Assembly: GCA_016187035.1 (NCBI GenBank)
Contig: JACPKL010000012.1
Span: 8,925-72,924 of the forward strand
Length of the DNA stretch: 64,000 bases
Reading direction: 5' to 3'
Source of the DNA: Candidatus Daviesbacteria bacterium
GTDB lineage: Bacteria; Patescibacteriota; Microgenomatia; Daviesbacterales; UBA10151
The notes under the pieces are model-generated. The model was not told the origin of the DNA and did no database searches. It saw nothing but the letters and a program-made list of their open reading frames with translations. How positions within the stretch are numbered: the first letter of the stretch is position 1; every line of letters starts with the position of its first letter. A program made the translations under genes and the position numbers. This document shows positions 1-64,000 of the stretch, piece after piece.

Positions 1-109
1 TCTTCTTAGTAAGCAGATTACCAAACCCTATTCCTGCAACAAAAAGAAGCAAGAAAATTAAAAACTCTTGATAACCTCTTTTTTTGAGAATATGAATAAT
101 TTTATTCAT
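1..109 (-). CDS. partial CDS, N-terminus of a small membrane protein (continues past left edge)
   Basis: Minus-strand ATG at 109..107. The translation MNKIIHILKKRGYQEFLIFLLLFVAGIGFGNLLTKK stays open to position 1 and contains one hydrophobic segment. Not in the supplied track because it is truncated. Confidence 0.3.
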   Translation of the reverse strand, partial: MNKIIHILKKRGYQEFLIFLLLFVAGIGFGNLLTKK

Positions 110-151
110 CAGATTTATGTTATTTGGATTAGTATTTAGTATAATCTAGAG

Positions 152-1069
152 ATGGATATATTGGCAATTACCTTAACTGTATTAGGTTTGGTCCTTTTTG
201 AAATTATTACCTCTTTGGATAACGCTGTAATTAACGCAGAAGTTTTATCTACCATGAGTCAAAAAATGAGAAGATGGTTTTTGCTTTGGGGTCTATTAAT
301 TGCAGTTTTTTTGCTAAGGGGGTTATTACCATGGGCAATAGTTTGGGCAGTGAATCCAAGCTTAGGACCCATTGGTGCTCTAACAGAATCATTTAGTAGT
401 AATCCAGAAACTATTAAAGCTATTGAACTTTCTGCCCCAATTTTACTTGCCGGCGGGGGTACTTTTATGATTTTTCTATTCTTTCACTGGTTATTTTTAG
501 AACCCAAAAACTATGGACTTAGAGGAGAAAGGTTTTTTCACAGACAGGGAGTATGGTTTTATGCTGTAGTATCTATTCTTTTAGCAGTCATAGTATGGTT
601 TGCAATAAACAAAAATCCTTTTATGGCTTTTGGAGCAGTTTTAGGTTCAACTGCTTTTTTTATTACACATGGTTTTAAAGAAACCGCTGCAAAGTCAGAA
701 CAAATGCTTTTAAAGGGTAAACAGTCAAATATCTCTGATATTAGTAAAATATTTTATCTTGAAGTAATTGACGCGTCATTTTCTATAGACGGAGTGATTG
801 GTGCGTTTGCTTTTACTTTATCAGTACCATTAATACTTCTAGGAAATGGTATTGGAGCATTTGTAGTTAGACAATTAACAGTTTCCAATGTGGAAAAAAT
901 TAAAAATTATGCATATTTAAAAAACGGAGCTATGTATTCTATTTTGGTATTAGGTAGTATAATGCTTTTAGATAGTTTTGGTTTTGATATCCCAACCTGG
1001 TTTTCACCTTTAGCTACAGCTCTAATAGTAGGCTACTTTTTTATAAAGTCTTTACGAAAACTAGCATAA
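152..1069 (+). CDS. integral membrane protein, DUF475/TerC-like
   Basis: 305-aa ORF with multiple hydrophobic helices. The N-terminal SLDNAVINA motif is typical of the TerC/DUF475 group. Confidence 0.6.
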   Translation: MDILAITLTVLGLVLFEIITSLDNAVINAEVLSTMSQKMRRWFLLWGLLIAVFLLRGLLPWAIVWAVNPSLGPIGALTESFSSNPETIKAIELSAPILLAGGGTFMIFLFFHWLFLEPKNYGLRGERFFHRQGVWFYAVVSILLAVIVWFAINKNPFMAFGAVLGSTAFFITHGFKETAAKSEQMLLKGKQSNISDISKIFYLEVIDASFSIDGVIGAFAFTLSVPLILLGNGIGAFVVRQLTVSNVEKIKNYAYLKNGAMYSILVLGSIMLLDSFGFDIPTWFSPLATALIVGYFFIKSLRKLA

Positions 1070-2528
1070 AATCATCAAAATAAGCAACCTTCCAGGTTGG
1101 ATCTTTGATAATAGATTGAAGAAAATTTCTACCCCAGGGAGTTTGGTCGGTTCTGGAGAAAACCACAGTTTGAAATTTGAATTTTTCTTCTACTAATTTA
1201 AATTTAGAATAATCAGACTGCATGGGTATATAGGTATCCAGGAAAAATTCTTTTGGATAGGCTTCAGGCCTGCCGTCAACAAATACTTTATACTTTGGAT
1301 AACCTCTGTAAATAATATAGCTGCCAATATCAAAGTTATTAAAAATAGGTCCTGCTAAATTTTTGGCTAACATAAAGTCCATTGCTCCTTTGATATGCTC
1401 CTCATATTTTAATCCTGTTTGATGAAGATCGCTTTTTGATTTGTAATAATCACCGCTAAGATACCAAAAGCTTTCTATTAAAAGCATTACCACAGCCAAA
1501 GTATTCATAATAACATTCCACCTGGGGGGTGGTTTAGGTAAGCAGAGCTTGCCTTTTTCTGGCGAAAAACGTAAATCACCCAGGGAGAAGTTTTCCAAAG
1601 TTGATGGTAACGAAAGAAAGATTAAGTAAGGAAAACTCCGTACATTCATTAAAGCTAAAACTACCCCTGATAAACTAAGAAGAATGTTTTTAATTCCAAA
1701 CCTTCTTCTTATCAAGGTTACCAGCAGTGATAAAATTACTAAACATGCAGATAGTTTAGCAAACAAAAAATTGGGATCTTTAAAATTGATGCTTTCTAAA
1801 AGAAACATGGTCTGATTTTCCACAATAGAATAGCCATAATTCTTAGTTACATTTAAAGGATAAAATAAACCATTCAACCCATGAGGATTAACCAAACTGA
1901 CTAAGACTGATAGTACCAATGTCAATGACATAATTTTTAGCTTGCAACCTTCGAGGTTGAAACGTAAATATTGATAAGTCATATGTATTAGAAAAATAAC
2001 CTGTAATAATAATCCAATAAAAAAGTAAATATGGGTATTAACCCAGATTAATTGGATTAAAGGTATGAAAAAGATTAGCTTTGTAGTTGTCTTTAGGTAT
2101 TTTTCCAGAATATAATAAATACTGACTGTAAAAAGAAAACTAAAAATTTCCGGTCGAAGTTCTAGTCTTTCTCTTAAAACATGCAGAAAGATAAAACCTA
2201 TTGGTAAAAGAAGAGCCTGGTCTTTTTTAGGAATTATTTTGAAGATAAATAGGACAGAAACTAAAAATATAACAACTTTTAAAACCAAAAGAGTTTGAAG
2301 TCCAATTGTTTGGGAGAATTCATAAGCCATTACTTCAAACAACCAGTGAGTGTTTATAAAAGGAAAATCAGTATTTGTATATGAAAATAAATTAATCTTG
2401 GGAATATTGCCGGTTTTGACTATAATTTCCCCTAGTTTAAGGTGTCTGCCTAAATCCTGATCAAAAGAATGATCTGTTCTGAAAGAAAAAGCAAAAACAA
2501 AAAAAATCAGCAGAATTTTAACCCACAT
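1041..2528 (-). CDS. polytopic membrane protein, possible GT-C-type glycosyltransferase
   Basis: 495 aa with more than 10 hydrophobic helices followed by a soluble C-terminal domain (YPKYKVFVDGRPEAYPKEFF). The architecture resembles lipid-linked sugar transferases, but no diagnostic motif was recognised. Confidence 0.5.
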   Translation of the reverse strand: MWVKILLIFFVFAFSFRTDHSFDQDLGRHLKLGEIIVKTGNIPKINLFSYTNTDFPFINTHWLFEVMAYEFSQTIGLQTLLVLKVVIFLVSVLFIFKIIPKKDQALLLPIGFIFLHVLRERLELRPEIFSFLFTVSIYYILEKYLKTTTKLIFFIPLIQLIWVNTHIYFFIGLLLQVIFLIHMTYQYLRFNLEGCKLKIMSLTLVLSVLVSLVNPHGLNGLFYPLNVTKNYGYSIVENQTMFLLESINFKDPNFLFAKLSACLVILSLLVTLIRRRFGIKNILLSLSGVVLALMNVRSFPYLIFLSLPSTLENFSLGDLRFSPEKGKLCLPKPPPRWNVIMNTLAVVMLLIESFWYLSGDYYKSKSDLHQTGLKYEEHIKGAMDFMLAKNLAGPIFNNFDIGSYIIYRGYPKYKVFVDGRPEAYPKEFFLDTYIPMQSDYSKFKLVEEKFKFQTVVFSRTDQTPWGRNFLQSIIKDPTWKVAYFDDFMLVFVKTL

Positions 2529-2568
2529 ACAGAAATTGTATCATTCTTGTTTATGCTTCGTGATATTG

Positions 2569-2585
2569 TTCGCGATAATTTCGCG
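2569..2585. promoter_or_regulatory. palindromic TTCGCGATAATTTCGCG motif upstream of fic (candidate operator)
   Basis: CGCGA-taatt-TCGCG inverted repeat located 10 nt upstream of a TATAAT box (2595..2600) and 23 nt upstream of the fic ATG. A near-identical copy lies at 3657..3685. Confidence 0.35.
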
Positions 2586-2607
2586 GTAATATGATATAAT
2601 AATCTTA

Positions 2608-3666
2608 ATGTTTGAGCCAAAATACGTTATTACCTCCACAATTTTATCCAGGATAGCAGAAATAGCAGAAATTAAAGCTGCAGTTGAAAGGTCCAGGGTG
2701 TTGCCTTTAAATGAAGCCCAGCTGAGAAGGCAGGCAATTTTAAGAATGGCCCATACCTCAACATCTATTGAAGGTAATAAACTGGCCCAGTTTGAGGTAG
2801 GAAAAGTATTTGAGGGTAAAACTGTCACAGCCCCTTCTAAAGATATTCTTGAGGTAGAAGATTATCTGAATGGTTTAAAACTACTGGAAGAACTCTCAAA
2901 ATCAAAACATGATTTAACCATGGAAGAAATTTTACGTATGCATAAAATAGTCACTAACGGTTTGGTAGACAAGGAAAAGATGGGAAAGATCAGGCCTTCA
3001 GATATTTATATACTTGATGATCTTGGGGGAGGCCGTGAATTGTTAAGATTTAAAGGTCCTCCGGCCGGTAATGTACAAAAGCTGCTAAACGACCTTTTAG
3101 GCTGGCTTAAAAAAGCTAAGGGTGAAAGTATTCATCCTATTGTTATTGCCGGCATATTCCATCTGGAATTTGTTTCTATACATCCTTTTACTGATGGCAA
3201 TGGCAGAGTGACCAGGCTTTTAACTCAACTATTGTTATATAGGATGAATTGGGATTTTAGAAAAATTTTAGTTTTGGAAGATTATTATAACCAGGACAGG
3301 ATGGCCTATTATAATGCTTTGCATTCTGAAGAAGATAAGCAGTACTCTCAGGACAGGGAATTTACCAGATGGCTTGAATATTTTACTACTTCATTTCTGG
3401 TTGAAGCAAGAAAAGTTTTGGAGAAAATTCAGTCTATTGGATATGGAAAAGTCTCTAAAAAAAGCGAGCAAATATTTTTGAATAAAGACGAGATTCAAAT
3501 TATGGATTTTTTATCAACCACAGGCAGGATTACTTCAGATGATGTTTCGGATATTTTTAAAATTACCAAAAGGGCAGCCCAGCTTAAATTAAAAGGATTA
3601 ATTCAAAATAAGCTGATTCAGGTCCAGGGCAATGGTCCCAGCACTTATTATATTCTTTCGCGATAA
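2608..3666 (+). CDS. fic: Fic family protein (AMPylase-type) with C-terminal winged-helix domain
   Basis: Canonical Fic motif HPFTDGNGRVTRLL (HxFx[D/E]GNGRxxR). The C-terminal part (IMDFLSTTGRITSDDVSDIFKITKRAAQLKLKGL) looks like a wHTH. Confidence 0.85.
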   Translation: MFEPKYVITSTILSRIAEIAEIKAAVERSRVLPLNEAQLRRQAILRMAHTSTSIEGNKLAQFEVGKVFEGKTVTAPSKDILEVEDYLNGLKLLEELSKSKHDLTMEEILRMHKIVTNGLVDKEKMGKIRPSDIYILDDLGGGRELLRFKGPPAGNVQKLLNDLLGWLKKAKGESIHPIVIAGIFHLEFVSIHPFTDGNGRVTRLLTQLLLYRMNWDFRKILVLEDYYNQDRMAYYNALHSEEDKQYSQDREFTRWLEYFTTSFLVEARKVLEKIQSIGYGKVSKKSEQIFLNKDEIQIMDFLSTTGRITSDDVSDIFKITKRAAQLKLKGLIQNKLIQVQGNGPSTYYILSR

Positions 3667-3685
3667 ACTTCGCGATTATTTCGCG
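3657..3685. promoter_or_regulatory. second copy (tandem half-sites) of the TTCGCGAT..TTTCGCG motif, abutting the rbp promoter
   Basis: ttcgcgataaacttcgcgattatttcgcg overlaps the fic stop codon and ends 2 nt before a TTGCTA-17-TACAAT promoter. Confidence 0.35.
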
Positions 3686-3686
3686 C

Positions 3687-3715
3687 TTGCTATTACAATC
3701 AAACTATGGTACAAT
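3687..3715 (+). promoter_or_regulatory. sigma-70-like promoter of the RRM protein gene
   Basis: TTGCTA (3687..3692), a 17-nt spacer, then TACAAT (3710..3715). Confidence 0.45.
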
Positions 3716-3758
3716 TACCCCAGAGTGTGTAGTGTAGATCATTCAGTCGTACTGTAAG

Positions 3759-3799
3759 TCACCTCACATATTTTAAAAAGAAAGTGAGGTGATTTTTTT
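3759..3799 (+). promoter_or_regulatory. 5'-leader hairpin plus U-run that sequesters the Shine-Dalgarno of the RRM gene (attenuator/thermosensor candidate)
   Basis: tcacctcac (3759..3767) pairs perfectly with gtgaggtga (3784..3792) across a 16-nt AT loop, followed by T7 (3793..3799). The 3' arm contains GAGGTG just upstream of the in-frame TTG at 3798 and includes the GTG at 3789. Confidence 0.45.
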
Positions 3800-4058
3800 G
3801 AATAACAAAAAGTTATTTGTTGGCTCTTTGCCATGGTCTGTAGATGATGCAAAATTAACTCAGATTTTTTCTCAAGCAGGTAATGTTGTTTCAGCACAAG
3901 TTATTAAAGACAGGGAAACAGGTAGGTCAAGAGGCTTTGGATTTGTTGAAATGTCAACAGAAGAAGAAGCCCGGGCATCTGTAAACAATTTAAATGGATC
4001 TGATGTTGATGGCAGAAAAATTATTGTTAATATAGCTCGTCCTAGAGAAGACCGTTAA
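3789..4058 (+). CDS. RRM-type RNA-binding protein
   Basis: RNP motifs KLFVGSLPW (RNP2) and RGFGFVEM (RNP1). The true start may be TTG at 3798, giving MNNKKLFVGSL. Confidence 0.85.
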   Translation: MIFLNNKKLFVGSLPWSVDDAKLTQIFSQAGNVVSAQVIKDRETGRSRGFGFVEMSTEEEARASVNNLNGSDVDGRKIIVNIARPREDR

Positions 4059-4753
4059 TTTTTAATACTATATCTTAAAAACAACTCATCCTTAACCTTT
4101 TTAACTGAAAGCAATGTGAGTTTTTTAATGAGAGTGGAGGGGAATAATATTCCGTCGACTAAAGTTTTAGTGGAATTTTGTCTGCCCCCTATTATTTTGG
4201 GAGCAATTGTTAGAAATAATTCATCAATCAGGTTCTCCTTCAAAAAAGAACCTAAAAGGGTGGGTCCTCCCTCAATTAAGACATGTTTATAACCCTGTTC
4301 TTTAAGCTCTCCCAAAAATTCTTTTCCCAGGTTAGAAGCTATTCTACCTGGGAGGTTGATTACGTTGCAACCTAGGGAGTTTAGGTACTTCAGGGATTGT
4401 GGGTGTCTTGTAATGATATAGTAAGGCAATTTAGCGCTTTTGCCCAAAACTCTTCTGGTTTGCTGAAAAGATCTTTTATTTAGACTTTTTAAAGTTAGTT
4501 CCCCGTCTTGCCTGGCTGTTTCTCCTCCATGAATTAAACAATCGGCATAAGTTCTTAGTTCCATTAAGACATCATGGTCTGTCTTTGAACCAATCGGCCA
4601 ATACCCTTTTCCCTTAACCGCTACTTTACCGTCAACTGTCTGGACAAAATTAGAATAAAAAAAAGGTCTGTTTTTAGGAAGATTAGGGAATTTAAGATTA
4701 GGGTAAAGCATGTTCCAGCTTGGGTAAAATTTTCTTTGAGGCCAGATACTCAA
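4055..4753 (-). CDS. RibD C-terminal domain / dihydrofolate-reductase-like reductase
   Basis: QTVDGKVAV ... LIEGGPTLLGSFL ... LIDELFLTIAPKIIGG is typical of RibD_C reductases. The start is probably internal (MLYPNL..), since the 5' end overlaps the next gene. Confidence 0.65.
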   Translation of the reverse strand: MSIWPQRKFYPSWNMLYPNLKFPNLPKNRPFFYSNFVQTVDGKVAVKGKGYWPIGSKTDHDVLMELRTYADCLIHGGETARQDGELTLKSLNKRSFQQTRRVLGKSAKLPYYIITRHPQSLKYLNSLGCNVINLPGRIASNLGKEFLGELKEQGYKHVLIEGGPTLLGSFLKENLIDELFLTIAPKIIGGRQNSTKTLVDGILFPSTLIKKLTLLSVKKVKDELFLRYSIKN

Positions 4754-5363
4754 GTGTGTGTTTTACCAAAATATATGTTACGGATATTCCTGCAGCAAAA
4801 AGTAGCCTTTCAGCAATTACTACAGGAATTAATCCTTGCCAAACAGCAGCTTTTAAATTAAATACCCAAATCCAGGCAGCTCCTCCTACAGCATGGGCTG
4901 TAAAAGTAGATCCCAAACTTTTTAGATAAAGATTATTTTTGAATTTATATGCTATCAAAGGAATGGACCAAAACATTAATGCATAATATGGGACTTTTCT
5001 GCCTTCAGGATGGGCTATGAAGACTATAATTGCTAATATTGGAATTAGTAAAATCCATTTCCCGCTCCCCTTTTTCGCAGTAGCAGCAAAATAATAAACA
5101 GCAAACAGAGTTGGGAATAACCTGATAATTGCTCCTTGCGTCCAGGGAGCATCTTTAACTATATTATTTACAACCTCAACTGTTAAAACAGAAGCTATTC
5201 CAAAAACAGGGCCTAAAAAGGCACCGGCAATAGGGGCAAAGAAATCAAATAAGGTAAAGGAAACATTAGAACCAACTAATTTGTTAAAAGGAATCTGGAT
5301 GCTTAAAAAACCAAGAAGAGTAAAAAGAGCCAAAAAGAATAATTTTTTCTGAAAGATTTTCAT
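4698..5363 (-). CDS. membrane protein, ECF-transporter S-component-like (tentative)
   Basis: 221 aa with about 6 hydrophobic helices, lying next to the RibD_C gene. The family assignment is only a guess from architecture. Confidence 0.4.
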   Translation of the reverse strand: MKIFQKKLFFLALFTLLGFLSIQIPFNKLVGSNVSFTLFDFFAPIAGAFLGPVFGIASVLTVEVVNNIVKDAPWTQGAIIRLFPTLFAVYYFAATAKKGSGKWILLIPILAIIVFIAHPEGRKVPYYALMFWSIPLIAYKFKNNLYLKSLGSTFTAHAVGGAAWIWVFNLKAAVWQGLIPVVIAERLLFAAGISVTYILVKHTLEYLASKKILPKLEHALP

Positions 5364-5454
5364 AAACGTAGCTTACAATAGTAAAATTTCTCTAAATTGT
5401 CAATAGTTTTGTAATATTGACATAATATACACCATATGCTTTAGTGTATATCTT

Positions 5455-5736
5455 ATGAAAAGATACCAAGTTTATTTGAATCAAATTTCAGTCTCCGTAA
5501 TTGATGATTATGAAAAGCTGACTAAACTATCACGCTCAAAAATTATCAGATACTTGGTAGACAGTGCATCAGAGCAGTTGATTGCCCTTATCCGAAGCAA
5601 AGAACCCGGAAAAACATATTTGATGGATCAACTTTCAGGCTTCATCGATCTAAAGACAAATAAAAAGCTGGATCTTGTATCCGGTATCGATGATGATTTT
5701 AAAAGAATGCGGCTTAATACATCGAATCTATCCTAA
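5455..5736 (+). CDS. ribbon-helix-helix (CopG-like) small DNA-binding protein, possible antitoxin
   Basis: N-terminal KRYQVYLNQISVSVIDDYEKLTKLSRSKIIRYLV fits a beta-strand plus two helices. It is preceded by the imperfect inverted repeat TTGTCAATA..TATTGACAT (5397..5423). A 47-codon ORF with an AGGAG RBS follows at 5751..5894. Confidence 0.4.
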   Translation: MKRYQVYLNQISVSVIDDYEKLTKLSRSKIIRYLVDSASEQLIALIRSKEPGKTYLMDQLSGFIDLKTNKKLDLVSGIDDDFKRMRLNTSNLS

Positions 5737-5966
5737 CATAAACAGGAGCGATGAATATTGAACTGCTCACTCCACTTGCAGATTCTATCATAAAACATTG
5801 GAAAATAGGAGCTTTTGAATCCGAAATCCTCATTCAAAATGAACAAGTTCTTTCCTTCGGAAATAATGCAGATTACCCACAGAATTATGTTTTTTGAGGC
5901 TAATTTCAAAGTTGCATCCTTAAGAAGTGTGTGTTAAGATACTTATATCACGATGACTGGACTAGC

Positions 5967-6494
5967 CTAAGGTTTCGACCGACCGCGAATGCCAGTCTTT
6001 TTTTGTTCTAAAGAGCTTCTCAGTAAATCAATACGTACAATGTAATGCTGAGTGTTAAATTTACGCAGCAAACTTGAGTAATGTTTTGTAGGTGCTAATA
6101 TCTTCAATAGTTTGTCTTTTTCAGCTAAATATTCCACTAAGCAGTGAAAATCGCCATCACCCGTTACGATTATAGCTTTATGGTAATTTTCATACTGAAT
6201 CATGGTATGGAGCACTAATTCTGCATCAACATTACCTTTGACTTTGATTTTGCCATGATCATGACGTTCTAAAGTTGGTTTAAAAATAAGAATGTAGTCA
6301 CACTCTTGTAAAAAGGCGTACAAAGATTCATTCCCTACAACTTGTCCAATAAAGAGATATGCTTTGCTCACCTCATATTTATTTCGTAGATATTGTCTAA
6401 ACTTTCTCCAATCCAACTTCCAGCCCTGGGATCTTACCCCGAGGTTAAGATTTTGGCTATCAATAAAGGCAAAATTTTCCTGTTTCTTTTTCAT
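5967..6494 (-). CDS. NYN (LabA-like) domain protein
   Basis: FIDSQNLNLG ... IIVTGDGDFHCLVEYL matches the NYN/LabA ribonuclease-fold pattern. Confidence 0.7.
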   Translation of the reverse strand: MKKKQENFAFIDSQNLNLGVRSQGWKLDWRKFRQYLRNKYEVSKAYLFIGQVVGNESLYAFLQECDYILIFKPTLERHDHGKIKVKGNVDAELVLHTMIQYENYHKAIIVTGDGDFHCLVEYLAEKDKLLKILAPTKHYSSLLRKFNTQHYIVRIDLLRSSLEQKKTGIRGRSKP

Positions 6495-6642
6495 CTAAAT
6501 GATTCTACCACAGTTGATGTATAATTAGATTTATGAGTAGCGATGATCCGAATCAGACACCATCCAGTAATAATCAGCAACAAGTAACAGATGGATCACA
6601 GCATATTGATACCCTACTAAAACAACGCCAGTTGTTAGTTAG

Positions 6643-6714
6643 TCGGGGTGGCGAGAATTGAACTCACTGCATCCGCGTCCCAAACGCGGCGGTCTACCGA
6701 TGACCTACACCCCG
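6643..6714 (-). tRNA. tRNA-Pro (TGG)
   Basis: The reverse complement CGGGGTGTAGGTCATCGGTAGACCGCCGCGTTTGGGACGCGGATGCAGTGAGTTCAATTCTCGCCACCCCGA folds by hand into a cloverleaf. The anticodon loop is TTTGGGA. CCA is not encoded. Confidence 0.9.
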
Positions 6715-6745
6715 TAGAAATTGTATTATAATATATATCTTCTTC

Positions 6746-8377
6746 ATGAGTAAAATACTAAACAAAATATTTCAGCACAAAATTCTACTATTAATTCTTG
6801 TTTTAGCCTTTATATTAAGAATTTATGATATTAATAATAATCCCAAATCTATGTATGGGGATGAATTAACTTTAGTTTATGATGCTTATTCTTTATTGAA
6901 AACAGGACAGGACCAAAAAGGCCAGGCTTGGCCACTTTTCTTTTCCATGGGAGGAGGCAGGCCGGCAGGTTATATTTATGCCACCATTCCCTTTGCTGCT
7001 CTTTTTGGGCCTACAGCGCAAGCTGCCAGGGCTGTATCTGTTTTATCAGGAGTGGGAATTGTGCTGCTAATATATTTAGTATCCAAAATCCTCATCTTAA
7101 GAAAAGTTGGATTACTGGCTGCTTTGACTGCTGCTATCACCCCCTGGGAACTTAATCTCTCAAGAGGAGCATTTGAATCACATTTTGCCCTTTTTTTATC
7201 TATGCTGGGTTTATATTTTTTCCTTCTGGCTCAAAAAAGACAAGTTTTTTACCTTTTTTCAGCTTTAAGTTTCTTATTAGCTATGCAGGCTTATTTAACC
7301 TTTGTTTTATCAGTCCCTCTTTTTATGGGAATACTTGTATATTTTTTTAAAGATAAATTAAGGTTTTCTCCTATTACTGCAGCTTCAATTTTAATATTAA
7401 TTTTATCCCTTTCATTTAGTATTTATACTTCTGTCAGCAGAGGATCAAAAGACAGGGTTGGGAATTTATTTATATATAATCAATCCGAATATCAAAATAT
7501 AATTGCGGATAAAGTCAGGAGGGAAAGACTTTTTAGTCCTGCTTCTCCACAGTTAGTTCTTAGATTGCATAATAGGTACTTAGAATTTACTAATTTATTT
7601 TTTCAAAATTACCTGAACAGTTTTGGACTGGATTTTTTAATTTTAAACGGGGATAAAAATATCAGGCACAATCCAACTTCTTTAGGCCAAATCTATTGGG
7701 TCGGATTTCCTTTAATGGCATTTGGATTAATAATGTTATTTAAAAATTACAAAAAAAGTTTAGCTTTACTATTCGGGTGGCTATTAATTAGTCCTCTGCC
7801 GTCAAGTTTAGTTGGTCAGCCGCATGCTATCAGGAGCTCTTTTATGCTTCCGCCGCTGATAATTTTAATGGGGGCAGGTTTATATTATTTAGTTAAATTA
7901 AAAGGTCAAAAGTTAAGATGGTTTAAGCTTACACTTTTTATATTATTTTTGGTTGAGCTGCCAATTTTCTTATATAGATTTTATTTATTATCACCTGCTT
8001 TAAACACCTTATTTTGGTCTTATAGCGCCAAAATTGCTTCAGAAGTTGCTTTGGAAAATAAAGGTAAGTACCAATATATTATTTTATCTACCAGTATTCC
8101 GGATATGGAATTTGCCTACCCGGTATATGCCAAAATAGAACCAAAAGAAGTACATTACACAAATTTACATAAAACAAATTTTGGAGAACATCAATTTCTA
8201 AAATACGGCAATATTTATTTAGGCTCTATTCCTTCTACCAGAGTCAGGCAAATCTTAAGGAGCCTTGAAGGACCAGTGTTATATTTAGGGCCAATTGAAG
8301 ACAGAGGGTTAGTAGATAATGAGCAGATTACCAGAAACAAAGATGAAAGCCCTTTATTTGTAGTATCTACTAAATGA
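6746..8377 (+). CDS. GT-C family membrane glycosyltransferase (ArnT/PMT, GT39/GT83-like)
   Basis: 543 aa. An N-terminal TM helix is followed by the loop YGDELTLVYDAYSL (DE-type motif), many TM helices and a soluble C-terminal domain. Confidence 0.65.
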   Translation: MSKILNKIFQHKILLLILVLAFILRIYDINNNPKSMYGDELTLVYDAYSLLKTGQDQKGQAWPLFFSMGGGRPAGYIYATIPFAALFGPTAQAARAVSVLSGVGIVLLIYLVSKILILRKVGLLAALTAAITPWELNLSRGAFESHFALFLSMLGLYFFLLAQKRQVFYLFSALSFLLAMQAYLTFVLSVPLFMGILVYFFKDKLRFSPITAASILILILSLSFSIYTSVSRGSKDRVGNLFIYNQSEYQNIIADKVRRERLFSPASPQLVLRLHNRYLEFTNLFFQNYLNSFGLDFLILNGDKNIRHNPTSLGQIYWVGFPLMAFGLIMLFKNYKKSLALLFGWLLISPLPSSLVGQPHAIRSSFMLPPLIILMGAGLYYLVKLKGQKLRWFKLTLFILFLVELPIFLYRFYLLSPALNTLFWSYSAKIASEVALENKGKYQYIILSTSIPDMEFAYPVYAKIEPKEVHYTNLHKTNFGEHQFLKYGNIYLGSIPSTRVRQILRSLEGPVLYLGPIEDRGLVDNEQITRNKDESPLFVVSTK

Positions 8378-8396
8378 AGCACACCAATCTGTTTGG

Positions 8397-8789
8397 TTAT
8401 CTGATTCTCAATCTTTCCAGACTGCCATCAGGATTAAGCCGGACTCGGGCTGTTTTATGTAGGTGGCTGTCAAATAACCTAACCTCCCTTAGCATAGTTA
8501 CTCCATCCTCAATCTCTGTTTTAACCTCTACAGAAGTACCAACAGACAACAAGTTCTGGCTCATCAAAAAGGATACTATACCCTTTGGCAGGGTAAAATT
8601 CATCCCCTTAACAGTTATAGTGTCTTCACTGATAGCGCTAACCATTCCACCTACCTTGTTTTCCATCTCTTCTTCTTCAATTCTGATTTCATCAGGTCCG
8701 CCTCTGCCATGATGTCCGTCTTTTGCCAAAGTTACAGGAACCAAGATAAGCAGTGCAAGCATTGATAAGACAGCTAATCTCTTTCTCAA
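8397..8789 (-). CDS. secreted small protein
   Basis: Signal peptide MRKRLAVLSMLALLILVPVTLA. Preferred over the overlapping low-complexity plus-strand ORF 8374..8712. Confidence 0.55.
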   Translation of the reverse strand: MRKRLAVLSMLALLILVPVTLAKDGHHGRGGPDEIRIEEEEMENKVGGMVSAISEDTITVKGMNFTLPKGIVSFLMSQNLLSVGTSVEVKTEIEDGVTMLREVRLFDSHLHKTARVRLNPDGSLERLRIR

Positions 8790-8863
8790 ACTCTTTCACC
8801 CCCTTATACTATCAATAAAGTATAGATTTATTTGGTAAGAAGCGGTAAAGGAAAGGGTAAGAA

Positions 8864-9223
8864 TTATGATAGAAGTTGTTTGTTTAGTTTACTAAGCAGC
8901 TCCTCCATCTCAAAGGGCTTTAAGATAAAACCGTCTGCTCCTGCCTCCTTGGCAATTTCTTCTGTGTCTTGCAGGGCAGATAAAATAATGATGGGAATAT
9001 GTTTGACTCTAGCATCTTTTTTAACTAGTCTAGTTATTTCCACCCCCCCGATTCCAGGCATCCAAATATCCAAAAGTACTAAATCAGGCATAAAATCCTT
9101 GATAATTTTTAATATCTTTTTACCAGAGGTTATGGATTTTATTTCCCACCTGTCTTCTTTTAGTATGGTTGTTAAAATTTCCACAATCCCTTCATCATCA
9201 TCACAAATAAGAATCTTTTTCAT
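8864..9223 (-). CDS. response regulator, receiver domain only (CheY-like)
   Basis: ILICDDDEGI ... DLVLLDIWMPGIGG ... IPIIILSA carries the conserved receiver acidic pocket, phospho-Asp and Lys context. Confidence 0.85.
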   Translation of the reverse strand: MKKILICDDDEGIVEILTTILKEDRWEIKSITSGKKILKIIKDFMPDLVLLDIWMPGIGGVEITRLVKKDARVKHIPIIILSALQDTEEIAKEAGADGFILKPFEMEELLSKLNKQLLS

Positions 9224-9255
9224 GATTTCAAAAACCTCTGTCAGTTTGAGGGAGT

Positions 9256-10446
9256 TTACCTTAAGCGAGCCAGCGACTCGAAGGGTGGCACCCTTGCTCG
9301 CATAGACCTTTTGAAATAGGCCCTGGGCAGTTTAAAGCTAAAGACAGACCCTTCTCCTTTGATGCTTTTCACCCAAATTTCACCCTGGTGTCTTTGAATG
9401 ATCTCATGGCAAATATGAAGACCTAATCCCAAACCGGAAAAGCTTTTGCGGATGGTATTGTTGACCTGATAAAAAGGTTCAAAGATTTTTTTGAAGTTTT
9501 TTTGGGCAATACCAATACCAAAATCCTGGATGGCAACAGTAATAAAATTACGGCCTCCTGTTAAGCTGACTATGATTTTGTCTGCTTTTGGTGAATATTT
9601 AATGGCATTGGAAATTAAATTCGTGAGGACCTGGCTAAGTCTGTATTTATCAGCAAAAACAGGCGCTGCTATGGCTTTTTCAAGCACAATCTTGTGAAGA
9701 GGTGAGATGGCTTGCAAGTCCTCAATTTGTTCTAAAAGCAAATTTTGCAGGTCAAATTTTTCTTTTTGCAATTCTAATTTGCCGCTTTGAATACAGGAAA
9801 CATCCAGCAAAGAGGCCACCAGAGAGTTTAATCTGTCCAGCTGATTTTCCATTTTAGATAAATAGGAAACCAGCTCCCCTTTGTCGGGAAAACGACGCAG
9901 GAGTATTTGGGAAAAACTTTTCAAGGTGGTTAAGGGAGTTTTCAGCTCATGTGAGGCAATACTGATAAACTTATCCCGGGCTTTAATAGCCTGCTCAAGG
10001 TGATGATAGATTCTGGCATTGGTAACATCCAGGGCAATTCTCACAGCTAATTCTTCTGCGGTGGTCAAATCATGACGGCTAAATTGTCTGCTGCGAGAAG
10101 AATTAATCAGGGTAAGGGCGCCGATTGTTTCTCCTTTGGTAACAAGCGGAACAATGATCATTCTTGGAACAAACTTTGCCTGGCCTGTTTTTAAAACTCT
10201 GCTGACTTGAAAAAAATGGGATTTTGGCACAATTTTAACTTGTTTAGGATCTTTCGAAGCTGAGCTGGTCAGCTGGATATTCTTGTTCTCATCAATCAGA
10301 TCTATGGCGCAACAGTCTGCTAAGTTTAAGACAATAAACTGGCTGATCTTGTTTAAACTGGGAGCCAGCTCCAGTTGCGAGGATAAGATTTTACTGGCCT
10401 CAGAGATTAATCTTAGATAGTTTTGATCTTTGGCTGTATTTGTCAT
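9256..10446 (-). CDS. sensor histidine kinase with N-terminal GAF-like domain
   Basis: H-box SHELKTPLT, N-box LISNAIKY and G-boxes DFGIGI / GLGLGL. No TM segment, so it is a cytoplasmic sensor. Confidence 0.85.
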   Translation of the reverse strand: MTNTAKDQNYLRLISEASKILSSQLELAPSLNKISQFIVLNLADCCAIDLIDENKNIQLTSSASKDPKQVKIVPKSHFFQVSRVLKTGQAKFVPRMIIVPLVTKGETIGALTLINSSRSRQFSRHDLTTAEELAVRIALDVTNARIYHHLEQAIKARDKFISIASHELKTPLTTLKSFSQILLRRFPDKGELVSYLSKMENQLDRLNSLVASLLDVSCIQSGKLELQKEKFDLQNLLLEQIEDLQAISPLHKIVLEKAIAAPVFADKYRLSQVLTNLISNAIKYSPKADKIIVSLTGGRNFITVAIQDFGIGIAQKNFKKIFEPFYQVNNTIRKSFSGLGLGLHICHEIIQRHQGEIWVKSIKGEGSVFSFKLPRAYFKRSMRARVPPFESLARLR

Positions 10447-10567
10447 AAAGAGAAGTTAATTCTAGGTGAAAAAAGATTAATTAATTAAGGAAAAGGGTAA
10501 TAAAGAGGTAAGAAAATCAAGGAGAGGCAGAACAGTATGCTATGTGCTGGCTTGGATTCAGTTTCTG

Positions 10568-12883
10568 CTACTCATACCTTAGTGCATTCAAGGCAGATAT
10601 CTTGGTAGCTCTTTTGGCAGGATAAATACCAGTGCCAATTCCAACAAGCAGGGAAAGGAAGATTACTGCCAAAACAAAGGTAAAGGGAATATATGAGACA
10701 TCCACAAACCCTACTCCTTTAAAGATGGCAAAAACAGATAAAATCACGCCCAGCAGTTTCCCCATCAGAAAGCCTAAGATAATACCGATGATCCCTCCAA
10801 AGAATCCCATGATCATAGATTCTGTTAAAAACAATTCCTGGACTTCTGAGGATTTCATTCCCATGGCTTTCATTAGTCCCACCTCCCTGGTTCTCTCAAG
10901 GAGTGATACTGTTAAAGTATTAAACATGCCAAGCGCTGCTACAGCCAGGGCTACCATGCCAAGTAAAGCCAGTATTGTCCTTAGAGTATTAAACAAGGAG
11001 TTGATTTGAGCCACAGTATCAGCAACAGAGCGGGTAGCATAACCCATGGCCTCAATCTGGCGTCTAGTTTTGGCAAGTGAGCCCTGGTCTTTAACTACTA
11101 CCTTAACCTGGGAATAGTTAGTTACTCCTAATGATCTTAAATCAACAAATGGTACATAAAATACAGGAGTTTTTTCATCAGGGGTAACCCCTAAAATAGT
11201 GTAATCTTCTGCCTGGGATTCTACTTTTTGTTGACTGTCATCAGTTAATTCTCCCAGTATTACAAATGAGGCAGAGAACTTCTTGCCTATGGCCTCATTT
11301 TCTTTAATGCCTAAGATTTTAAGCAAGCTGCGGTTGACAATAGCCTGTTTTTTAGCAGCAGAGGATAAAGTAACTGTTTTGGCTTCAGGTGTTTTAATAA
11401 CCCCTGATTCTGAGGCAATCTCCACAAAATCTAAATTAGCAGAACCAGAGGCATCTGTTTGAGTGGAGGTGACACCCAATACTTTAGCAGAGTTTAGGCT
11501 AGATGGTTTGACAGTAGTATCTTTAAATACCAGGTTCATCCTGGCAATATATCCTTTTTTCTGGGTCTGGGAATTATCTGGTTCCCTTAAAACTTTATAC
11601 CTGCCTGCCTCACAATCTCCTTTTTCTTTGTCACAGCTTTCCTGTTTCCAAAGCAGCACATCTGCTTTAATCCAAATACCCAAAGGTTTGCCATCACTAT
11701 CTGCTCCCGCTTTGCCATCATTAGAATCAGATAAATATGTCCCTCCCCAGACTTTTTCTCCCTGGTATTTTCCTTCCACTCTTTTGGTATAGCCTAGGAT
11801 TTTAGCAGCAGCAGAGGGAGATTCTCTGACCCTGATCCATTCATTAGGGTTAATGCTAAACTCCACATCAGCAATTTTGTCACCTATATTGTTCGAAGCC
11901 GAAGGCTGAGAACTATCAGTGCTTACTCCCAATACCTGATCCTTTCTGTCTGGCACAACCATTGACAGTTCATTTGAGTCAAAGATCTTCCCCTCCACAG
12001 GTTTTATCGCAGATTGTTTTAAATAATCAGAAGTTACCCCGTAAACTGCCGTATCAGACACTGAAGATTGGTAGCTGATTCTGCCTACCACAGCAATTAA
12101 TGGTAAAGCCATGCCAACTTCGGGGATATCTTTTAAACTGTTTAAGGTTTTATCATTAATTTTTACCTTAGAGCCTGATTGGGGAGAAACATCAGTCTGC
12201 CTCATTTCATCAAGCCTGGCTACCCTGGTTATTACTAACTGCTGGAGCCCATAACCAATGGAAACCAAAAAGACTATTGCTCCAATACCAATGGCCATGC
12301 CTCCCACAGTTACCATGCTTCTGACCTTTTTAGTCTGCATATTCCTGATAGACAGCTCTATTAAATCCAGCCTGGAGATGGAATTTTGCTGAGTATTATT
12401 TAGAAAACTTACAGCTCTGGTATAAAACTTGGCCCAGGCAGGATGGAATTTTAAATTCAGCCTATCTGTCATTCCCGCGCGACGCTTCGAAGAAGCTAGT
12501 CCCCTTGTGGGGAAAGCGGGAATCCACCTCAACCTGCTTAATTTAAGGACTATCTGGGTATCTATTAGATAGAGACTTAACAGTAAGGCAAAGCTTAAAA
12601 AATGCCAGAAGGTATGTTTAAACAGTAACCAGGTTGCTTTAAGGGAGGCTCTGGTGAGTTTGTGGGTGATTAAGAACTTACCTGAACTGATAATCCAAAG
12701 AGCCAGTTTAACAAGCAGTTTACCAACCCCTTTTGTCATTCCGAGCCCTTCGACTTTGCTCAGGACAGGCTCCGTCGAGGAATCTCCAGATTGCCGCGTC
12801 GCTTCGCTCCTCGCAATGACAGCGGGTCTAGCTTGCCCAGCGACAGGGTTTAGTTTTCTAAAAAACCTTGATCTTTTAATCAT
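10568..12883 (-). CDS. FtsX/MacB-type ABC transporter permease with large extracytoplasmic domain; N-terminal ~137 aa doubtful
   Basis: MacB-type N-terminal helix IRNMQTKKVRSMVTVGGMAIGIGAIVF and C-terminal FtsX domain (RTREVGLMKAMGMK). The first 137 codons contain two translated repeat copies. An alternative start is ATG 12472..12470. Confidence 0.75.
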   Translation of the reverse strand: MIKRSRFFRKLNPVAGQARPAVIARSEATRQSGDSSTEPVLSKVEGLGMTKGVGKLLVKLALWIISSGKFLITHKLTRASLKATWLLFKHTFWHFLSFALLLSLYLIDTQIVLKLSRLRWIPAFPTRGLASSKRRAGMTDRLNLKFHPAWAKFYTRAVSFLNNTQQNSISRLDLIELSIRNMQTKKVRSMVTVGGMAIGIGAIVFLVSIGYGLQQLVITRVARLDEMRQTDVSPQSGSKVKINDKTLNSLKDIPEVGMALPLIAVVGRISYQSSVSDTAVYGVTSDYLKQSAIKPVEGKIFDSNELSMVVPDRKDQVLGVSTDSSQPSASNNIGDKIADVEFSINPNEWIRVRESPSAAAKILGYTKRVEGKYQGEKVWGGTYLSDSNDGKAGADSDGKPLGIWIKADVLLWKQESCDKEKGDCEAGRYKVLREPDNSQTQKKGYIARMNLVFKDTTVKPSSLNSAKVLGVTSTQTDASGSANLDFVEIASESGVIKTPEAKTVTLSSAAKKQAIVNRSLLKILGIKENEAIGKKFSASFVILGELTDDSQQKVESQAEDYTILGVTPDEKTPVFYVPFVDLRSLGVTNYSQVKVVVKDQGSLAKTRRQIEAMGYATRSVADTVAQINSLFNTLRTILALLGMVALAVAALGMFNTLTVSLLERTREVGLMKAMGMKSSEVQELFLTESMIMGFFGGIIGIILGFLMGKLLGVILSVFAIFKGVGFVDVSYIPFTFVLAVIFLSLLVGIGTGIYPAKRATKISALNALRYE
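12467..12526. repeat. MITE-like nested-palindrome repeat (GTCATTCC...GGAATCC family) inside the permease ORF
   Basis: tgtcattcccgcgcgacgcttcgaagaagctagtccccttgtggggaaagcgggaatcca is the reverse complement (about 90 percent identical by eye) of 22296..22350. Confidence 0.8.
12734..12822. repeat. MITE-like repeat (GTCATTCCGAG ... CTCGCAATGACA) inside the permease ORF
   Basis: The termini tgtcattcc / gcaatgacag and the internal gagattgccgcgtcgcttcgctcctcgcaatgac unit are shared with 14596..14634, 14942..14970 and 56782..56875. It is translated as VIARSEATRQSGDSSTEPVLSKVEGLGMT. Confidence 0.8.
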
Positions 12884-12901
12884 AATATATACTATCGGTT
12901 A

Positions 12902-12930
12902 TTGACAAATTAAACATTGTTTGTTAGTAT
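12902..12930 (+). promoter_or_regulatory. plus-strand TTGACA-17-TAGTAT promoter within a conserved 25-nt motif
   Basis: tatactatcggttattgacaaatta (12888..12912) recurs at 19706..19730 with a single T/C difference. Both copies have a 17-nt spacer to TAGTAT. Confidence 0.4.
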
Positions 12931-12968
12931 TTATTCATAAACTTGTAGGGATGGGTGCATGCACCGGT

Positions 12969-13598
12969 TCAGACAAGTTTTTTGTTTATGAACTTTCTTT
13001 TAGCTTCAACCCAATTTATCCTTTTCTCGCTAATAATTTGACCTGCAAGCATTTTATAGTACTTATCATTCTTCCCTGTTTCATTTGCCAAAACAGCTCC
13101 TGCTATCATATCTGCAACATTAACCCGTTTTACCTCTTTACTGTCAACATGATGGATAACTGGTAATTTTGGAAGCAGTTGCCTTAAGGATTTATCAAAT
13201 TGCAGAGTGTCATAATCCCTGGAAAAATGACGGTCAAAAATAATTTCCTTAATATCCTGATAAAAACTGAATACGTCGTTTAAAAGCAGCCAACAAAGCA
13301 GGGCAAAGTGTTCTGGCGTATCAGGTATTTTCCTGCCCATTTTTTCAACTTCTAAAATGAAGATTTCAAAATCCTCTTTGGTAATTTTTTCAAAGAATAA
13401 TTGTTTTGTTTTATCTCCGGCAGTATAAAATTTGAGTTCTCCTGTTTGCTTTCTGATATCTCCCTTTTTCTTGAGTGTTTTAAATAGCTGGTCTATAACT
13501 ACAGGAGTATTTGTCGAAACAGCAGCAATCACAATTACTTTATCTTTTACATCAGGCAGTGTGCCTGATTCATCAATAAAAATAGTAAATTTATCCAT
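12969..13598 (-). CDS. DUF3800 domain protein
   Basis: The N-terminus FTIFIDESGTLPD is characteristic of DUF3800. The gene sits between the ABC ATPase and permease genes. Confidence 0.65.
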   Translation of the reverse strand: MDKFTIFIDESGTLPDVKDKVIVIAAVSTNTPVVIDQLFKTLKKKGDIRKQTGELKFYTAGDKTKQLFFEKITKEDFEIFILEVEKMGRKIPDTPEHFALLCWLLLNDVFSFYQDIKEIIFDRHFSRDYDTLQFDKSLRQLLPKLPVIHHVDSKEVKRVNVADMIAGAVLANETGKNDKYYKMLAGQIISEKRINWVEAKRKFINKKLV

Positions 13599-13642
13599 AT
13601 CTTAATCTTAAATATCTCAAATTTATGATGTTAAATCAAAAC

Positions 13643-14587
13643 TCATCCCTTTACCCCTGCCCCTTTAGGCAAATGGTCTCCATCTCCTCTTTTAATATCT
13701 ATGGTTTTTAGTAATTTCTCTTTATCACGATTTCCAAACTTTTTAATAACAGTCCCGTCAAACATCTGTAAGGCTTCCTTGGCATATTTTAGGTATTCCA
13801 AATCATGGGTAACCATAATAATGGTTTTACCCTTTTCCTTTGTCATCCCCGACCCGATCGGGGATCCACTGTTATTTGTATGGATTCCCGCCTGCGCGGG
13901 AATGACAGAAGAAGGCGTAGGGCGGTTTAACCTGACCAGAAGTTCCATTAACTCCTGGCCGGACTCAAAGTCCAAGTTTCCTGTTGGCTCATCTGCAATA
14001 AGTACCTGGGGACTGGTAATTAAAGCCCGGGCTAGCGCAATTCTTTGCTGCTGGCCAGAGGATAATTCTGAGGTTTGGTAGTTAGCCCAGTTAGCCATGC
14101 CAATGCTTTGCAAAATCTGTCCTGCTTTTTGAATACCGGTTATTTTATCTTCTCCCAGTAAAGACAAAGGGAAAGCCACATTTTCAATCACAGTTAAAGC
14201 TTTAATCCAGTTTGGCTGCTGGTAAACCATGCCTACATGCTCTTTCCTAAATTGGGACCTGTCATCCTCACTTGTCATTCTGTCATCCTGGCTTGTCCAG
14301 GATCTGATTCTGGAGTCCTCCTCCACGTTTCGCTCTGAGTCGTCCCCAGAATGACGTGAGGTATGGTACAAGTCTTTATCTAAAAATACCACTGTGCCGG
14401 TAGTTGGTTCTTCCAGTCCTAAGATGGTATGAAGAAGGGTTGATTTGCCACAGCCTGATGGCCCAAAGATAATTAAGAAATCCCCCTGGTAAACCTCAAA
14501 AGAGATATCCTTTAATATCTCTACCTGCTGTACTCCCACAGTAAATGATTTAGATAAATTCTTAACTTGTATAACTGTGCTGCTCAT
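13643..14587 (-). CDS. ABC transporter ATP-binding protein (LolD/MacB-type) carrying two in-frame repeat insertions
   Basis: Walker A GPSGCGKST, signature LSSGQQQR, Walker B LIADEPT and H-loop VTHD are present. Two segments absent from the paralog at 52815..53480 coincide with repeat copies. Confidence 0.9.
   Translation of the reverse strand: MSSTVIQVKNLSKSFTVGVQQVEILKDISFEVYQGDFLIIFGPSGCGKSTLLHTILGLEEPTTGTVVFLDKDLYHTSRHSGDDSERNVEEDSRIRSWTSQDDRMTSEDDRSQFRKEHVGMVYQQPNWIKALTVIENVAFPLSLLGEDKITGIQKAGQILQSIGMANWANYQTSELSSGQQQRIALARALITSPQVLIADEPTGNLDFESGQELMELLVRLNRPTPSSVIPAQAGIHTNNSGSPIGSGMTKEKGKTIIMVTHDLEYLKYAKEALQMFDGTVIKKFGNRDKEKLLKTIDIKRGDGDHLPKGAGVKG
13841..13908. repeat. MITE-like double-hairpin repeat inside the ATPase ORF
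   Basis: tgtcatccccgacccgatcggggatcc ... ggattcccgcctgcgcgggaatgacag has the same two-hairpin layout as 24188..24257. It is translated as SVIPAQAGIHTNNSGSPIGSGMT. Confidence 0.85.
14259..14360. repeat. MITE-like repeat cluster (GTCATCC / GAATGAC units) inside the ATPase ORF
   Basis: ctgtcatcctcacttgtcattctgtcatcctggcttgtccaggatc ... ccccagaatgacgtgagg is translated as RHSGDDSERNVEEDSRIRSWTSQDDRMTSEDDRS. Confidence 0.75.
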
Positions 14588-14595
14588 ATGTCCTT

Positions 14596-14634
14596 TGTCA
14601 TTGCGAGGTCGCTCAAAGCGACCGTGGCAATCTC
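14596..14634. repeat. palindromic unit TGTCATTGCGAGG..GGCAATCTC abutting the 3' end of the GIY-YIG gene
   Basis: tgtcattgcgaggtcgctcaaagcgaccgtggcaatctc overlaps the GIY-YIG stop codon by 2 nt. The inverted partner lies at 14942..14970. Confidence 0.8.
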
Positions 14635-14929
14635 ATTTAATAATTTCTTCATACAAATCATTAAAACCAGGATTTATCTTTCTTACCAAATCAACTTTCT
14701 TTTTACGCGGGCCTGCTTTTATTTGTTTTTCTCTTGTTATGGCTTCGTTAATATCATTAAATATTTCATAATAAACAAGTTTAACTACGTTATACTTTGA
14801 GGTAAAACCAGATACCATCTTTTGTTTGTGTTCATACATACGTCTTATTAAATTATTTGTTACACCTGTATAGAGCACAGTGTTCATTTTATTTGTGGCA
14901 ATGTATACATAGTATTGTTTTGACTGCAT
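14633..14929 (-). CDS. GIY-YIG nuclease family protein (UPF0213/YhbQ-like)
   Basis: YYVYIATNKMNTVLYTGVTNNLIRRMYEHK contains the GIY-(x)-YTG and R..EH motifs of the GIY-YIG fold. Confidence 0.85.
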   Translation of the reverse strand: MQSKQYYVYIATNKMNTVLYTGVTNNLIRRMYEHKQKMVSGFTSKYNVVKLVYYEIFNDINEAITREKQIKAGPRKKKVDLVRKINPGFNDLYEEIIK

Positions 14930-14941
14930 AAAACAATTATA

Positions 14942-15060
14942 GAGATTGCTTCGCTATGCTCGCAATGACAGAAAAACTCTCCCCAGAATGACGAAACCCA
15001 TACCCGGAATGACCGGAACCCGAACGTCATCTTTACCAGAATGACGCTTTGCGTCATTTC
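14942..15060. repeat. cluster of palindromic units (GAGATTGC..GCAATGACA, then four GAATGAC half-sites)
   Basis: gagattgcttcgctatgctcgcaatgaca is followed by ccagaatgacg, cggaatgaccgg, acgtcat and ccagaatgacgctttgcgtcatttc. The last hairpin contains the stop codon of the 1546-aa gene. Confidence 0.75.
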
Positions 15061-18000
15061 CCTATTCCTCCCAAAAACCCAAAAGCTTCCTGTAAGTTGG
15101 TGATTACTAAATTTAAGGCATTCTCTGTAGCCTTTGGAGTAATAGTGACAGTATCAATGGAGTTACCTAGATTCCCTGCTTTATCTTTGGAAATTGCCCT
15201 AAGGTGATAAACTTTAGATGGGGTTAAATTAGAAATAATTACCAGATGGTTAAAGGTTAAATTACTATCTTCCTGGGTTTTTTGGGCATAACTTACTCCT
15301 GTCCCTTCCCCAAACTCTACTTGGGTGGTAGAGGGTTCATCACTATTCCAGGAAACAACCAGTTGGGCTGTTTGTTCCTGGGCAGTGCCTGAGACAGGTG
15401 GGATGTTTGATCCTTCAACATTAAGATCTGAGATGGCCGGTGGTCTGGTATCTGTGGCTGTGGTTAACCTTTGGGAATCAGAGCTTGCTTCATTGCCTAT
15501 CTTATCCCTGCCTTTAACTACCAATATATAATCTGTCTGGGGCAGTAAGCTTCTGACAATCATCTTATGTTCACCTTTGGTCAAGGCTACATTTACCTCA
15601 TCCCTGGCATCTTGTGGTTTTCCTTCTGGATAGTAAGTGACAATAGAGGAAACTTCTGTATTGGTAGTCCAGGAAACCAGGATGGTGGACTGGGCAGTAT
15701 TGGCCACCTGCTGGATCCTCACCCCTGATATTTTTGGCCTGGGAAGAGTGGTAAAGTCCAACACTGTCCCTTCATATTCAGAATTATCTGAATCAAAAGT
15801 ATTGATCTTGTAATAATACTTTGCTCCATCATCTAAACCTGTTAATTCTGCTGTATAAGTGGTCTCAGAGGTTGAGGTGGAGATTTCCTTGGATCCTCCA
15901 AATGAGGTAGTCTTGCCATAGTATATTTTAACTTTACTGGCATCTTTGGAAGTAAACTGGATTATTCCTGAAGTTAAACCGATGTTTTTGGCAGAAACAT
16001 CTTTAACAGTTGGTGCAGAAGAAGTAGCAAAGGATTTCTCATCAGATGTTCCGGTATTACCATCCTCATCAGTCCATTTAGCTTTGTAGTAATAGGTGGT
16101 ACCGGCTGTTAATCCTGTTAGCTGGATAGAATGGGAAGAGACCTGGTCAGAGTTGGATGGTTCAACACTTCCATAGCTTCCACTGGTTGTCCCATACTGG
16201 ATCTTGGAATCAGCACTCCTGGAAGTTGTCCAGGTGATAGTAGACTTTTTGGTAGTAATACTGCCTGCAGATGGCCCGGTAGAAAGTGTTGGAGCAGAAG
16301 TCCATTTGCCTGTTGGAGTAATGGATACAGCATTAGTACCTGAAGAATCAGCAGAGGCTCCGTCCCTGGTATATATTTTGTAGTAATATTTGGCAGATGA
16401 AGGGGTATTGTCTACATAAGACAAGCCTGTTGTGGTGCCTGTCAAAGAAAATGTGCTATTGTCTGTTGAGCGGTAAACTCTGTAGGTTAAATTCCCTGCT
16501 CCCTGGTAAGTTGGTGCTGTCCAGGTTAAAGTGGCATTCCAGGTAGAGGTGGATTTAATGGATGAATCAGAAGCCACTAAGTTGCCTACATTATCAGGGT
16601 CTGTAGAGTTTAAGGTAAAAGTGCCGGTAATGTAGTTGGAAGGTGAATAATTAGGGGTAGAGGCATTATCAACTGCTACCACATATACAGTATTACTGCC
16701 TTTGTTAACACTGGCTAAGGCAGCAGCAGAGACAGTCCTGGTAGTACCGTTATCAATATATGTGGAAGTGTTGCCGGTGATAGTGGCATAAGTAGAAGGC
16801 GGGGCAGTGTTAATCATATAGTAATAATGGGCAACTGTTTGGCCGGAAGTTGGTGTAGCTGCAGGCCAGCTCAAAGCGTAAGAGTTGGAGGTAGAAGTGC
16901 TTGGGGTTACAGTAACCGTATCTGTTCCTAGAAAGCTGGGAGCTGCCCCGCCGTAGGAGATATTACAGGTCCTGATAGTCCCGTCTGACGAAGTATTTCC
17001 GGCAATATCTGCTGTCCTAAAGTAGATGACATTAGTCCCTGAGACAATTGATGAGTTATCCTGGGCCACTGTTAAAGTCCTAGACGTTGCAGAGGTGGGC
17101 ATGTAAGTTAAGCCTGTGGCAGTATCAGTGGTAGTGCCTAACCATGTTCCACTTGTTGAGTTAATCTGGTACTGCCAGCCCAACAGATTAGAATTACTAT
17201 CAGAGGAGGCAGAGCTTCCTGAGGTTGGCCAGTTAAAGCTCATATCAACTACATTGGAAAAGTTACCAGAAGCACAGGAAATATATGTGGTATTGGTTGG
17301 GGCAGTATTGTCAAATTTAAACTGGAAAGAAGCAGAGGTGGCAAACAAATTGCCGGAGTTATCAATAGCTTTAATGTTTAAGTAGTAGGGGGAGCTTGAG
17401 GTAGACAGCCAGGTGGAACCACGATATGAGGTAGTAGCAAAATCAATGGAGGTTGAGGAGGTGATAAACTGGCAGGTGGTGCCTGATGTTGAGACAATGG
17501 TCGTACCCAGCAGTCCTTTAGACGTTGCCGGATCACCATCTGAATCTGCTCCTAAATACAAACAATACCCTTTTAACCCACTACCACCTGAATTATCTGC
17601 CCCGGCTGTCCAGGAAAAATATGGTGATGAATTATTAGTCCAGCCATTGGAAGCAACAGTTGTCCCTCCGTTTGACCTGGTCATGGCAATTGAGGAGGCA
17701 TTAGTCGCTGGTACTGTAGTATCTGTAGTTAAGCCAATACTGATATTAGGAAGTAAAGGAGTATCTGCTCCGCCAAAAGCTAAAATTGCCTTAACCGAGA
17801 TCTTTTGGGAAGTAATAGATAATGCCTGCATGGCTGCCTGGGTTAACTGGGCAGGAGTATTGGTATATGTAGAAGTAGCATCTGTAGCATTAGCCCAGGC
17901 ACCAGCAGTATAGTACTGCCACCTTGAACCTGTGGTATATGAACAAGAAGAACCATCATCCAAACATATCTGGTAAGTAATTGAGGCATTGCCCGAGTGG

Positions 18001-19694
18001 GTGGCATCAGAGGTGCAAGTTGAGCCGGACAGCGTCCCTTCACAAAATGTATCCCAGGAATTTACCTGGGCATTGGAATAAGCAGAGGTGGTATATATAG
18101 AATATGTACCCTGCTTGGATAAAGTAAAATCATCCACTTTGACTGTTTTACCGGCTTTAACTAACAGTCCTGCATCAACAGAAGAAGCAACTCCGGTAAT
18201 TGTGCCTGTGAGCTTATACCAGCCTGTTGATCCTGCTTCAGCAGTATAGGTTGTGGTAACAGTTGAGCCATTATAGTAAAGCTGGGCAACTGTAGTATCA
18301 ATAGCAGCTCCTGAGTTATAATAGGCATAGACAGAGAGATCATAGGTTGAGGTATCCCCAACATTTATAGACTGGTAGACTTTCCCATCAGATACAGAGC
18401 CTATAGTTATGGTATTTCCACCGGCGGCTGACCGGCCGGAAGTAGAGGAAAAAGATTGGGAGATTGCTACGGGATCACTGGCGCAGCGAAAGCCAATGTT
18501 GCCGTTCGTATCGCTAGGCGCATTGTACAGAAGCAACGTAAAGGCTCCTGCGTTGGCGCCATCATTCCAATCGCCACCGCGGAGGAAACCATTATTTAAA
18601 GCTCCACCATACACTTGGCCCATGCCCTGGGCAGATAGGTAAGAGGCAGAAGAGGGGCCGTAAAGAGCCAGGGCTCCTGTTTGGATATTGGCATGGTTCC
18701 ACTCCACCCAGCCTGCAGTAGTATCAATGGCAGAGGATTGGATATCATTGGTCCATTCCCAAACATTGCCCGCAATATCCCAGATATATGCTCCGTTGGA
18801 AAGGGTAAAGACTCTTTTTTGGTTGCCTGCTGTGGCTGACTGGCCGCTTGAGGTATTGGTGGGGCAGGCAGAGGGAGCTTCAGTAGTGCCGGCTGAATCA
18901 GTGTAAGCGCAGGCATTATTGCCGGTGTCGGTGGTTGAGGCAACCCTGGCTAAGGCCGGGGAGTTGTCATTGTGGCCGGCATACAGATAGCCTGAGTTAA
19001 CGCTGCCGCCTGACCAGTTAGAGCCTTGGGCTTCGGCGTTGCGGGTAATAGTCATCCACTCGTTGTTGGTTTGCAGATGGGCAGCTGTGGAGCCAACAGT
19101 TACAGCAGAGCAGCGGGTAACAGAGGTGGTTTGGGAAATATTGGCAATAGGGTAGCCTGAGGCAACTGATACTACAGCCCTGGAGTTGGCAGAGGTACAG
19201 GCTGCGGTGTTATCCGGCCAGGTTCTGTAGCCGGTATCAGAGGTGGTTAAACCGGTGGTTAAATCTGAGGTGGCAGCACACTTGGCTTCATACTTTTGGA
19301 TTAAAAAGTTGGTGGTGGAAAAGGTGGCATTACCAGGCACTTCTACCCATCCAGAAGGAGGAACAGCTGCTACAGACCAGGAGGTGTTGTTAGAGGCAAA
19401 GGCTGGATTGGAGAGTTTGTTAACCCCTGAAACCGGGTGGGCGCCGGTATTGTCTACTGTGATTAGGGAAGTATCATAAGTATAGTTGGCAGCAGTAGAG
19501 GCATTAAAAGCCCAGTTTTTATTGGTGTCATTTAGGGCAAAGATCTTAGGCAATAGGTACTCGTTAGTTAAGTACCCAAAGGTAAAGAGGATGCCAGCGG
19601 AGAAAGCTACAAAAAGGCAAAGGTTAAACTGCCATTTGGCAATGGTGATTTTTTTGGTAAAAAAGTTGTGTACAATGTATCTAACAAATCTCAT
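15054..19694 (-). CDS. DGR variable (target) protein: N-terminal TM anchor, FGE-sulfatase/C-type-lectin-fold domain carrying the VR, long FN3/Ig-like repeat array
   Basis: TM helix FNLCLFVAFSAGILFTFGYL. FGE-sulfatase-type motifs are FLIQKYEAK, AHLQTNNEWMTIT, IAGNVWEWTND and GFRCASD. These are followed by about 1100 aa of T/S/G-rich modules with repeated W.T...S...V.YG...Y.Y... FN3-like patterns. Confidence 0.85.
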   Translation of the reverse strand: MRFVRYIVHNFFTKKITIAKWQFNLCLFVAFSAGILFTFGYLTNEYLLPKIFALNDTNKNWAFNASTAANYTYDTSLITVDNTGAHPVSGVNKLSNPAFASNNTSWSVAAVPPSGWVEVPGNATFSTTNFLIQKYEAKCAATSDLTTGLTTSDTGYRTWPDNTAACTSANSRAVVSVASGYPIANISQTTSVTRCSAVTVGSTAAHLQTNNEWMTITRNAEAQGSNWSGGSVNSGYLYAGHNDNSPALARVASTTDTGNNACAYTDSAGTTEAPSACPTNTSSGQSATAGNQKRVFTLSNGAYIWDIAGNVWEWTNDIQSSAIDTTAGWVEWNHANIQTGALALYGPSSASYLSAQGMGQVYGGALNNGFLRGGDWNDGANAGAFTLLLYNAPSDTNGNIGFRCASDPVAISQSFSSTSGRSAAGGNTITIGSVSDGKVYQSINVGDTSTYDLSVYAYYNSGAAIDTTVAQLYYNGSTVTTTYTAEAGSTGWYKLTGTITGVASSVDAGLLVKAGKTVKVDDFTLSKQGTYSIYTTSAYSNAQVNSWDTFCEGTLSGSTCTSDATHSGNASITYQICLDDGSSCSYTTGSRWQYYTAGAWANATDATSTYTNTPAQLTQAAMQALSITSQKISVKAILAFGGADTPLLPNISIGLTTDTTVPATNASSIAMTRSNGGTTVASNGWTNNSSPYFSWTAGADNSGGSGLKGYCLYLGADSDGDPATSKGLLGTTIVSTSGTTCQFITSSTSIDFATTSYRGSTWLSTSSSPYYLNIKAIDNSGNLFATSASFQFKFDNTAPTNTTYISCASGNFSNVVDMSFNWPTSGSSASSDSNSNLLGWQYQINSTSGTWLGTTTDTATGLTYMPTSATSRTLTVAQDNSSIVSGTNVIYFRTADIAGNTSSDGTIRTCNISYGGAAPSFLGTDTVTVTPSTSTSNSYALSWPAATPTSGQTVAHYYYMINTAPPSTYATITGNTSTYIDNGTTRTVSAAALASVNKGSNTVYVVAVDNASTPNYSPSNYITGTFTLNSTDPDNVGNLVASDSSIKSTSTWNATLTWTAPTYQGAGNLTYRVYRSTDNSTFSLTGTTTGLSYVDNTPSSAKYYYKIYTRDGASADSSGTNAVSITPTGKWTSAPTLSTGPSAGSITTKKSTITWTTSRSADSKIQYGTTSGSYGSVEPSNSDQVSSHSIQLTGLTAGTTYYYKAKWTDEDGNTGTSDEKSFATSSAPTVKDVSAKNIGLTSGIIQFTSKDASKVKIYYGKTTSFGGSKEISTSTSETTYTAELTGLDDGAKYYYKINTFDSDNSEYEGTVLDFTTLPRPKISGVRIQQVANTAQSTILVSWTTNTEVSSIVTYYPEGKPQDARDEVNVALTKGEHKMIVRSLLPQTDYILVVKGRDKIGNEASSDSQRLTTATDTRPPAISDLNVEGSNIPPVSGTAQEQTAQLVVSWNSDEPSTTQVEFGEGTGVSYAQKTQEDSNLTFNHLVIISNLTPSKVYHLRAISKDKAGNLGNSIDTVTITPKATENALNLVITNLQEAFGFLGGIGK
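18473..18592 (-). repeat. DGR variable repeat (VR)
   Basis: Gap-free 120-nt match to TR 21699..21818 with 10 mismatches, all at TR adenines on the coding strand. It encodes NGFLRGGDWNDGANAGAFTLLLYNAPSDTNGNIGFRCASD (aa ~368-407). Confidence 0.92.
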
Positions 19695-19719
19695 TTCACA
19701 CTTTCTATACTATCGGCTA

Positions 19720-19748
19720 TTGACAAATTAGCTACTCTTTGCTAGTAT
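19720..19748 (+). promoter_or_regulatory. plus-strand TTGACA-17-TAGTAT promoter in the second copy of the conserved 25-nt motif
   Basis: tatactatcggctattgacaaatta (19706..19730), TTGACA 19720..19725 and TAGTAT 19743..19748. Confidence 0.4.
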
Positions 19749-19764
19749 TAAGCTACTAAACTCT

Positions 19765-19799
19765 CCTGCAAGGCCGAAAGGTGTTTGCAGGATTTTTTT
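19765..19799 (+). terminator. intrinsic terminator (plus strand)
   Basis: cctgcaa (19765..19771) pairs with ttgcagg (19785..19791) across a 13-nt loop, followed by T7 (19793..19799). Confidence 0.55.
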
Positions 19800-19810
19800 A
19801 TCTGTATTTT

Positions 19811-20350
19811 TTATTTTTCCTTCACAAACGATAAGATATTCTGTTTGGTAAGCAATGTGTATTTTGAACAGACGTTAATAAGCGCATAGCTGCGTTGGTG
19901 AGAAAAGCCAACATACTCCAGTATTTTCCTTTTCTCTATGGCTTTTTTAATAGCTGGCAGGAGATCTGTATCAGAGGATATGAGAATAATTCTTGTACAT
20001 AGGTTTTCATAAGCAGCAACCAAAATATCTACGGCTATATTTACATCTACACCCTTTTCGTGATAGACACCGTCAGATTTTAAAAGATAACCCAGAGAGT
20101 AATTAATATTATGTTTTTTGAGATGTTCGAATAGTTTTTGTTGATTGGCAAGCATCTTTTTGCCTTTTTCGCTTTGAGGGTTAGTGCTTACCTTGCCAAC
20201 ATAATATGTAGCGTGAACTATTTCTTCGTTATTGGCTAACATTTTGACAAACCCGGAAAAGTTAAAATTGAGCAAATTATGAAGGTCTAGCCCCTTCAGC
20301 TTAAAATAGAAGTTGCTGCCGTCTATAAGTACAATGCATTTATTTTTCAT
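19811..20350 (-). CDS. NYN (LabA-like) domain protein located between DGR RT and target
   Basis: VLIDGSNFYFK ... EKGVDVNIAVDIL ... ISSDTDLLPAIKKA. It is a clear paralog of 46449..46979, sharing ANQQKLF.HL, LGYLL, HEKGVDV.IAVDI and ISSDTDLLPAI. Confidence 0.75.
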   Translation of the reverse strand: MKNKCIVLIDGSNFYFKLKGLDLHNLLNFNFSGFVKMLANNEEIVHATYYVGKVSTNPQSEKGKKMLANQQKLFEHLKKHNINYSLGYLLKSDGVYHEKGVDVNIAVDILVAAYENLCTRIILISSDTDLLPAIKKAIEKRKILEYVGFSHQRSYALINVCSKYTLLTKQNILSFVKEK

Positions 20351-20388
20351 TTTCTACATAAAACACAGAGGAATTACCCCTGTATAAA

Positions 20389-21450
20389 CTATGGCAAATT
20401 CTGATCAAAAAGGCAAGTTTTAAGATGATAAGCATTGGCATAATTTAAGTGTCCGGCAAAAGAACTTTTCATCAGGTCTAAGGATTTTTGGCTCACTTGC
20501 CCTTTTTGGACCGCCTTTTCCTTCTTTTTAAGTTTTCTCTGAAACCTTCGCAGGGTTGATCCCCGAACTAATACATGGTCATAAAAAGTCCGGTAACCAA
20601 CGAAAGCCACACCGTTTTTAGTATTTTGGATAACAGATTTTTTAGGATGAAGGGTAAGCCTTAGGTTATCCCAAAGAAATACTCTTACTTTTTCTTTAAT
20701 CTGTTTGAGGTGTTCCTTATCCGGGTGGATAATATAAAAATCATCCATGTATCTGCCATACCAGTGTTCTCTTAAGTTTTCCTTAACAAAATGGTCCAGC
20801 TCGTTTAAATAAACATTGGCAAACAGCTGGGAGGTTAAATTGCCAATCGGCAAGCCTTTTCTTTCCTCAATTGAAATAACCTCTTTTGGCAAGCCCTGGA
20901 TTTTATTCCTGTTTAAGAAAACTTTATGGGTGGTGATGACTGTTAAGATCAACTCCTTAATTTTGGGATCAGTTATTTTCTTTTCAATTAGTTTAATTAA
21001 AATATCCCAGGAAATGGAAGGAAAAAACTTGGTAATATCACATTGGAGGATATATAACTGCTTTTCTCTACCATAAACAGAACGGGCAGCCTGGAGGAAC
21101 TTTTTTAATCTGCTTTTGGCAAAATGGGTTCCTCTGCCTTTTCTGCAGGCATAGGCATCTTCGATAAAGGCTTTGTCAAATAAAGGTTCGATAACAGATA
21201 CCAAGCCGTGGTGGAAAACCCTATCCCTAAAGTTTGGAGCAGCCACATGTCTTGTCTTAGGATCAGTTACCACAAAGTAAGTATATGGATAAGGGGAGTA
21301 ATGGTTGGTTAAAAGCTCCCATCTCAGTTTAAACAAATTGTCTTCCAGGAAAAGGTCAAATTTACACACCTGCCTTTTATAGCGATTATCACGTCTGGCT
21401 AAGCGGTAAGAATTTAATAAATGTTCAAAATTGCAAAGAGTATTAAACAT
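20389..21450 (-). CDS. DGR reverse transcriptase
   Basis: RT motifs include the DGR-typical LPIGNLTSQLFANVYLNELD ([I/L]GxxxSQ) and the catalytic YGRYMDDFYII (YMDD). The gene is adjacent to TR and avd. Confidence 0.9.
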   Translation of the reverse strand: MFNTLCNFEHLLNSYRLARRDNRYKRQVCKFDLFLEDNLFKLRWELLTNHYSPYPYTYFVVTDPKTRHVAAPNFRDRVFHHGLVSVIEPLFDKAFIEDAYACRKGRGTHFAKSRLKKFLQAARSVYGREKQLYILQCDITKFFPSISWDILIKLIEKKITDPKIKELILTVITTHKVFLNRNKIQGLPKEVISIEERKGLPIGNLTSQLFANVYLNELDHFVKENLREHWYGRYMDDFYIIHPDKEHLKQIKEKVRVFLWDNLRLTLHPKKSVIQNTKNGVAFVGYRTFYDHVLVRGSTLRRFQRKLKKKEKAVQKGQVSQKSLDLMKSSFAGHLNYANAYHLKTCLFDQNLP

Positions 21451-21698
21451 AAAATACCGGTATTAACTTATGAGCCCGCCTAACTTATAAGCGGGCTCAA
21501 TGTCTCGTCCCTTATCTAAATTTATCCTATTTACCTTCCATCCCTTTTGTAATTTGGGATGCAAGAATACAGGTATTATGTTTTCATAGGCCAAAGACCT
21601 TTGACGGAGAAAGCTCTGTGATCTTTTAAACCCTGGACAGATATCCTTGGATGTCTGCCACTCGTTCTGGCGATAAAGGGACACTTTCTTTTTCTTTT

Positions 21699-21818
21699 GA
21701 TCACTGGCGCAGCGAAAGCCAATGTTGTTGTTCGTATTGCTAGGCGCATTGTTCAGATTCAACGTAAAGGCTCCTGTGTTGGCGCCATTATTCCAATTGC
21801 CACCGCGGATGAAACCAT
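21699..21818 (-). repeat. DGR template repeat (TR)
   Basis: Lies between avd and RT. It has 33 adenines on the coding strand (hand count), 10 of which are substituted in the VR, while none of the 87 other positions differ. It is rich in AAY codons (..NWNNGANTGAFTLNLNNAPSNTNNNIGFRCASD). Confidence 0.92.
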
Positions 21819-21869
21819 CGGCACAAATGAGAACCTTCCCCATATTTAATATATCAGGTAACAATACTT

Positions 21870-22244
21870 TCATAAAAGAGCTTGTTGTTTTATGCCTTCT
21901 TTGCTTTCCTGGCATTTGACCCAGCCGGTCATTATCCTGCCTATCTCATTTAATTTTTCTGATGCCAGGGTATACTGCTTAACACTCATAAGTCTTAAAT
22001 CCTTAGTCAAACGGGTTAAAATCCGTAAACAATCCAGTTCATCTGAAATATTTTGCTGCATGACAGCTCTTTCCTGTCCCCTGGATTTATTGGCTTTAAT
22101 TAACAGTAAAAGTATAGATATGCAAAGTTCCTCCAGGTGTTTTCCTACGACCATTCTATGACTTTTCGGAATTCGGTTGATAACCGGAAACAGCCAGACC
22201 ACTAAATCATAGAATTTTTGGTAAATAATTAGTTGGTCAGCCAT
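21870..22244 (-). CDS. avd: DGR accessory variability determinant (Avd, four-helix-bundle protein)
   Basis: MADQLIIYQKFYDLVVWLFPVINRIPKSHRMVVGKHLEELCISILLLLIKANKS matches the Avd / 23S-rRNA-intervening-sequence four-helix-bundle family. The track ORF (to 22394) is extended 50 codons through a MITE, so I take ATG 22244..22242 as the start. Confidence 0.8.
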   Translation of the reverse strand: MADQLIIYQKFYDLVVWLFPVINRIPKSHRMVVGKHLEELCISILLLLIKANKSRGQERAVMQQNISDELDCLRILTRLTKDLRLMSVKQYTLASEKLNEIGRIMTGWVKCQESKEGIKQQALL

Positions 22245-22255
22245 AAAAAATCCAA

Positions 22256-22372
22256 TGTCATTCCGTGCTTGACACGGAATCCATATAATATGGATCCCCG
22301 CCTCCCCCACAAGGGGACTGGCTTCTTCGAAGCGTCGCGCGGGAATGACACTGGAAAAAACTGAATTCATAC
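22256..22372. repeat. MITE-like nested-palindrome repeat immediately upstream of avd
   Basis: tgtcattccgtgcttgacacggaatcc ... cgcgcgggaatgacactggaaaaaactgaattcatac. The inner part is the reverse complement of 12467..12526. Confidence 0.8.
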
Positions 22373-22429
22373 CAAGATTAGCCCGTATTATCAAGCTATT
22401 CTTGATATTGAGAACCCAGGCGACTCACT

Positions 22430-22514
22430 TGGTGCTGGTGAAGGGAGTCGAACCCTTACGGGCATAGCCCACTCGCTCTTAAGGCGAGCGCGTATACCAT
22501 TCCGCCACACCAGC
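22430..22514 (-). tRNA. tRNA-Leu (TAA)
   Basis: The reverse complement is GCTGGTGTGGCGGAATGGTATACGCGCTCGCCTTAAGAGCGAGTGGGCTATGCCCGTAAGGGTTCGACTCCCTTCACCAGCACCA. It has a long variable arm, the anticodon loop CTTAAGA and an encoded CCA. Confidence 0.9.
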
Positions 22515-22641
22515 GCTAGTGTATTTTATCATAAATTTTGGGGGGTTGACATATGCTTTCCAGGGGTGGACAATAATCTTAGAAAATCTCATTACCGGCA
22601 GAATTAGGTAAGAGATTTTTCTAAATTTAACAAGGTTCACC

Positions 22642-23100
22642 ATGGAAAAGATAATAAACGGTAATGGACATACTAATGGAAATAGGCACTGTAAACCTAC
22701 TTTCCTTGAGAAAATCTCTGTTAAAATGACAGACTGGGTTGGCACCCCCTGGTCTTTGATCATCCACACCCTGCTTTTTGCAGGGATTTTTAGTTTAAGT
22801 CACTTTGGACTCACAACTAATTACATTTTGCTGGTTTTAACTACAACTGTTTCCCTAGAAGCTATTTATTTATCCATTTTTATCCAAATGAGTGTAAACA
22901 GAGCTACAGAAAGCCTGGAAGAGGTAGAAGAAGATATTGAGGATATTCAAGAAGAAGCAGATGAAGAAGATAAAGCTCACAGAGTTTTAGTCCATATTAC
23001 TCACCAAATCAAAGCTATCCAGCAGGATTTGAATGCTTTAAAAAGAAGCGGGTCTTTCAAATCTAGCCTTAATAATCACAAAATCCATCACAGATCTTAA
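22642..23100 (+). CDS. DUF1003-like membrane protein
   Basis: Two TM helices (WSLIIHTLLFAGIF, LVLTTTVSLEAIYLSIFIQMSVNR) followed by an acidic coiled C-terminal tail. The start is uncertain. Confidence 0.45.
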   Translation: MEKIINGNGHTNGNRHCKPTFLEKISVKMTDWVGTPWSLIIHTLLFAGIFSLSHFGLTTNYILLVLTTTVSLEAIYLSIFIQMSVNRATESLEEVEEDIEDIQEEADEEDKAHRVLVHITHQIKAIQQDLNALKRSGSFKSSLNNHKIHHRS

Positions 23101-23117
23101 TTTTTGTGAAGATTCAG

Positions 23118-23405
23118 TTAAAGGTTTTGCAGGTCCTGATCAATTGAGGTGAAATCCGCATCTGGTTGCGGAATATCCACAGCATCTAATTGTTGATTTA
23201 GGTTGTCTACATTCTCTGCAGCTGATTGGTCACCGGCTATTGGTTGAGATTGTTGGTTACTGCTAGATTGCTGTTTTCCTAAATACCAATAGATCCCCCC
23301 AACTGCTGCAAATATCACTACTATTCCAACTAGCAGCAATATTATAGTTGATTTATTGTTATTGGCTTCAACTTTTGGTTGAACGATTGGATTATTGTTT
23401 TCCAC
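23118..23405 (-). CDS. small single-pass membrane protein
   Basis: 95 aa with TM helix IILLLVGIVVIFAAVGGIYWYL and a Q/S-rich tail. Confidence 0.5.
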   Translation of the reverse strand: MENNNPIVQPKVEANNNKSTIILLLVGIVVIFAAVGGIYWYLGKQQSSSNQQSQPIAGDQSAAENVDNLNQQLDAVDIPQPDADFTSIDQDLQNL

Positions 23406-24108
23406 TATTTGTTCCTTCCTTTACCATAACACCACTCTTAGCTGTTCTGATAGCATTAGCCACAGCTTGTTTTGCATCTATGACTTGTTTCCTGACTGAA
23501 ATTAAGTCTGTACGAAGCTGAGTTCTGGCAGTTTGAGCATCTGCTTTTACTTTAGGCTCTGAGGTGATCTGAAGAGTATAATCTTTTTCTGCTTGGGCAT
23601 TTACTGCTGCTAATGCTGAGGCAATCTTACTGCGGGCATCTGCTATAGAATTTTTAGCTACTTGTGGATCTTTTATATCAGCAGACTTTTTATTCACCCT
23701 GGCTTCTAATTTATCTAACAGGGTAGTCATTAATCCTAAATGTCTTTTCATTTGTGCTGTTTGATTTTGATTGACCTTATTCAAATTAGTATTAACTCTG
23801 TCTACTATCTCTGCTTTCCTTTTATCTTTAAAGATAAGAAGTTTATTTTTAAAATTTGCTTCTCTTGAGGCAATTTTTGCCTTTACTGGTCCTATTCTAT
23901 TCTGTATATTTTCTTTTTTAACCTCTGCTGCTTGCTGGATATTTGCTTTTCGAGCTTCTGCGGCTGGCCTAAGCTGTTCTTTTTTTGCTGGAGCAGTACT
24001 GGTTGAAGCTTCTTGGGCAATGGCAGGATAAGCTATAATAGCGGCAAGAATAATTGTAATTAGGATACTGATGGTTTTAGGAATGTTTAATTTGACTGTA
24101 GCAACCAC
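23392..24108 (-). CDS. secreted/anchored alpha-helical protein
   Basis: N-terminal hydrophobic signal/anchor ISILITIILAAIIAYPAIA followed by an A/K/Q-rich helical sequence. Confidence 0.5.
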   Translation of the reverse strand: MVATVKLNIPKTISILITIILAAIIAYPAIAQEASTSTAPAKKEQLRPAAEARKANIQQAAEVKKENIQNRIGPVKAKIASREANFKNKLLIFKDKRKAEIVDRVNTNLNKVNQNQTAQMKRHLGLMTTLLDKLEARVNKKSADIKDPQVAKNSIADARSKIASALAAVNAQAEKDYTLQITSEPKVKADAQTARTQLRTDLISVRKQVIDAKQAVANAIRTAKSGVMVKEGTNSGKQ

Positions 24109-24156
24109 GTATTTTACTTTAACAAAATAACCTTCTGGATGTCAAGCTGCTTTTTT

Positions 24157-24278
24157 GTAACTATTCAGTTCTTACCAAAACATACATTGTCATTCCCATG
24201 AAAATGGGAATCTATATAAATAAAATTCTGGATTCCCGATCAAGTCGGGAATGGCACTGGTAAATACTGAATACTAAC
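24157..24278. mobile_element. complete MITE (~122 bp) with terminal inverted repeats GTAACTATTCAGTT.. / ..ACTGAATACTAAC
   Basis: gtaactattcagttcttacca...tgtcattcccatgaaaatgggaatc...ggattcccgatcaagtcgggaatggcactggtaaatactgaatactaac. The TIRs and two internal hairpins are readable directly. Confidence 0.75.
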
Positions 24279-24385
24279 GCTTTTTTGTTTCTTTTTTGTT
24301 AAAATATAATAAGTGTTTTAGATAAAAATTGCACATTGACAAGCGAACGGGTAGGTAATATATACAGTAGTATATAGACTAAATT

Positions 24386-25075
24386 ATGAGAATTAGATTG
24401 CAGGATAGGATATTAGCAAGAGAATATAGAAAGCAAGGGTTTAGTTTTTCAGAAATTATGGCAAAAATTCCCCATCTTTCTAAAAGTACTTTGAATGGTT
24501 GGCTAAAAGATATTGAGCTCACCCAACAGCAAAAGGTGAGATTATTTGAAAAGATAAAAAATGGTCCTAGTAAGTCAAGGTTTAAAGGAGCCCTAGCTAA
24601 TCATCAAAAACGGATTGATATAACTAGATATATCGTAAATACGGCTCGGGAAGAAACAAAAAGTATGATTAATAATTCTTTATTTATATTAGGAACTATG
24701 CTTTATTGGGCAGAAGGCGATAAGTGTCAAGAAAGGGTTGGATTTACAAATTCTGATCCAATGATGATTCTTTTGATGATGAAGTGGTTTAGGGAAATAT
24801 GTGGAGTTTCTGAATCTAAATTTAGGATTTTCTTAGCTATTATGACTCTTCATGATGAAAATGGATCAAAAATTTTTTGGTCACGAATTACTAATATACC
24901 ATTAAGTCAATTTAATAAAATCAGGATTAAACAAACCCCCTTAAAAGGTAAAAGAAATCCATCTTATATGGGTACATGTAGAATAGTAGTTTCAGATAAA
25001 AACCTATTTCGAAAAATAATGGGATGGAAATTAGGAATTTTGGAAAATTATAATATATCTGCGCCCATAGCTTAA
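24386..25075 (+). CDS. HTH-domain protein with possible LAGLIDADG-like homing-endonuclease core (tentative)
   Basis: N-terminal HTH (YRKQGFSFSEIMAKIPHLSKSTLNGWLK). LGTMLYWAEGDK ... FTNSDPMMILLMMKWF resembles LAGLIDADG-type motifs. The last 5 codons overlap tRNA-Arg. Confidence 0.35.
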   Translation: MRIRLQDRILAREYRKQGFSFSEIMAKIPHLSKSTLNGWLKDIELTQQQKVRLFEKIKNGPSKSRFKGALANHQKRIDITRYIVNTAREETKSMINNSLFILGTMLYWAEGDKCQERVGFTNSDPMMILLMMKWFREICGVSESKFRIFLAIMTLHDENGSKIFWSRITNIPLSQFNKIRIKQTPLKGKRNPSYMGTCRIVVSDKNLFRKIMGWKLGILENYNISAPIA

Positions 25076-25133
25076 TGGATAAAGCAAGCGCGTTCTAAGC
25101 GTTAGACTGGGGGTTCGAATCCCTCTGGGCGTA
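25061..25133 (+). tRNA. tRNA-Arg (TCT)
   Basis: GCGCCCATAGCTTAATGGATAAAGCAAGCGCGTTCTAAGCGTTAGACTGGGGGTTCGAATCCCTCTGGGCGTA folds by hand into a cloverleaf. The anticodon loop is GTTCTAA, there is a G1-T72 wobble, and CCA is not encoded. Confidence 0.8.
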
Positions 25134-25192
25134 CAATAGAAAATCAGGGAAGGGAAAGGCTTTGTTCAACTTCCGATATTCTTCCTTATATA

Positions 25193-25245
25193 GATTCCGT
25201 GTCAAGCACGGAATGACAAGGTATTGGTAAAAACTGAATAGTTAC
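25193..25245. repeat. solo right half of the MITE (hairpin plus right TIR)
   Basis: gattccgtgtcaagcacggaatgacaaggtattggtaaaaactgaatagttac. Its reverse complement matches the left TIR at 24157..24197. Confidence 0.7.
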
Positions 25246-25308
25246 CTGTTTCTTTCTTGACAGTTCACCATTATTTAGTTAATCTGAAACTATACAAAGA
25301 AAACCCAA

Positions 25309-26018
25309 ATGCAAAGAGGGATTGCTACTTTTACACTAGACTGGGGTACTTGTCCCAAATGGCTGTTTGACAGAATGGTCAGGCTGGGAAAAGAGATGAC
25401 CAGAGTATTGGTTGAGGAATATGGCCCTGATGAATTTATCAAAAGAATCTCAGACCCTGTTTGGTTTCAGTCTTTAGGGACAGTGCTGGCTTTTGACTGG
25501 AATGCCTCAGGTTTGACTACTATTTTAACAGCAGCTTTAAAAGAAGCTATCAGGGGACAGGAAAAGGAGTTATGGCTAATAACCTGGTATATAACTCTAG
25601 GATGTCAGCTGGTATTCTGAAAACATTGATGATCTGATTGTAGAACCACACTCAGGTATAGCTACCCAGATACCCCAATCCTCCACTCAGCACAGAGCTA
25701 GTAACAGATGGCTACCGGACACTTTTAAAAGATATAGAGCTTTTAAGAAAACATTATTCAAAGTACAGCAAAATGATGAAGGTTTCTGTTAATGGAGAAG
25801 AAACTACATTATTAAATCTTTCCCACAATGAATTTAAACACCACCCGGTTGAGCAGGAAGATTTTTGGGACAGTCCTTATTTGATGAAAATTCTGCAAAA
25901 GCTTATCTCTCTTCAGCCTGAAAATTATGAAAAATTATTAGCTACAAAGGGTGTTGGACCTAAAACTATCAGGGCTTTAAGCTTGGTATCTGAGATAATT
26001 TATGGGGCAGCCCCTTGA
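25309..26018 (+). pseudogene. DUF763-family gene broken into fragments
   Basis: 25309..25620 encodes a DUF763-like N-terminus (GIATFTLDWGTCPKWLFDRMVRLGKEMTRVLVEEYGP...). 25773..26018 encodes a C-terminal helix-hairpin-helix-like piece (LLATKGVGPKTIRALSLVSEIIYG). The middle is out of frame or missing. Confidence 0.55.
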
Positions 26019-26109
26019 GACATTAAAACAAGTGGTAATAAAATCCAAAATTAATCCTATTGAAAAAGACAAAGTTTTAAAAAGACTAATGTGATATTAT
26101 TTAGTTTAT

Positions 26110-26184
26110 GCGGGTGTAATTCAGCGGTAGAATGTCACTTTTCCAAAGTGAACGTCAGGGGTCCAACTCCCCTCACCCGCTCCA
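26110..26184 (+). tRNA. tRNA-Gly (TCC) with atypical T-loop
   Basis: GCGGGTGTAATTCAGCGGTAGAATGTCACTTTTCCAAAGTGAACGTCAGGGGTCCAACTCCCCTCACCCGCTCCA has the anticodon loop TTTCCAA and an encoded CCA. The T-loop reads TCCAACT, with C where the near-universal U55 is expected. Confidence 0.75.
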
Positions 26185-28271
26185 TACGGTGGTAAACCAG
26201 AACCGTCTTTAGGTTGATATAACGACCTAAACGGGGTACGCCATTTTATCTCAATAATTCGTTTTTCGTCTACAATGACCTTTTCGAAAAAGGACTGGTT
26301 ATAAAGTGTTCTTTTTGGTGGATCAGAAGTTCTATAAAGCTCGTAAATATCGCCGAGGACATCTATTGTTTTATTAAGGGCAATGAAACTGGCGTCATCT
26401 TCCTGCTCTATTTCATTTAGCCGGACATTAGCGAGGTCAATATCAGCAAAGAGCTTTTCTTTGTCGTAGTCTTTAAGGTCTATGTCTTCCAAACTCTTAG
26501 CAAAATCTCCCAAGCCGTCTATGTCTTCAACCGACTCATCCAAGCTGTTAATGTACTTTTCAAAAAACTTCTTACGTAGGATTTTTCCCTTCTGGACAAC
26601 ATCTTTAAATTCAGTTAAAAATTCACTGTGACTTTTAACACTTTTTCTAAATGCCGCGACTGAACTTTCCAGTCTTTTTAGAAGAACAGTCTGAAAGATA
26701 CCTGCTAAGGCTTGGCCTCTGTGGACTTCCACTAAATCTTTTTTCTCGGCAACCTTGTATTCGGAGAGTTTATAATAGGCAAGAGTAAGATCAGCTTCTA
26801 TTTTTCTTGAAATCTCGGCATAAAGTCCGTCATAGGCTTTATCAAGAGAATAATGTACTTCTTCTAACTTTCTATCTGGGAATTCAATCTTTTTATATTC
26901 GCCTGTTTCTGTTTTGAATTTTGCGTCTTTGTAGTTTTCTCTAATATATTGTCTCGTTCTTCGAATAGAAATTGATTGTAAAACATCGTTAATATGATTA
27001 GCGTTTCCTTTCTGGGCTTTGTTAAATTCTTTTTGTAAATCAAAGATGCCTTGTTTGATAAACATGCGCTTATTATTTTGCCCGATAAGCATAAGCTGAA
27101 AGTAAAAGTCCCAAATAGTGTTATTCATAGGAGTTGCAGTCATTAAAATTACTTTTGGAGTTTTGCCATATGAGCGGATTTTTTCTATAAAGGAAAAGAG
27201 GTTTTCATAGCGGTTAGATATAGGGTTTCTAAAGTTGTGGGACTCATCAATCACAATAAGCGAAATATCGGAGAGCTTTATTTGATGGCGTTTCTCTAAA
27301 TCTTCAAAGTCTAAACCTTCCCCGCCTAAATACTCCTGATGGATGATATTTTCTGAAACACCCAAGTCTTTAAGTTCTGCCTGCCACATTCGGTGAAGCT
27401 GGGCTGGACAAACAACAACAAACTTACGTCTTCTGTAAAAACCAAAATCCTCAATAACTTTTTTGGCAATCCATGTTTTACCAAGACCGACTGAATCTGC
27501 AACCAGTACACCATTATAGTTGGTAAGAGATGAATAAATCCTATTCACTGCGTCTTCTTGAAAGGTAGCAAGATTTACGACACTTTCTGGCAAGTTATCA
27601 TTTTTAGGAGTATCTTTAGGCTCCAACTCTTTCTTTTGAAGCTCGTATAGGGCTTTAATATAAACTTCATAGGGTGAGTATTCCCTTGTGCCTAGCTTTG
27701 AGTTTTTTAATATCTCGATAAGTTCTTGTTTGAAATCGCGGGCTTGCTCCCAGAATTTATCAAACCATTCTTTCTTGACATAAACAGGGTGGGGGTCAAT
27801 CAGAACTGCGTTTAGCTCTGTGTTACCGGCAAGTCCCGAATAAGTAAAGTTGCTAGAGCCAATAATGGCCAAATCATCAAAAATATATGCCTTGCCGTGT
27901 AGAAATGGTTTTTCCAGAAGTTTAACGTCAACGATCTCTTTTTCAAGAAACGAGATAAGGTCTTTGACTGCCTGTGATTTTTTAGAGGTAAAATCTTCGT
28001 TTTCAAGGTCTTCCCTTAAATTCGTTTTGTAAAAAGCTACTGGTTCGAATAAATCCGGTTTTACTTTATCATCAACAGAGGGGGAATGGCCAAGTAAAAG
28101 CCTAAACTTTTTTACTCCCTTAATCTCTTGGGCGACAAGCTCGAAGCCTCCAACATTAAAATATCCGGTGGCAACGTCAAAGTGATTTGGCTGGTCATTG
28201 AGGATGTTTTTTAACTCGGTAAAGAGCTTAATCTTGTCATTATCAATAATTGATTTATTTGGCGTATACAT
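26121..28271 (-). pseudogene. PLD-nuclease / SNF2-family helicase fusion, apparently 3'-truncated (no helicase C-terminal domain); 3' end antisense to tRNA-Gly
   Basis: PLD HKD motif LHGKAYIFDDLAIIGSSNFT. SNF2 N-lobe motifs are ADSVGLGKT (I), VIDESHNFRN (II) and MTATPMNNT (III). I could not find motifs IV-VI. The last 21 codons are the reverse complement of tRNA-Gly. Confidence 0.6.
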
Positions 28272-28275
28272 AAAT

Positions 28276-28470
28276 CTATTTTGTTATCAGCTTAATAATG
28301 TCCTCTTGGTGATAGCGTCTTTCGCCTACACCGCGTCTCGTGCCTACACGAATGGCTTTTAACTTTCCTTTCTTATCCCATCGCCTCAATGTGGTCGGAT
28401 GGACATTAAGGATTTTAGCCACCTGCGCAATAGTCAAAAGCTCTGGTAACTTAATATCGTCTTTTGGCAT
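28276..28470 (-). CDS. excisionase/MerR-type helix-turn-helix DNA-binding protein
   Basis: LLTIAQVAKILNVHPTTLRRWDKKGKLKAIRV matches the Xis/MerR-family HTH. It ends 4 nt upstream of the PLD-SNF2 ORF. Confidence 0.7.
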   Translation of the reverse strand: MPKDDIKLPELLTIAQVAKILNVHPTTLRRWDKKGKLKAIRVGTRRGVGERRYHQEDIIKLITK

Positions 28471-28830
28471 TTTTGGTCACTTTTATATAACAATTCCTAC
28501 CTTTTACGTTAGTAAAAGGCAAGCTCCGCTTATTATGCATAATTGTACAGGTAAAATGCCTACTTAACAATAGTTAAAAGAAGATAAATAAGAGGTAAAA
28601 GTGGCCTATTTTGAGGGATTAGGAAACTTCAAGGCTAAATTAGGCTCCAATTCATACAAAAAATCTGGTAAAATAGGCGAAGAGTTAAATTCTTGGATAA
28701 ATCCTGGCAGTCTGTGTAACAGTACGTCAGGAGCTCCAGACGGGGCAGAGTCTTTTACAATCTTTCCTGTTAGTTTTCTTACATTTAGATGATGTGATTC
28801 TTAAGCAAAAGTAAGAAAATTTAAGCAGTT

Positions 28831-29214
28831 ATGTCAGAAGAAAGAGAGGGAGAAGGCAAATCTCATCAGGAGTTAAGTGAGGGAGATCGTCGAAAAGCAA
28901 GGGTTGTAGCAGGAGAAATCAAAACAGAAATTAACAGGCTTCTTGGAGAAGGAGATGGAGGTATATGGAAAATTGGAAGCAGTACAATGGTAATTACCAC
29001 TAATGAAAGAATACCACCTGGATCAGCATTTAAGGATGCTGATTTTACTGCTGAAGTGTGGACTTCTAGAGAGATAAGACCAGGGGTTAGTGGGAGTCAA
29101 CAGGAACTTTATGCCTTTTTCTCTGATCATAATGTGCTGAAAACAAGTATAGATATAGCGGCCCCTTTAAATGATTTGCTTGATCTTCTTCAACTCGTCC
29201 GTCAAATCCCCTAG
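28831..29214 (+). CDS. hypothetical protein (orphan, G+C-richer)
   Basis: 127-aa ORF with no recognisable motif. Confidence 0.4.
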   Translation: MSEEREGEGKSHQELSEGDRRKARVVAGEIKTEINRLLGEGDGGIWKIGSSTMVITTNERIPPGSAFKDADFTAEVWTSREIRPGVSGSQQELYAFFSDHNVLKTSIDIAAPLNDLLDLLQLVRQIP

Positions 29215-29239
29215 TAGCGGCATGAAAACAATCACACAT

Positions 29240-30235
29240 CTATCCTACCTCGGAGGTGGGAGTGAAGCTACACCTAGGGTTTAATGTGTTAATTAATGTT
29301 TTTAACCCTTTTTCCAGTCCTATTTTTGGTTCCCAGCCTAAGACTTCTTTGGCATGGGAGATATCAGGACAACGCTTTAAAGGATCATCTTCTGGCAGCT
29401 CAGCTATAGATTTTATTTCAGATGTGGATCCTGTCAGCTGTTTGATTTTTTCTGCCAGCTCCTGTATGGTAAATTCCTGAGGGTTTCCCAAATTAAACAC
29501 CTTCCCTTTATTCCCCTTTTCCATGGCTAATACAATCCCTTCTATTAAATCTGAGACATAGCAGAAAGATCTGGTTTGGCTGCCATTACCAAAAATTGGA
29601 ATAGGTTTATTGGCCAAAGCTGCATTGATAAACTCAATCACCACCCTGCCATCATCTGCCATTCTTGGCCCATAAGTATTAAAGATTCTGACTGTTCTGC
29701 CATCCAATCCTTTTGACCTGATGAAAGCAGCAGTAATTGTTTCCCCGAATCTTTTAGACTCATCATAAACTGACCTTGGCCCTAAAGTTGATACATTTCC
29801 CAGATAACTTTCTTTTTGAGGGTGTTCCTTTGGATTGCCATATATTTCAGAGGTGGAGGCAAACAAAAACTTAGCTCCTATTTTTTTGGCCAGTTCACAT
29901 AAATTCCAGGTTCCTAAGGAGTTAACCTGCATGGTTTCAAAAGCCAAAGCATGATAGGACTTGGGGCTGTTAATATTAGGAGAAGCAGGAGAAGCCAAAT
30001 GGTAAATTTGATCTGCCCCGATTAAATCGGGGTTCGCTTCAAGATCCAAAGGTAAAGGTTTTACCACATCTGCTTCAATAAATCTAAAATTAGGGTTTGA
30101 TCTTAAATGCTCAATGTTTTTTAAGTCACCTGTTAAAAGGTTATCAATAGCTATAACTTCATCCCCACGCTGGAGTAACTTATCTACTAAATGTGATCCA
30201 AGAAATCCGGCACCTCCCGTGACTATTATTTTCAT
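29240..30235 (-). CDS. UDP-glucuronate decarboxylase / UDP-xylose synthase-like NAD-dependent epimerase-dehydratase
   Basis: Rossmann motif TGGAGFLGSHL and the catalytic YDESK context. The C-terminal 13 aa (NPRCSFTPTSEVG) and the stop codon are encoded by a REP copy. Confidence 0.8.
   Translation of the reverse strand: MKIIVTGGAGFLGSHLVDKLLQRGDEVIAIDNLLTGDLKNIEHLRSNPNFRFIEADVVKPLPLDLEANPDLIGADQIYHLASPASPNINSPKSYHALAFETMQVNSLGTWNLCELAKKIGAKFLFASTSEIYGNPKEHPQKESYLGNVSTLGPRSVYDESKRFGETITAAFIRSKGLDGRTVRIFNTYGPRMADDGRVVIEFINAALANKPIPIFGNGSQTRSFCYVSDLIEGIVLAMEKGNKGKVFNLGNPQEFTIQELAEKIKQLTGSTSEIKSIAELPEDDPLKRCPDISHAKEVLGWEPKIGLEKGLKTLINTLNPRCSFTPTSEVG
29243..29286 (+). repeat. REP-like palindromic element (RAYT-associated family, subtype A)
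   Basis: tcctacctcggaggtgggagtgaagctacacctagggtttaatg is identical over about 38 nt to the reverse complement of 61102..61140. Confidence 0.85.
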
Positions 30236-30271
30236 TTAAATTAAAACATATCATATTTTCACAAGATTTTG

Positions 30272-31012
30272 CTACTCCCATCTCAGTCCTTGATAAAATC
30301 TAAAAAGTTTTTCAACCATCATCAGCTGATTTGTCTGATTAAAACCGTCTGGATCAACTCTGTGAGTACGAAAACTAGTCTGCAGCCTGCTCATTCCCCA
30401 TGTATCATCAAGTTCTTTAAATGCCTTGCCAAGTCTGTGTTTCATCAAGTTATCTGTTCTATTTAGCTTGTCTAAGACTTGTATATGAAGATTTCTATCA
30501 CCTGGTATGCCATACCCTAAAATGGCATTAGCAAACCTGGCAAAAATAGCATCTCTCAAATCATAAAATGTTACTCTAACCCTATCTGAATCGTTTACTC
30601 CATTCTCAACCCTATCTGCTATTGTCGATACATGACTAATCCATTCTTGTCTTATAGCGTCTCTAGTTTGGATACCTTGCGGACTTATAAAAAAAGCCAA
30701 TTCATATGTTGATGCTGACATTAATAGAGCTCTTCTAGTGTCAGGACCCAGGATTTGAATAACTCCATATGTGATATGTGAGGGATTAATTACATTTCCC
30801 AGGTTAACTAGAGTAGGAGAGCGATGGTTATGAATTATGAATTCTTGCTGGACAATATGAGTAACAGCCATCATTTTTTCATCAACTGGAAGCACCTTGC
30901 CTTGTTTGTCAACTCCGCGAACAAGCTCTTCCTTTAACCTGGTAAGTTTTTCGCTTAATCTGTCCAGTGCCATAAGTTGGGGAATATTATCAAAAAAGTC
31001 TAATAGTTTCAA
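30272..31012 (-). CDS. hypothetical protein
   Basis: 246-aa ORF with no motif recognised. Confidence 0.45.
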   Translation of the reverse strand: MKLLDFFDNIPQLMALDRLSEKLTRLKEELVRGVDKQGKVLPVDEKMMAVTHIVQQEFIIHNHRSPTLVNLGNVINPSHITYGVIQILGPDTRRALLMSASTYELAFFISPQGIQTRDAIRQEWISHVSTIADRVENGVNDSDRVRVTFYDLRDAIFARFANAILGYGIPGDRNLHIQVLDKLNRTDNLMKHRLGKAFKELDDTWGMSRLQTSFRTHRVDPDGFNQTNQLMMVEKLFRFYQGLRWE

Positions 31013-31019
31013 CTTAGTA

Positions 31020-31652
31020 TTATATTTTTCCTCTTTGCAGATTTCTTGCCCTGATTTGTTTACTAATTACTTTACCATACTGGTCTGTCCCATATACATA
31101 TGCTTCTGCAATGCCAAATTCCAATTTAGAAACCTTATCTTCTGTTAAATTTTCCAGATATTTTACCAAAGCCCTTAAAGAATTACCGCTGGCTGTTATT
31201 AATACATTTTCTCCTTTGATTAAATGAGGCAAAATAGCATTTTTAAAATAAGGCACAACTCTTTCGTAAACCTGTTTTAAAGATTCCCCGCCTGCAGGCT
31301 GGTAATTCCAGCTTCTTCTGATTTTTTGAAATTCCTCCTCCCCTACCTGCTTTTGAACTTCCCATTTATTTTTACCTGTAAATTGGCCATAATCCCTTTC
31401 ATTTAAAGCAGTCTCTTCATATGTTGGTAAATCTGGAATATTTAAAACTTTTTTGATCTCATCCAGAGTTTGTTTGGCTCTTTTTAATTTAGAAGTAAAG
31501 CAAACTTCAAATATAATATCCTGAAGTGCCAGGCCGGTTTTTTGGGCTTCTTTTCTGCCTTCCTCATTTAAAGGAATGTCTGTCAGTCCATGCCACCTGC
31601 CTGCTTTGTTCCAATCAGTAATGCCATGCCTGACTAAGACTAAGTATGCCAT
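31020..31652 (-). CDS. gpmA: 2,3-bisphosphoglycerate-dependent phosphoglycerate mutase-like (histidine phosphatase family)
   Basis: LVLVRHGITDWN (RHG phosphohistidine motif), GGESL, and ASGNSLRALVKYL where E. coli GpmA has AHGNSLRALVKYL. Confidence 0.75.
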   Translation of the reverse strand: MAYLVLVRHGITDWNKAGRWHGLTDIPLNEEGRKEAQKTGLALQDIIFEVCFTSKLKRAKQTLDEIKKVLNIPDLPTYEETALNERDYGQFTGKNKWEVQKQVGEEEFQKIRRSWNYQPAGGESLKQVYERVVPYFKNAILPHLIKGENVLITASGNSLRALVKYLENLTEDKVSKLEFGIAEAYVYGTDQYGKVISKQIRARNLQRGKI

Positions 31653-32824
31653 GCCCTCTCTCCTATTTCTTCCTCTATTCTTAACAGCTCATTATATTTG
31701 GCAACCCTGTCTGTTCTGGAAAGAGAACCGGCCTTGATCTGTTCTGCAGCCAGACCAACTGCTAAGTGGGAAATAAAAGTGTCTTCTGTTTCTCCTGATC
31801 TGTGGGAAATAATAGTTTTCCATCCTGCATTTTTAGCCATCTGAACTGTTTGAATTGTTTCAGTTAAAGTGCCAACCTGGTTAGGTTTAATTAAGATGGC
31901 ATTGCCTGCTTTTTCCGAAATAGCTCTTTTTAAAAACTTAATATTAGTAACCAGCAGATCATCTCCCACCAGCTGGATTTTATTACCCAGTTTTTCAGTT
32001 AATTTAACCCACCCTGCCCAGTCTGTTTCCGAAAGCCCATCCTCAATTGAGATAATCGGATACTGCCCGCAATATCTGACTAATGTCTCAATCAATTCTT
32101 CACTACTTTTATTTAGCTGCGATGCTGCCACATCCAACGCTAAACTGATATCACGTCCTAATTTAAAGTTAGAATTTTGGATTGCTGATTTAATAAATTC
32201 CAAAGCCTGGCCATTTCCGCCTTTAACAACAAACCCTCCCTCATCTCCTACAGTTGTGGAAAGGCCATTGGTTTTTAAAATGGTTTTCAACTCCTGGAAT
32301 ACCTTAGTGCCCCAAAGAATCCCTTCAGAAAAGGAAGATGCCCCGTTTGGCACAATCATAAATTCCTGAAAATCTGTTCCAAAATCAGCATGAGCTCCCC
32401 CGTTAATAATATTTATCAAAGGCAAAGGCAGGATAAATTTATTATTACCTGCCAAATTTCCAATATACTTATATAGAGGAATATTCTCAAAACTGGCAGC
32501 TGCTTTGGCAAAGCTTAACGAAACAGACAAAATAGCATTTGCCCCAAGATTGCTTTTATTTTCCGTGCCATCCAGATTTATCATGATCTGGTCTAATTCT
32601 TTCTGGTCTAATTCCAAATTTGTCAACTCTTTGTCTAGCTTGTTATTAACATTTAAAACTGCTTCAGAAGCATCAATAGATACTGCTTCATTTATACCTG
32701 TTGAGGCTCCGGAAGGAACTGAAGCTCTTCCTAATACCCCATTTTCCAAAAAAACATCAGTCTCTATAGTCGGATTTCCACGGCTGTCATAAATTATCCT
32801 GGCATGAATCTTTGCTACTTTCAT
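31640..32824 (-). CDS. eno: enolase (short form, 394 aa)
   Basis: SHRSGETEDTFISHLAV, IKPNQVGTLTET and GASTG motifs. Confidence 0.9.
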   Translation of the reverse strand: MKVAKIHARIIYDSRGNPTIETDVFLENGVLGRASVPSGASTGINEAVSIDASEAVLNVNNKLDKELTNLELDQKELDQIMINLDGTENKSNLGANAILSVSLSFAKAAASFENIPLYKYIGNLAGNNKFILPLPLINIINGGAHADFGTDFQEFMIVPNGASSFSEGILWGTKVFQELKTILKTNGLSTTVGDEGGFVVKGGNGQALEFIKSAIQNSNFKLGRDISLALDVAASQLNKSSEELIETLVRYCGQYPIISIEDGLSETDWAGWVKLTEKLGNKIQLVGDDLLVTNIKFLKRAISEKAGNAILIKPNQVGTLTETIQTVQMAKNAGWKTIISHRSGETEDTFISHLAVGLAAEQIKAGSLSRTDRVAKYNELLRIEEEIGERAWHT

Positions 32825-32848
32825 ATATACATAATATAATACCTGAAT

Positions 32849-34285
32849 ATGTTTGAAAAGAAAACCAAAATAATATGTACTATCGGCCCTGCCTCCTGGG
32901 ATGAAGAGACTATTGAAAAAATGGTTTTAGCAGGTATGGATATTGCCCGCTTGAATTTCTCTCATGGCGCTCATCAGGAAAAAAATGAACAGATTGAAAA
33001 GATCAGGAAAATTTCCCGGAAATTAAAGAAACGTTTAGCAGTTATGGCAGACTTACAAGGACCAAAAATCCGTTTGGGGAGAATTGATGGTGAAGCTGAA
33101 GAAGATACAGGAGATCCTAAGATATTTTTAAAAACAGGACAAATAATTAAACTCTCAACAAATCCAAAAGATGATGAACTGTCAATCCAGTATGATCTTT
33201 CTCCTTTTATGAAAGTTGGGCAAAAAATTCTTATAAATGATGGTTTGGTTGAAGGAAAAGTGATAGGTATTATTGGAAAAACACTGAAAATAGAGGTCCT
33301 AAATGATGGTTTTATCTCTTCTAATAAAGGTGTTAATGTACCTGAAACTTTGCTGCCGGAGGCTTCCTTAACTGCCAAAGATATTATTGATGCTGAGTTT
33401 GCCCTTAAAAACGGTTGCGAATACTTAGCTATTTCCTTTGTCCAAACAATCCAGGATATAGAAAAAGGCAGAAAACTTATTAAAAAATATAATCCTAAAA
33501 CTAAACTTGTAATCAAGCTGGAAAAACCTCAGGCTATTAAAAATCTGGAAAATATTATAAAAGCTACAGATGTGGTAATGATAGCCCGTGGTGACTTGGC
33601 AATTGAAACTAAAGCTTCTGAGGTACCTTTGCTGCAGCTGGAGATCATCAGGCTTTCAAGACAATATCAAAAACCAGTGATAGTGGCCACCCAGATGCTT
33701 GAATCAATGATAGAACATGCCCGTCCTACCAGGGCTGAAGTGTCTGATGTGGCAAATGCTGTGTTATCCGAGGTAGATGCAGTGACTCTTTCCGCAGAAT
33801 CTGCAAATGGTAAATACCCTGTAGAAACTGTTCATGTTATGAATGATATTATTCATACAATTGAGAAAAATCCTACATACAGGCACTATATTAAGGTCAA
33901 CTGGGAGCAAATAACCCGGGAAAGTTTAACTTTAAATGCTATAGTATCAGCTGCCTCAGCTTTATCTTACCGGGCAGGGGCTAAACTGATTGTGGTTGCA
34001 ACATCAACAGGCCAAACAGCGCAGCTTATTTCCTCATTCAGGCCAACCTCCTCAATTTTAGCCGTGTCATATAATCAATATGTAGCTAATCAGTTAGCTT
34101 TAGTCTGGGGAGTAGAATCAATTGTAATTGAAAAGATGGATGATGCTGATGAGTTTGCCAAAAAGATTATTCACCAGGTTAAAAATTTACATATTCTTAA
34201 ACCCGGAGATAAATTTGTACTGGTAGTTGGTACTCATGTTGGAAAAAGCGGTGATATTGATACTGTCAGGTTAGTTACTTTCTAA
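32849..34285 (+). CDS. pyk: pyruvate kinase
   Basis: KIICTIGPAS, ARLNFSHG, MIARGDLAIE and ATQMLESM motifs. Confidence 0.9.
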   Translation: MFEKKTKIICTIGPASWDEETIEKMVLAGMDIARLNFSHGAHQEKNEQIEKIRKISRKLKKRLAVMADLQGPKIRLGRIDGEAEEDTGDPKIFLKTGQIIKLSTNPKDDELSIQYDLSPFMKVGQKILINDGLVEGKVIGIIGKTLKIEVLNDGFISSNKGVNVPETLLPEASLTAKDIIDAEFALKNGCEYLAISFVQTIQDIEKGRKLIKKYNPKTKLVIKLEKPQAIKNLENIIKATDVVMIARGDLAIETKASEVPLLQLEIIRLSRQYQKPVIVATQMLESMIEHARPTRAEVSDVANAVLSEVDAVTLSAESANGKYPVETVHVMNDIIHTIEKNPTYRHYIKVNWEQITRESLTLNAIVSAASALSYRAGAKLIVVATSTGQTAQLISSFRPTSSILAVSYNQYVANQLALVWGVESIVIEKMDDADEFAKKIIHQVKNLHILKPGDKFVLVVGTHVGKSGDIDTVRLVTF

Positions 34286-34328
34286 AAGAATAATCTTGTA
34301 ATTACACCTGCAATAGTTTTATCATTAA

Positions 34329-36707
34329 TTGATGTTTCAAAAGAAATTGGTTGCTTGGTTTGATGAGCTGACTATTAAAGATGTCTCCTTGGTTGGCGGG
34401 AAAAATGCTTCTTTAGGGGAGATGTATCAGAAATTAACCCAAAAAGGGGTTGATATTCCTTATGGGTTTGCAATCACTTCTTTTGCTTACAGGCTGTTTT
34501 TAAAAGAAAATGGCCTGGATGAAAAAATCAGGGAGATTTTAAAGGATCTGGATACAAAAAGCATATCCAATTTAAAGATAAGGGGTCAAAAAATCCGCTC
34601 TCTAATTTTAAACTCCCATATTCCAAAGGAAGTAGAACAGGAAATTATAGATTATTATAAAAAACTATCCCAAAAATATCATACCCTAAATGTAGGTGTA
34701 GCTGTGCGCTCATCTGCCACAGCTGAGGATCTGCCTGATGCTTCTTTTGCCGGCCAGCAGGCCACTTTTTTAAACATCAGCGGTAATAATCATCTTTTAA
34801 AATCTGTTAAAGAATGTTTCGCTTCGCTTTTTACCAACAGGGCTATTTCTTACCGTACAGATAAAGGGTTTGGCCATCTTAAAGTTTATCTTTCAGTGGG
34901 AATCCAGAAAATGGTCTCATCTGATAAAGCCTCATCAGGTGTGATGTTTACTTTAGACCCTGATACTGGATTTAGGAATGTGGTAGTAATCAACAGCGCC
35001 TGGGGACTGGGTGAGCTGGTTGTCCAGGGCCAGGTGATTCCTGATGAGATAATGGTATTTAAACCAACCAAAGCCATCATATCTAAAAATTTAGGTTCCA
35101 AGGATGAATCTTTAATTTATGATGGTGAGAACAAAACCAGATTAATAAAAAATTCACCGCAGTTAAAGCAGCAATTTACTTTAAGTGACAAAGAAATTTT
35201 ACAGTTGTCTGAATGGGCAATCCAAATTGAGAATCATTATAAAAAGCCTATGGATATTGAATGGGCAAAAGACGGGGAAACTAACAGGATGTATATTGTC
35301 CAGGCCAGGCCGGAAACAATCCATGCTGCCAAAAACATCTCTTTTATGGAAGATTATCAAATGCACCGTCATGGAAAATTACTGGCTCAGGGTATAGCTG
35401 TTGGCACTAAAATTGCCCAGGGCAAAGCCCATGTTATCCAAAGCGCTGCCCAAATAGGTCAGTTTAAGCAGGGTGAGGTGCTGGTTACTAAAATTACCGA
35501 TCCGGACTGGGAGCCGATTATGAAGAAAGCCCAGGCAATTGTGACAGATGAAGGGGGCAGGACATCCCATGCTGCAATAGTCTCCAGGGAATTGGGAATC
35601 CCCTGTATTGTGGGCACGCAAAACAGCACTAAGTGCCTTGAAAATTCCCAAACAGTTACAGCTGACTGTTCAAACGGCGCTAATGGTTTAGTTTATGAGG
35701 GAGAAGGAGAATGGGAGGTTAAAAAATATTCTGTTTCCAATATAAAGAGGCCAAAAACTAAAATTATGATAAATATTGGCTCTCCTGATGAGGCTTTTAA
35801 GAATTCATTTTTACCAAATGACGGTGTGGGGCTGGCCAGGGAAGAATTTATTATTGCTTCAAAGATTAAAATTCATCCACAGGCCCTATTAAATTATGAT
35901 AGTTTAGATAAAAATACCAAAGCAGAAATTGATAAATTAACAACAGGTTACAAAGATAAAACTAAATATTACATAGATAAGTTAGCCTCAGGAATTGCCC
36001 GGATAGGAGCTGCTTTTTATCCAAAACCTGTGATTGTCCGTTTTTCTGATTTTAAAACAAATGAATACTCCTCTTTAATAGGAGGAAAACTGTTTGAGCC
36101 CAAAGAAGAAAATCCGATGATTGGTTTCAGAGGCGCTTCACGCTACTATGATCCCCGCTTTGAACAATCTTTTGGTTTGGAATGTCAGGCTATAAAAAAG
36201 GTAAGGGAGGGGTGGGGATTAACAAATGTGATTGTGATGATTCCTTTTTGCCGGACTTTGCAAGAGGGCAAAAAAGTTTTGGAAACCATGGCCAAATACG
36301 GCTTAAAAAAAGGGCAAAAAGGTTTGAAAGTATATATGATGGCAGAAATCCCCTCAGATATAATTTTGGCAGATGAATTTTTGAAGATATTTGATGGGTT
36401 TAGCATTGGCTCAAATGACCTGACCCAGCTCACTTTAGGAATGGACCGGGACAATGCAGATCTTTCAAAAATTGCCAATGAACAAGATCCTGCTGTGAAA
36501 CAGTTAATAGAAAAGGTGATTAAGGTCAGCAAGGTACATAAAAAGTATGTTGGGATCTGCGGCCAGGCCCCCTCGGATTACCCGGAATTTGCCAAATTTT
36601 TAGTCAGGCTGGGAATTGAGAGCATCTCCTTAAACCCGGATACAGTCATCAAAACCACCCTGGCCATCCTCTCTGCAGAAAAATTACGTTCAAACCCCAG
36701 GGGTTGA
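34329..36707 (+). CDS. ppsA: phosphoenolpyruvate synthase (pyruvate, water dikinase)
   Basis: ATP-grasp N-terminus (VGGKNASLGEM), phosphohistidine domain GGRTSHAAIVSRELGIPCIVG and C-terminal PEP-utilising TIM domain. The last 5 codons and the stop lie in a repeat. Confidence 0.9.
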   Translation: MMFQKKLVAWFDELTIKDVSLVGGKNASLGEMYQKLTQKGVDIPYGFAITSFAYRLFLKENGLDEKIREILKDLDTKSISNLKIRGQKIRSLILNSHIPKEVEQEIIDYYKKLSQKYHTLNVGVAVRSSATAEDLPDASFAGQQATFLNISGNNHLLKSVKECFASLFTNRAISYRTDKGFGHLKVYLSVGIQKMVSSDKASSGVMFTLDPDTGFRNVVVINSAWGLGELVVQGQVIPDEIMVFKPTKAIISKNLGSKDESLIYDGENKTRLIKNSPQLKQQFTLSDKEILQLSEWAIQIENHYKKPMDIEWAKDGETNRMYIVQARPETIHAAKNISFMEDYQMHRHGKLLAQGIAVGTKIAQGKAHVIQSAAQIGQFKQGEVLVTKITDPDWEPIMKKAQAIVTDEGGRTSHAAIVSRELGIPCIVGTQNSTKCLENSQTVTADCSNGANGLVYEGEGEWEVKKYSVSNIKRPKTKIMINIGSPDEAFKNSFLPNDGVGLAREEFIIASKIKIHPQALLNYDSLDKNTKAEIDKLTTGYKDKTKYYIDKLASGIARIGAAFYPKPVIVRFSDFKTNEYSSLIGGKLFEPKEENPMIGFRGASRYYDPRFEQSFGLECQAIKKVREGWGLTNVIVMIPFCRTLQEGKKVLETMAKYGLKKGQKGLKVYMMAEIPSDIILADEFLKIFDGFSIGSNDLTQLTLGMDRDNADLSKIANEQDPAVKQLIEKVIKVSKVHKKYVGICGQAPSDYPEFAKFLVRLGIESISLNPDTVIKTTLAILSAEKLRSNPRG

Positions 36708-36733
36708 TTAGCTTTGAACCCCAGGAATTTAGG
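36688..36733 (+). repeat. interspersed repeat family 3 (GTTCAAACCCCAGGGGTTGA.TAGCTTTGAACCCCAGGAAT)
   Basis: Near-identical copies lie at 51762..51807, 54667..54695 (partial), 55924..55959 and, inverted, 63825..63864. Confidence 0.85.
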
Positions 36734-36785
36734 AGCCAACTGAAACAAAAACAACACCTGCATTCTACGCTCAGTACAAGATGGC

Positions 36786-36835
36786 CTGCAACCGATTCGG
36801 CCTGAGGCTCACGGCCGAAGGCCTCTCAGGTTGCA
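36786..36835. terminator. GC-rich compound hairpin between convergent ppsA and dinB
   Basis: ctgcaacc ... ggttgca encloses ggccgaaggcc. There is no clean U-run on either side, so a terminator role is only plausible. Confidence 0.3.
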
Positions 36836-36934
36836 TCGTAAATTTCACTGCCCAGAGAGGTACCTATTTAAGATCAAATACATTTACCCCTGAATTCCCC
36901 AACAAATTACCACAAGGCACCATACTCCCAGAAG

Positions 36935-38224
36935 TCACATCCTAAATCTTCTGTCTGTTAAAAAAGGATTAGGTTTTCTCTTGATTTTAACAGAAGTTAA
37001 TAAAATCCCTCTTTGCAGGGTAAAATCCCCATATTTGTTATTTATTCTGTCCAAAGTTTTAATAATGGTTTCTTGTTTCTGTACCTCAGGTAACAGGCTG
37101 ATTGTTTGACCAGTAACCTCTTTTAAGTTGGAGATAGATACACCTATCATCCTTATTTTGTTTCCGTTCCAGATCTGCTGAAAAATTCTCAAACCAGCCT
37201 TAAAAATTTCCAGCCCATCTTGGGTAGGAAAAATAGTTGCCTGCATCCCATCTCCATTAAATCCTACCTCGGAGGTAGGAATACGATGAGACGTAGGGTT
37301 TAATGCTTCTCTGTACCAACAGCTGACTGTTTTCCCTACCAGTTTTTTGTCCCTTAACCTTTTACCAACCATCTCACAAATTTTCAGAAGGATTTGTTTT
37401 ATTTCCAAAAGATCATCAGTATCATGAGAAATAGTATGTCTGTGGCCTATTGATTTAACTTCTTCCTTTGTAAAAAAAGGGGTCACAATAGAATCAGCTA
37501 TCCCCCTTGATATGTTATATAACATTAAACCCTGATGAGGCTTGAAAGAAGCAATTAAAGCTTTAAGCGGTACTGACCTTAGCTGAGCAAAGTTAAACAC
37601 TCCCATATTGTTTAATCTTTTTTTAAGTCTGTCTCCAATCCCGCAAATCTCATCTAAACCCACTCTGTCCAAAATAAACCGGGCAGCATCAGTATCTGCT
37701 ATCATCACTAGTCCATCTGGCTTATATAAGGATCCAGCCAGTTTAGCCATTAGTTTGTTATAGGAAATACCAATGGAACAGGTAATGTATTCCCCTACTT
37801 CAGTTCTGATTCTGGATTTGATCTGCTGAGCAAGCTCTAAAAAGGAAGCTACACCTCGGAGGTGTACTGAAGGTAACTCAAGGAATACTTCATCAATTGA
37901 GAATATCTCCAAATTAGGGGAATAATCTTTTAAAATATTTAAAAATCTCTTGGTGGTTTCCAGATATTTATCGCAGTCTCCTTTAATTAAAATTATCTGA
38001 GGACAAAGCTCCTTAGCTTCCCAAATCTGCATACCTGTTTTAACCCCAAATTCTTTGGCCTCTTGAGAAGCTGCACCAATAACTGTTCTTTTCATCCTGT
38101 CTCCCCCTGTTACCCCAATCGGTTTACCTCTAAGTCTGGGATTAGCTTGTTGCTCAACTGTGGCAAAGTATGAGTTAAAATCAATATGAAAAATTACTCT
38201 TCCTCTACTGTCTCCAAACTCCAT
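36935..38224 (-). CDS. dinB: Y-family DNA polymerase IV with an in-frame 48-nt REP copy in the little-finger region
   Basis: IFHIDFNSYFATVEQ, SIDEVFLE and the C-terminal IRMIGVSISNL are present. The segment EALNPTSHRIPTSEVG is encoded by REP 37262..37309. Confidence 0.85.
   Translation of the reverse strand: MEFGDSRGRVIFHIDFNSYFATVEQQANPRLRGKPIGVTGGDRMKRTVIGAASQEAKEFGVKTGMQIWEAKELCPQIILIKGDCDKYLETTKRFLNILKDYSPNLEIFSIDEVFLELPSVHLRGVASFLELAQQIKSRIRTEVGEYITCSIGISYNKLMAKLAGSLYKPDGLVMIADTDAARFILDRVGLDEICGIGDRLKKRLNNMGVFNFAQLRSVPLKALIASFKPHQGLMLYNISRGIADSIVTPFFTKEEVKSIGHRHTISHDTDDLLEIKQILLKICEMVGKRLRDKKLVGKTVSCWYREALNPTSHRIPTSEVGFNGDGMQATIFPTQDGLEIFKAGLRIFQQIWNGNKIRMIGVSISNLKEVTGQTISLLPEVQKQETIIKTLDRINNKYGDFTLQRGILLTSVKIKRKPNPFLTDRRFRM
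37262..37309 (+). repeat. REP-like element (subtype B) inside dinB
   Basis: tcctacctcggaggtaggaatacgatgagacgtagggtttaatgcttc is identical at 47 of 48 positions to the intergenic copy 38486..38533. Confidence 0.9.
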
Positions 38225-38445
38225 TTTAGTTTGTTTACATCAAATCTAAGGCAATAGAAATTTCCTCCTGAGGATATGGAAAAATGATAAAAAATATTAA
38301 CTCCTTCTTTGGAAGTATGGACTAAATTAATTTTTTCCACCTTAATTTGCCTGCCTTTCCAAAAAAAGCACCAAGGTTGGACAGCAGAACCTGTAAAAAG
38401 TACCCATACATTAATAGGTTCATTAAACTGATTCATTCCTTCCAC
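38194..38445 (-). CDS. hypothetical small protein upstream of and overlapping dinB
   Basis: 83-aa ORF overlapping the dinB start by 31 nt, which suggests an operon. No motif recognised. Confidence 0.4.
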   Translation of the reverse strand: MEGMNQFNEPINVWVLFTGSAVQPWCFFWKGRQIKVEKINLVHTSKEGVNIFYHFSISSGGNFYCLRFDVNKLKWSLETVEEE

Positions 38446-38485
38446 ATTACACCCAAAAATTACCCGAAGTCAATACCCAAAACCC

Positions 38486-38533
38486 TCCTACCTCGGAGGT
38501 AGGATTACGATGAGACGTAGGGTTTAATGCTTC
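38486..38533 (+). repeat. REP-like element (subtype B), intergenic
   Basis: See 37262..37309. It is in the same orientation and lies at the boundary of the G+C-richer operon. Confidence 0.9.
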
Positions 38534-38543
38534 AGTCAAGAGG

Positions 38544-38882
38544 CTATTCTGAGGTAGAATCTTTTCTGCGCAACCTTTGCCATATTACCACACCACCAAC
38601 TATACCTGCTAAAGAAGCCACTCCAATTCCAACATACAACATAACACCTCTATGAGTGGCTAAGGCAACAGCATCCTGACCAAAACGGATAATGCGGTTT
38701 GTAATGTCAGGCCGAGGCTGCAGAAACTTATCTGCCATAGCTCTTAGCTGTTCCGGATCAACAGCCTGCGGGGTTTCAGTAATATTGATCTCTTGGGGGA
38801 TAGCATCAGGCGGCCCTAGGTGGCCACCCTCACCAGCCAATTGTTCTCCATAATCAGTTTCACGTTCAAGACCTAAACTCAT
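38544..38882 (-). CDS. C-terminally anchored small membrane protein (last gene of the KS operon)
   Basis: 112 aa with an acidic N-terminal part and the TM helix VMLYVGIGVASLAGIVGGVVIW near the C-terminus. Confidence 0.5.
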   Translation of the reverse strand: MSLGLERETDYGEQLAGEGGHLGPPDAIPQEINITETPQAVDPEQLRAMADKFLQPRPDITNRIIRFGQDAVALATHRGVMLYVGIGVASLAGIVGGVVIWQRLRRKDSTSE

Positions 38883-38948
38883 TTATATGGGCTATCTTAA
38901 CAAATCAGTCTGGAAAAGTAAATTTTTTGTTGTAAGGTCCTTAATGAT

Positions 38949-40289
38949 TTAATAGGAAAACATCCCCATAACTCTGGGATGATTGAAGATAATTGAATTA
39001 TTATGTCCTCCAAATCCAAAAGTATTTGACATAGACCTATTATATTTTCTGTAAAGAGCTTTATTAGGAACTAAATTCATTCCTTCGCTAATGGCATTTA
39101 TTAAATTAATAGTTGGAGGAATAATTCCTGCCTCCATAGCCTTTAAAGTAATAACTGCCTCAACTCCACCTGCACCTCCTAAGATATGCCCTATCATGGA
39201 TTTGGATGAACTGATATAAAGCCTGGCTGTATGATCTCCAAATACTTCAGTAATTCCTTCTAATTCCTTTCTATCGCCGATTGGGGTGGATGTTCCATGA
39301 GCATTAATATAATCAATATCAGATGGATTCAAGTAGGCATAAGCCAAAGCATTTCTCATAGCTCTGACAGCACCTTCTCCGCTGGGAGCTGTATCATGAA
39401 AAGCATCAGCAGTATCAGCATAATCGGCAAATTCAGCATAAATTTTGGCGCCTCGGGCTTTGGCATCAGGGTATCTTTCTAAAACAACTATACCAGCGCC
39501 TTCACCTTGTATGAATCCTGCAGCTCCTTGATCAAAAGGAGTGCTGGCTTTATCAGCTGAATCATTTCTTCTGGAAAGAGCGCGCATGTTATTAAAAGCA
39601 GCATAAGCCACCGGATGAAATGCCGAATCAACACCCCCGCTAACCATTACATCAGCTCTTCTTGCCCTCAGTTTATCTAAAGCATCACCCATAGCCATGC
39701 CTGATGAGGCGCAAGCAGATACGGTAACTGCAGCAGGCCCTTTAAGCTGAAATTTCTGACTTGGGACTATCTCAACTCTGTCTGCTAATATAATTTGCAT
39801 AGCAATAGCAGGAACTCTATTATCCCCACGCTGGTCTATAATTTTTTGAACCTCAGCAATGTAGGTGGATCCGCCTATTCCAGTTCCCAACCTAATGCCA
39901 ATACGGCCAGGTTCTATTCCATCAAGAGGACGATAGTCAGAACCAAGTTTGTCGATTTCAGTTAATTCCACCAATCTGCTAAGATCGGTTAGTAAACCAG
40001 CATCTTGTAAAGCTTCCGCAACTGCTACAGTAGATAGAGCAGCTGAACGATGAACTCTTCTTAAATCCCTGGGAGTTAAAAACGGGTTAGGATCAAATCC
40101 CTTAACTTGCGCAGCTAATTTGACTTGACTATTTAGTAATGGCTCATTTGGATCTAGTGGTTCATATAAACCTACGCCTGATCTACCTTCCTTAACAGCC
40201 TGCAGTGTATCCCTAGCATTTAAAGCTAAAGGGTTTACAGTGCCAACTCCAGTAACTACAATAATATCCTCTTCTGGTCTTCTTCTCAT
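38949..40289 (-). CDS. beta-ketoacyl synthase (FabF/FabB-like KS)
   Basis: Active-site Cys context VSACASSGMAMGDA, His motifs NAHGTSTPIGD and SMIGHILGGAGG, and a thiolase fold length of 446 aa. Confidence 0.85.
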   Translation of the reverse strand: MRRRPEEDIIVVTGVGTVNPLALNARDTLQAVKEGRSGVGLYEPLDPNEPLLNSQVKLAAQVKGFDPNPFLTPRDLRRVHRSAALSTVAVAEALQDAGLLTDLSRLVELTEIDKLGSDYRPLDGIEPGRIGIRLGTGIGGSTYIAEVQKIIDQRGDNRVPAIAMQIILADRVEIVPSQKFQLKGPAAVTVSACASSGMAMGDALDKLRARRADVMVSGGVDSAFHPVAYAAFNNMRALSRRNDSADKASTPFDQGAAGFIQGEGAGIVVLERYPDAKARGAKIYAEFADYADTADAFHDTAPSGEGAVRAMRNALAYAYLNPSDIDYINAHGTSTPIGDRKELEGITEVFGDHTARLYISSSKSMIGHILGGAGGVEAVITLKAMEAGIIPPTINLINAISEGMNLVPNKALYRKYNRSMSNTFGFGGHNNSIIFNHPRVMGMFSY

Positions 40290-40290
40290 T

Positions 40291-41172
40291 TTAATTAGGT
40301 TTTTGGAAAATCCATCTGACTGATTGTCTTGTTAAAGGTTTTGACCTCCCATAGCTTAGCTGTAATTCCCTGCTGAATTCTTCTAAGGAAGGTTGCCCAT
40401 TTTCAAATATAAAACTGTTTCTAACTCCCTCTACCCATCCTGAGTATTGATTAATATCAACTAATGCTTGGGTTGGATAAGTTACCGGTACAACTTGATA
40501 ATATACTAATACCAATCCGGCATTTTCTCCCATCTGAGTATATTCTGCTGGGGCTCTTTGTAAAAGACCGGGCTTTTCAGCTTTGGTAACTCTACCAAAC
40601 TTCATGGCTGCTCTTCCTGCTGGCATAGCCCATAATGTCTCATTATCAGCTGTAGCAATATCAGTAAATTCACTATTTACTACCACAATTCCCCGTGGTC
40701 TTAAAATTCGTGCACCAGCGCTAATAACAGAAGTCTGATCATCTGGTGGGACTTCATGTATAGTACCCAATATTGAGACCATATCTACACCATCTTCCGG
40801 GATTTGCCCATTTAACAAAACTTCAATATCCTGACCAAACCCTTTTATCCAATGCGCTTTGAATCTGTCAGATGATGGTGTATCTTTTTCGGCCTGTGCG
40901 AGAGCATACGGATCTGGATCAACACACCACATAACAGCTTCTCTTAAGAAAATTTCCGTCATACCTTTGACTAGCTGGGCAGCTAAACCATTTCCTGATC
41001 CAATGTCCACACCAGTAAATCTTGCAGAAAGATAAAGCATAGCCTCTAACATTAGTTCAGCATTTTCTCTTCTATAAGGATAATGTCTGGAAAAAGCAGT
41101 ATAATTCATACCTTCTTTTTGAAGGGTATGGTAAATTTTCGGAGATTGTTCTACTCGTTCACCTACAGCCAT
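40291..41172 (-). CDS. class I SAM-dependent methyltransferase
   Basis: Motif I VDIGSGNGLAAQ, and a later acidic loop consistent with a Rossmann-fold MTase. Confidence 0.65.
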   Translation of the reverse strand: MAVGERVEQSPKIYHTLQKEGMNYTAFSRHYPYRRENAELMLEAMLYLSARFTGVDIGSGNGLAAQLVKGMTEIFLREAVMWCVDPDPYALAQAEKDTPSSDRFKAHWIKGFGQDIEVLLNGQIPEDGVDMVSILGTIHEVPPDDQTSVISAGARILRPRGIVVVNSEFTDIATADNETLWAMPAGRAAMKFGRVTKAEKPGLLQRAPAEYTQMGENAGLVLVYYQVVPVTYPTQALVDINQYSGWVEGVRNSFIFENGQPSLEEFSRELQLSYGRSKPLTRQSVRWIFQKPN

Positions 41173-41194
41173 ATTACTTCACCGTAGTTGCCCA

Positions 41195-42823
41195 TTATCC
41201 TAATATCATCCTTCCCAGACTGATAACTCTGCCTATACCACGTATTGGAGATAATCTGCAATCAATGCCTAAAACTTTAGCTACCACCTGATCATCTACT
41301 CTTATATTTACATCTCCCCTAAATCTGTTTTTTCCTTCCCCTTCAGCTAAAACCGCCTCCATTTCCAGCTGCTCACCAGGATAAACATCCCTAAGATATT
41401 CAACCGGTCCTCTGACTCCACTAAATAAAGGTAAAACATCTTTAACACCTTCTCTAAAAAGGTAAGCTAAACCTAAAGTTTGTGCAGCAGCTTCAATTAA
41501 TCGGTCAAAACCCATACCTCTTCGCCTAGGCGCTGCCCATGCTCTTTCTTCAAACTGTAACCCTTTAATCGAGGCGACTTCTGTATTGCCTATTTTTAAA
41601 GACGCATCAGGATGATCAATCTCGATTGATAATCTGTCTCCTGGCAGTACAGGAATTTTAAATGCAATAGGTCCTTCAATCCTAGCGAGCCTGGGATCTA
41701 TAACTTCTCCATGGGTAATATTTGCAAAGTTATTCTCTGCAACTTCTTCGCAAGCAGCTATCATTTTATGCCCGGGAAAAACTGAGATGCCAAATTCCGG
41801 GGTAAAATGGCCTATTGTATGATTTCTCCTCACATCCAAAATAGCTCTATCTGAACTGCTATCCAGACTTCCATCTGCATCATCAAAGTGAAATCTGGTA
41901 TCTTTTTCCCGGACTCTGTAATAGCCAACAAATCTTTGTCTATCAAGCCCGACCAGCCTGTTGACATAGCGGGTTTCGCCACTATACATCGGTAACACAT
42001 CCGGCATTTCACCTGGTCTGATTTGAGGAACTCCTACAAATACTATATCTTCATCTGCAAAATCACCCTCAGCCATAAAGGCTATAGCATTTGCCATATC
42101 TGCAATTGTAGGAAGCTTACCGCCTTCTGCAGTTTGCTCCACTGCCTGCATAGCTTCAGGATTCATTCTTCTTAACAATTTGATCGTGGTAGTGCCTTCT
42201 ATGGCATGGCCGCAGACTGAACCAAACGTAACATGTTCTCCAGCTTGTTGATCAAATTGATTGTAGTCTCTTGTTGCCTTTTTTAATAATTGTTCACCCA
42301 GTTTTTTCCCTATTGCTACAGGAGTGTATTGGGGTAATTGTTCAATTCCAGTATGGTAAAAAGTTGACCAAAGACTAGGGACATCAATTACAACACTTCT
42401 ACCTTGTAATATTCTAGCTAGCTCTGCTTCTTGAAATAAGTAAAGTTTTGAATAACCGTTCACTTCCAGATGATAATTAGGGCTGGCTTCTAAAAGGTCT
42501 TTTTCCATTCCACCGGCATGATTAAAAATAATTCCATCTATCTTGCCAAAGTCTTGTTTTATTTGGGCAAGTAAACTGGCACGATGCTCAGGTCTGGTAA
42601 CATCAGCAACAGGTGCAACCATTCTTCCGCCAATTTCTTCAACCTGTCTGACTACTTCAGCTGCCCTAGAATCTTTACCTGGATCTCGATGGGGTCCAAT
42701 TACCACAGCTCCTCTTCTGGCAAGCTCTAAAGCTGTTGCAGCCCCAATTCCTCTTGAAGCTCCTGTTAAAAGAAATACCTGTCCAGTTAATGGTTTTCCA
42801 GTTAGTGATTCTGGCATTGACAT
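41195..42823 (-). CDS. fusion protein: N-terminal SDR-type reductase plus C-terminal FabZ/FabA-like hotdog dehydratase
   Basis: N-terminus LTGASRGIGAATALELARRGA (TGxxxGxG). The C-terminal half has HTIGHFTPEFGISVFPGHKMIAACEEVAE, which resembles the FabZ GHFP..P..PG...E motif, followed by a second hotdog-like segment. Confidence 0.6.
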   Translation of the reverse strand: MSMPESLTGKPLTGQVFLLTGASRGIGAATALELARRGAVVIGPHRDPGKDSRAAEVVRQVEEIGGRMVAPVADVTRPEHRASLLAQIKQDFGKIDGIIFNHAGGMEKDLLEASPNYHLEVNGYSKLYLFQEAELARILQGRSVVIDVPSLWSTFYHTGIEQLPQYTPVAIGKKLGEQLLKKATRDYNQFDQQAGEHVTFGSVCGHAIEGTTTIKLLRRMNPEAMQAVEQTAEGGKLPTIADMANAIAFMAEGDFADEDIVFVGVPQIRPGEMPDVLPMYSGETRYVNRLVGLDRQRFVGYYRVREKDTRFHFDDADGSLDSSSDRAILDVRRNHTIGHFTPEFGISVFPGHKMIAACEEVAENNFANITHGEVIDPRLARIEGPIAFKIPVLPGDRLSIEIDHPDASLKIGNTEVASIKGLQFEERAWAAPRRRGMGFDRLIEAAAQTLGLAYLFREGVKDVLPLFSGVRGPVEYLRDVYPGEQLEMEAVLAEGEGKNRFRGDVNIRVDDQVVAKVLGIDCRLSPIRGIGRVISLGRMILG

Positions 42824-42824
42824 G

Positions 42825-43655
42825 TTACTTGCCCCTTTTAGCTTCTATAGCGCGGTTTGTAGCAATTCCTATGTTGGCAAAACCGATTCCTCCATCAACA
42901 TCCAAAATGGCTCCAGTAGCAAATGCGCCGCGAGGGCTGCAAAAATTGACTACATAATAAGCTACTTCACCTGTAGTGCCAATTCTTCCCAATGGTGTAT
43001 GTTCAGCAATTATTGCCTTGGTGCTTTCATCCAAAAATTCCGTCATATCAGTTTCAGCATATCCGGGATTGAGCTGGTTAACTCTAATATTTCGACCTGC
43101 TAGTTCTAATGCCAAACTTCTTGTGACACCTATTAAAGCTGCTTTAGAAGCAACATAAGGAATTTGGCCTCGATTTCCATATGGGCCAACTACACTTCCG
43201 ACATTTACAACAGCTCCTCCCTGCTCTCTGGGAAATAACCTGTAAAGTCCTTTCGTTAATTCCCACGCTGTACGTGCATTAACATCCATCACTTCATTCC
43301 ATTCAGCTCTAGCTATTGCACTAAAAGGTTTTCTAACTAAAGCCCCTGCATTATTTACTAAAGCGTTAAGTTGGCCGCACTCCCCTTTAATGAATCTATA
43401 AAGTTGACCTTGTACTACTTCATCAGTTAAATCTCCCTGAAACCAAAAGCCTTTGCTGCCCCTATCCTGTAATTCTCCCAGTATTCTTTCTGCCTGATCC
43501 GCGTTTTTAGCATCACGAGACATAATTACCACACCGGCTGCGCCTCGATTGGCAAATTCCTTGGCAATTGCTGATCCGTATCCTTTTAATCGGGCGCTTC
43601 CGGTAACAGCGACAAACATACCTGAAAATTCATGATTTAGAAATTCAGCTGACAT
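42825..43655 (-). CDS. SDR family 3-oxoacyl-reductase (FabG-like)
   Basis: NNAG, the catalytic YVASKAAL (YxxxK) and the PGYAETDM motif. Confidence 0.75.
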   Translation of the reverse strand: MSAEFLNHEFSGMFVAVTGSARLKGYGSAIAKEFANRGAAGVVIMSRDAKNADQAERILGELQDRGSKGFWFQGDLTDEVVQGQLYRFIKGECGQLNALVNNAGALVRKPFSAIARAEWNEVMDVNARTAWELTKGLYRLFPREQGGAVVNVGSVVGPYGNRGQIPYVASKAALIGVTRSLALELAGRNIRVNQLNPGYAETDMTEFLDESTKAIIAEHTPLGRIGTTGEVAYYVVNFCSPRGAFATGAILDVDGGIGFANIGIATNRAIEAKRGK

Positions 43656-43731
43656 GCTATTTAATTAATTAACATACCCTATAAGATCATGTCAAGTGGT
43701 ATATTTTACATAAATGGTAGAATAAGAATCT

Positions 43732-45435
43732 ATGTTTTGGCTGAAGATTTTTCTATGCCTTTCCCTTTATACTGTATACTCTATACTTTATACTCCTTTG
43801 GCTTTTGCCATAGTTGACCCCTTATCTGTACCTAATAATAAATATGGGATTCATATTATTCAGGCTACTCCTGAGGAATCATCCCCTGCTGCCCAGCTGG
43901 TGAACAGCTCTGAAGGGAACTGGGGTTATATTACAGTCTTAATAGAAGGTAAAGATAAAAATAAAGATAAATGGCAAGCTTTTTTTGATGATTTAAGAAG
44001 AAGACATCTGATTCCCATTGTCAGGTTAGCCACTATTCCTGATGGAAACTTCTGGAAAAGGCCTGATGAGGGTGAGGCAAAGGTCTGGGCTGATTTTTTG
44101 GATTCATTAAACTGGCCTGTTAAAAATAGGTATGTGATTATTTATAATGAGCCTAACCATGCTGCAGAATGGGGAAATTTTGTTGACGCCAAATCTTACG
44201 CAAAAGTATTAGATCAGACTATCACAGCGCTTAAAGGTAAAAACCAGGACTTTTTTGTACTCAATGCAGGATTAGATGCTTCTGCTCCTCATGAGTTACC
44301 TAATTATCAGGATCAAGTATCTTTTATGACTCAAATGAATGAAGCAGCGCCGGGGATTTTTGAAGAACTAGATGGTTGGGTGTCACATTCATATCCTAAT
44401 CCAGGTTTTGTGGGTTCTCCTGATGCTAATGGCAGGGGTACAGTCAGAACCTTTCTTTGGGAACTGCAGCAACTTAAGAATTTAGGGGTAACTAAAAATT
44501 TACCTGTATTTATCACGGAAACAGGCTGGAAACATGCTGAAGGACTTATCTTTGATTCCAGATTACCTAAAGCAGAGAATCTTTCTGATTATTATATCAA
44601 TGCTTTTACAAATGCCTGGCAGTCTTCTCGAATTGTGGCAGTTACCCCTTTTTTATTAAATTACCAGCAGTCTCCTTTTGATCATTTTTCTTTTAAAGAT
44701 ACCAGCTCACAATTCTATCCCTTCTACCAACAAATTATGAGCTTGCCCAAGATTGCTGGAAAACCAGTTCAAGACAGACTGGCTAAACTGGTTAAAGGTG
44801 AAATTTACTCATCAATAGTGGCAGGAGAAACTTATACCCTTTTCTTAACATTTAAAAACACGGGTCAATCAATTTGGAATGATGAGACGGTTACCTCTTT
44901 AATTCCTTTAGAAGGTGGTGCAGAGCTCGGGATCAGTAAAGTAGAAATACCCAAAGAGGTAAAAGTAGAACCAGGTAAAGAATATACATTTAATATTAAT
45001 CTCAAAGCTCCCCAAAAAGGTTCATTTAAAATTAAATTAAACCTGTTTTCAGATGCTCAACAATTTGACTCAAAGCCTCTGGAATTTACTACAGAAGTTA
45101 AATTACCTGTAATTTTACAGGTATTAGGGAACTTAAAATGGAAAAAGTCACCTGCTGCTGATTATGTCCTTAGAGTAAGTGGAGTAGTGGGAGATTCTGT
45201 CCAGAAAATCAATTTGGATTCTGAAGGTAAATCTCCTAAGACAGAAGCAAGGTATTTATTACCTGACTATTCTTTTGGTTTTACTTTAGAAAAACCATAT
45301 TATTATCCAAAGACTTTACATCAAACATTAAAAACAGGGGTAAATGTGTTAGACTTTGGTACTTTGCAACCAGCTCTGCTGCCAGCCCTTTTACATCCTG
45401 CAGAGTTTTGGAAGCTCCTGCCTTGGTCAAATTAG
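43732..45435 (+). CDS. secreted clan GH-A (GH5-like) glycoside hydrolase with C-terminal beta-sandwich domains
   Basis: Signal/anchor, then IIYNEPNHAAEWG (acid/base NEP motif) and FITETGW (nucleophile Glu context). The C-terminal ~230 aa is beta-rich. Confidence 0.55.
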   Translation: MFWLKIFLCLSLYTVYSILYTPLAFAIVDPLSVPNNKYGIHIIQATPEESSPAAQLVNSSEGNWGYITVLIEGKDKNKDKWQAFFDDLRRRHLIPIVRLATIPDGNFWKRPDEGEAKVWADFLDSLNWPVKNRYVIIYNEPNHAAEWGNFVDAKSYAKVLDQTITALKGKNQDFFVLNAGLDASAPHELPNYQDQVSFMTQMNEAAPGIFEELDGWVSHSYPNPGFVGSPDANGRGTVRTFLWELQQLKNLGVTKNLPVFITETGWKHAEGLIFDSRLPKAENLSDYYINAFTNAWQSSRIVAVTPFLLNYQQSPFDHFSFKDTSSQFYPFYQQIMSLPKIAGKPVQDRLAKLVKGEIYSSIVAGETYTLFLTFKNTGQSIWNDETVTSLIPLEGGAELGISKVEIPKEVKVEPGKEYTFNINLKAPQKGSFKIKLNLFSDAQQFDSKPLEFTTEVKLPVILQVLGNLKWKKSPAADYVLRVSGVVGDSVQKINLDSEGKSPKTEARYLLPDYSFGFTLEKPYYYPKTLHQTLKTGVNVLDFGTLQPALLPALLHPAEFWKLLPWSN

Positions 45436-45524
45436 ATTAGCTCCACATCTTCTTTTAATTTACCTGCTTTTCCTCCCTAGTTTTTATACCAATCAGATCC
45501 TTTTTGGCTCATATTTGTAATGAA

Positions 45525-46241
45525 TTAATCATTTTCGCACCAAGTATAGTGACATTCCTTGACACTTAAAACCACTTCTTTTAGTATTTCAGATATATTC
45601 TGGACACCCGATCCATAGACTGGTTCTGCTTCTATTACTGAAATATTCAGTTTATCTGATGGGATATACTTTGGGTTGGTGAGCATAAAAATGTACCAGT
45701 CAATCTTCCTGCCGCTATACATTCCATCACCAGCAAGCTTACCTTGTAGGTGATAAATTTTATCAAAGTATTTATTAGTTAAAATTTCTTCTTTAGTATT
45801 AATTAGACTACTCTTTTCCTCACTCAAACGTTTATTAAATTGTTCCTCAGGATTGGGTAGACCATTTTTAACAGTAATTTTTATGTCCGCTGTTGAACCT
45901 TCTCCTGTACTAATAACAAATGGTTTACTACCCATCAATATTTCATTTGATTCTAAACCAGTATCAACAACATGCCATCCTTGTGGATATTTAAATTCAA
46001 GACCAGATACAGCTACGTCTGTCTCTATCCATCGTGAAGATGGTACAGTAGATGTTGATTGAGGCATTGAAGTTGTGTTCGGAACTTGAACACCAGAGGA
46101 TGCAGATGGAGAAGCTTTGTTCAAATAAAAACCACCTTTTCCATAAAAGTATGCTCCAGTACCCACTACAAGAATTAGTATTATTACTCCAATTATTGGT
46201 AGAAAATATCCTTTTTGTTTTAGATTATTATTAGGTTCCAT
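45525..46241 (-). CDS. membrane-anchored extracytoplasmic protein
   Basis: N-terminal TM helix YFLPIIGVIILILVVGTGAYFY followed by a S/T-rich linker. Confidence 0.5.
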   Translation of the reverse strand: MEPNNNLKQKGYFLPIIGVIILILVVGTGAYFYGKGGFYLNKASPSASSGVQVPNTTSMPQSTSTVPSSRWIETDVAVSGLEFKYPQGWHVVDTGLESNEILMGSKPFVISTGEGSTADIKITVKNGLPNPEEQFNKRLSEEKSSLINTKEEILTNKYFDKIYHLQGKLAGDGMYSGRKIDWYIFMLTNPKYIPSDKLNISVIEAEPVYGSGVQNISEILKEVVLSVKECHYTWCEND

Positions 46242-46448
46242 AATTTTATTATTTCAGTTTTTATATCGAATTGCAAGTTTATTTTAACTTTATTTTTAAG
46301 TAAGTGGTTTGTATAGTTTGGTTTGAGATATTAATGAACTGCATCTTGATTATTTTCTATTGCTCCTTGTAACTTTTTATCTTTTGGATTATTTGCATGG
46401 AGTTTTTTTATCTCTTTTAAGGTTAATTTTTTAAATCCTTTCATAGTT

Positions 46449-46979
46449 TTATTTGGCAAACTGCAAAATTTGAGCTTTCTTTAGAATGATATAACGAGAA
46501 CAATTCTTCGTAAGAGCGCGGCTTATGAAGTTTTCAAAACCAACGTAAATAATTTCTTTCTTCTCATCCTTGGCGGTTTGAATAGCAGGCAACAAATCAG
46601 TGTCTGAAGATATTAAGTAACATTTATAAAATTCGTTCTTAATTGATCCGCGTACTATGTCTACAGCAATCTGTACATCAACACCCTTTTCATGAAATTT
46701 GCCGTTAGATAGCAAAAGATAGCCTAACTTAATTTCAATATTTTGATTTCTTAAATGAGTAAACAGTTTCTGTTGATTTGCGTAAAGAGTTTCTGATTTT
46801 TTGTTATTCTCATATTGCCTAATTTCACCAGTATAATATACTACTTTATCTGGTGTAGTTTTAGTGATTGATTTCACTAAACCAATATAATCAAAAGTTA
46901 TAAGGTGGATGTCTCGATCAATCCGCTTTACTTTATTATAGAAGTTGCTTCCGTCAAATTGAACTAATATCTTGGACAC
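46449..46979 (-). CDS. NYN (LabA-like) domain protein, paralog of 19811..20350
   Basis: VQFDGSNFYNK ... HEKGVDVQIAVDIV ... ISSDTDLLPAIQTA. Confidence 0.75.
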   Translation of the reverse strand: MSKILVQFDGSNFYNKVKRIDRDIHLITFDYIGLVKSITKTTPDKVVYYTGEIRQYENNKKSETLYANQQKLFTHLRNQNIEIKLGYLLLSNGKFHEKGVDVQIAVDIVRGSIKNEFYKCYLISSDTDLLPAIQTAKDEKKEIIYVGFENFISRALTKNCSRYIILKKAQILQFAK

Positions 46980-47012
46980 TCTCTGATTTTAAAGGATAGG
47001 AGAGGTTTCTGC

Positions 47013-47046
47013 AAATAAAAACCCCTAGCTCGAGTTGAACTAGGGG
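47013..47046 (-). terminator. intrinsic terminator (minus strand)
   Basis: On the minus strand, cccctag / ctagggg form a stem with an 11-nt loop, followed by TTTTTATTT. Confidence 0.5.
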
Positions 47047-47146
47047 GAGTTAGGATTTAATAATATCATAAGTTGTCAGAAAATTCAACTCATGATGTGT
47101 GGGTATAGATATCTAATTTGCTATAGTTTGTACTATTTTGTCCTAG

Positions 47147-47175
47147 TTGACAAGATATAAATAAAGTTATATAAA
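47147..47175 (+). promoter_or_regulatory. orphan plus-strand promoter TTGACA-17-TATAAA
   Basis: TTGACA 47147..47152 and TATAAA 47170..47175. No ORF follows before the hairpin plus T-run at 47252..47275. Confidence 0.35.
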
Positions 47176-47251
47176 TATAGAACCTGTTAAAATCTTTCGC
47201 AAGATAGATTTTGCATCAGCCTAAAAAACTGATAAATACAGGTCTCTAAGG

Positions 47252-47275
47252 ATCCCGTCGCAAGGCGGGATTTTT
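47252..47275 (+). terminator. hairpin plus T5 (plus strand), overlapping the stop codon of the sigma gene
   Basis: atcccg / cgggat stem with an 8-nt loop, followed by ttttt. Confidence 0.4.
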
Positions 47276-47780
47276 AGTATTGTCTGGGATCTAACAAATC
47301 CCTCATTTTTCGACGAGCTTGATATTGAAGCGCTCTTACAGCAGCCTCAGACCGGTCAGTAATCTGAGCAGTTTCTCGGATAGATCTCCCGTTAACGCAA
47401 CGCTCGTACAATACTCTTCTCTGAAGACTGGTCAGCTCCCTATCATATGTATCTTGTATTTCCTGAAATGTCTCGCGTTTAATTGCTATCTCTTCAGGAG
47501 TGGGAGCAGGGTCTACTAGGACTGCTGACAGGTCAACCGCCTGCCTGCGTCCCTTCCTTCTGAAGTGATCAACTAGTAGATGATAAGCTGTCCTGTTAAC
47601 ACAAGCCCCAAGGTTTACCCCTGGTCCTTCTTCCAAGTGGCCATAATGTTCCCAAACCCTTGTAAAAACCTCAGCAGCTAAATCCGCGCCAACCTCCGGA
47701 TCTCCTGTTTTAAAAGCTAAATACCTTTGGACTGGGCCTATACTCTTCTCATATAATTCTGCATATCGATCTGGGCTCAT
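47274..47780 (-). CDS. ECF-type sigma-70 family RNA polymerase sigma factor
   Basis: Region 2 (DLAAEVFTRVWEHYGHL) and region 4 HTH (LTSLQRRVLYERCVNGRSIRETAQITDRSEAAVRALQYQARRKMR). G+C-richer than its neighbours. Confidence 0.8.
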   Translation of the reverse strand: MSPDRYAELYEKSIGPVQRYLAFKTGDPEVGADLAAEVFTRVWEHYGHLEEGPGVNLGACVNRTAYHLLVDHFRRKGRRQAVDLSAVLVDPAPTPEEIAIKRETFQEIQDTYDRELTSLQRRVLYERCVNGRSIRETAQITDRSEAAVRALQYQARRKMRDLLDPRQY

Positions 47781-47876
47781 TCTCGGTATTCTAGCATATA
47801 GATCAAAATTTTGACAGTCAAGGGTTCATCTGATTAGTAGAGATTCACCAAAGAAGCTGGTAAAATACCATAACAT

Positions 47877-47952
47877 GGTGGCTGTAGTTCAGTGGTAGAA
47901 CATCAGTTTGTGGAACTGAATGTCGGGGGTTCAATTCCCCTCAGCCACCCCA
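47877..47952 (+). tRNA. tRNA-His (GTG) with encoded G-1 and CCA
   Basis: G-GTGGCTGTAGTTCAGTGGTAGAACATCAGTTTGTGGAACTGAATGTCGGGGGTTCAATTCCCCTCAGCCAC-C-CCA, with the anticodon loop TTGTGGA. Confidence 0.9.
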
Positions 47953-47977
47953 AACATATTTAGCCCCAGATTGAAAA

Positions 47978-49303
47978 TTATTTTGTAGTTACCTTTTTTG
48001 GGGTGATCAATATTTTATCTATCCTGTTGCCATCCATATCCATTACCTCAAACTTAAAATCTGTCCATTCCACTTTATCCCCGGAAGCAGGAATATGCCC
48101 AAGCCTATACATAATAAAACCTCCAACAGTGTGAAACACCCCTGATTTCTCATCAGGAAGTTTTTTTATATGAAAATAATCTTTAAATTCATCTATAGGT
48201 ACTAAACCGTCAACAAGGTACGTTCCATCTTCCCGTTTTGTTATTTCACGCTCATCTAACTCATCAATAGTAGGAATATCACCAACAATTGCCTCTAAGA
48301 TATCTGTTATAGATAGCAGTCCCTGAATATTGCCATACTCATCAACTACCACCGCCATATGAATTCCTGACTTTTTAAATAGTTCCAATACTTTTAACCC
48401 ATCCATACTTTCAGGTACAAAAAGAGGCTTATGGATAAACTTTTGCAGTTCGATCTTTTCTTCCAAAAGAAAGTGGGTCAATATATCTTCCGCTCTAACT
48501 ACGCCCACAATCTTATCAAGATTATCCCTGCATACCGGAAAATGAGCATGAGGATGTTTAGCGATTTTGTTCCTTAGTGTTTTAAAAGGGCTGTCGAGTC
48601 CAAGCCAAACAATCTCTTTCCTGGAAGTCATGAGGGTGTTTACTTTTTTATCAGATAATTTCAGGGTTCTTTCAACAATATCTTTTTCTGCAATATTAAA
48701 AATACCAGCCCTTGTTCCTTCTCCTATCAACATTCTAATTTCTTCTCCGCTAACAATAGGTTCACCTGATTGCCTAATTTGTAACAGACGCAGTACCCAA
48801 TCTGAGGAAAAGGTTAATAAACTAACAAGAGGAGAAGCAATAGAAGATAAAAAATTCATTGGATAAACCATAAATTTAGAGATTGTTTCAGGGTTATTTA
48901 AAGCTATTCTTTTTGGAACAAGTTCTCCTATAATCAGGGAAAGATAGGTAATAAATGCCACAACAAGTAAAATTGCAATACCTTCAGCGTATGGAGCTAT
49001 AAAAGATACACTCTCCAACGCAACGGATAAACTTTTGGCAATTGTTTCACCTCCAAAAGCGCCGGCAAAAATACCTACAAAAGTAATACCAATTTGCACT
49101 GTTGAAAGAAACCTGCTGGGAGATTGGGTCAGCTCTAATACTGCCTGTGCATTTTTACTTCCCTCATTTGCTTGTTGTTTAAGCCTTGATTTACGCGCAG
49201 AAACTATAGCAATTTCTGCCATGGCTAAAACTCCGTTGAGTATAATAAGTAACAAAATAATGATAATTTCCATATTTAAAACGAGATAATTATACTCTAT
49301 CAA
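47978..49303 (-). CDS. CNNM/TlyC-family hemolysin-like protein (DUF21, CBS pair, CorC_HlyC)
   Basis: N-terminal 4-TM DUF21 (GELVPKRIAL), a CBS pair and a C-terminal transporter-associated domain (LVDGLVPIDEF...GGFIMYRLGHIP). Confidence 0.8.
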   Translation of the reverse strand: MIEYNYLVLNMEIIIILLLIILNGVLAMAEIAIVSARKSRLKQQANEGSKNAQAVLELTQSPSRFLSTVQIGITFVGIFAGAFGGETIAKSLSVALESVSFIAPYAEGIAILLVVAFITYLSLIIGELVPKRIALNNPETISKFMVYPMNFLSSIASPLVSLLTFSSDWVLRLLQIRQSGEPIVSGEEIRMLIGEGTRAGIFNIAEKDIVERTLKLSDKKVNTLMTSRKEIVWLGLDSPFKTLRNKIAKHPHAHFPVCRDNLDKIVGVVRAEDILTHFLLEEKIELQKFIHKPLFVPESMDGLKVLELFKKSGIHMAVVVDEYGNIQGLLSITDILEAIVGDIPTIDELDEREITKREDGTYLVDGLVPIDEFKDYFHIKKLPDEKSGVFHTVGGFIMYRLGHIPASGDKVEWTDFKFEVMDMDGNRIDKILITPKKVTTK

Positions 49304-49411
49304 AATTCTTTTAGGATCTTAATGAGGGTTTGAATACTATCCCAATTATGTATTGATATTGGAATAACCTTTGGTAATAATTTCTGCTTCATCTGCTAAC
49401 ATAGGGAATAT

Positions 49412-49861
49412 TTAAGAAGTTAGGGAATTAAAAAGTTTTTTAGCCTCGATGTCCCGTTTCTTAGCATTGATAACGCGCTCACCTACCACAATGTCACGCT
49501 TTATTTGAGAGGTAAGCGGCAATTTCAAAGCTTCATTGAATGTAAACCAGGTAAGGTTTCCGTTCTTTAAATGGTTAAACCTTTTAATATTTTTCACCTC
49601 AGCATAAAAAACATAGTTAAATTTATTTCTTGTATTATGAAGATAGTCGTAAACAGGGTATATATCTTTTGGCTTTAGGTCAAGGTTTAATAACTTATTT
49701 ATTATTCGTTTAAAAATAACCACAGCTTCCTCTCCTTCTACGTCTTCTTCTTCCATCGTAGACCACAAAGACTGGTCTGTTTCTGACCTAGATTGCACCA
49801 AAAGAATCTGGTTAGTTTTTGGATTATAGAGGAATCCGCTTACATAAAAGGGAGTTTGCAC
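49412..49861 (-). CDS. NUDIX-fold-like protein with degenerate Nudix box (tentative)
   Basis: YVSGFLYNPKTNQILLVQ ... GEEAVVIFKRIINKLLNL loosely follows GX5EX7REUXEEXGU. Confidence 0.3.
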   Translation of the reverse strand: MQTPFYVSGFLYNPKTNQILLVQSRSETDQSLWSTMEEEDVEGEEAVVIFKRIINKLLNLDLKPKDIYPVYDYLHNTRNKFNYVFYAEVKNIKRFNHLKNGNLTWFTFNEALKLPLTSQIKRDIVVGERVINAKKRDIEAKKLFNSLTS

Positions 49862-49882
49862 TTACGTAGTATACCACAAAAC

Positions 49883-50221
49883 TTAAGAGCAGTTGATACA
49901 AAATATAGTCAGGGGAATTGCCTGGAGTCTTTCTATACCAATTGTTTTACCACAAGATTCACAGGTACCATAAGTTCCGTTTTTAACCTTTTGCAGAGAC
50001 CGATTAATTTTATCTAAGGTTTCCTGAAAACTGCGTTTTACGATAAACAGCCTGCTATTTCTTTCAAATTTAATAGCAGCTGAAGCAATTTCTTCACTGT
50101 CTATCATAACCCCACTAAATTGTATCTCTTCATAATCCATCTCTTTTAAATATGACTCTAATTGATCCTTTTTCTGCAAAAGAGAATTTTCCAATGCAAC
50201 TTTATCCATTTCCATTAACAC
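49883..50221 (-). CDS. DksA/TraR-family C4 zinc-finger protein
   Basis: CESCGKTIGIERLQAIPLTIFCINC. Confidence 0.75.
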   Translation of the reverse strand: MLMEMDKVALENSLLQKKDQLESYLKEMDYEEIQFSGVMIDSEEIASAAIKFERNSRLFIVKRSFQETLDKINRSLQKVKNGTYGTCESCGKTIGIERLQAIPLTIFCINCS

Positions 50222-50294
50222 TAATTAATATTAAATGGGAATTGTAAGAAATCAATAAAAATATACTAAGAGATAGGTAAAACAAGTTTGCTAC

Positions 50295-50561
50295 TCAGTT
50301 TTTCTTCTCGGTTAGCTTTTTAGGACTTTTTTTAGCCTCATCAAGGGCTCTTTCGCCTCTTTCCCTTAAATCCATTGCTACTTTGGTAATTTCTTGGAAT
50401 ATTTTATTACCTTCTTTTTGCATATCTCCTAGAGCTTTTTCTGCTTTTTTCCTTGTTTTTTCATCAGACAAAGCTATAGCTGCTGCAGCTGCTGCTGCTC
50501 CAATCACTGCTCCAGCTACTCCCGTTGCCCAAGGGCTTGCCCCTTTTTTTTCATCAGCCAT
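50295..50561 (-). CDS. YtxH-like small protein
   Basis: Gly/Ala-rich hydrophobic N-terminus (GVAGAVIGAAAAAAAIAL) followed by a charged helix. Confidence 0.5.
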   Translation of the reverse strand: MADEKKGASPWATGVAGAVIGAAAAAAAIALSDEKTRKKAEKALGDMQKEGNKIFQEITKVAMDLRERGERALDEAKKSPKKLTEKKN

Positions 50562-50565
50562 ATTA

Positions 50566-50790
50566 TCACCCCCTTCTTTTAAAAAATCCGCTAAAGATTG
50601 CTATTAATGCTCCTGGTATTGCTGCCAATATTTTCAAACCTGCTTTTCTTTCTAAATCGTTTGTGAAATTAGTCAGGGATCTTAAAGCTTTAACAAAATA
50701 ATAAGTAATATATACAACACATGATGTAACTACCAGTAAACTTAATATTAAAAATATATTTAGTATTTCCTGGCTGGTCATCATTAGCAT
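50566..50790 (-). CDS. small membrane protein (DUF948-like, tentative)
   Basis: 74 aa with an N-terminal TM helix, in tandem with the YtxH-like gene. Confidence 0.4.
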   Translation of the reverse strand: MLMMTSQEILNIFLILSLLVVTSCVVYITYYFVKALRSLTNFTNDLERKAGLKILAAIPGALIAIFSGFFKRRG

Positions 50791-50826
50791 TATACCATTA
50801 TCTATGGTAGAATTATTATTAAGTTT

Positions 50827-51192
50827 ATGACTGAAGTTTTATCACTTATTCCTACTACAGTCTTAGGTTATTATACATTTAAGGCAACCAGCCATCCTAC
50901 CTCTAGAATTAGAAAGAGGATGCCTAATGTTAAACTAAAGAGAGTTCAGGTATTCCCTGTTTTAAGGGTATATTTATTTGGCAGGGTTTTTCATCTGCAC
51001 CATTGGTTTCTTTTTTCTATTTTGCTTATATTATCTATCTTTGCCTCAATTGGGATATTGGATTTGGTGTTTACCAGGGGTATGCTGTTGGGAGGTATTA
51101 TTCAGGGTTTAACTTTGCCAAAAGGCCACAGGAAAATAGTTTACAGGGATTTTTCTTATGAAAGTTTAGTTTCACCTTCAGAACGTAAGTAA
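50827..51192 (+). CDS. hypothetical membrane protein
   Basis: 121 aa with 2-3 hydrophobic helices. Confidence 0.4.
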   Translation: MTEVLSLIPTTVLGYYTFKATSHPTSRIRKRMPNVKLKRVQVFPVLRVYLFGRVFHLHHWFLFSILLILSIFASIGILDLVFTRGMLLGGIIQGLTLPKGHRKIVYRDFSYESLVSPSERK

Positions 51193-51196
51193 TTCC

Positions 51197-51781
51197 ATGA
51201 TTGTGCTTACTGGTAAAACAGCATCAGGAAAAGATACCATTGCTTATAAATTACTGTTAAAATACCCGTTACTTAAAAGAGTTATCACTACAACTTCGCG
51301 TATTCCAAGAAAAGATGAAACAAATGGCAAGGATTATTATTTTCTAACCAGGGAAGAATTTAATGAAAAAATTAAAAATGGAGAGTTTGCAGAATATGTT
51401 GGTTACGGAGGGAATCTATACGGGACTTTTAAAAAAGAACTGGAACAAGCCTTAATCTCGGACACTCTTTGGAGAATAGATCCATCAAGGGCAGGAGAAG
51501 TTCGGGAGTTTATTAAAAGAACATTTCCTTCTGGGGAGGCACAAGATTTAATTCAGAGAGTAGTTGTTATTTATATTACTACAGCTGACAAAGTTATCCT
51601 TGAAAGACTCAAAAATAGAGGTTTATCTGAATCTGAAATTATAAAGAGAATGAATGATGATAATAAAATCTGGCAAAAGTATAGCCAAAAATATGACTTT
51701 GTAGTAGAAAATGCGCCGGGTAGACTGGATCAAACCCTCAACAAAATTATCAGTATTCTAGGTTCAAACCCCAGGGGTTGA
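51197..51781 (+). CDS. gmk: guanylate kinase
   Basis: P-loop GKTASGKDT and TTTSRIPRKDETNGKDYYFLTREEF. The C-terminal SNPRG and the stop codon are encoded by a family-3 repeat. Confidence 0.8.
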   Translation: MIVLTGKTASGKDTIAYKLLLKYPLLKRVITTTSRIPRKDETNGKDYYFLTREEFNEKIKNGEFAEYVGYGGNLYGTFKKELEQALISDTLWRIDPSRAGEVREFIKRTFPSGEAQDLIQRVVVIYITTADKVILERLKNRGLSESEIIKRMNDDNKIWQKYSQKYDFVVENAPGRLDQTLNKIISILGSNPRG

Positions 51782-51807
51782 ATAGCTTTGAACCCCTGGA
51801 ATTAGCC
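51762..51807 (+). repeat. interspersed repeat family 3, full copy
   Basis: gttcaaaccccaggggttgaatagctttgaacccctggaattagcc. Confidence 0.85.
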
Positions 51808-51819
51808 TTATTTTATTTC

Positions 51820-52818
51820 ATGAAAAAGAATTTTTTAAAATTTTTAATAGCTGGATTAATTATTTTAGCTCTGGTTGGTTTTTTTGTTTTTAAACCAAAA
51901 AATAATGCCCAGAAGCTGGAATTTACAACTATTAAAAGGCAGGATATCAGATCAACTGTTTCCTCATCAGGTTCTTTATCAGGTAAAAATACAGCAAACC
52001 TAAAGTTTAAATCAGCCGGAAAATTAGCTTATCTTAATATTAAAGAAGGGGATAAGGTTTTTGCAGGACAAGTTATTGCAGGCTTGGATACCCAGACGCT
52101 TAGTATTGCCCTTCAGCAGGCCCAGAATACCTTTGTTTCTAAGGATGCAGCTGCCAAAAAGGCTGAGGATGATGTTAAAAACCATGATAAAGATGAGACT
52201 TTTGCCCAGAAAGAAACCAGAATCTCAACCCAGGTTGCCAGGGATAATGCTTATGATAGTGTGAAAGAAGCTCAAAGAGCTTTTGGTGATGCTGTAATTG
52301 CCTCTCCTATATCAGGTTTAGTTACCCAGGCTGATTCTCTGCCCGGACAAAATGTTTCAACCACAGATATAATTGCTCAAATAGTTGATACTTCTGAAAT
52401 TATTTTTGATACAGATGTTGATGAGGCTGATATTGGTAAAATATCTCAAGGCCTGCCTGCAGAAATTACTTTGGATGCTTATGGAGATAAAATATTTAAA
52501 GGTCAGGTTAATCAGATTTTACCTCAAACCAAAACTACCGCTTCCGGTGCCACAGTTGTAACAGTTAAAATCAAGTTAAGTGATCCTCCTCAAAATTTTG
52601 TGGATGGGTTAACAGGGCAGGCAATAATTATTTTGGAGGAGGTCAAAAATGCTTTAACTATTCCTGTTGATGCCCTCAGGGAAGATGGCAGTGTATTTAC
52701 TCAAAACAATCAAAACATTAAGGTCAAAACCGGTATCAGGTCTGATACTGATGTGGAAATAAAAGAAGGATTAGAGGAAAAAGAAAAGGTATTGCTTAAT
52801 CCTCCAGCTAAAAAATGA
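51820..52818 (+). CDS. efflux transporter periplasmic adaptor (MacA/HlyD family)
   Basis: Signal-anchor MKKNFLKFLIAGLIILALVGFF followed by barrel-sandwich/lipoyl motifs (GDKVFAGQVIAGLD, ISGLVTQ). The track start at 51778 lies inside the repeat, so I prefer ATG 51820. Confidence 0.8.
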   Translation: MKKNFLKFLIAGLIILALVGFFVFKPKNNAQKLEFTTIKRQDIRSTVSSSGSLSGKNTANLKFKSAGKLAYLNIKEGDKVFAGQVIAGLDTQTLSIALQQAQNTFVSKDAAAKKAEDDVKNHDKDETFAQKETRISTQVARDNAYDSVKEAQRAFGDAVIASPISGLVTQADSLPGQNVSTTDIIAQIVDTSEIIFDTDVDEADIGKISQGLPAEITLDAYGDKIFKGQVNQILPQTKTTASGATVVTVKIKLSDPPQNFVDGLTGQAIIILEEVKNALTIPVDALREDGSVFTQNNQNIKVKTGIRSDTDVEIKEGLEEKEKVLLNPPAKK

Positions 52819-53480
52819 GCCTGGTAAAACTTTCCAAGATTAATAAAACCTATCAGTCGGGCGAGGTCACTTTTCAGGCCTTAAAAAATATAAATTTAGA
52901 AGTTAAAAAAGGTGAATTTATAGCAATTATTGGAGCTTCAGGCTCAGGTAAATCTACTTTGATGAATATTATCGGGCTCCTGGACCACCCTACAGATGGT
53001 TTATATGAGCTTGACAGCCAAAATGTCTCTTTTCTTAAAGAAGACAGCAAAGCTAAATTACGGAATCAAAAAATAGGTTTTGTTTTCCAGTCATTTAACC
53101 TGTTACCGCGGACTTCTGCTTTGGAGAATGTAGCTTTGCCTTTAATTTATGCAGGAGTTTCCAAGGCAGAAAGGCTACTTAAAGCAAAAGAAGCCTTAAA
53201 ACAGGTTGGTTTAGCCGAAAAGTCTCAATCCCATCCCAACCAGTTATCAGGAGGGCAGCAGCAAAGGGTGGCAATTGCCAGGGCACTAGTCATCCAGCCT
53301 GACATATTTTTAGCAGATGAGCCCACCGGCAACCTGGATACAAAATCCGGTGAAGAGATTATGAGGATCTTTGAACAGCTGCACAAGGAGGGTAAAACTA
53401 TCATTATGATTACCCATGAGATGGGTATTGCCAAACATGCTAAAAGAATTATCAGGCTTAAAGACGGAGAAATAATTTAA
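52815..53480 (+). CDS. ABC transporter ATP-binding protein (MacB/LolD type)
   Basis: [34 protein letters not shown] and MITHE motifs. Confidence 0.9.
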
Positions 53481-53482
53481 TT

Positions 53483-54673
53483 ATGGATATTAGTGAGACT
53501 ACCCGGTCAGCTTTTACAGCCATTTTGGCTAATAAAATGAGGTCTTTTTTAACTATTTTAGGAATTGTGATTGGTGTAACTTCGGTTATTTTATTAATTT
53601 CTCTGGTTGTGGGCCTGCAAACTTTTATCACCAACCAGATTCAGGGTTTAGGTTCAAATTTGCTATTTGTGATTCCCGGCAGGTTAGGCGGTGCCCGCTC
53701 CCCTGGCGGAGTGCAGGCAAACAGGCTGGAATTTTCAGATGCCGTTAGCTTAAGAAGCAAGCTGGGGTCTGAAGCCCAGGTTTCAGCAGTCATCCAAAGG
53801 ACAGCTACTTTAAAATTTGGCAATAAAACAGATAAAGGTGCTGCTGTTTTTGGTGTTGAAGCTAATTATCCTAAAATTATCTCCATTAAACTTGCGGAAG
53901 GGCGTTTTTTTAAAGAGTCAGAAGTACAATCTGTCAGAAAAGTAGCAGTGATTGGCCAGACTGTCAGAAAAAACCTTTTTGGCAGTAGCCAGGTGATCGG
54001 ACAAGCAGTGGATGTTGCAGGTTTGAAGTACACTGTTATAGGTATTTCAGCGCCAAGGGGGTCAACTTTTGGGATAGACCAGGATAATTCTATTATTCTT
54101 CCCTTTCCTGCTGCCCAAAGGCAGTTTGGCATCAACAGGCTTAATACTATTTATATTTCTGCAAAAGGGGCTGATAATGTAAAACCTGTCCAGGAAAAAG
54201 CTGTAAAAGTTTTAAAAAAAAGATTAACTGAAGATGATTTTACTATCCAGTCCCAGGAACAGACCCTTTCCACTATCTCACAAATAACATCTGTTTTAAC
54301 TTTAGCTTTAGGAGGGGTTGCTGCTATTTCTTTAATAGTTGGGGGGATTGGGATTATGAATATCATGCTGGTGACTGTAGCAGAAAGAACAAGGGAAATA
54401 GGTTTAAGAAAAGCTTTGGGGGCAAGGCCAAAAGATATTAGAAGTCAGTTTTTAATTGAGGCTGTGGTTTTATCAGGTTTAGGAGGAATAATTGGGATTA
54501 TTTTAGGCATTATTATTTCATTTATTATAGGCAGGTTTTTTACTACCACTGTCCCTCTCTGGTCTGTTGCTTTATCTTTTGGATTTTCTATGCTGGTAGG
54601 TATAATTTTTGGAGTTACCCCAGCCATCAGGGCAGCCAAACTCGACCCCATCCAGGCTCTAAGATATGAATAG
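53483..54673 (+). CDS. ABC transporter permease (MacB/FtsX type)
   Basis: MacB N-terminal helix, a periplasmic domain and the C-terminal FtsX domain (RTREIGLRKALGAR). Confidence 0.9.
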   Translation: MDISETTRSAFTAILANKMRSFLTILGIVIGVTSVILLISLVVGLQTFITNQIQGLGSNLLFVIPGRLGGARSPGGVQANRLEFSDAVSLRSKLGSEAQVSAVIQRTATLKFGNKTDKGAAVFGVEANYPKIISIKLAEGRFFKESEVQSVRKVAVIGQTVRKNLFGSSQVIGQAVDVAGLKYTVIGISAPRGSTFGIDQDNSIILPFPAAQRQFGINRLNTIYISAKGADNVKPVQEKAVKVLKKRLTEDDFTIQSQEQTLSTISQITSVLTLALGGVAAISLIVGGIGIMNIMLVTVAERTREIGLRKALGARPKDIRSQFLIEAVVLSGLGGIIGIILGIIISFIIGRFFTTTVPLWSVALSFGFSMLVGIIFGVTPAIRAAKLDPIQALRYE

Positions 54674-54695
54674 CTTTGAACCCCAGGAATTAGCC
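54667..54695 (+). repeat. interspersed repeat family 3, 3' part only
   Basis: tgaatagctttgaaccccaggaattagcc contains the TAG stop of the permease gene. Confidence 0.8.
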
Positions 54696-54722
54696 TTATT
54701 TTATATTAATAATAAGTAAACA

Positions 54723-54761
54723 TCCTACCTCCGAGGTAGAAGTGAAGCTACACCTAGGGTC
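54723..54761 (+). repeat. REP-like element (subtype A)
   Basis: tcctacctccgaggtagaagtgaagctacacctagggtc. Confidence 0.85.
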
Positions 54762-54785
54762 TTTCTACAAATTTTGCATATTCTG

Positions 54786-54814
54786 TTGACTTCTCAATAT
54801 AATGTTAATAGAAT
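54786..54814 (+). promoter_or_regulatory. sigma-70-like promoter TTGACT-17-TAGAAT upstream of the sigma gene
   Basis: TTGACT 54786..54791 and TAGAAT 54809..54814, with the ATG at 54824 (very short leader). Confidence 0.45.
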
Positions 54815-54823
54815 AAAACAATT

Positions 54824-55705
54824 ATGCTGGAGCAGGAACAGGCTCTCTGGGCAGCTGTCCACCGCAGAGAAGTTACATTAGCAAGTAAGAATAATCTGCA
54901 AGAGGGCTATTCTGATACTACACAGGCAATAATTTATGAGGGCGATATAGCAATTGAAGCATTGGCTCTGCAGTATGATTCATCAGTTAAATATGTGATG
55001 GTAAGAACAGCTTTAAACTTTGGTCCACTAACCACTCCGGATGACCAGTATCAAAACGGCAGATTAGGTCTTGTTGAAGCAATCAGGAGCTTTAATCCAA
55101 ATAATGGCGCACCGTTCCTATCGTATGCAATACCCCATATCCGCGGAGCCATGCTAGACGCTGAGCGGGATGCCTCATTTTTACCTAGAAGCGCTACAGA
55201 TCGTGGGTTGCTTGTTGAAAGAGTAACAAACAGATTCTTTCAAAATCATGGTACAAAACTAACTGAATCAGAATTATTGAAACTATGCCAGACTAAAGAT
55301 CAATTGTTAAAAACCACCAAACAGCTGCGGCAAGCACAACAAGCTCTCAGCATGACTATTGTTTCCCTAGATGAACCTATAGACGATGAGGGAGATGGTG
55401 TTAGAGGAGATTTTGTGACAGACGATGCTAATGTAACTCCAGAGCAGGCTGTAATAAGAGCAGAAGAGATGATAAGCTTGAGAGGAGCTATCACCACACT
55501 TCAAAGGCGCGACCAAATTTTGATTAATCTCCATTACGAGAAAGGGATGACTTTTGCTGAGATCGCAAGAATTCTTGAGACTTCTGAATCAGCAGTGTTT
55601 CAACTCCATGATAGAGTAAAAAAGAGACTACGCAGACAGCTAGGAATAACTGACTCCATATCAAGAAAGTGTTTTTCTCCTTCGCTTAAATGGAGTAAGC
55701 CTTAA
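54824..55705 (+). CDS. sigma-70 family sigma factor (group 3, SigF/FliA-like)
   Basis: Region 2 (GRLGLVEAIRSFNPNNGAPFLSYAIPHIRGAMLD), region 3, and region 4 HTH (LINLHYEKGMTFAEIARILETSESAVFQLHDRVKKRLR). Confidence 0.8.
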   Translation: MLEQEQALWAAVHRREVTLASKNNLQEGYSDTTQAIIYEGDIAIEALALQYDSSVKYVMVRTALNFGPLTTPDDQYQNGRLGLVEAIRSFNPNNGAPFLSYAIPHIRGAMLDAERDASFLPRSATDRGLLVERVTNRFFQNHGTKLTESELLKLCQTKDQLLKTTKQLRQAQQALSMTIVSLDEPIDDEGDGVRGDFVTDDANVTPEQAVIRAEEMISLRGAITTLQRRDQILINLHYEKGMTFAEIARILETSESAVFQLHDRVKKRLRRQLGITDSISRKCFSPSLKWSKP

Positions 55706-55913
55706 ACAAGCTGCGCAAACACTCAAAGTATCAACTAATAAGATAAAAGATGAAGAACAGCAAGCGCGAAGTGTTATCGAAAGGGATGTTCTTCAGCCAC
55801 GCGGTTTCGAAAGGCTTCCAGAGGCGCTTGCAAGCCTGGACTTGATATATATTCACCGCACTTACCTGCCAACTAATGGGAAATTTTGGAAACTTCCAAC
55901 CACTGTAAGGTAA
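55650..55913 (+). CDS. candidate small sigma-region-4-like HTH protein without canonical start codon
   Basis: An open frame (the +1 frame relative to the sigma gene) reads LTPYQESVFLLRLNGVSLKQAAQTLKVSTNKIKDEEQQARSVIE.... The only possible start is CTG 55650, preceded by AGGA. It is absent from the track. The antisense track ORF 55731..55949 is less convincing. Confidence 0.3.
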   Translation: MTPYQESVFLLRLNGVSLKQAAQTLKVSTNKIKDEEQQARSVIERDVLQPRGFERLPEALASLDLIYIHRTYLPTNGKFWKLPTTVR

Positions 55914-55923
55914 TCTCCTTAAT

Positions 55924-55959
55924 GAACCCCAGGGGTTGAATACGTTCAAACCCCAGGAA
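55924..55959 (+). repeat. interspersed repeat family 3 variant
   Basis: gaaccccaggggttgaatacgttcaaaccccaggaa is the reverse complement of 63825..63864. Confidence 0.85.
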
Positions 55960-56110
55960 ATAAATGATCTAGTTTGAAATCTAGATGCTGTATATTGCTG
56001 TATATTAAAGAAGTAAAAGATATGAGACTAGAGCAAGATATGCATGTTCAAAAACATAGAGATATAGATGACAAGTTTAAGGGATTAGAATCTGCAATGA
56101 AGGTTGTAAA

Positions 56111-56710
56111 CTAAATCTTTTTTTGGGAGTATTCTTCTGGAGTAAACCAGCTGGCTTCCGGAACACTTTTGTAAGAAGGATTTTTAACTAAGGTTGGTTT
56201 GCCATTTTCCTCAACCACATAATAGGCAAAGCCTCTCATTTTTTTAACTGCTTCATAATCAGCATGGCCTGGTAAGGAGACCGGATCTTTTTCTTCCATA
56301 TTTACAGGTGAATCATCAAAAGTTACCAGCCATACTTTTCCTGTATTTACTACCAAATGCCCTGTGCCTGAAGGAATATATACCCTGTCTCCCTGCTTAA
56401 CGGGAATGGCTATAAAAGATTCAATTTCATCATCAACAGGATTCCCGCTATCCTCTCCTTTTCTTTTTTGTAAAAGCACAATCCCCTCTCCTTCGGCAAT
56501 ATTATATGTTTCATCCAAATGCCCTATATGATAATGGCCATAAGTTTTAATATACTCCCCCCCAACAGTACCAACTTCCCAAACAGTCACATTGGTTTTA
56601 TCAGAACCACCCCTTATCATGTAATAATGGATCTGGGGTCCTTCTGCTTCAGGGTGAAGGAGCACCTCTTTCATCTTCTCATGACTTCTTTCAGCAAAAG
56701 GCTTTAGCAT
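56111..56710 (-). CDS. pgiA: cupin-type glucose-6-phosphate isomerase (archaeal cPGI-like)
   Basis: 199 aa. Cupin metal motifs are TYGHYHIGHLDETY and YIPSGTGHLVVNTG, and the N-terminal IHYYMIRG segment resembles the Pyrococcus-type PGI family. The genomic context is zwf, gnd and glucokinase. Confidence 0.6.
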   Translation of the reverse strand: MLKPFAERSHEKMKEVLLHPEAEGPQIHYYMIRGGSDKTNVTVWEVGTVGGEYIKTYGHYHIGHLDETYNIAEGEGIVLLQKRKGEDSGNPVDDEIESFIAIPVKQGDRVYIPSGTGHLVVNTGKVWLVTFDDSPVNMEEKDPVSLPGHADYEAVKKMRGFAYYVVEENGKPTLVKNPSYKSVPEASWFTPEEYSQKKI

Positions 56711-56756
56711 ATTTTTAGTGTGACATACTTTTCCTCACTTGACAAGTAGGATTGGC

Positions 56757-56903
56757 GAAATTAGTCAGTGTTTCCCAGTAATGTCATTGCGAGGCCGCAC
56801 CTTTTTCTAAAGGTGCGTGCCGTGGCAATCTTCCCACTTGAGGTGGAAGATTCCTCGGATGCACTCGGAATGACAAGCTCGCTGGGAAGAACTAATTAGT
56901 TTC
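56757..56903. mobile_element. complete MITE (~147 bp) with TIRs GAAATTAGTCAGTGTTTCCCAG / CTGGGAAGAACTAATTAGTTTC
   Basis: The internal units gtcattgcgagg...ggcaatc and ggaagattcctcgg...cggaatgaca belong to the same family as 12734..12822. The TIRs resemble those of 24157..24278. Confidence 0.75.
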
Positions 56904-56959
56904 ATTTTCCTTATTTGATATTTTAATATCCATATTATATACTCTACAGGCTTAAAAAT

Positions 56960-57187
56960 ATGGCTACAATGGTTGAGGTGGGTCCATTAAGAAGATTCTG
57001 TGAAGAAGATTTTGAAGCCAGCTTAGGCAGCTTCCAACAGACTACCGGTAAATCTAAGAGAGAATCTAGCAGAATTGCTCTAGGTTTTACGCCAGTTATT
57101 ATTATCCCCCGGGAAAAAGTTAGACCTGATATAGGGGTAAATGTAGAATTATTAAATATGACTCCCAATATCAAGGTAGATTACTAA
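56960..57187 (+). CDS. hypothetical small protein (VEVGP N-terminal motif)
   Basis: 75-aa ORF ending 23 nt upstream of the 312-aa ORF. Preferred over the antisense ORF 56944..57174. Confidence 0.35.
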   Translation: MATMVEVGPLRRFCEEDFEASLGSFQQTTGKSKRESSRIALGFTPVIIIPREKVRPDIGVNVELLNMTPNIKVDY

Positions 57188-57210
57188 CAGATCCTTTAAG
57201 GCCTTCCTGG

Positions 57211-58149
57211 ATGGCAATTAGAACAGGTTCTGTAGGACAAGAAGGACTTGATGCAGTCAACCAGGCTTTAAGGGAATATGGCGCTGATTATGCTGCAGCT
57301 TACCTCCTGCAACATCAAGAAGTTAGAAAAGCTGGTTATCAGGGTTATGGAGAAGTTTTTGACGCGCTTGGATTAACCGGGGACTATATTAATACTGTTT
57401 TATCAGCCACCAGAGCTGATATAGCTCAGGCAGGCTATGGAAGTATTACCAGTGCAGCTGAGATCAGACGCCAACCATTTCAACCAGTTCCCCCATTGGC
57501 AACCTCTGAACAAATGGTAGCTGCTATCAAAAAATATGCTCCAGATGGTATTACCTATTATGTAAGAGAGGATTTTGATCCTACCAGGGCTGATTCATTC
57601 ATATTTGCCAGAGTTTTCAGAAATGGGGATGCAGGTATATCAATTATCAGGACTACTGGTAAAAATCCAGATCCCAGAATCCCTATATCACAAGCATCAT
57701 ATTACTTACAGGCTATTTTATATGGATTACAAGGTAGAATCCCAGATGCATTAGGAGCAACAGGAATGGCTTCTTTATATGGAAAAGTAATTGCAGGTTC
57801 AGATCTAGGAGAAGGTTGGTTTTTTGGCAGTTGTGCTGATGCTTCTGAAAGATTAGCCCGTTATACTGATGCTTTGGTTGGATCAACCACTGATGAAGCA
57901 ACCCAGCTGTCAAGACTGACTGAAACTTTGGTAAATAACTCATTGGCAAACAGTTCTGATTTTGGCCCAAGAACAGGTTTAGAATGGATACCAAGCGCTT
58001 CTTTAGTTGCCTTTGGAGCCAAAAATGTACCTTTGTATATAGCTAATCTTTTATCTGTTTCAGTAAGGGCTGAGGTGGACAGGAGAGGCATAAAAGAACC
58101 AGAACAAGTCTTCAACCAGCTTTCCTCTATGATCCCTTCAGCACAATAA
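57211..58149 (+). CDS. hypothetical protein (orphan, G+C-richer)
   Basis: 312-aa ORF with no motif recognised. Confidence 0.5.
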   Translation: MAIRTGSVGQEGLDAVNQALREYGADYAAAYLLQHQEVRKAGYQGYGEVFDALGLTGDYINTVLSATRADIAQAGYGSITSAAEIRRQPFQPVPPLATSEQMVAAIKKYAPDGITYYVREDFDPTRADSFIFARVFRNGDAGISIIRTTGKNPDPRIPISQASYYLQAILYGLQGRIPDALGATGMASLYGKVIAGSDLGEGWFFGSCADASERLARYTDALVGSTTDEATQLSRLTETLVNNSLANSSDFGPRTGLEWIPSASLVAFGAKNVPLYIANLLSVSVRAEVDRRGIKEPEQVFNQLSSMIPSAQ

Positions 58150-58202
58150 ATCTGGTAAAGTTCGTGCGGACACCTTTAAGCTAAATTTAAGAAATTTGGG
58201 TC

Positions 58203-58231
58203 TTGACAAGTAGGATTGGCAGGTGTAAATT
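58203..58231 (+). promoter_or_regulatory. promoter TTGACA-17-TAAATT within the repeated 19-mer CTTGACAAGTAGGATTGGC
   Basis: The 19-mer at 58202..58220 is identical to 56738..56756. The -10 box ends 7 nt before ATG 58239, so the mRNA may be leaderless. Confidence 0.4.
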
Positions 58232-58238
58232 TAAACTT

Positions 58239-58442
58239 ATGAGCCTACATACTGTAGAAGTTGGACCGGAATTAAAAGCTCCAACACAAATTCTTACACC
58301 GCCCCGGACAGCCGAATCATTTCATAAGGAAAGGACAGCGTGGTTGGGTCTGGACCAAACTGGTGTTAAGGGCTGCATAGAATTAATAGCAACTTTTTCA
58401 AGAGATTTTAGAAGAGCTATCGAACCCCCAAAAACTCCGTGA
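58239..58442 (+). CDS. hypothetical small protein (VEVGP N-terminal motif)
   Basis: MSLHTVEVGPELK.... The track ORF starts at 58203, inside the promoter, so I prefer ATG 58239. Confidence 0.35.
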   Translation: MSLHTVEVGPELKAPTQILTPPRTAESFHKERTAWLGLDQTGVKGCIELIATFSRDFRRAIEPPKTP

Positions 58443-58473
58443 CTATCTTGATAAAATCTGTTATGTTTAGGGT

Positions 58474-59907
58474 GTGAAGAATTTAACCTTGGTTTTTTTT
58501 GGAATAACCTCTAATCTGGCTCAAAAATATTTTATCCCAGCTCTCTATGATATGTGCGAAAAAGGGGTATTGCCAGATAACATGACTATCTTGGGAAATG
58601 CCAGAACTCCTATGGACAAGGCAGAGTTTGCCTCATATATTCATAAAGTTTTACATTTGCCCAATGTTCATCACCAGCACTCTATCCAGGAAGAATTTTT
58701 TAAAAAACTTATCAGGAAATTTCATTATCTGGCAGGTCATTTGGACGATCCTGTCTTTTATACTCTTTTAAAGCATACTTTAGACCATTCTGGTCTGCAG
58801 GATAGAATCTTTTACCTGGCCACTTATCCTGATTTATACCACCATATTTTTGAAAATCTAAAAAAAGTTAGCCTAAACAAACAGGATCAAGGTTTTGTCA
58901 GGCTGATGATAGAAAAGCCAATTGGCCATGATCTTAAATCTGCCAAAGCTTTGAATACTTTACTTTTGAAATACTTTACTGAGGATCAAATTTATAGATT
59001 AGATCACTATTTGGGCAAAGAGACCCTACAAAATATTTTAACCTTCAGATTCTCAAATGGCATATTTGAGCCTTTAATAAATAAAGAGTACATTGATCAT
59101 ATTCAGATTACAGCTTCAGAGGACTTTGGCATAGGACAAAGAGGCAGCTACTATGATCAACTGGGAGCTTTGAAAGACGTTGGTCAGAATCACCAGCTGC
59201 AGATGCTGGCTTTTGCCACCATGAATGCTCCGGCAGAGTTTAGCAATGAGGCTGTCACCAGACAAAGAATTAAAATCCTGCAAAGTCTTACTCCTGTACC
59301 CAAAAAAATAGTCTTTGGGCAGTATGCAGGATATAGAAAAGAGGAAAATGTTGATCCTGTATCTAACACTGATACTTTTTATGCTTTTAAAACTTTTATA
59401 AAAAATGACAGGTTTAAGGATGTACCCGTTTATATCAGAGCAGGCAAAAAATTAGCCCAAACTGTCACTGAAATTTCTATTATTTTCAAAAATCCGATCA
59501 ATAGGTTGCTAAAAAATTTAGACTTGGGTGAGGAACCAAATGTTTTAATTTACAGAGTTGGACCAAATGAAGGCATTGTTTTAAAAATATTAACTAAAGT
59601 CCCAGGACATGAAATTAAACTTGAACCAGAATATATGCAGTTTTGCTACAAGGCAGATTTGCATAGCCATATTATTCCTGATCCTCATGAAAGGCTTTTG
59701 ATGGATACTATTCATGGTGACCAAACTTTCTTTAATGATGCAGAAGAGGTAGAAGCCCAATGGGCTTTTATAGATCCCCTTGCTAATGCTCGGGGCAAGC
59801 CGCATATTTACAAAGTGGGTACCTGGGGACCTAAAGAAGCTGGAAGGTTAATAGAAGAAGATGGCAGATCCTGGCTTGAGCCTTCCATGGACTTTTGCAG
59901 AATTTAG
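58474..59907 (+). CDS. zwf: glucose-6-phosphate 1-dehydrogenase
   Basis: N-terminal FFGITSNLAQKYFIPALY, the active-site motif RLDHYLGKE and IEKPIGHDL. Confidence 0.9.
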   Translation: MKNLTLVFFGITSNLAQKYFIPALYDMCEKGVLPDNMTILGNARTPMDKAEFASYIHKVLHLPNVHHQHSIQEEFFKKLIRKFHYLAGHLDDPVFYTLLKHTLDHSGLQDRIFYLATYPDLYHHIFENLKKVSLNKQDQGFVRLMIEKPIGHDLKSAKALNTLLLKYFTEDQIYRLDHYLGKETLQNILTFRFSNGIFEPLINKEYIDHIQITASEDFGIGQRGSYYDQLGALKDVGQNHQLQMLAFATMNAPAEFSNEAVTRQRIKILQSLTPVPKKIVFGQYAGYRKEENVDPVSNTDTFYAFKTFIKNDRFKDVPVYIRAGKKLAQTVTEISIIFKNPINRLLKNLDLGEEPNVLIYRVGPNEGIVLKILTKVPGHEIKLEPEYMQFCYKADLHSHIIPDPHERLLMDTIHGDQTFFNDAEEVEAQWAFIDPLANARGKPHIYKVGTWGPKEAGRLIEEDGRSWLEPSMDFCRI

Positions 59908-60386
59908 AAGCTCCCTAGAGGCCAAAAGCCCAAAGTAAAATTTTTCCCTCTAATTTTAAACCTTCTTCTATAACCTGCCTCTATTGTTAATTCTTCAGCC
60001 TGAGCAGCAGTGTATCCTCTAGCCTTACCTGATACTACTACCATCTCATGAGCACCAAAAAGTATGGCGCCAGTACGCATATCTTCAAACGGAACCAAAC
60101 CTCTTCCTATTCTCTTAATATCTAATGGAGCTACATTAAATGCAAGAAGTCTTGCTTGAGGATAAACTGCAACTAATGCTTCTGGTTCGCCCAATTCTCC
60201 TCCATGTAGTTTCAGACAAAATCTGGTGGGATCAGTTAAGAAATCCTCAAATACAACTCTCCTGCCAGAAAATGAGTGTTCATCAGGTACTTCATGACGT
60301 ACATACACACCATTTTCCTTTTCAATACTTACACCAGGAATCATAATGTCTGGATTATATACTATAAGGGAAGGGGATGCAAACAT
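59904..60386 (-). CDS. hypothetical protein (orphan, G+C-richer)
   Basis: 160-aa ORF whose ATG lies 3 nt from REP-L of the RAYT unit. Confidence 0.45.
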   Translation of the reverse strand: MFASPSLIVYNPDIMIPGVSIEKENGVYVRHEVPDEHSFSGRRVVFEDFLTDPTRFCLKLHGGELGEPEALVAVYPQARLLAFNVAPLDIKRIGRGLVPFEDMRTGAILFGAHEMVVVSGKARGYTAAQAEELTIEAGYRRRFKIRGKNFTLGFWPLGSF

Positions 60387-60389
60387 TAA

Positions 60390-61140
60390 TCCTACCTCCG
60401 AGGTGGAAATATATTGACACGTAGGGTTTTATCTGCTTTAGTTAACTTATGCCTTATCGGATAACCCCCCTGGTAAATGGAGAGATTTATCATGTCTTTA
60501 ACCGGGGAGTTGCCAAGCTTCCTATTTTCAGGGATCGGCGAGATTATAACCGGTTCCTGGAAACAATCTATTACTATCAGTTCCAGGGTCCGAAACCTCA
60601 GTTCTCCCAATTAAAAAGATTTAAGGATTTTAATTTTGAGAAAAATAAAAGAATAGTTGAGTTAAATTGCTATTGTCTAATGCCTAACCATTATCACTTT
60701 CTGCTAAAACAACTGGAGGATAATGGTATATCAGAGTTTATGAACAAAACATCTAACAGCTACACTAAATATTTTAATACCAGGCATACTAGAGTTGGTC
60801 CGCTTCTACAAGGACAGTTTAAGGCTATCAGGATTGAATCTGAGGAACAGCTCATTCATGTTTCCAGATATATCCACTTAAACCCAATAGTTTCATTTCT
60901 AGTTAAAGATCTAAAAGAGCATGATTGGTCATCTTATAAAAAATATGTTGGTTTAGAAGAGAATAAACTTTGCAATATAGATTTAGTTTTATCAATTTTC
61001 AAAACACCACAAAAGTATGAACAATTTGTTTTAGATCAGGTTAGTTATGGCCAAAGTCTGGAGATGATTAAGCATGTTTTGATAGATGAAAAATAGTCAT
61101 AGACCCTAGGTGTAGCTTCACTCCCACCTCCGAGGTAGGA
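60390..61140 (+). mobile_element. RAYT unit: IS200/IS605-like Y1 transposase gene flanked by inverted REP-like palindromes
   Basis: Left flank 60390..60430 is tcctacctccgaggtggaaatatattgacacgtagggtttt. Right flank 61102..61140 is gaccctaggtgtagcttcactcccacctccgaggtagga, in inverted orientation. Confidence 0.8.
60449..61096 (+). CDS. REP-associated tyrosine transposase (RAYT; IS200-like HUH Y1 transposase)
   Basis: GEIYHVFNRGVAKLPIF, the HUH motif in CYCLMPNHYHFLLKQ, and the catalytic Tyr context SRYIHLNPI. Confidence 0.85.
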   Translation: MPYRITPLVNGEIYHVFNRGVAKLPIFRDRRDYNRFLETIYYYQFQGPKPQFSQLKRFKDFNFEKNKRIVELNCYCLMPNHYHFLLKQLEDNGISEFMNKTSNSYTKYFNTRHTRVGPLLQGQFKAIRIESEEQLIHVSRYIHLNPIVSFLVKDLKEHDWSSYKKYVGLEENKLCNIDLVLSIFKTPQKYEQFVLDQVSYGQSLEMIKHVLIDEK

Positions 61141-61143
61141 TAG

Positions 61144-61383
61144 TTATGGTCCAGGTACTTTATCACCTAAATACATAAAAGGCACATGAAGTGTGAATAT
61201 AGTTCTGTGTCCAAGCTTTAAATCTATGATTCTATCTCTTGGTTGACTTGCTATTGAACTATATCCAGTTCTAACATTTGCCCAATGACGTTGCCAAACC
61301 GCAGTATCATCCTCTATGTCAATAGTTGGTTGACTATTTTCAATTAAAGTACATAGACCATTTATTCTAGCTTCAATAGACAT
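61144..61383 (-). CDS. hypothetical small protein
   Basis: 79-aa ORF whose stop codon lies 3 nt from REP-R. Confidence 0.4.
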   Translation of the reverse strand: MSIEARINGLCTLIENSQPTIDIEDDTAVWQRHWANVRTGYSSIASQPRDRIIDLKLGHRTIFTLHVPFMYLGDKVPGP

Positions 61384-61393
61384 ATAAAATTAA

Positions 61394-62335
61394 TTACTGT
61401 TTCTTTACAGCATGCTGGCCGAATTGACCACGGAGGGCAGAAACTACTTTATTCCTAAAACCATTTGGAGAGTTTTCTTCAACGCTTGCTGAGTTTTCAC
61501 GGATTTTGATGGCATCCTCAATCACCGGTGTATCTATTCCTAATTCTTTTGCTACCCCGACTGTCCAGTCTGCCTCTCCCGGGATTCTTTGGGCTCCTGC
61601 CCCACCTGAACCAATTTTTGAAGAAGTATTGTCCAGATTTGGATCTTCTTTAAAAGCATTTTGGGCCCAGCCAACCAGTCTGGATTCAATTACTGATCTG
61701 TGGTTATATATATCCAACAGTTTGTCAAAATCATACTGAAAAGAAGAGTTTTTCAAAATAGCCAACCCTTCTCCAATTGCTTCCATCATTCCATACTCAA
61801 TCCCATTGTGTACCATCTTTGCAAAGTGGCCTGCTCCAATTGGACCTAAATGCTGGTAAGCTCCTTCTGCTGCTGCAGCTTTGGCAAGAGGTTCAATCCT
61901 TTGGAAATCTTCTTTTTCCCCTCCTATCATTAAACAAGCACCGCTTCTTGCTCCGCCAGGACCACCTGATACCCCAATATCCATAAAATGCACTCCTGTT
62001 GGTTTAATTTTTTCTGCTCTTTTCAAAGTATCTTTATAAAATGAGTTAGCTCCGTCAATTAATAAATCACCTTTATTTAGCAGCGGTAAGAGTGTATTGA
62101 TAAATTCATCAGTAGTTTGGCCGGCAGGCAGCATTAACCAGATAATCCTGGGAGATTCTAATTCAGATACTAAATTCTCTATACTTTTAGCGATTTTGAC
62201 TTTTGAATTTTGACTTTTGAGTTCCTCAGCTGGCTGAGGAGATCTGTTCCAGGCCACCACCTCTATCCCCTGCTCCAATAAATGAAGCACCATATTCTTC
62301 CCCATCCTGCCAAGACCTATATAACCTATCTGCAT
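61394..62335 (-). CDS. gnd: 6-phosphogluconate dehydrogenase, decarboxylating (short YqeC/Gnd-like form)
   Basis: Rossmann motif IGYIGLGRMGKNM, and FMDIGVSGG and HFAKMVHNGIEYG motifs. Confidence 0.85.
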   Translation of the reverse strand: MQIGYIGLGRMGKNMVLHLLEQGIEVVAWNRSPQPAEELKSQNSKVKIAKSIENLVSELESPRIIWLMLPAGQTTDEFINTLLPLLNKGDLLIDGANSFYKDTLKRAEKIKPTGVHFMDIGVSGGPGGARSGACLMIGGEKEDFQRIEPLAKAAAAEGAYQHLGPIGAGHFAKMVHNGIEYGMMEAIGEGLAILKNSSFQYDFDKLLDIYNHRSVIESRLVGWAQNAFKEDPNLDNTSSKIGSGGAGAQRIPGEADWTVGVAKELGIDTPVIEDAIKIRENSASVEENSPNGFRNKVVSALRGQFGQHAVKKQ

Positions 62336-62351
62336 ATGGTAAGATTATATC

Positions 62352-63140
62352 ATGTACCTTTTACTTGATATTGGCGGGACAAATACCAGGATTACCTTAT
62401 CCTCTGATGGTCAAACACTGACAGCCATTAAAACTTTTCCAACAGAAGAAGACTTTGAAACTCAAATTCAACTAATCAGCCGGATTGCCCATGAACTAAC
62501 TGGCGGCCAAAAAATAGAGGCAGCTGCAGCAGGAGTAGCAGGAATTTTGGATAAAGAAAAAAGCCTGCTTTTAAAAAGCCCTCATCTGGACAGCTGGACC
62601 TACCAGCCTTTAAAAGAAGAGTTGGAGCAGGTTTTAGATTGTGCTGTTTATCTGGAAAATGATGCTCATTTAGGCGGGCTTGGTGAATCTGTATATGGAG
62701 CAGGTAAAGGCTATCCTATTGTTGCTTATATTACCATTGGGACAGGAGTTGGCGGGGTGAAAATAGAAAATCAAAAAATTGATGGGTATTCCAAAGGTTT
62801 TGAGCCAGGCCACCAAATTATTATTCCAGAAGGCAATCCCTGTAATTGTGGAGGAAAAGGACATCTGGAAACTTATGTTGCCGGGTCATATTTAAAAGAA
62901 CCTATTGATTGGAATAAGGTAGCAAAATATTTAGCCATTGGTTTAAACAATACTATTGTCCACTGGTCACCTGATATTATAGTTTTAGGTGGATCAGTGA
63001 TGAAAAGCATTCCTTTAGACAGAGTTAAAGCTTATCTGAAAAAGTATCTAACTATTTTCTCAGACTGCCCCCAAATAACCTTAGCCACTCTGGGTGATGA
63101 GGGAGGATTATATGGTGGCTTGCAGTATCTAAAATCCTAA
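62352..63140 (+). CDS. ROK family glucokinase
   Basis: N-terminal LLLDIGGTNTR, the ROK zinc motif PCNCGGKGHLE and IGTGVGGV. Confidence 0.75.
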   Translation: MYLLLDIGGTNTRITLSSDGQTLTAIKTFPTEEDFETQIQLISRIAHELTGGQKIEAAAAGVAGILDKEKSLLLKSPHLDSWTYQPLKEELEQVLDCAVYLENDAHLGGLGESVYGAGKGYPIVAYITIGTGVGGVKIENQKIDGYSKGFEPGHQIIIPEGNPCNCGGKGHLETYVAGSYLKEPIDWNKVAKYLAIGLNNTIVHWSPDIIVLGGSVMKSIPLDRVKAYLKKYLTIFSDCPQITLATLGDEGGLYGGLQYLKS

Positions 63141-63183
63141 TCTTCCTTATCTAACTTCAGTCTAACCCCAAGCTGCCATTAAC

Positions 63184-63423
63184 TTACTTAGAAATCTTGT
63201 GGGCTACTGCCTTGGGGTATTCTACTCTTTCAATAGCAGTTATTGATTTAATCTCATTTTTAGGAAGTTTTTTGGAAACATCCAAAATTTCAATCCCTAT
63301 TAAGTCGTCACCATAATAATCCACAAACAAACCCTCACCTACTTCTTCCGTATGAGTGCTTTTTTTATCTTTTATAAAATAAATATAAGCAGCATCTGCT
63401 TTTGGATCATATGATATTTTCAT
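63184..63423 (-). CDS. DUF2283 domain protein (putative antitoxin-like)
   Basis: MKISYDPKADAAYIYF ... LIGIEILD. Confidence 0.65.
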   Translation of the reverse strand: MKISYDPKADAAYIYFIKDKKSTHTEEVGEGLFVDYYGDDLIGIEILDVSKKLPKNEIKSITAIERVEYPKAVAHKISK

Positions 63424-63433
63424 ATTAAACTCA

Positions 63434-63574
63434 TTAATCTTTTAGATAAATTTTCTTCTCTACTCTACTAGGGAAAACTTCATCTGGACTTTTAACTGTC
63501 TGGTCTGCTAACTTTTTGCTTATTCCACGAAGTGCCAACATTTCCTTGGCATGTTTGGTATATTTAATAGCCAC
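63434..63574 (-). CDS. short DUF4258-like ORF (GTG start, 46 aa; probably truncated toxin-like partner)
   Basis: The reverse complement reads VAIKYTKHAKEMLALRGISKKLADQTVKSPDEVFPSRVEKKIYLKD, which resembles the N-terminal half of DUF4258 proteins. Not in the track (under 60 aa). Confidence 0.3.
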   Translation of the reverse strand: MAIKYTKHAKEMLALRGISKKLADQTVKSPDEVFPSRVEKKIYLKD

Positions 63575-63738
63575 AAACCCATTTTAACAGATTTGTTAAG
63601 ATAACCCTGATTAATGTAAGAAGGGAATGTCCCTGTCCAAAGAACTGGCCACTCTCCAAAGAAGGCTGGCTGTTGCGCTCAATGTCATACAAGCTGACAC
63701 AAGCTGATAAGGTAATAATCTGGTAAAATATATACCCG

Positions 63739-63814
63739 GCCCCCGTAGTTTAACGGATAAAACGATTCGCTTCGGACGAATTGACTGAGGGTTCGATCCC
63801 TTCCGGGGGCGCCA
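63739..63814 (+). tRNA. tRNA-Arg (TCG)
   Basis: GCCCCCGTAGTTTAACGGATAAAACGATTCGCTTCGGACGAATTGACTGAGGGTTCGATCCCTTCCGGGGGCGCCA has the anticodon loop CTTCGGA and an encoded CCA. Confidence 0.9.
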
Positions 63815-63824
63815 TCTGCAATAA

Positions 63825-63864
63825 TTCCTGGGGTTTGAACGTATTCAACCCCTGGGGTTGGAAC
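63825..63864 (-). repeat. interspersed repeat family 3, inverted copy, 10 nt after tRNA-Arg
   Basis: ttcctggggtttgaacgtattcaacccctggggttggaac. Confidence 0.85.
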
Positions 63865-63912
63865 ACTGGAACGTAGTTTGCCTTTCAATTCCAGATTTGC
63901 TAGAATCGTTAA

Positions 63913-64000
63913 ATGATAGAGGCTGCAGACGTAAGGCCTGGGCTAGTACTTATAAAAAATCCTCAAGTTATGAAAGGATTTAGAGACGGAAGAAGATCTG
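63913..64000 (+). CDS. partial CDS running off the right edge
   Basis: ATG at 63913. MIEAADVRPGLVLIKNPQVMKGFRDGRRS stays open to the window end. No assignment. Confidence 0.25.
   Translation, partial: MIEAADVRPGLVLIKNPQVMKGFRDGRRS

Follow-up and report, generated by a model that had tools for sequence, protein, structure and literature searches.

In the 64 kb stretch of DNA analysed here (the window), a MacB/LolD-type ABC transporter ATPase of 314 aa (13643-14587, minus strand) hosts two in-frame segments, which are probably genuine insertions, specific to this lineage, of selfish hairpin DNA into a gene that still functions. The earlier note on this DNA had read them as palindromic repeats inserted in frame in an otherwise intact ATPase, and this is borne out by gaps at both places in the alignment with homologs and by the preservation of the catalytic motifs. 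In-frame insertion of palindromic repeats is already known, from the RPEs of Rickettsia and from intragenic REP dimers, and the locus is no new kind of system. It extends a known phenomenon to a Candidate Phyla Radiation genome and to the ATPase of an ABC transporter, and it joins two literatures at a single locus, where the CGTC-tagged REPs, for which the 2013 description knew of no transposase, correspond to the Ssn/NTS system reported in 2025.

The host protein matches Pfam ABC_tran (E = 8e-33) and is identical to an NCBI entry named 'ABC transporter ATP-binding protein [Candidatus Daviesbacteria bacterium]'. The residues of Walker A, the Q-loop, the signature, Walker B and the H-loop all fall in invariant alignment columns and are kept in the ATPase, in agreement with the earlier statement that Walker A, signature, Walker B and H-loop were untouched. 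The core of the AF2 model has a pLDDT above 90, and its best Foldseek match is the E. coli MacB NBD 5lj9 (target-normalised TM-score 0.94, rmsd 1.6 Å), with target-normalised TM-scores of 0.94-0.95 against the E. coli MacB NBD overall. Together with the partner permease, an FtsX/MacB-type protein with Pfam FtsX and MacB_PCD domains (10568-12883, minus strand), the ABC fold and motifs place the ATPase in the MacB/LolD-type (type VII) group, to which the open reading frame had first been assigned.

The C-terminal insertion (13834-13924, minus strand; net 87 nt, or 29 codons; peptide approximately RPTPSSVIPAQAGIHTNNSGSPIGSGMT) sits between the helix that follows the D-loop and the strand running to the H-loop. 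The N-terminal insertion (14272-14364, minus strand; net 78 nt, or 26 codons; peptide approximately RHSGDDSERNVEEDSRIRSWTSQDDRMT) sits between the β-hairpin that follows Walker A and the helix ahead of the Q-loop, and is open in only one of the six reading frames, which is the frame in use. Against the orthologous loci L001 and L002, the DNA alignment gaps are exactly 87 nt (about 13834-13920) and exactly 78 nt (about 14287-14364), both multiples of three, the borders of the N-terminal insertion being ambiguous by a few nucleotides; these net lengths replace the first estimates of about 27 aa for the C-terminal and about 33 aa for the N-terminal segment. The HMMER match to E. coli LolD is likewise broken by the N-terminal insertion between LolD residues 72 and 80, and by the C-terminal one between residues 193 and 195. 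One insert peptide is hydrophilic and the other rich in Gly, Ser and Pro. The earlier note had suggested structure prediction and alignment with orthologs as checks. The former renders both inserts as low-confidence loops (pLDDT 45-65 for residues 77-105 and 32-34 for residues 223-250) of a confident MacB-like fold, and the latter favours insertion, as the closest homologs carry neither segment; the reading of the paralogous ATPase at 52815-53480 as an internal control also holds.

Could the segments instead be linkers of variable length that this ABC subfamily inherited from its ancestor? The N-terminal site does vary among homologs, from 4 to 34 aa, and in about 30 of them the loop spans 24-34 aa, some with a palindrome unrelated to the REP insert; in another lineage, this unrelated palindrome is kept in 25 clusters at a fixed loop length of 34 aa. 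However, the three closest homologs (P0002, P0003 and P0004; 247-256 aa; 80, 78 and 75% identity over aligned columns) are without both segments, and at the C-terminal site the length is constant outside the ATPase, 4-5 aa in all 120 other sequences of the 121-sequence alignment against 33 aa in the ATPase. Both segments, moreover, can be recognised as members of a hairpin repeat family with dispersed copies, and we find ancestral linkers scarcely credible.

An assembly artefact, with short repeats collapsed or mis-joined, is a natural worry in a metagenome-assembled genome, considering that the repeats are dispersed and about as long as a sequencing read, and that one genome only carries the insertions. 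Yet an independent Logan contig from run SRR12113424 matches the window at 100% identity along 3795 nt (12793-16587), both junctions included. Each insert is also a unique sequence variant and not a copy of another locus, and a mis-join would rarely keep the frame twice; an artefact is thus very improbable. Our searches returned no relative with either ATPase insertion, the protein cluster of the ATPase having a single member, and a search with a 40-aa peptide query gave no candidates for other host proteins.

Each insertion is a dimer of REP hairpins tagged CGTC or TGTC, of a family that also goes by the names of Ssn-related motifs and NTS/dRS3-like repeats. The segment at 13841-13908 reads TGTC-ATCCCCGA-CCCGA-TCGGGGAT-CCA, then a 10-nt spacer, then TGG-ATTCCCGC-CTGC-GCGGGAAT-GACA. 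It comprises the NTS-like unit C1 (13880-13907, minus strand; TGTC-ATTCCCGC-GCAG-GCGGGAAT-CCAT) and unit C2 (13841-13869, plus strand; TGTC-ATCCCCGA-CCCGA-TCGGGGAT-CCAC), which is inverted relative to C1 with the tags pointing outward. The N-terminal insertion contains unit N1 (14281-14307, plus strand; TGTC-ATCCTGG-CTTGT-CCAGGAT-CTGA), whose 7-bp stem and 5-nt loop appear in the predicted fold, and unit N2 (14305-14355, minus strand; CGTC-ATTCTGG...CCAGAAT-CAG), in which the loop is expanded. The first 14 nt of N2 (CGTCATTCTGGGGA) are found again at 14985-14998, upstream of a neighbouring GIY-YIG gene. Both ATPase inserts fold better than shuffled sequence (z = -3.4 and -3.9; none of 200 shuffles as good).

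The window as a whole holds 11 repeat loci, seven of them within 12.4-15.1 kb. Two-hairpin elements of the same architecture lie at 22256-22350 and 24188-24262, and the inverted dimers of the window are these two, the two in the ATPase gene (13841-13908 and 14281-14355) and a fifth at 56782-56876. The motif GTCATYCC occurs 11 times in the 64 kb against 2.56 expected, a count reached by none of 100 shuffles. Both segments had been assigned to this GTCATYCC family; they are indeed repeat copies, with the N-terminal insert belonging to a variant subfamily (CGTCATTCTGG / TGTCATCCTGG). Rfam reported no RNA family over the repeats, its only matches being tRNAs, and a literature search with the raw repeat motifs gave primer matches only. 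The bases beside the tags are purine-rich, AAGGA or GAAGA in several copies, and we claim no target-site preference from this.

The elements had also been called MITE-like, and here the description needs to be changed, to REP-type hairpin dimers of the CGTC-tagged/Ssn-related-motif family. Like the classical MITEs (Correia, ERIC, Nezha), they are small, non-autonomous, palindromic, dispersed and occasionally in frame within genes. However, classical MITEs are elements of 100-400 bp with long terminal inverted repeats derived from insertion sequences, whereas the repeat unit here is a 28-nt hairpin, with no long terminal inverted repeats, and comparison with the empty orthologous sites reveals no target-site duplication at the two junctions. 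The apparent 'terminal inverted repeat' is merely two hairpin units in inverted orientation. The Coxiella elements QMITE1 and QMITE2 were considered as relatives and are different, being 150-400 bp long with terminal inverted repeats, direct repeats and GTAG REPs.

The CGTC-tagged REPs (Di Nocera et al. 2013, PMC3733652) provide a closer match. These are dispersed, multi-copy elements, mostly inverted dimers, listed from five phyla and with no dedicated enzyme found; each has a terminal unpaired CGTC tag (TGTC or CCTC being accepted), a stem of 8-9 bp starting with A-T pairs, a loop of 4-5 nt and a tail near CCA. In the ATPase gene, the tag is TGTC in C1, C2 and N1 and CGTC in N2, and the 11 dispersed loci in 64 kb are in keeping with the superfamily. 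C1 and C2, whose 8-bp stems begin with AT, agree with the definition in stem, loop and tail (PMC3733652), and the N-terminal insert differs from it by its 7-bp stems and one greatly expanded loop: N1 departs partly, through its stem and CTG tail, and N2 is atypical. In tag, stem, loop, tail and inverted dimers, the Rickettsia conorii RPE-4 and RPE-6 and the Neisseria dRS3 all resemble the ATPase inserts. According to PMC3733652 and PMC10969869 (the latter citing Ogata et al. 2000 and 2002), intragenic CGTC-REP dimers lengthen conserved proteins in frame by 20-30 aa, two insertions can be present in the same gene, for example in uvrA and uvrB, and compatibility of in-frame dimers with the fold of the host protein has been proposed. 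The present case differs in its host genome, a member of the Candidate Phyla Radiation (Daviesbacteria) outside the five listed phyla, in its host protein, a MacB/LolD-type ATPase, and in the adjoining GIY-YIG gene flanked by the family, where the 2013 study had no enzyme.

This gene (14633-14929, minus strand; 98 aa) lies 46 nt upstream of the ATPase gene and encodes a protein with GIY-YIG as its sole Pfam domain (E = 6e-17); no NCBIfam model matches the product. It is a candidate member of the Ssn family, defined as single-domain GIY-YIG proteins of about 100 aa with an SsnA blastp E < 1e-10 or cd10448, for which cleavage of single-stranded DNA and an effect on transformation, and not transposition, have been demonstrated (Chenal et al. 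2025, PMC11893778). Its relatives occur in 80 genomes of many phyla at 48-75% identity, including one at 57% identity (E = 7e-30) from an uncultured Neisseria genome. The gene is flanked on both sides by YGTCAT-tagged hairpins in the manner of NTS-ssnA-NTS. On one side is a unit in the gap that separates the stop codon of the GIY-YIG gene from the start codon of the ATPase gene (14596-14634, plus strand; TGTCATTGCGAGG...CGTGGCAATCTC; fold z = -3.6), and on the other a unit at 14940-14975, part of an upstream cluster of tags and units (14940-15053, with no strand assigned) that includes TGTCATTGCGAGCATAGCGAAGCAATCTC. A candidate Ssn-family gene thus adjoins the repeats, the spatial association by which Ssn-related motifs (SRMs) are recognised.

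The same association is repeated elsewhere. Within 150 nt of the GIY-YIG gene, the density of the tag motif in the 80 related loci rises to 6.5-8 per kb, some 20-25 times that farther off (about 0.3 per kb), and 62 of the 80 have the motif at this distance. Most of the 40 loci inspected, out of the 80 fetched, have the repeat-gene-repeat layout, and most have the downstream-unit consensus TGAGATTGC...CTCGCAATGACA after the gene.

C1 fits the Neisseria NTS consensus CGTCATTCCCGCGMAVGCGGGAATCYRG (PMC11893778) at 26 of 28 positions, counted by eye. The strict SRM search pattern of that study, HGTCWYN(0-2)YYVSBRHN(0-5)WNVSBRGN(0-2)RNCYNB, is matched by both C-terminal units, C1 and C2, and these two are its only matches in the 64 kb (the expectation from 100 shuffles being 0.16); neither the N-terminal units nor the remaining copies of the window match it. 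Nor does it detect the candidate nuclease's own flanks, which have a ATTGCGAG stem where the ATPase copies have ATTCCCGC, ATCCCCGA or ATYCTGG, and it matches only 2 of the 80 related loci, whose flanks are of the ATTGCGAG-stem variant. PMC11893778 makes no mention of intragenic or in-frame copies, or of Patescibacteria. We put the GIY-YIG nuclease forward as a candidate cognate enzyme of the repeat family.

REP/REPIN elements, which are mobilised by RAYT (IS200/IS605-like) transposases, offer a useful parallel. They too are short hairpins, often in inverted dimers, that flank one small enzyme gene and leave no target-site duplication, and their movement is thought to proceed via single-stranded DNA. 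In that system, however, the enzyme is an HUH tyrosine transposase and the tag is GTAG, whereas here we find a GIY-YIG nuclease and a CGTC or TGTC tag.

The ATPase is not the only gene of the transporter to carry such repeats. The family had been described as otherwise intergenic in the window, and this must be revised: the adjacent permease gene contains three more in-frame, REP-derived segments (12467-12526, 12735-12790 and about 12787-12825). A 17-aa permease segment, AFPTRGLASSKRRAGMT, is absent from all 15 homologs compared. The permease VIARSEATRQS unit has 30 of 34 nt in common with the ortholog at L002, so that this repeat has stayed in frame in more than one species. All five repeat segments of the ATPase and permease keep the frame and are free of stop codons. 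One further in-frame case, ORF 21870-22394, was rejected, as the repeat lies upstream of the real Avd start (M51) and is therefore intergenic.

The L002 locus shows what the region looks like when unoccupied. There, the genes for the surface protein, the ATPase and the permease overlap directly, with neither a nuclease gene nor a DUF3800 gene, and the ATPase is without repeats. In the window, the DUF3800 gene (12969-13598, minus strand) lies between the ATPase and permease genes, and the surface-protein gene adjoining the transporter is diversified by a DGR. A repeat-nuclease-repeat unit entered between the surface-protein and ATPase genes, and the two loci form a before-and-after pair, with a nuclease-free, repeat-free orthologous locus, that can serve as a test case for the spread of hairpins by Ssn-type GIY-YIG nucleases.

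Does the decorated gene still work? The ATPase could be a freshly inactivated pseudogene, in which the in-frame inserts badly impair the ability of the protein to fold, to dimerise or to couple to the permease, whilst decay is not yet visible. The C-terminal loop, at 4-5 aa in 120 of 120 homologs, may be constrained in length, and a second complete MacB-type system in the window (51778-54673) could compensate for a loss. The insertion events were probably recent, as the stems of the hairpins remain perfect, and no insertion-bearing relative was found in which later purifying selection would show. Against inactivation, five segments keep the frame without a stop, the N-terminal one being open in a single frame of six, for which we estimate a neutral chance of roughly 1e-4 or lower, and one permease repeat, which predates the divergence from L002, is still in frame. 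Both inserts also lie in loops outside the catalytic motifs, and the branch length of the ATPase protein equals that of its sister P0002, with no sign of acceleration. Compared with the nearest orthologs, nonsynonymous divergence is 0.13-0.15 per site and synonymous divergence 0.64-0.77 per site, with synonymous sites saturated. The placement in loops, the expandable N-terminal loop, the frame kept in five of five segments and the unaccelerated branch favour tolerated loops over inactivation, which we consider unlikely. For the C-terminal loop, we infer tolerance from the structure model alone, at a site that is short in every homolog. As neither the ABC fold nor any catalytic motif would be disrupted by the loops, the transporter has most likely remained functional. 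Repeat-bearing genes such as this one should not be annotated as pseudogenes on the ground of their repeats alone.

How, then, did the repeats reach the transporter genes? Following entry of the repeat-nuclease-repeat unit, further copies would have spread locally, two dimers into the ATPase gene and others into the permease gene, probably via single-stranded DNA intermediates handled by the nuclease, as the analogy with RAYTs and REPs and the published IS-like layout suggest. The copies that persisted would be those that kept the frame, brought no stop codon and fell in permissive surface loops, and the two in the ATPase would now be translated as loops of 26 and 29 residues, predicted by AF2 to be disordered. 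Tentatively, the GIY-YIG locus may even be a natural snapshot of an Ssn element actively seeding CGTC-type hairpins into neighbouring genes. If this were true, Ssn nucleases would be the long-missing mobilising enzyme of the CGTC REPs, including RPE-4 and RPE-6 of Rickettsia, and in-frame, 'protein-decorating' insertion would be a routine outcome in Candidate Phyla Radiation bacteria, with their streamlined genomes.

Perhaps the repeats have instead been co-opted, either as Ssn recognition or cleavage sites on both sides of the gene's core, with an influence on recombination or transformation at the locus, or as new functional loops of the protein. In Neisseria, a gene with NTS on both sides (NTS-gene-NTS) is less often replaced through transformation, an effect of SsnA (PMC11893778); here, the hairpins are intact and cluster strongly around the transporter, beside the DGR-diversified surface-protein gene. 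Yet clustering near a nuclease gene is equally expected from the local spread of selfish DNA, the ATPase insertions are conserved in no other genome found, and the model predicts disorder for the insert peptides, in which no domain is detectable; co-option is decidedly unlikely. Peptides of the VIPAQAGIH or VIARSEATRQS type within conserved proteins offer a recognisable signature of the family. An example of a predicted tryptic peptide spanning a junction is LNRPTPSSVIPAQAGIHTNNSGSPIGSGMTK.

The ABC transporter ATPase encoded at 13643..14587 on the minus strand (314 aa, with a full ABC_tran domain, and identical to the NCBI protein 'ABC transporter ATP-binding protein [Candidatus Daviesbacteria bacterium]') carries two insertions. 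Its nearest database relatives, P0002, P0003 and P0004 (80%, 78% and 75% identity over aligned columns; 247-256 aa), lack both segments, and DNA alignment against the genes of P0002 and P0003, at loci L001 and L002, leaves clean gaps of 78 nt (~14287-14364, N-terminal) and 87 nt (~13834-13920, C-terminal). The paralogue at 52815..53480, which the earlier note had put forward as an internal control, behaves as described there. Across a 121-sequence alignment, the C-terminal site holds 33 residues in the Daviesbacteria ATPase and 4-5 in all 120 others; the N-terminal site holds 4 residues in 81 sequences and 24-34 in ~30 others. No target-site duplication was found at either insert junction. Misassembly is a very unlikely source of the junctions: a Logan contig from run SRR12113424, assembled independently, is 100% identical over 12793-16587 and thus reproduces both of them.

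The C-terminal insert consists of two hairpins, inverted relative to each other with their tags outward, at 13841-13869 (plus strand; TGTC-ATCCCCGA-CCCGA-TCGGGGAT-CCA) and 13880-13907 (minus strand; TGTC-ATTCCCGC-GCAG-GCGGGAAT-CCA). The N-terminal insert is likewise a dimer, of units at 14281-14307 (plus strand; TGTC-ATCCTGG-CTTGT-CCAGGAT-CTG) and 14305-14355 (minus strand; CGTC-ATTCTGG...CCAGAAT-CAG, with an expanded loop), and the predicted folding of both inserts is significantly more stable than that of shuffled sequence (z = -3.4 and -3.9). Pairs of hairpins built in this way are also present at 22256-22350, 24188-24262 and 56782-56876; in the window, the tag motif occurs 11 times versus 2.56 expected, and seven of the 11 repeat loci fall within 12.4-15.1 kb. 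In Rfam, no family covers these hairpin repeats. CGTC-REPs are defined by a terminal CGTC tag, often altered to TGTC, an 8-9 bp stem opening with A-T pairs, a 4-5 nt loop and a CCA tail; they are mainly inverted dimers, with Neisseria dRS3 and the Rickettsia elements RPE-4 and RPE-6 as members, and have double insertions in some genes among their intragenic cases (Di Nocera et al., PMC3733652). Both C-terminal units show all of the defining features, and the N-terminal units some of them. Across bacteria, small single-domain GIY-YIG genes have the Neisseria repeat NTS (CGTCATTCCCGCGMAVGCGGGAATCYRG) and Ssn-related motifs (SRMs) on their flanks, and the Ssn proteins they encode cleave single-stranded DNA beside the hairpin (Chenal et al., PMC11893778). 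The published SRM search pattern has exactly two matches in the 64-kb window, against 0.16 expected by chance, and these are the two C-terminal hairpins; in the unit at 13880-13907, 26 of 28 positions agree with the NTS consensus. Judged by the CGTC-REP criteria and the SRM pattern, the C-terminal insert belongs to the CGTC-REP/SRM family, and the label 'MITE-like' in the earlier note, whilst loosely acceptable, is imprecise. In how they work, the ATPase inserts resemble the palindromic elements of Rickettsia and other REP dimers found within genes (PMC10969869, PMC3733652).

A GIY-YIG gene flanked by this repeat family adjoins the ATPase gene, and a related locus is empty. The GIY-YIG gene (14633-14929, minus strand; 98 aa) lies 46 nt upstream of the ATPase gene; downstream of it is a repeat at 14596-14634 (TGTCATTGCGAGG...CGTGGCAATCTC), and upstream is a tag cluster including a unit that matches the downstream one and the 14-mer CGTCATTCTGGGGA, which also starts the N-terminal ATPase insert. 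Relatives of the 98-aa protein (48-75% identity) occur in 80 genomes of widely different phyla, among them Gammaproteobacteria, Pirellulales, Dehalococcoidia, CPR, Atribacterota, Legionella, Chloroflexia and other groups. Up to 150 nt from the GIY-YIG gene, the density of the tag motif in these 80 loci is as high as 6.5-8 per kb, versus ~0.3 per kb farther off, and 62 of them have it within that distance. Most of the 40 loci inspected for layout have the order TGTCATTGCGAG...GCAATCTC - gene - GAGATTGC...CTCGCAATGACA, which is the NTS-ssnA-NTS layout (PMC11893778) with a different stem; the association of repeat and GIY-YIG gene is a re-discovery of the link published there. In the flanks of the relatives (L006-L085), GTCATTGCGAG...GCAATC hairpins occur in most loci inspected, and since this stem variant escapes the strict SRM pattern, which matches only 2/80 loci, published counts of Ssn-associated repeats may be too low.

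In the empty locus, L002, the surface-protein, ATPase and permease genes are packed directly together: the surface-protein stop overlaps the ATPase start, and the ATPase stop overlaps the permease start. The surface-protein gene there shares 87% identity with the C-terminal end of the window's 1546-aa ORF. Relative to L002, the window has in addition the repeat-GIY-YIG-repeat unit, the two ATPase repeat dimers and a DUF3800 gene. The window's permease also contains three repeat-derived segments: one at 12467-12526 (17 aa, AFPTRGLASSKRRAGMT), absent in 15/15 homologues; one at 12735-12790 (PVLSKVEGLGMT); and a VIARSEATRQS unit, which shares 30 of 34 nt with L002 (there IERNETTRQS) and so has stayed in frame from before the divergence of the two lineages. 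The DUF3800 gene (12969-13598, minus strand) separates the ATPase gene from the permease gene, two genes that overlap in L002, and looks like a separate insertion splitting the operon. A 44-nt direct repeat (84% identical; 12888-12931 and 19706-19749; TATACTATCGGYTATTGACAAATTA...TAGTATT) lies immediately upstream of the permease gene and of the 1546-aa surface-protein gene; it is promoter-like, having a TTGACA box and a second box similar to TAnnAT, and may have given the permease its own promoter since the operon was split.

We posit that the GIY-YIG element would have been the first to arrive, with hairpins then spreading locally from it; RAYT/REP systems and the IS-like layout of PMC11893778 suggest, by analogy, that this spread may run through the nuclease and single-stranded DNA. 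Whether an insert survived would then have turned on its keeping the frame, having no stops and lying in a permissive loop. Mobilisation of hairpins by Ssn is itself a proposal for the whole family, drawn by analogy. The novelty of the ATPase insertions is modest: it lies in the host clade, as neither PMC3733652 nor PMC11893778 covers the Candidate Phyla Radiation, in the host protein, an ABC ATPase, and in the presence together at one locus of nuclease gene, fresh intragenic copies and empty orthologous site.

Does the ATPase still work? All its invariant catalytic residues are kept (Walker A, Q-loop, signature, Walker B, D-loop, H-loop). The AlphaFold2 model has pLDDT >=90 in 215/314 residues, and its confident core matches the E. 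coli MacB nucleotide-binding domain (target-normalised TM-score 0.94, rmsd 1.6 A); the only internal low-confidence stretches are the two inserts (residues 77-105 and 223-250), which are predicted to fall in loops, one of the outcomes the earlier note had considered. The HMMER match to E. coli LolD is broken exactly there, between LolD residues 72/80 and 193/195: the N-terminal site is the loop ahead of the helix preceding the Q-loop, and the C-terminal site the loop joining the post-D-loop helix to the H-loop strand. From general ABC domain structure, both loops presumably lie on the solvent-exposed surface, clear of the dimer interface and of that with the permease. Only one of six frames is open in the N-terminal insert, and three of six in the C-terminal one; as all five repeat segments in ATPase and permease are stop-free and in frame, which has a neutral probability of roughly 1e-4 or lower, the pattern suggests that every insertion event was followed by selection for an intact ORF. 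There is no rate acceleration, identity to P0004 being 74.9% for the window's ATPase and 74.8% for its sister P0002, with outgroup distances alike, and long-term constraint is evident in 0.13-0.15 nonsynonymous differences per site versus 0.64-0.77 synonymous, the latter saturated. Together with an unrelated palindrome at the same loop elsewhere, frame use, branch rate and constraint support tolerance of the inserts. A recent loss of ATPase function is improbable, yet some observations speak for it: the hairpin stems are perfect, which suggests that the insertions are recent, and no relative carrying either insertion was found among the homologues, so that constraint is visible only for the time before them.

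That unrelated palindrome, an AT-rich repeat (AGTATTAAGTATCAAGTAT / ATACTTAATACT), lies in frame in the first ATPase loop of another CPR lineage (L003 5232-5319; L086 ~1038-1139; homologues P0024-P0089). The insert is 34 aa, fixed in length in 25 protein clusters, and clear in L086 (z = -3.9); the motif occurs again just downstream of the ATPase gene in L086, L003 and L004. In loci with this insert, the ATPase gene is directly preceded by a bAvd/23S_rRNA_IVP gene. In some Patescibacteria (P0169, P0171, P0185, P0212), the ATPase is fused to an FtsX/MacB permease (944-966 aa), as in proteobacterial MacB.

The window also holds a complete diversity-generating retroelement (15054-22242), with variable repeat VR at 18473-18592, template repeat TR at 21699-21818, reverse transcriptase (RVT_1) at 20389-21450 and avd (NF033474) at 21870-22242, the true start of which is M51. 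The TR/VR pair (120 nt) is 92% identical, with 10/10 mismatches at template adenines. The retroelement targets the 1546-aa fibronectin-rich surface protein, encoded immediately upstream of the ABC transporter, at an FGE-sulfatase/C-type-lectin-like domain close to its N-terminus. Two more dispersed repeat families, ATCCTACCTCGGAGGTRGGA...CCTAGGGT and GTTCAAACCCCAGGGGTTGA...TTTGAACCCC, have no relation to the GTCAT family and are found mainly at the ends of genes, with a first set of copies at 29235-29283, 37261-37309, 38485-38533, 54717-54762, 60389-60437 and 61100-61149, and a second at 36685-36729, 51759-51804, 55917-55962 and 63822-63864.

Follow-up and report, generated by a model that had tools for sequence, protein, structure and literature searches.

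An apparently complete chromosomal diversity-generating retroelement of Candidatus Daviesbacteria with a variable region internal to its target protein

A 64,000-nucleotide stretch of DNA from Candidatus Daviesbacteria (GCA_016187035.1 JACPKL010000012.1:8925-72924; hereafter the window) very probably carries a complete, chromosomal diversity-generating retroelement (DGR) of this member of the Patescibacteria/CPR, made up of the gene for an accessory variability determinant (avd), a template repeat (TR), a reverse transcriptase (RT) gene and a target gene that bears the variable repeat (VR). The components were found intact: the Avd gene, the DGR-type RT gene, a non-coding TR between the two, and a VR within a downstream 1546-aa ORF that lies 3.2 kb away on the same strand. 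A first-pass annotation of this DNA had given the minus-strand ORFs correctly (RT, 20389-21450; target, 15054-19694; avd from an ATG at 22244 within the ORF 21870-22394), as well as the 248-nt spacer between TR and RT. DGRs are common in Patescibacteria/CPR, an uncultivated, host-dependent group in which surface adaptation is thought to be driven by targeted hypermutation, and those of this group were reportedly surveyed by Paul et al. in 2017. The element is a further example of an already known type, DGRs being already known to be frequent in Patescibacteria, and what is gained is a clean, fully annotated example from such a group. A search of the window for an att-like direct repeat of tRNA-Leu, such as would mark an island boundary, found none reaching 13 nt, and a promoter scan gave a result no better than shuffles.

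The TR (21699-21818) and the VR (18473-18592), both on the minus strand, align over 120 columns with no gaps and 10 mismatches (MAFFT), their similarity stops sharply at either end, and the same pair was the longest repeat of the region in an independent repeat search. The TR is composed of 33 A, 30 C, 29 G and 28 T, with 12-13 AAY codons in the VR frame. Every one of the 10 mismatches falls on a coding-strand TR adenine, replaced in the VR by C, G or T, and none on the 87 non-A positions (hypergeometric P = 8e-7 for all 10 on A). In TR/VR coordinates they lie at 21810/18584, 21798/18572, 21789/18563, 21777/18551, 21759/18533, 21758/18532, 21753/18527, 21738/18512, 21729/18503 and 21728/18502. 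MAFFT and a script thus reproduced the gap-free alignment and mismatch positions of the first-pass annotation and confirmed its central claim of adenine-only substitution (10/33 A, 0/87 non-A); the pairwise alignment, which it had set as a refuting test, contains neither non-A mismatches nor indels. Its eight codon changes (ATC to CTC, AAT to GAT three times, ACA to GCA, AAT to CTT, AAC to TAC and AAC to GGC) and its TR- and VR-encoded peptides were likewise recovered. There is no second VR-like copy in the 64-kb window, where the A-free 15-mer GGCTTTCGCTGCGCC occurs only in TR and VR with up to two mismatches allowed. The theoretical repertoire of the TR was computed as ~8.5e18 peptides.

The same pattern extends to the family. 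Across 12 TR/VR pairs drawn from related loci, the VR departs from the TR at 174 of 368 TR adenines and at 22 of 1048 non-A positions; eight of the latter are one TR-C/VR-T difference that is fixed at the 3' end, which is not copied. The last two TR adenines are each substituted in 0 of 12 pairs. That the repeats are instead an ordinary duplication or gene-conversion tract, on which the adenine pattern arose by chance, is a reading to which we attach a negligible probability: only the existence of the repeat favours it, while the P value above, the recurrence of the adenine pattern in 12 independent TR/VR pairs, and the DGR RT and Avd genes adjoining the repeats all argue against it.

The RT gene (20389-21450, minus strand; 353 aa) matches Pfam RVT_1 (E = 3.5e-21) and encodes IGNLTSQ (aa 202-208) and YMDD (aa 234-237), the combination of [ILV]GxxxSQ in RT domain 4 with YxDD that is typical of DGR-clade RTs. 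Its best solved relative is the Bordetella phage bRT (PDB 8ub7, E = 2e-44), matched over its full length (residues 4-350), against 5e-18 for group II intron RTs and ~1e-12 for retron RTs, and it shares 50-63% identity with the RTs of ~25 Patescibacteria DGR loci, the closest RTs, at this identity, all coming from Patescibacteria MAGs or metagenomes. The motif-based assignment to the DGR type made in the first-pass annotation is therefore supported by the nearest relative, and the grouping with group II intron or retron RTs against which it was to be checked did not appear. A group II intron or retron RT with no relation to the repeats would be consistent with weak NCBIfam matches, but these are far under threshold (group II TIGR04416, 134 bits with a cut-off of 300; retron St85 model, 65 with a cut-off of 235), the bRT match is 26 orders of magnitude better than that to group II RTs, the IGNLTSQ motif is present, and an Rfam search of 21400-22450 at E up to 1 returned no intron or msr/msd RNA family; we consider such an origin practically excluded. 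Over the whole window, Rfam at gathering scores returned tRNAs alone, again with no intron or msr/msd family. The avd gene (21870-22244, minus strand; 124 aa, calculated pI 9.4) was described as intact, and profile searches agree (NCBIfam DivGenRetAVD, 96.4 bits with a cut-off of 80; Pfam bAvd, E = 2e-23). The longer ORF (21870-22394) opens with TTG, and the Pfam match begins only at its residue 55, so that avd likely starts at the ATG at 22244.

Between RT and target lies a slot whose content varies among related loci, occupied here by an NYN-domain gene (19811-20350, minus strand; 179 aa; Pfam NYN, E = 1e-19). The first-pass cassette order had this gene in the right position, but it is no part of the DGR; it is interchangeable, unrelated cargo, the slot of relatives holding other genes or nothing. 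NYN genes fill the slot in 3 of ~20 related loci in which it is readable, namely the window, L164 and L166, the latter two having been found through the target protein. The gene has more than 2500 homologues at 62-83% identity, mostly in non-DGR contexts, and the closest of them (L159) adjoins an unrelated 1632-aa protein with no RT near. It is nonetheless conceivable that the nuclease-like protein is a functional DGR accessory, for example in template RNA processing, since two different NYN subfamilies lie between RT and target in the three loci. In one BPP-1 model (PMC5703328), cDNA is primed from the 3'-OH of nicked template RNA, so an RNase could in principle contribute. We judge this role quite improbable: the slot is empty in L007, L079, L084, L094, L096 and L100 and filled elsewhere by Bro-N, KilA-N, Fic, HTH+PIN, Gp49/HigB-like or Panacea genes, NYN homologues at 62-83% identity occur very widely across Patescibacteria with no DGR near, a second NYN paralogue lies apart from the DGR at 5967-6494, a terminator-like hairpin separates RT and NYN, and the recognised DGR accessory genes are avd, HRDC, MSL and CH1 (PMC5758913). 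A search of the available literature for a role of NYN proteins in DGR function found no such paper.

The target gene (15054-19694, minus strand) encodes 1546 aa and is named at NCBI 'fibronectin type III domain-containing protein' of Candidatus Daviesbacteria; homologues of 1526-1558 aa are present in L007, L088, L090, L092 and L096. Pfam, AlphaFold and Foldseek together give an N-terminal membrane helix (~19560-19634), a disordered linker, a lectin/FGE-fold domain (aa 105-415; 18450-19382) and ~1100 aa of fn3-like repeats, with Pfam matches to fn3 and Pur_ac_phosph_N. Structure prediction was needed for the lectin fold because sequence profile matches are weak, the Pfam FGE-sulfatase match (aa 290-405) reaching 19.8 bits with a cut-off of 23.3 and a PDB profile search with the target sequence returning weak FGE matches alone (E = 0.002-0.1), although the signatures GNVWEW and LRGG.W...GFRCA are common to the target and the FGE family. 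The AlphaFold model has a mean pLDDT of 80.9, with block means of 64-98 in the lectin domain (aa 105-415) that exceed 85 except around aa 250-280, where they fall to 64-79. In Foldseek it is matched best by a DGR variable protein, TaqVP (5vf4, E = 2.6e-6), and next by FGE, Mtd (1yu0-1yu4, E of ~2e-4 to 1e-3) and TvpA (2y3c, E = 3e-4). In the predicted structure, the final strands of the C-type-lectin/FGE-fold domain are those that the VR encodes. The solved DGR variable proteins closest in structure to this domain, TaqVP of Thermus aquaticus, TvpA of Treponema denticola and Mtd, share 13-15% sequence identity with the target at TM-scores of 0.25-0.41, which reflect that the model also contains the membrane helix, the linker and extra insertions. 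In these three proteins the lectin domain ends the protein, which it does not in the present target.

The rule that VRs are C-terminal has been attributed to a requirement that homing signals lie clear of the coding sequence. The VR of this element is instead internal, spanning codons 368-407 of 1546, about one quarter along the protein and 1139 codons before the stop, so that cis-acting homing elements must lie in coding sequence. The internal VR, on which the first-pass annotation had made no comment, is the element's most unusual feature and is rare for lectin-fold targets, C-terminal placement being the 'near-universal' DGR organisation (PMC8144416), with rare internal exceptions documented (PMC5758913). 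In those exceptions, too, homing signals must overlap coding sequence, but they are mostly of Ig type (9/34 Ig1, 9/10 Ig2), with one CLec2 and one three-VR CLec1 (Wu et al. 2018, PMC5758913), whereas here an internal lectin-fold VR is conserved across related loci, being found in every one whose assembly reaches the VR (15 seen, e.g. L007, L088, L090, L092); L094 has two tandem lectin domains with one VR each. The clade 2 DGRs of Patescibacteria/CPR (Roux et al. 2021, PMC8144416) share with this element their hosts, a cellular location, Avd and FGE-type lectin-fold targets. CPR targets are typically without a recognisable transmembrane or other conserved domain and have C-terminal VRs (Roux et al., PMC8144416), in contrast to the N-terminal membrane helix, fn3 and purple-acid-phosphatase-N-like repeats and internal VR found here. 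The clade thus departs from the rule that the VR ends the target, indicating that homing signals can share the reading frame, and it offers a natural test case for minimal homing signals.

Candidates for such signals lie at and beyond the 3' end of the VR. This end is GC-rich in both VR and TR and never substituted, and because TR and VR agree down to the last base, this element shows no IMH/IMH* difference. A candidate GC-rich DNA hairpin, CCGGCCGG-UCAG-CCGCCGG (18421-18439, minus strand), is situated 34 nt 3' of the VR within the coding sequence. Its predicted DNA fold of -7.5 kcal/mol (z = -2.2) is only marginally more stable than that of shuffles, and in most loci the hairpin does not clearly outdo them. 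Most relatives have a similar 6-bp hairpin (GGCCGC/GCGGCC; loop of 3-4 nt) equally far from the VR; it is weak or absent in L079 and L007, and L090 has the one compensated variant. Size and distance fit the phage-DGR range of 4-34 bp (PMC3240598), but the conservation could be explained by coding constraint (GRxAAGG).

Comparison of related loci further indicates that a covarying, clade-wide structured RNA surrounds the TR in this DGR lineage. The 5' arm of a predicted long-range duplex, AUGGGGAAGGUUCU (21830-21843, minus strand), would pair across the TR with 21604-21617; over 22 loci the mean energy of this enclosing duplex is -13.9 kcal/mol for cognate against -8.4 kcal/mol for non-cognate arms, and in 21 loci the cognate arm takes rank 0-2 of 22 (permutation p < 1e-4). 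Immediately 3' of the TR, covariation and a covariance model support a structured spacer (Sp) RNA (21523-21698, minus strand), which comprises, from the TR side, an A-rich linker, the motif GCCAGAACGAGUGG (21658-21671), hairpin P1 (21635-21659), GAUCAC (21618-21623), the 3' arm of the duplex (21604-21617), AAACAUAAU and hairpin P3 (21526-21573), closed by CC/GG. Compensatory changes were found in 18 of 24 Sp pairs (RNAalifold, 21 loci), and pair counting put 93.3% of cells in pairs, where slid controls gave 37-44% and none of 500 shuffles attained the observed score. The covariance model (R1) matched the window at 21523-21710 with 131 bits and all held-out clade members; it had no match among the Clostridia/Oscillospiraceae-type DGR loci L008-L067, and Rfam returned no family for the TR-spacer stretch at E up to 1. 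The GAUCAC of the spacer is complementary to the TR 3' end, GUGAUC (21699-21704). As this putative TR:Sp primer duplex is mostly invariant, with one covarying pair (CG 9, UG 6, UA 3), the pairing is only consistent with the model. In the interval between Sp and the RT start, a hairpin read from the sequence, UGAGCCCGC...GCGGGCUCA (21471-21499, minus strand), may mark where the DGR RNA ends on its 3' side; a counterpart with a T-run after it is present in several relatives.

These features resemble the prototype BPP-1 DGR (mtd-avd-TR-brt) in many respects. Both systems have Avd and an RT, the BPP-1 enzyme being the best solved relative noted above, a TR/VR pair with adenine-only mutagenesis, a VR at the end of a lectin-fold domain, and an unmutagenised 3' part of the repeat. 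Compared with the cryo-EM description of BPP-1, both would also hold the TR in a long-range RNA duplex, with a structured spacer after the TR that pairs with its 3' end, the analogue of our enclosing duplex being the BPP-1 'cPRT Stop' duplex (bioRxiv 10.1101/2023.10.23.563531). The two differ in host (a CPR bacterial chromosome here, a phage in BPP-1), in gene order (target downstream of RT here, upstream of avd in BPP-1), in the internal VR with 1139 codons after it, in the target (a 1546-aa membrane-anchored fn3-repeat protein here, a 380-aa tail-fibre tip in BPP-1) and in the IMH/IMH* difference, which is not visible here; the spacer RNA sequence is also clade-specific and had no match in L008-L067. 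The covarying RNA carries a structural model derived from one phage over to a distant lineage.

By analogy with BPP-1, a transcript would run from ~25 nt upstream of the TR through the end of the spacer, the long-range duplex 21830-21843/21604-21617 would enclose the TR, and pairing of the spacer GAUCAC with the TR 3' GUGAUC would allow cis-priming by an RT-Avd complex. The cDNA would then extend across the TR with random nucleotides opposite adenines and replace the VR, the homing signals being presumably the GC-rich, never-substituted 3' end GGCTTTCGCTGCGCCAGTGATC and possibly the hairpin 34 nt downstream. The expected outcome is that homing would rewrite up to ~20 residues, mostly at AAY codons, of the face by which the 1546-aa, membrane-anchored surface protein binds its ligand.

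Current activity of the element is likely, although the statement in the first-pass annotation that it is 'currently or recently active' is one that we infer for this element from indirect support, part of which is the lack of drift at non-A positions. A Logan contig (SRR12113422) is 100% identical to the window from 22285 to 18564 and ends one base before the A-templated site 18563; its assembler presumably used k = 31, above the longest exact TR/VR run of 29 nt, and the break hints at VR heterogeneity in this element. Among relatives, the sister strains L007 and L096 have identical TRs and differ at 22 of 118 VR positions (18.6%), against 0.5% over ~4 kb outside the VR. The 90% protein cluster of the target, which has a single member, contains no VR variants. 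With 10 of 33 adenines substituted (30%), the element stays under the 47% mean of its family, as would fit homing events that were few or lie far back. Homing may have ceased in a structurally intact element, so that the 10 differences record past events alone, as the lower substitution than in relatives and the lack of VR variants of the target in the public protein collection would suggest; moreover, the VR-truncated product of L164 recurs unchanged on 14 contigs, which shows that a VR can persist for long without change. We nevertheless regard cessation as unlikely, if with a real chance of being correct, in view of the absence of non-A drift in the TR/VR pair (0/87), the intact ORFs, the intact RNA structure (131 bits against the clade model) and the assembly break exactly at an A-templated site.

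With the VR upstream of ~1100 codons, homing may do more than rewrite the binding face of the target, as it could also switch the whole protein ON or OFF. VR stops and frameshifts at adenine runs occur in some relatives and are absent in this element: L095, L164 and L166 have VR indels of 1-2 nt exactly at adenine runs, TR-templated stop codons are found in L099 and L164 (TAA) and L165 (TGA), and several database homologues share a common 'AF*' end position. The window TR has no codon that can become a stop by A-to-N change, so here switching off would proceed by indel errors only. A protein search with the first 450 residues of the target did not return its own 1546-aa protein or the ~1500-aa homologues, and the share of VR-truncated proteins is not estimable from those returns. 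That homing in the clade is also a reversible ON/OFF switch for the giant surface protein is a doubtful proposition, which we offer tentatively.

The neighbourhood of the target is conserved in ~25 related Patescibacteria loci, with the layout avd-TR-RT-[variable slot]-target-ABC ATPase-MacB/FtsX permease. Such a fixed association between target and MacB-type transporter provides a lead to the role of the hypervariable protein. In the window, the ABC transporter ATPase is encoded at 13643-14587 (minus strand; Pfam ABC_tran, E = 8e-33) and is syntenic in L007, L088, L090, L092, L095, L096 and L164-L166. The MacB_PCD/FtsX permease identified by Pfam (10568-12883, minus strand) is syntenic in the long related loci, with 48-62% identity.

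The element in the window is a complete diversity-generating retroelement (DGR) of a Patescibacteria clade, in agreement with the interpretation of the first-pass annotation, and since the enrichment of DGRs in Patescibacteria is already known, it adds to a known kind and is not surprising. It is less usual in four ways: its lectin-fold variable repeat (VR) is internal, and is so across the clade; its target is a giant fn3-repeat protein tied to a MacB-type transporter; its cargo slot is variable; and it has a well-supported clade-specific DGR RNA structure. Pairwise alignment of the template repeat (TR, 21699-21818) with the VR (18473-18592), both on the minus strand, gave 120 gap-free nucleotides with 10 differing columns, and a script recovered every pair of mismatch coordinates that the first-pass annotation had listed. 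Its claim of adenine-only substitution held, as all 10 mismatches are A in the RT-side copy (VR bases G 6, C 2, T 2), and so did its count of 33 A in the 120 bases of the TR; the probability of 10 random mismatches all landing on A is 8e-7. Read in the long ORF's frame, the eight altered codons and both peptides are likewise as it described them. The TR/VR likeness ends sharply on both sides, and in a separate generic repeat search this pair came out longest for the region. An A-free 15-mer of the repeat had no further match across the 64-kb window beyond TR and VR, and as such there is only one VR in the window. In the VR frame the TR has 12-13 AAY codons and 0 codons from which adenine changes could reach a stop, giving a theoretical repertoire of ~8.5e18 VR peptides. 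A 150-aa ORF across TR and spacer (21463-21915, minus strand), called as a 136-aa protein in Logan contigs, matches no family and lies over the structured RNA, and so is most likely artefactual, arising because the TR preserves the VR reading frame.

Across 12 TR/VR pairs from the clade, TR adenines were substituted in 174 of 368 cases (G 85, T 56, C 33) as against 22 of 1048 for other positions, with a single fixed difference at the very 3' terminus making up eight of the 22; there the TR reads GCCAGCGAT and the VR GCCAGTGAT. The final two adenines of the repeat were each substituted in 0/12 pairs, as would be expected if cDNA were to start upstream of them, as in the Bordetella phage prototype DGR, BPP-1. 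Two sister strains (loci L007 and L096) have identical TRs and VRs differing at 22/118 positions, with 21 differences in ~4 kb (0.5%) outside the VR. For the window element itself, window 22285-18564 has a 100% identical match in a Logan contig from SRR12113422, which stops one base short of the A-templated site 18563; the end of Logan contig L001 is this position, 18564. The longest exact run common to TR and VR is 29 nt, below the Logan assembler k, which we take to be 31, and so the TR repeat is not the cause of this break. The break at an A-templated site is suggestive, and is the sole population-level hint of heterogeneity in the window element.

The RT (20389-21450, minus strand, 353 aa) is a DGR-type reverse transcriptase with the IGNLTSQ and YMDD motifs reported for it in the first-pass annotation. 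Among all solved structures its nearest is the Bordetella phage DGR RT 8ub7 (E = 2e-44, residues 4-350), followed by group II intron RTs at 5e-18 and retron RTs at ~1e-12, and on the NCBIfam models for group II, retron and also defence RTs it scores far under the cut-offs. The closest RTs are 50-63% identical, all from Patescibacteria MAGs or environmental metagenomes. The avd gene (21870-22244, minus strand), which encodes 124 aa with pI 9.4, matches the NCBIfam DGR Avd profile at 96.4 bits (cut-off 80) and Pfam bAvd at 2e-23. A longer TTG-start ORF reaching 22394 is unsupported, because the family match starts at the ATG. Within this spurious extension, between tRNA-Leu and avd, lies a 14-nt inverted repeat (22251-22264/22342-22355, 93% complementary, 77 nt apart); Logan contigs L001 and L002 begin inside it, at 22285, as expected of a dispersed repeat.

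The 248 nt from TR to RT are more than a plain spacer, as an alignment of 21 loci supports two hairpins in them with compensatory changes in 18 of 24 pairs. The specified structure has 93.3% of cells paired, as compared with 37-44% when partners are slid, and the observed covariation was equalled by 0/500 shuffles. Between the hairpins are near-invariant single-stranded motifs (GCCAGAACGAGUGG, CAGGGUUU..GAUCACAG, AAACAUAAU and GUAAAUAGG). GUGAUC, with which the TR ends (21699-21704), is complementary to GAUCAC (21618-21623) in the spacer; as this duplex is mostly invariant, with one covarying pair, it is only consistent with a template-primer duplex. The segment 21604-21617, directly after GAUCACAG, pairs with 21830-21843, ~12-25 nt upstream of the TR; over 22 loci the cognate mean is -13.9 kcal/mol versus -8.4 for non-cognate partners, and in 21 of the loci the rank of the cognate partner is 0-2 of 22 (permutation p < 1e-4). 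These elements have counterparts in the BPP-1 ribonucleoprotein, namely a stem-loop after the TR, a primer duplex of TR with the structured spacer RNA (Sp), and a duplex of TR-upstream and TR-downstream sequences, and BPP-1-like RNA elements have been predicted bioinformatically in 207/278 Avd-containing DGRs (bioRxiv 10.1101/2023.10.23.563531). A covariance model built for this region finds a single match in the window (21523-21710, 131 bits) and matches every held-out clade member, with one weak match only among more distant CPR DGRs and none in the Clostridia/Oscillospiraceae-type DGR loci searched (L008-L067). Rfam holds no family matching the TR-spacer RNA region. Judged by analogy, the window element would agree with the BPP-1 paradigm in all tested respects.

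The target (gene 15054-19694, minus strand) is deposited in GenBank, on an 85-kb contig, as MBI2597496.1, named a 'fibronectin type III domain-containing protein' from a Candidatus Daviesbacteria bacterium. Its 1546 aa comprise a hydrophobic helix at the N-terminus, a weak FGE-sulfatase match at residues 290-405 and fn3/purple-acid-phosphatase-N-type repeats from ~residue 1140. A structure model of residues 1-450, built on an alignment of 59 homologues, has mean pLDDT 80.9, and block means over residues 105-415 are 64-98, >85 save for a dip at ~250-280. TaqVP (5vf4, E = 2.6e-6), a variable protein from a DGR, heads its best structural matches, followed by formylglycine-generating enzyme, Mtd and TvpA. 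On this model the VR (residues 368-407) would form the last strands of the lectin-fold domain and thus lie at the domain end, with a low-confidence linker (residues 418-425) connecting to the next domain. To our knowledge, all known DGR targets have the VR at the end of its domain. The VR of the window target is, however, not at the protein end, with 1139 codons downstream, and in every related locus that includes the VR it is found 1.0-1.3 kb inside the target gene, at residues ~304-444 of ~1400-1560. Distant lectin-domain homologues (P0189-P0240; 37-48% identity, 300-560 aa) have the conventional layout of a prepilin-type N-terminal methylation motif and a C-terminal FGE-type domain, and the window target looks like a domain of this type with ~1100 aa of fn3 repeats appended.

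In BPP-1 two GC-rich elements are required, a homing signal (IMH) at the 3' end of the VR and, 4-34 bp downstream, a hairpin (PMC3240598). A hairpin 3' of the VR matters here because Roux et al. tie C-terminal VRs to intergenic homing elements, the need for which explains that position (PMC8144416); internal VRs, found mainly in Ig-type targets, make the IMH overlap coding sequence (Wu et al., PMC5758913). The window element has a GC-rich, never-mutated VR 3' end and a candidate hairpin at 18421-18439 (7 bp, 4-nt loop, 34 nt downstream of the VR; z = -2.2, not clearly beating shuffles). Most relatives have a similar GGCCGC/GCGGCC hairpin at this distance, in one case as a compensated variant, and L079 and L007 lack it; these hairpins, too, do not clearly outdo shuffles. 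The amino-acid motif GRxAAGG could be behind this conservation.

All related loci that are long enough share the order avd, TR, RT, variable slot, homologous target, ABC ATPase (window 13643-14587) and MacB_PCD/FtsX permease (10568-12883), both on the minus strand. Target homologues are 58-62% identical overall (lectin part 44-61%, fn3 part 65-80%). The target-ATPase-permease block is unbroken in relatives; in the window two small minus-strand genes interrupt it, a GIY-YIG gene (14633-14929, 98 aa) and a DUF3800 gene (12969-13598). One target, in L094, has two lectin domains in tandem, each with its VR; both VRs are copied from a single TR and show 17 (6404-6520) and 14 (7712-7828) adenine substitutions. 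In L164 (1-5220, 15744-17158) and L165 (1-3388, 15591-17152), the DGR-target-transporter block is flanked by DUF87/TrwB-like ATPase, Replic_Relax, serine recombinase and TrbC/T4SS-pilin genes, a conjugative-element-like neighbourhood; no such genes are near the DGR in the window. A tRNA-Leu(taa) (22430-22514, minus strand) lies 185 nt upstream of avd in the window, tRNA-Met adjoins the cassette in L007 (4-73), and the L095 block sits between two tRNA-Leu genes (2597-2681, 16377-16459) that are neighbours in L092 (6222-6428). The abutting tRNA genes and this split pair suggest island-like mobility of the DGR block; a search of the window for an att-like repeat of the tRNA found none of 13 nt or more.

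The target frame is broken within the VR in several relatives, by a 2-nt deletion in L095 (9327-9443), a 1-nt deletion in L166 (9182-9298) and a 1-nt insertion in L164 (9148-9268), all in adenine runs. L164 also has TGA opposite TAA of its own TR, the L099 VR (13165-13283) has TAG where its TR reads TAA, and L165 (9127-9246) has TGA at a conserved Trp codon in TR and VR alike. A TR encoding a stop departs from the usual AAY design rule. Many database target homologues end inside the VR, four (P0132, P0134, P0140, P0149) at the same 'AF*' position, and the truncated L164 product is on 14 contigs and so is not a one-off assembly error. In the set selected by RT, which is thereby less biased, 2/12 loci have VR-interrupted targets. 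These broken frames prompt a speculative ON/OFF-switch reading, with no bearing on the verdict for the window, where the VR is intact and the TR unable to template a stop.

The slot between RT and target (window 19695-20388) is empty in L007, L079, L084, L094, L096 and L100, and in L092 is a ~370-nt gap with no ORF of at least 50 aa. Elsewhere it holds a Bro-N protein of 271-283 aa (L004:3238-4071; L088:11182-12021; also L089, L090, L093, L095), an HTH and PIN pair (L099:11328-12028), a Gp49/HigB-like gene (L082), a Panacea-domain gene (L101), Fic with Bro-N and KilA-N (L165:5501-8004), NYN (window, L164) or Bro-N with NYN (L166:6358-7932). This variety gives the slot the look of a hotspot for selfish or toxin-antitoxin-type cargo, and we treat NYN as cargo of a recombination-prone slot. 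That NYN from two subfamilies recurs in the slot (window, L164, L166) could argue for a contribution to DGR function; however, it is not conserved there across relatives, and its homologues (>2500 at 62-83% identity, mostly Patescibacteria) are mostly in unrelated neighbourhoods, making such a role very improbable. Logan contigs L002 and L003, which come from other runs in the same series, end at window 20388, one base past the RT stop codon, a hint that strains in those samples differ in what the slot contains. A second NYN gene in the window (5967-6494, minus strand, 175 aa) adjoins tRNA-Pro and is 75% identical to the NYN filling the L164 slot.

Follow-up and report, generated by a model that had tools for sequence, protein, structure and literature searches.

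A RAYT-like Y1 HUH nuclease gene and the hairpin repeats that flank it in Candidatus Daviesbacteria

Described Y1 systems and the enzyme of the window

To our knowledge, research on RAYT/REP systems has been confined almost entirely to Proteobacteria. The E. coli enzyme TnpA_REP (RAYT Group 2, subclass 2.2; PDB 4ER8) is encoded by a single-copy gene that lies between two cognate repeats in inverted orientation. Other copies of the repeat are dispersed, and these REPs combine a GTAG foot on the 5' side with a long, bulged stem. In vitro, TnpA_REP cuts single-stranded REPs and transfers strands (PMC8266576, PMC3333891), and residues W94, Q95, E100, H101 and R104 have been discussed for GTAG recognition by Quentin et al. 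(PMC6006769). In the Group 3 REPtron of Stenotrophomonas maltophilia, the REP is a perfect palindrome of 8 bp that closes on a 3-nt loop, and its GTAG is needed for cleavage (PMC8266576). In the canonical REPs of Groups 2 and 3, the enzyme cuts the single strand at a CT (or CA) adjoining the hairpin. A third kind of system, the TIRYT/TIRtron (Di Nocera et al. 2013, PMC3733652), is the TnpA_Y1 subclass 2.1 of Quentin et al. (2018, PMC6006769) and the RAYT Group 1 of Bertels et al. (2017, PMC5581495). It forms the largest branch of RAYT-like enzymes and the one understood least. Its subgroup 2.1.2 is heterogeneous for the presence of a C-terminal HTH/Bac_DnaA_C-like domain (PMC6006769). The IS200/IS605 transposases (TnpA of IS608 and ISDra2) share the HUH/Y1 fold and the recognition of hairpins on single-stranded DNA.

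The stretch of DNA analysed here (the window, 64 kb) comes from Candidatus Daviesbacteria, a CPR host as the first-pass annotation had supposed, with a genome that is probably near 1 Mb in size (estimate). That annotation had recognised a RAYT-type Y1/HUH open reading frame of 215 aa, and its motifs are indeed present, with the HUH pair (H81/H83) within PNHYHFLL and the catalytic tyrosine (Y141) within RYIHLNP, together with a WSSY tail motif. The Pfam profile Y1_Tnp (PF01797) gave 30.5 bits (gathering score, 23), and no other Pfam match was obtained at an E-value of ≤1, including any HTH or Bac_DnaA_C-like C-terminal domain, in which the protein differs from TIRYTs. Among 73 homologues, H15, H81 and H83 are invariant, and Y141 (at least 90% conserved), N145, P146, S161 and S162 nearly so. 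All 73 matched the NCBIfam profile REP_Tyr_transpos (NF047646 equivalog; best E-value, 5.6e-20), whereas a single one matched transpos_IS200 (E = 0.0099). It should be noted that the window protein itself scored 52 bits with NF047646, for which the equivalog cut-off is 80. The family profile was closer to TnpA_REP 4ER8 (E = 3.9e-8) than to ISDra2 TnpA (E = 8.7e-4), and the AF2 model (pLDDT of 95.7) had 4ER8 as its top Foldseek match in the PDB (E = 1.4e-7; probability, 1.00), followed by IS608 and ISDra2 TnpA chains (E of ~1e-4; probability, 1.00). By sequence profile and predicted fold, the product is thus a Y1 HUH enzyme nearer to E. coli TnpA_REP than to the IS200/IS605 transposases. Besides, the tyrosine motif is the class 2 form Y---NP (here YIHLNP), also found in TnpA_REP, and not the Y---Q of IS200 (subclass 1.1; PMC6006769, Table 1), and no tnpB adjoins the gene, judging by the neighboring open reading frames and Pfam. 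The view that this is no ordinary IS200/IS605 TnpA, which is typically a multi-copy gene for a protein of ~150 aa, often tnpB adjacent and with both element ends on the same strand, held on all these points; the window gene has none of those features.

The motifs NHYH, LQ, YIHLNP and WSSY (family consensus, NHFH, FQ, YIHLNP and WSSY) would place the protein, on motifs alone, in TnpA_Y1 subclass 2.1 (TIRYT, Bertels Group 1) and not in the canonical REP-associated groups. The subclass is described by NH[YF]H, FQ, Y[IV]HLNP and an SS tail (PMC6006769, Table 1) and has a median length of 238 aa, against 215 aa here. In contrast, the DH[LF]H, WQ and YI[VI]ANP motifs of the Group 3 enzyme are absent, the identity to E. 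coli TnpA_REP in the structural alignment is ~15%, and of the residues discussed for GTAG recognition only Q95 is kept. Plasmid-borne relatives had just 24 to 37% identity and are too distant to inform the placement. The occurrence in a CPR host also differs from what has been reported for the non-IS tnpA_Y1 genes, which are enriched in large genomes (PMC6006769).

The repeat unit and its copies

As the first-pass annotation described, the gene is bracketed by two mutually inverted palindromic units, and four further copies are dispersed along the window (Table 1). The tails of both flanking units point at the gene. The unit is 41 nt long and consists of a 7- to 9-bp hairpin with a 3-nt loop, a variable 12-nt spacer and a conserved ACNCSTAGGGTTT tail; in the window copies, the hairpin reads TCCTACCTC-S-GAGGTRGGA. 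Folding gave a stem of 6 to 8 bp in each copy. The six copies align without gaps over 39 to 48 nt, and so do, with zero indels, the 45 distinct 41-nt copies collected from the window and related contigs. Upstream of the gene, R5 is made of the hairpin TCCTACCTC-C-GAGGTGGAA, the spacer ATATATTGAC and the tail ACGTAGGGTTT. It had been proposed that the gene has one flank of each of the two subtypes, A and B, and this has to be corrected: the downstream unit is of subtype A, but R5, with its ..TATTGACAC.. spacer, belongs to neither and represents a third variant (identity of 73% to subtype B and 77% to subtype A). Complementarity between R6 and R1 amounts to 94% across 49 nt, the initial 39 nt of the unit being the same in both, and R3 and R2 are 98% identical over 48 nt.

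Table 1. Coordinates of the gene, the repeat copies and the putative promoter in the window
Feature	Coordinates	Strand	Remarks
R1, repeat copy (subtype A)	29242..29282	+	overlaps 3' end of epimerase gene
R2, repeat copy (subtype B)	37261..37301	+	in frame inside dinB
R3, repeat copy (subtype B)	38485..38525	+	intergenic
R4, repeat copy (subtype A)	54722..54762	+	intergenic
R5, upstream flanking unit	60389..60429	+	ends 19 nt before ATG
Putative promoter, in and just past R5	60414..60442	+	TTGACA 60414-60419, 17-nt spacer, TTTAGT 60437-60442
RAYT-like Y1 HUH nuclease gene	60449..61096	+	215 aa
R6, downstream flanking unit (subtype A)	61101..61141	-	starts 4 nt past stop codon

A common palindrome that just happens to adjoin the gene is a practically negligible explanation. 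The 16-nt core by itself was indeed found in numerous high-GC genomes that are unrelated, each stretch having it once or as a palindrome pair, and the matches listed in the genome scan were mostly of this chance kind, together with at least eight useful Daviesbacteria loci. However, the core CCTACCTCSGAGGTRG occurs at six sites of the window (29244, 37263, 38487, 54724, 60391 and 61123), against 0.05 expected from dinucleotide shuffles of the window, none of 100 shuffles gave the 12 strand-matches, and several independent loci have the full 41-nt unit, tail included, on either side of the gene. An nhmmer profile search of the window gave no further strong copy; a candidate at 4342-4377, inside the open reading frame 4055..4753, had an E-value of 0.82 and was left uncounted. 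The family is dispersed, with copies elsewhere in the window and on other Daviesbacteria contigs, which speaks against the refuting case named in the first-pass annotation. Exact matches in the metagenome collection were only 21, and non-flanking copies numbered four in the 64-kb window and zero in the 20-kb loci L002, L122 and L123.

Compared with shuffled sequence, the hairpin alone shows no excess stability (z = -0.01 to -0.66), with z values of about -4 for R2 and R3 only, both of which pair further with their flanks. Within the hairpin family there are no compensatory changes. The 5-bp core does not vary, in part owing to its use in selecting copies in the scans, which leaves the covariation test without power; compensatory variants appear only between families (for example, CCCACCTC/GAGGTGGG in L150 and CCCACATC/GATGTGGG in L022). 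Folding hinted at a second mini-hairpin in the spacer of subtypes A and B, but the pairing registers differ between the two and it was discarded. A 5' GT[AG]G foot, 0 to 2 nt from the foot of the hairpin, is absent on both strands. On the unit strand the 5' flank of the hairpin is not conserved; on the opposite strand, a GTAG stands 7 nt away from the foot in subtype A and is missing in subtype B, and GT[AG]G is otherwise found solely within the 3' arm of the stem. The repeat resembles that of S. maltophilia in size class but, unlike it, lacks the GTAG, and it differs from the E. coli REPs in its short, (near-)perfect stem and conserved 3' tail. Inverted and partly self-complementary flanks that derive from a moderately abundant dispersed family are known in some TIRtrons, although their GGGGWSAS motif is missing from the flanks of the window gene. 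With its subclass 2.1 motifs, a score below the equivalog cut-off and a repeat without foot, this is no classic proteobacterial RAYT. All the window copies of the repeat are single tailed; related genomes also carry 63-nt double-tailed palindromes, in which one hairpin is common to two units.

Two of the dispersed copies lie inside coding sequence, so the family is not purely extragenic. R2 encodes LNPTSHRIPTSEVG in the C-terminal (IMS_C) domain of the DNA polymerase IV gene (dinB, 36935..38224, minus strand), and R1 encodes the last 14 residues (..LNPRCSFTPTSEVG*) of a gene of the NAD-dependent epimerase/dehydratase family (29240..30235, minus strand). R3 lies ~10 nt downstream of the stop codon of the open reading frame 38544..38882 (minus strand), and R4 between an FtsX-like gene (53483..54673) and a sigma-70-family gene (54824..55705). 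At one and the same site, the orthologues of dinB either lack an insert or have one of 42 or 63 nt, the longer being double tailed, with differing arm subtypes. In L122 and L022 the orthologous FtsX gene is not followed by a unit, but the sequence downstream of it is unrelated there, which makes these loci weak evidence for a clean empty site of R4. R1 has a counterpart in L070 with 37 of 41 positions identical, beside the orthologous gene (72% amino acid identity), and the non-coding DNA around the two copies differs. This copy therefore appears to have been kept by another species at the orthologous position, an observation as compatible with a host function as with mobility. The filled and empty dinB sites and the near-identical copies argue for turnover of the repeat. 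The description of the family as active-looking is thus borne out in part, by these two observations, and weakened by the apparent conservation of R1.

Conservation of the locus and a candidate promoter

The flanking units were seen in the window and in 11 related loci, three of them with lineage-specific hairpins. An R5-type unit with invariant TATTGACAC precedes the homologue in seven other loci (protein identities of 77% in L002, 74% in L122, 66% in L123, 81% in L127, 73% in L130, 73% in L133 and 62% in L150), and the full inverted unit also follows the gene in L002, L122, L123, L127 and L130, but not in L133 and L150. Orthologues at 73 to 81% identity thus have the same flanking units. More distant homologues keep the arrangement with another sequence: L124 and L149 (61 and 58% identity) have the hairpin TCCACCC-TTG-GGGTGGA, and L151 (48%) the hairpin TGCAACACC-G-GGTGTTGCA, at the same positions relative to the gene. 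Hairpin units flank every homologue examined, whereas Quentin et al. saw no REP-like sequences near the subclass 2.1 genes (PMC6006769). Going by the sequences, an enzyme lineage with its own hairpin in the same positions is the signature of a RAYT/REP "REPtron."

The gene environment is conserved as well. In the window the neighbors are genes for G6PD and 6PGD and two short open reading frames without Pfam matches, and the order G6PD - (HAD) - RAYT - 6PGD - ROK is common to the window and L001 to L004, while L122 has the same zwf/gnd neighborhood in rearranged form; in all, this neighborhood of the RAYT-like gene was found in two relatives. A second lineage (L124 and L149) has a conserved locus of its own, H+-PPase - Lon - CobA - RAYT - RNR - NrdR. 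With one copy in the window by tblastn and synteny conserved across loci, the RAYT-like gene would be single copy and vertically inherited.

This bears on the possibility that the gene and its two hairpin ends form an autonomous IS200-like insertion sequence, a mobile unit of ~750 bp, from which the dispersed copies would derive as solo ends or MITE-like elements. The Y1 transposase fold and the flanking hairpins would be expected of such an element, the homologues of L123 and L150 are in unrelated contexts, and the 42-nt copies on the two sides of the L124 gene form an identical pair of direct repeats, like IS200/IS605 ends. Yet a mobile element does not easily account for a single gene copy in 64 kb, nor for the same locus being kept by proteins that are just 74 to 77% identical, with the second lineage also fixed in place; the Y---NP motif, the greater proximity to TnpA_REP than to TnpA_IS200 and the lack of an adjoining tnpB point the same way. 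Single-strand transposition of IS608 requires the two ends to be on the same strand, whereas the inverted flanks of most loci here place the hairpin-plus-tail units on opposite strands. We consider an insertion sequence quite unlikely.

The upstream unit seems to have a further role. A putative promoter extends from R5 into the adjacent sequence, and TTGACA with a T-rich hexamer at a spacing of 16 to 18 nt is kept in the aligned upstream copies, the second hexamer being TATACT or TATGCT in lineage B. TTTAGT ends up 6 nt before the ATG and no Shine-Dalgarno sequence is visible; a promoter here would yield a leaderless or near-leaderless mRNA. The TTGACA-N17-TTTAGT site escaped a sigma-70 promoter scan for lack of an A at position 2 of TTTAGT, and for this reason we only infer the promoter.

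A conserved candidate promoter (TTGACA, N17 and a T-rich hexamer) in the upstream unit is also what would be expected if the repeats were structural or regulatory elements of the host, spread by recombination, and the Y1 protein had a different role on single-stranded DNA, with one repeat serving as its promoter or operator. Such elements could be RNA-stability or termination hairpins, or protein-binding sites. The R1 copy seemingly kept beside the same gene in another species, within different non-coding DNA, is in line with this, as is the conservation of the unit across genomes whose enzymes are 66 to 81% identical, given that REPs have been called species specific (PMC6006769); so is the report of no REPs with subclass 2.1 by Quentin et al. 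(PMC6006769). However, no terminator-like T-run follows the hairpins, regulation leaves unexplained the in-frame dinB copies and the differing states of a single site, and three enzyme lineages, each with its own hairpin at the same two positions, are the pattern expected of enzyme-substrate pairs. A host structural or regulatory nature of the repeats is in our view unlikely.

A probable REPtron-like system in a CPR lineage

The locus is probably a REPtron-like system, composed of a single-copy, vertically inherited Y1 HUH single-stranded DNA nuclease (predicted) and its cognate short repeat. If it works like TnpA_REP and IS608 TnpA, the enzyme would bind the folded hairpin on single-stranded DNA and cleave next to it through Y141 with the HUH-bound metal, and rejoining of the strands would let units be copied, moved or homogenized around the chromosome, while the gene would stay fixed between its two inverted units. 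As the upstream unit seems to hold the promoter of the gene, the enzyme could also regulate itself. At odds with a REPtron are the missed NCBIfam cut-off, the absent foot, the low density of the repeat and the single copies that are mostly no more stable than shuffles. The loci compared yield at least three pairs of enzyme and hairpin, and in Daviesbacteria two of these pairs keep a fixed place on the chromosome. A more complete picture, in which a CPR branch of subclass 2.1 has co-diversified with its cognate hairpins, carries its promoter within its own substrate and has in-frame inserts of its repeat tolerated, recurrently in the same loops, by conserved proteins such as DNA polymerase IV, is plausible, although we stop short of calling it probable. 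If true, it would represent a minimal, low-copy REPIN-like system that persists in reduced genomes, where selfish repeats are unexpected.

RAYT/REP is a known kind of system, but we found no published description of one in the Daviesbacteria (CPR). Genes like this one are labeled "transposase" and yet behave as resident genes, which calls for caution in annotation, and in-frame inserts of palindromic repeats underlie some of the length variation of conserved CPR proteins, such as the 392 to 485 aa of DinB. The three enzyme-hairpin pairs make the pairing of enzyme and substrate accessible to in vitro study. Finally, a vertically inherited RAYT-like gene with lineage-specific hairpins in a small CPR genome would extend the range of these systems and provide a compact, low-copy example of them.

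Class of the enzyme

The 215-aa protein encoded by the gene carries the motifs PNHYHFLL and RYIHLNP and is 100% identical to a database protein labelled "transposase [Candidatus Daviesbacteria bacterium]", which is encoded on a contig of 84,974 nt. Its first-pass annotation as a Y1 transposase was borne out by the Pfam Y1_Tnp profile (30.5 bits, gathering score 23), and the guess of a CPR genome was also right (Patescibacteria group, Microgenomates group; G+C of the window, 38%). The sole NCBIfam match was REP_Tyr_transpos, at 52 bits, below the 80-bit equivalog cut-off. Homologues make up a large family, with 22,216 clusters (50% identity) at E <= 1e-3 and 471 at the stricter limit of E <= 1e-30. 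Across 73 aligned homologues, which are 36-76% identical, H15, H81 and H83 were invariant, and Y141, N145, P146, S161 and S162 nearly so. REP_Tyr_transpos was matched by 73/73 members and transpos_IS200 by 1/73 (E = 0.0099), while the profile of the 73 found E. coli TnpA_REP (4ER8) at E = 3.9e-8 versus 8.7e-4 for ISDra2 TnpA. The AlphaFold model (pLDDT 95.7, pTM 0.89) had 4ER8 as its top PDB match (E = 1.4e-7); the IS608 and ISDra2 transposases came next, with E near 1e-4. Given these scores, conserved residues, profile matches and predicted fold, the enzyme is a Y1 HUH nuclease and, within that superfamily, falls on the RAYT side.

Subclass 2.1 is characterized by NH[YF]H, FQ, Y[IV]HLNP, an SS tail and a median of 238 aa (Quentin et al. 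2018, Table 1, PMC6006769). The family consensus has NHFH, FQ, YIHLNP and WSSY, and the window protein NHYH, LQ, YIHLNP and WSSY, so that, judged by motifs alone, the enzyme apparently belongs to this subclass. In the scheme of Bertels et al. (2017, PMC5581495) subclass 2.1 is Group 1, and Quentin et al. (PMC6006769) regard it as probably also the counterpart of the TIRYTs that Di Nocera et al. described (2013, PMC3733652). The genes of this subclass had no REP-like sequence nearby in the study of Quentin et al. (PMC6006769); Di Nocera et al. (PMC3733652) found terminal inverted repeats, some self-complementary and some in moderately abundant families. E. coli residues W94, Q95, E100, H101 and R104 have been discussed in relation to GTAG recognition (PMC6006769). 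Only Q95 is kept in our alignment, and the loss of the other four fits the repeat described below, from which the 5' GT[AG]G foot is absent.

A hairpin unit associated with the gene

Six sites in the window contain the 16-nt core CCTACCTCSGAGGTRG, against 0.05 expected from dinucleotide shuffles; this and the presence of the unit at homologous loci exclude a chance association of hairpin and gene. All six copies align without gaps across 39-48 nt and share one layout, i.e., a hairpin TCCTACCTC-S-GAGGTRGGA, a ~12-nt spacer that sets the subtype, and a conserved tail ACNCSTAGGGTTT. A profile search of the window gave no further strong copy and one doubtful candidate. Folding of the single strand gives every copy a stem of 6-8 bp around a 3-nt loop. 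Taken by itself, this hairpin has no stability beyond that of shuffled sequence; the two exceptions, R2 and R3 (z ~ -4), engage their flanks in additional pairing. Beside the gene, hairpins point outward and tails toward it. R2 and R3 share 98% identity; R1 and R6 show 94% complementarity along 49 nt, with no difference in the unit's first 39 nt. We read both similarities as recent copying or homogenisation. Outside the 41-nt unit, R1 and R2 have additional flank complementarity (ACACAT/ATGTGT in R1; CATTAAA/TTTAATG, a 7-bp outer stem, in R2). This pairing may reflect either targeting that favors palindromes or vestiges of double-tailed units.

Positions of the gene, the hairpin units and other features in the window
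Feature	Position	Strand	Core	Context
RAYT-like gene	60449..61096	+
R1	29242..29282	+	29244	last 14 codons of NAD-dependent epimerase/dehydratase-family gene (..LNPRCSFTPTSEVG*)
R2	37261..37301	+	37263	in frame within DNA polymerase IV (..LNPTSHRIPTSEVG..), C-terminal IMS_C domain
R3	38485..38525	+	38487	intergenic
R4	54722..54762	+	54724	intergenic
R5, upstream flanking unit	60389-60429	+	60391	ends 19 nt before ATG
R6, downstream flanking unit	61101-61141	-	61123	starts 4 nt past stop codon
Doubtful candidate unit	4342-4377			within an ORF
R1 and R2 flank complementarity	29230-29295, 37255-37310
TTGACA	60414-60419			upstream unit
DNA polymerase IV gene	36935..38224	-
ORF, 160 aa	59904..60386	-		next to R5
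ORF, 79 aa	61144..61383	-		next to R6
GTTCAAACCCCAGGGGTTGAATAGCTTTGAACCCCWGGAATT family	36685-36729, 51759-51803, 54667-54691, 55917-55961, 63822-63864
MITE-like palindromes	12467-12526, 12734, 13899, 22249-22350, 24188, 25186-25225, 56867			several near tRNA genes at 22430 and 25061

The association of gene and repeat is conserved and lineage specific. The unit lies upstream of homologues on other contigs, whose identity to the window protein is 77% (L002), 74% (L122), 66% (L123), 81% (L127), 73% (L130), 73% (L133) and 62% (L150); a full inverted unit is also found downstream in all of these but L133 and L150, and the L131 homologue (81%) has the downstream unit only. At the same positions relative to the gene, L124 (61%) and L149 (58%), the second enzyme lineage (B), carry the hairpin TCCACCC-TTG-GGGTGGA, and L151 (48%) carries TGCAACACC-G-GGTGTTGCA. 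A TCCACCC-type unit also occurs in L027, away from any RAYT-like gene. A separate repeat family for every enzyme has been reported for RAYT/REP pairs (PMC6006769), and the distribution of hairpins among these homologues is that pattern. The central loop base marks a polarity, being C in all upstream copies and mostly G in downstream ones.

Upstream copies all share the invariant TATTGACAC, and we hypothesize that the upstream unit contains a promoter. In the window, TTGACA is followed after 17 nt by TTTAGT and, 6 nt later, by the ATG; the hexamer spacing is the same in other loci, the second hexamer being TATACT or TATGCT in lineage B. This conserved spacing, with no Shine-Dalgarno sequence visible before the window gene, suggests that the transcript is leaderless and begins within, or immediately past, the enzyme's putative binding site. 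The site escaped a promoter scan, since TTTAGT has no A at position 2.

Inheritance of the gene and distribution of the units

In L001-L004, as in the window, G6PD (plus a HAD hydrolase) and 6PGD border the gene on its two sides, and a ROK kinase is close by; L122 keeps this pentose-phosphate neighbourhood, rearranged. Lineage B has its own conserved order (H+-PPase, Lon, CobA, gene, RNR, NrdR), and L123 and L150 have the gene in other contexts. Conserved loci, a single copy in the window (tblastn) and no tnpB among the neighbouring ORFs speak for genes that are resident and passed on vertically, and against an active insertion sequence. An autonomous IS200-like element would account for the direct, identical flanks of L124, and yet it has a low probability: the loci are fixed, one copy was found, the motifs are those of class 2 and the flanks elsewhere are inverted. 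These L124 units (42 nt; 9938-9979 and 10653-10694) are the exception, the flanks being inverted at the other loci where both could be oriented; the 3' one may have been copied recently from the promoter-bearing unit. The two ORFs next to the flanking units had no Pfam match and are missing from the syntenic L002 locus, where the upstream side is the HAD hydrolase gene.

The units show signs of turnover. Among 20 Daviesbacteria dinB orthologues, the R2 position is empty in 6 and holds a 20-aa insert in 4, so the comparison with relatives proposed in the first-pass annotation revealed both filled and empty sites. At the DNA level, the insert is 42 nt in the window, L146 is empty, and L147 and L148 have 63-nt double-tailed palindromes with arms of differing subtypes. 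Double-tailed units were also found at L126, L134, L139 and L144; in L002, L127 and L133/L022 they lie upstream of the gene. In form they are like REPIN-type doublets merged into a single common hairpin. The window has no doublet. A copy beside an orthologous epimerase gene (L070; 72% aa identity), identical at 37/41 positions, we read as long persistence. Non-flanking copies are sparse, at ~1 per 16 kb in the window and zero in three 20-kb loci, and the full unit pattern had only 21 exact matches in the metagenome collection. A host regulatory role for the repeats is a rival reading. Conservation of the R1 site and the proposed promoter in the upstream unit favor it, but it leaves the in-frame dinB inserts and the enzyme-specific hairpins unexplained.

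The length of DNA polymerase IV varies between 392 and 485 aa among Daviesbacteria orthologues, owing to two hypervariable in-frame insertion sites, after ..FLE.. and after ..CWYREA.. (alignment A2), filled by different palindromic-repeat families per genome (e.g., VIASP..WQS../..LAMT-type and MHNPGL-type peptides). Downstream of the FtsX orthologue, the place of R4 in the window, L022 (4900-5050, reverse strand) has a different hairpin, TTCCCACATCCGATGTGGGAA, with paired changes in both arms relative to that of the window.

Other repeat families and significance

The GTTCAAACCCCAGGGGTTGAATAGCTTTGAACCCCWGGAATT family resembles the unit in its short G+C palindrome, ATA(C/G)NTT spacer and second conserved block. 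No cognate Y1 gene was found in the window, and the family may be tied to a different enzyme lineage encoded elsewhere in the genome. The third, MITE-like class consists of palindromes that vary internally between the boundary sequences TGTCATTCC and GGAATGACA.

By analogy with TnpA_REP and IS608 (PMC8266576, PMC3333891), the enzyme would bind the folded hairpin on single-stranded DNA and cleave near it via Y141, and strand transfer would then spread or homogenise the units. This kind of system is already known as REPtron and TIRtron. Our literature search found no paper linking RAYT or REP with CPR, Patescibacteria or Microgenomates. New aspects are the bacterial group of the host, the occurrence of a hairpin repeat at each end of a gene for an apparent subclass 2.1 enzyme, the hairpin-plus-tail architecture with its 63-nt double-tailed forms, and the conservation of the unit across species.
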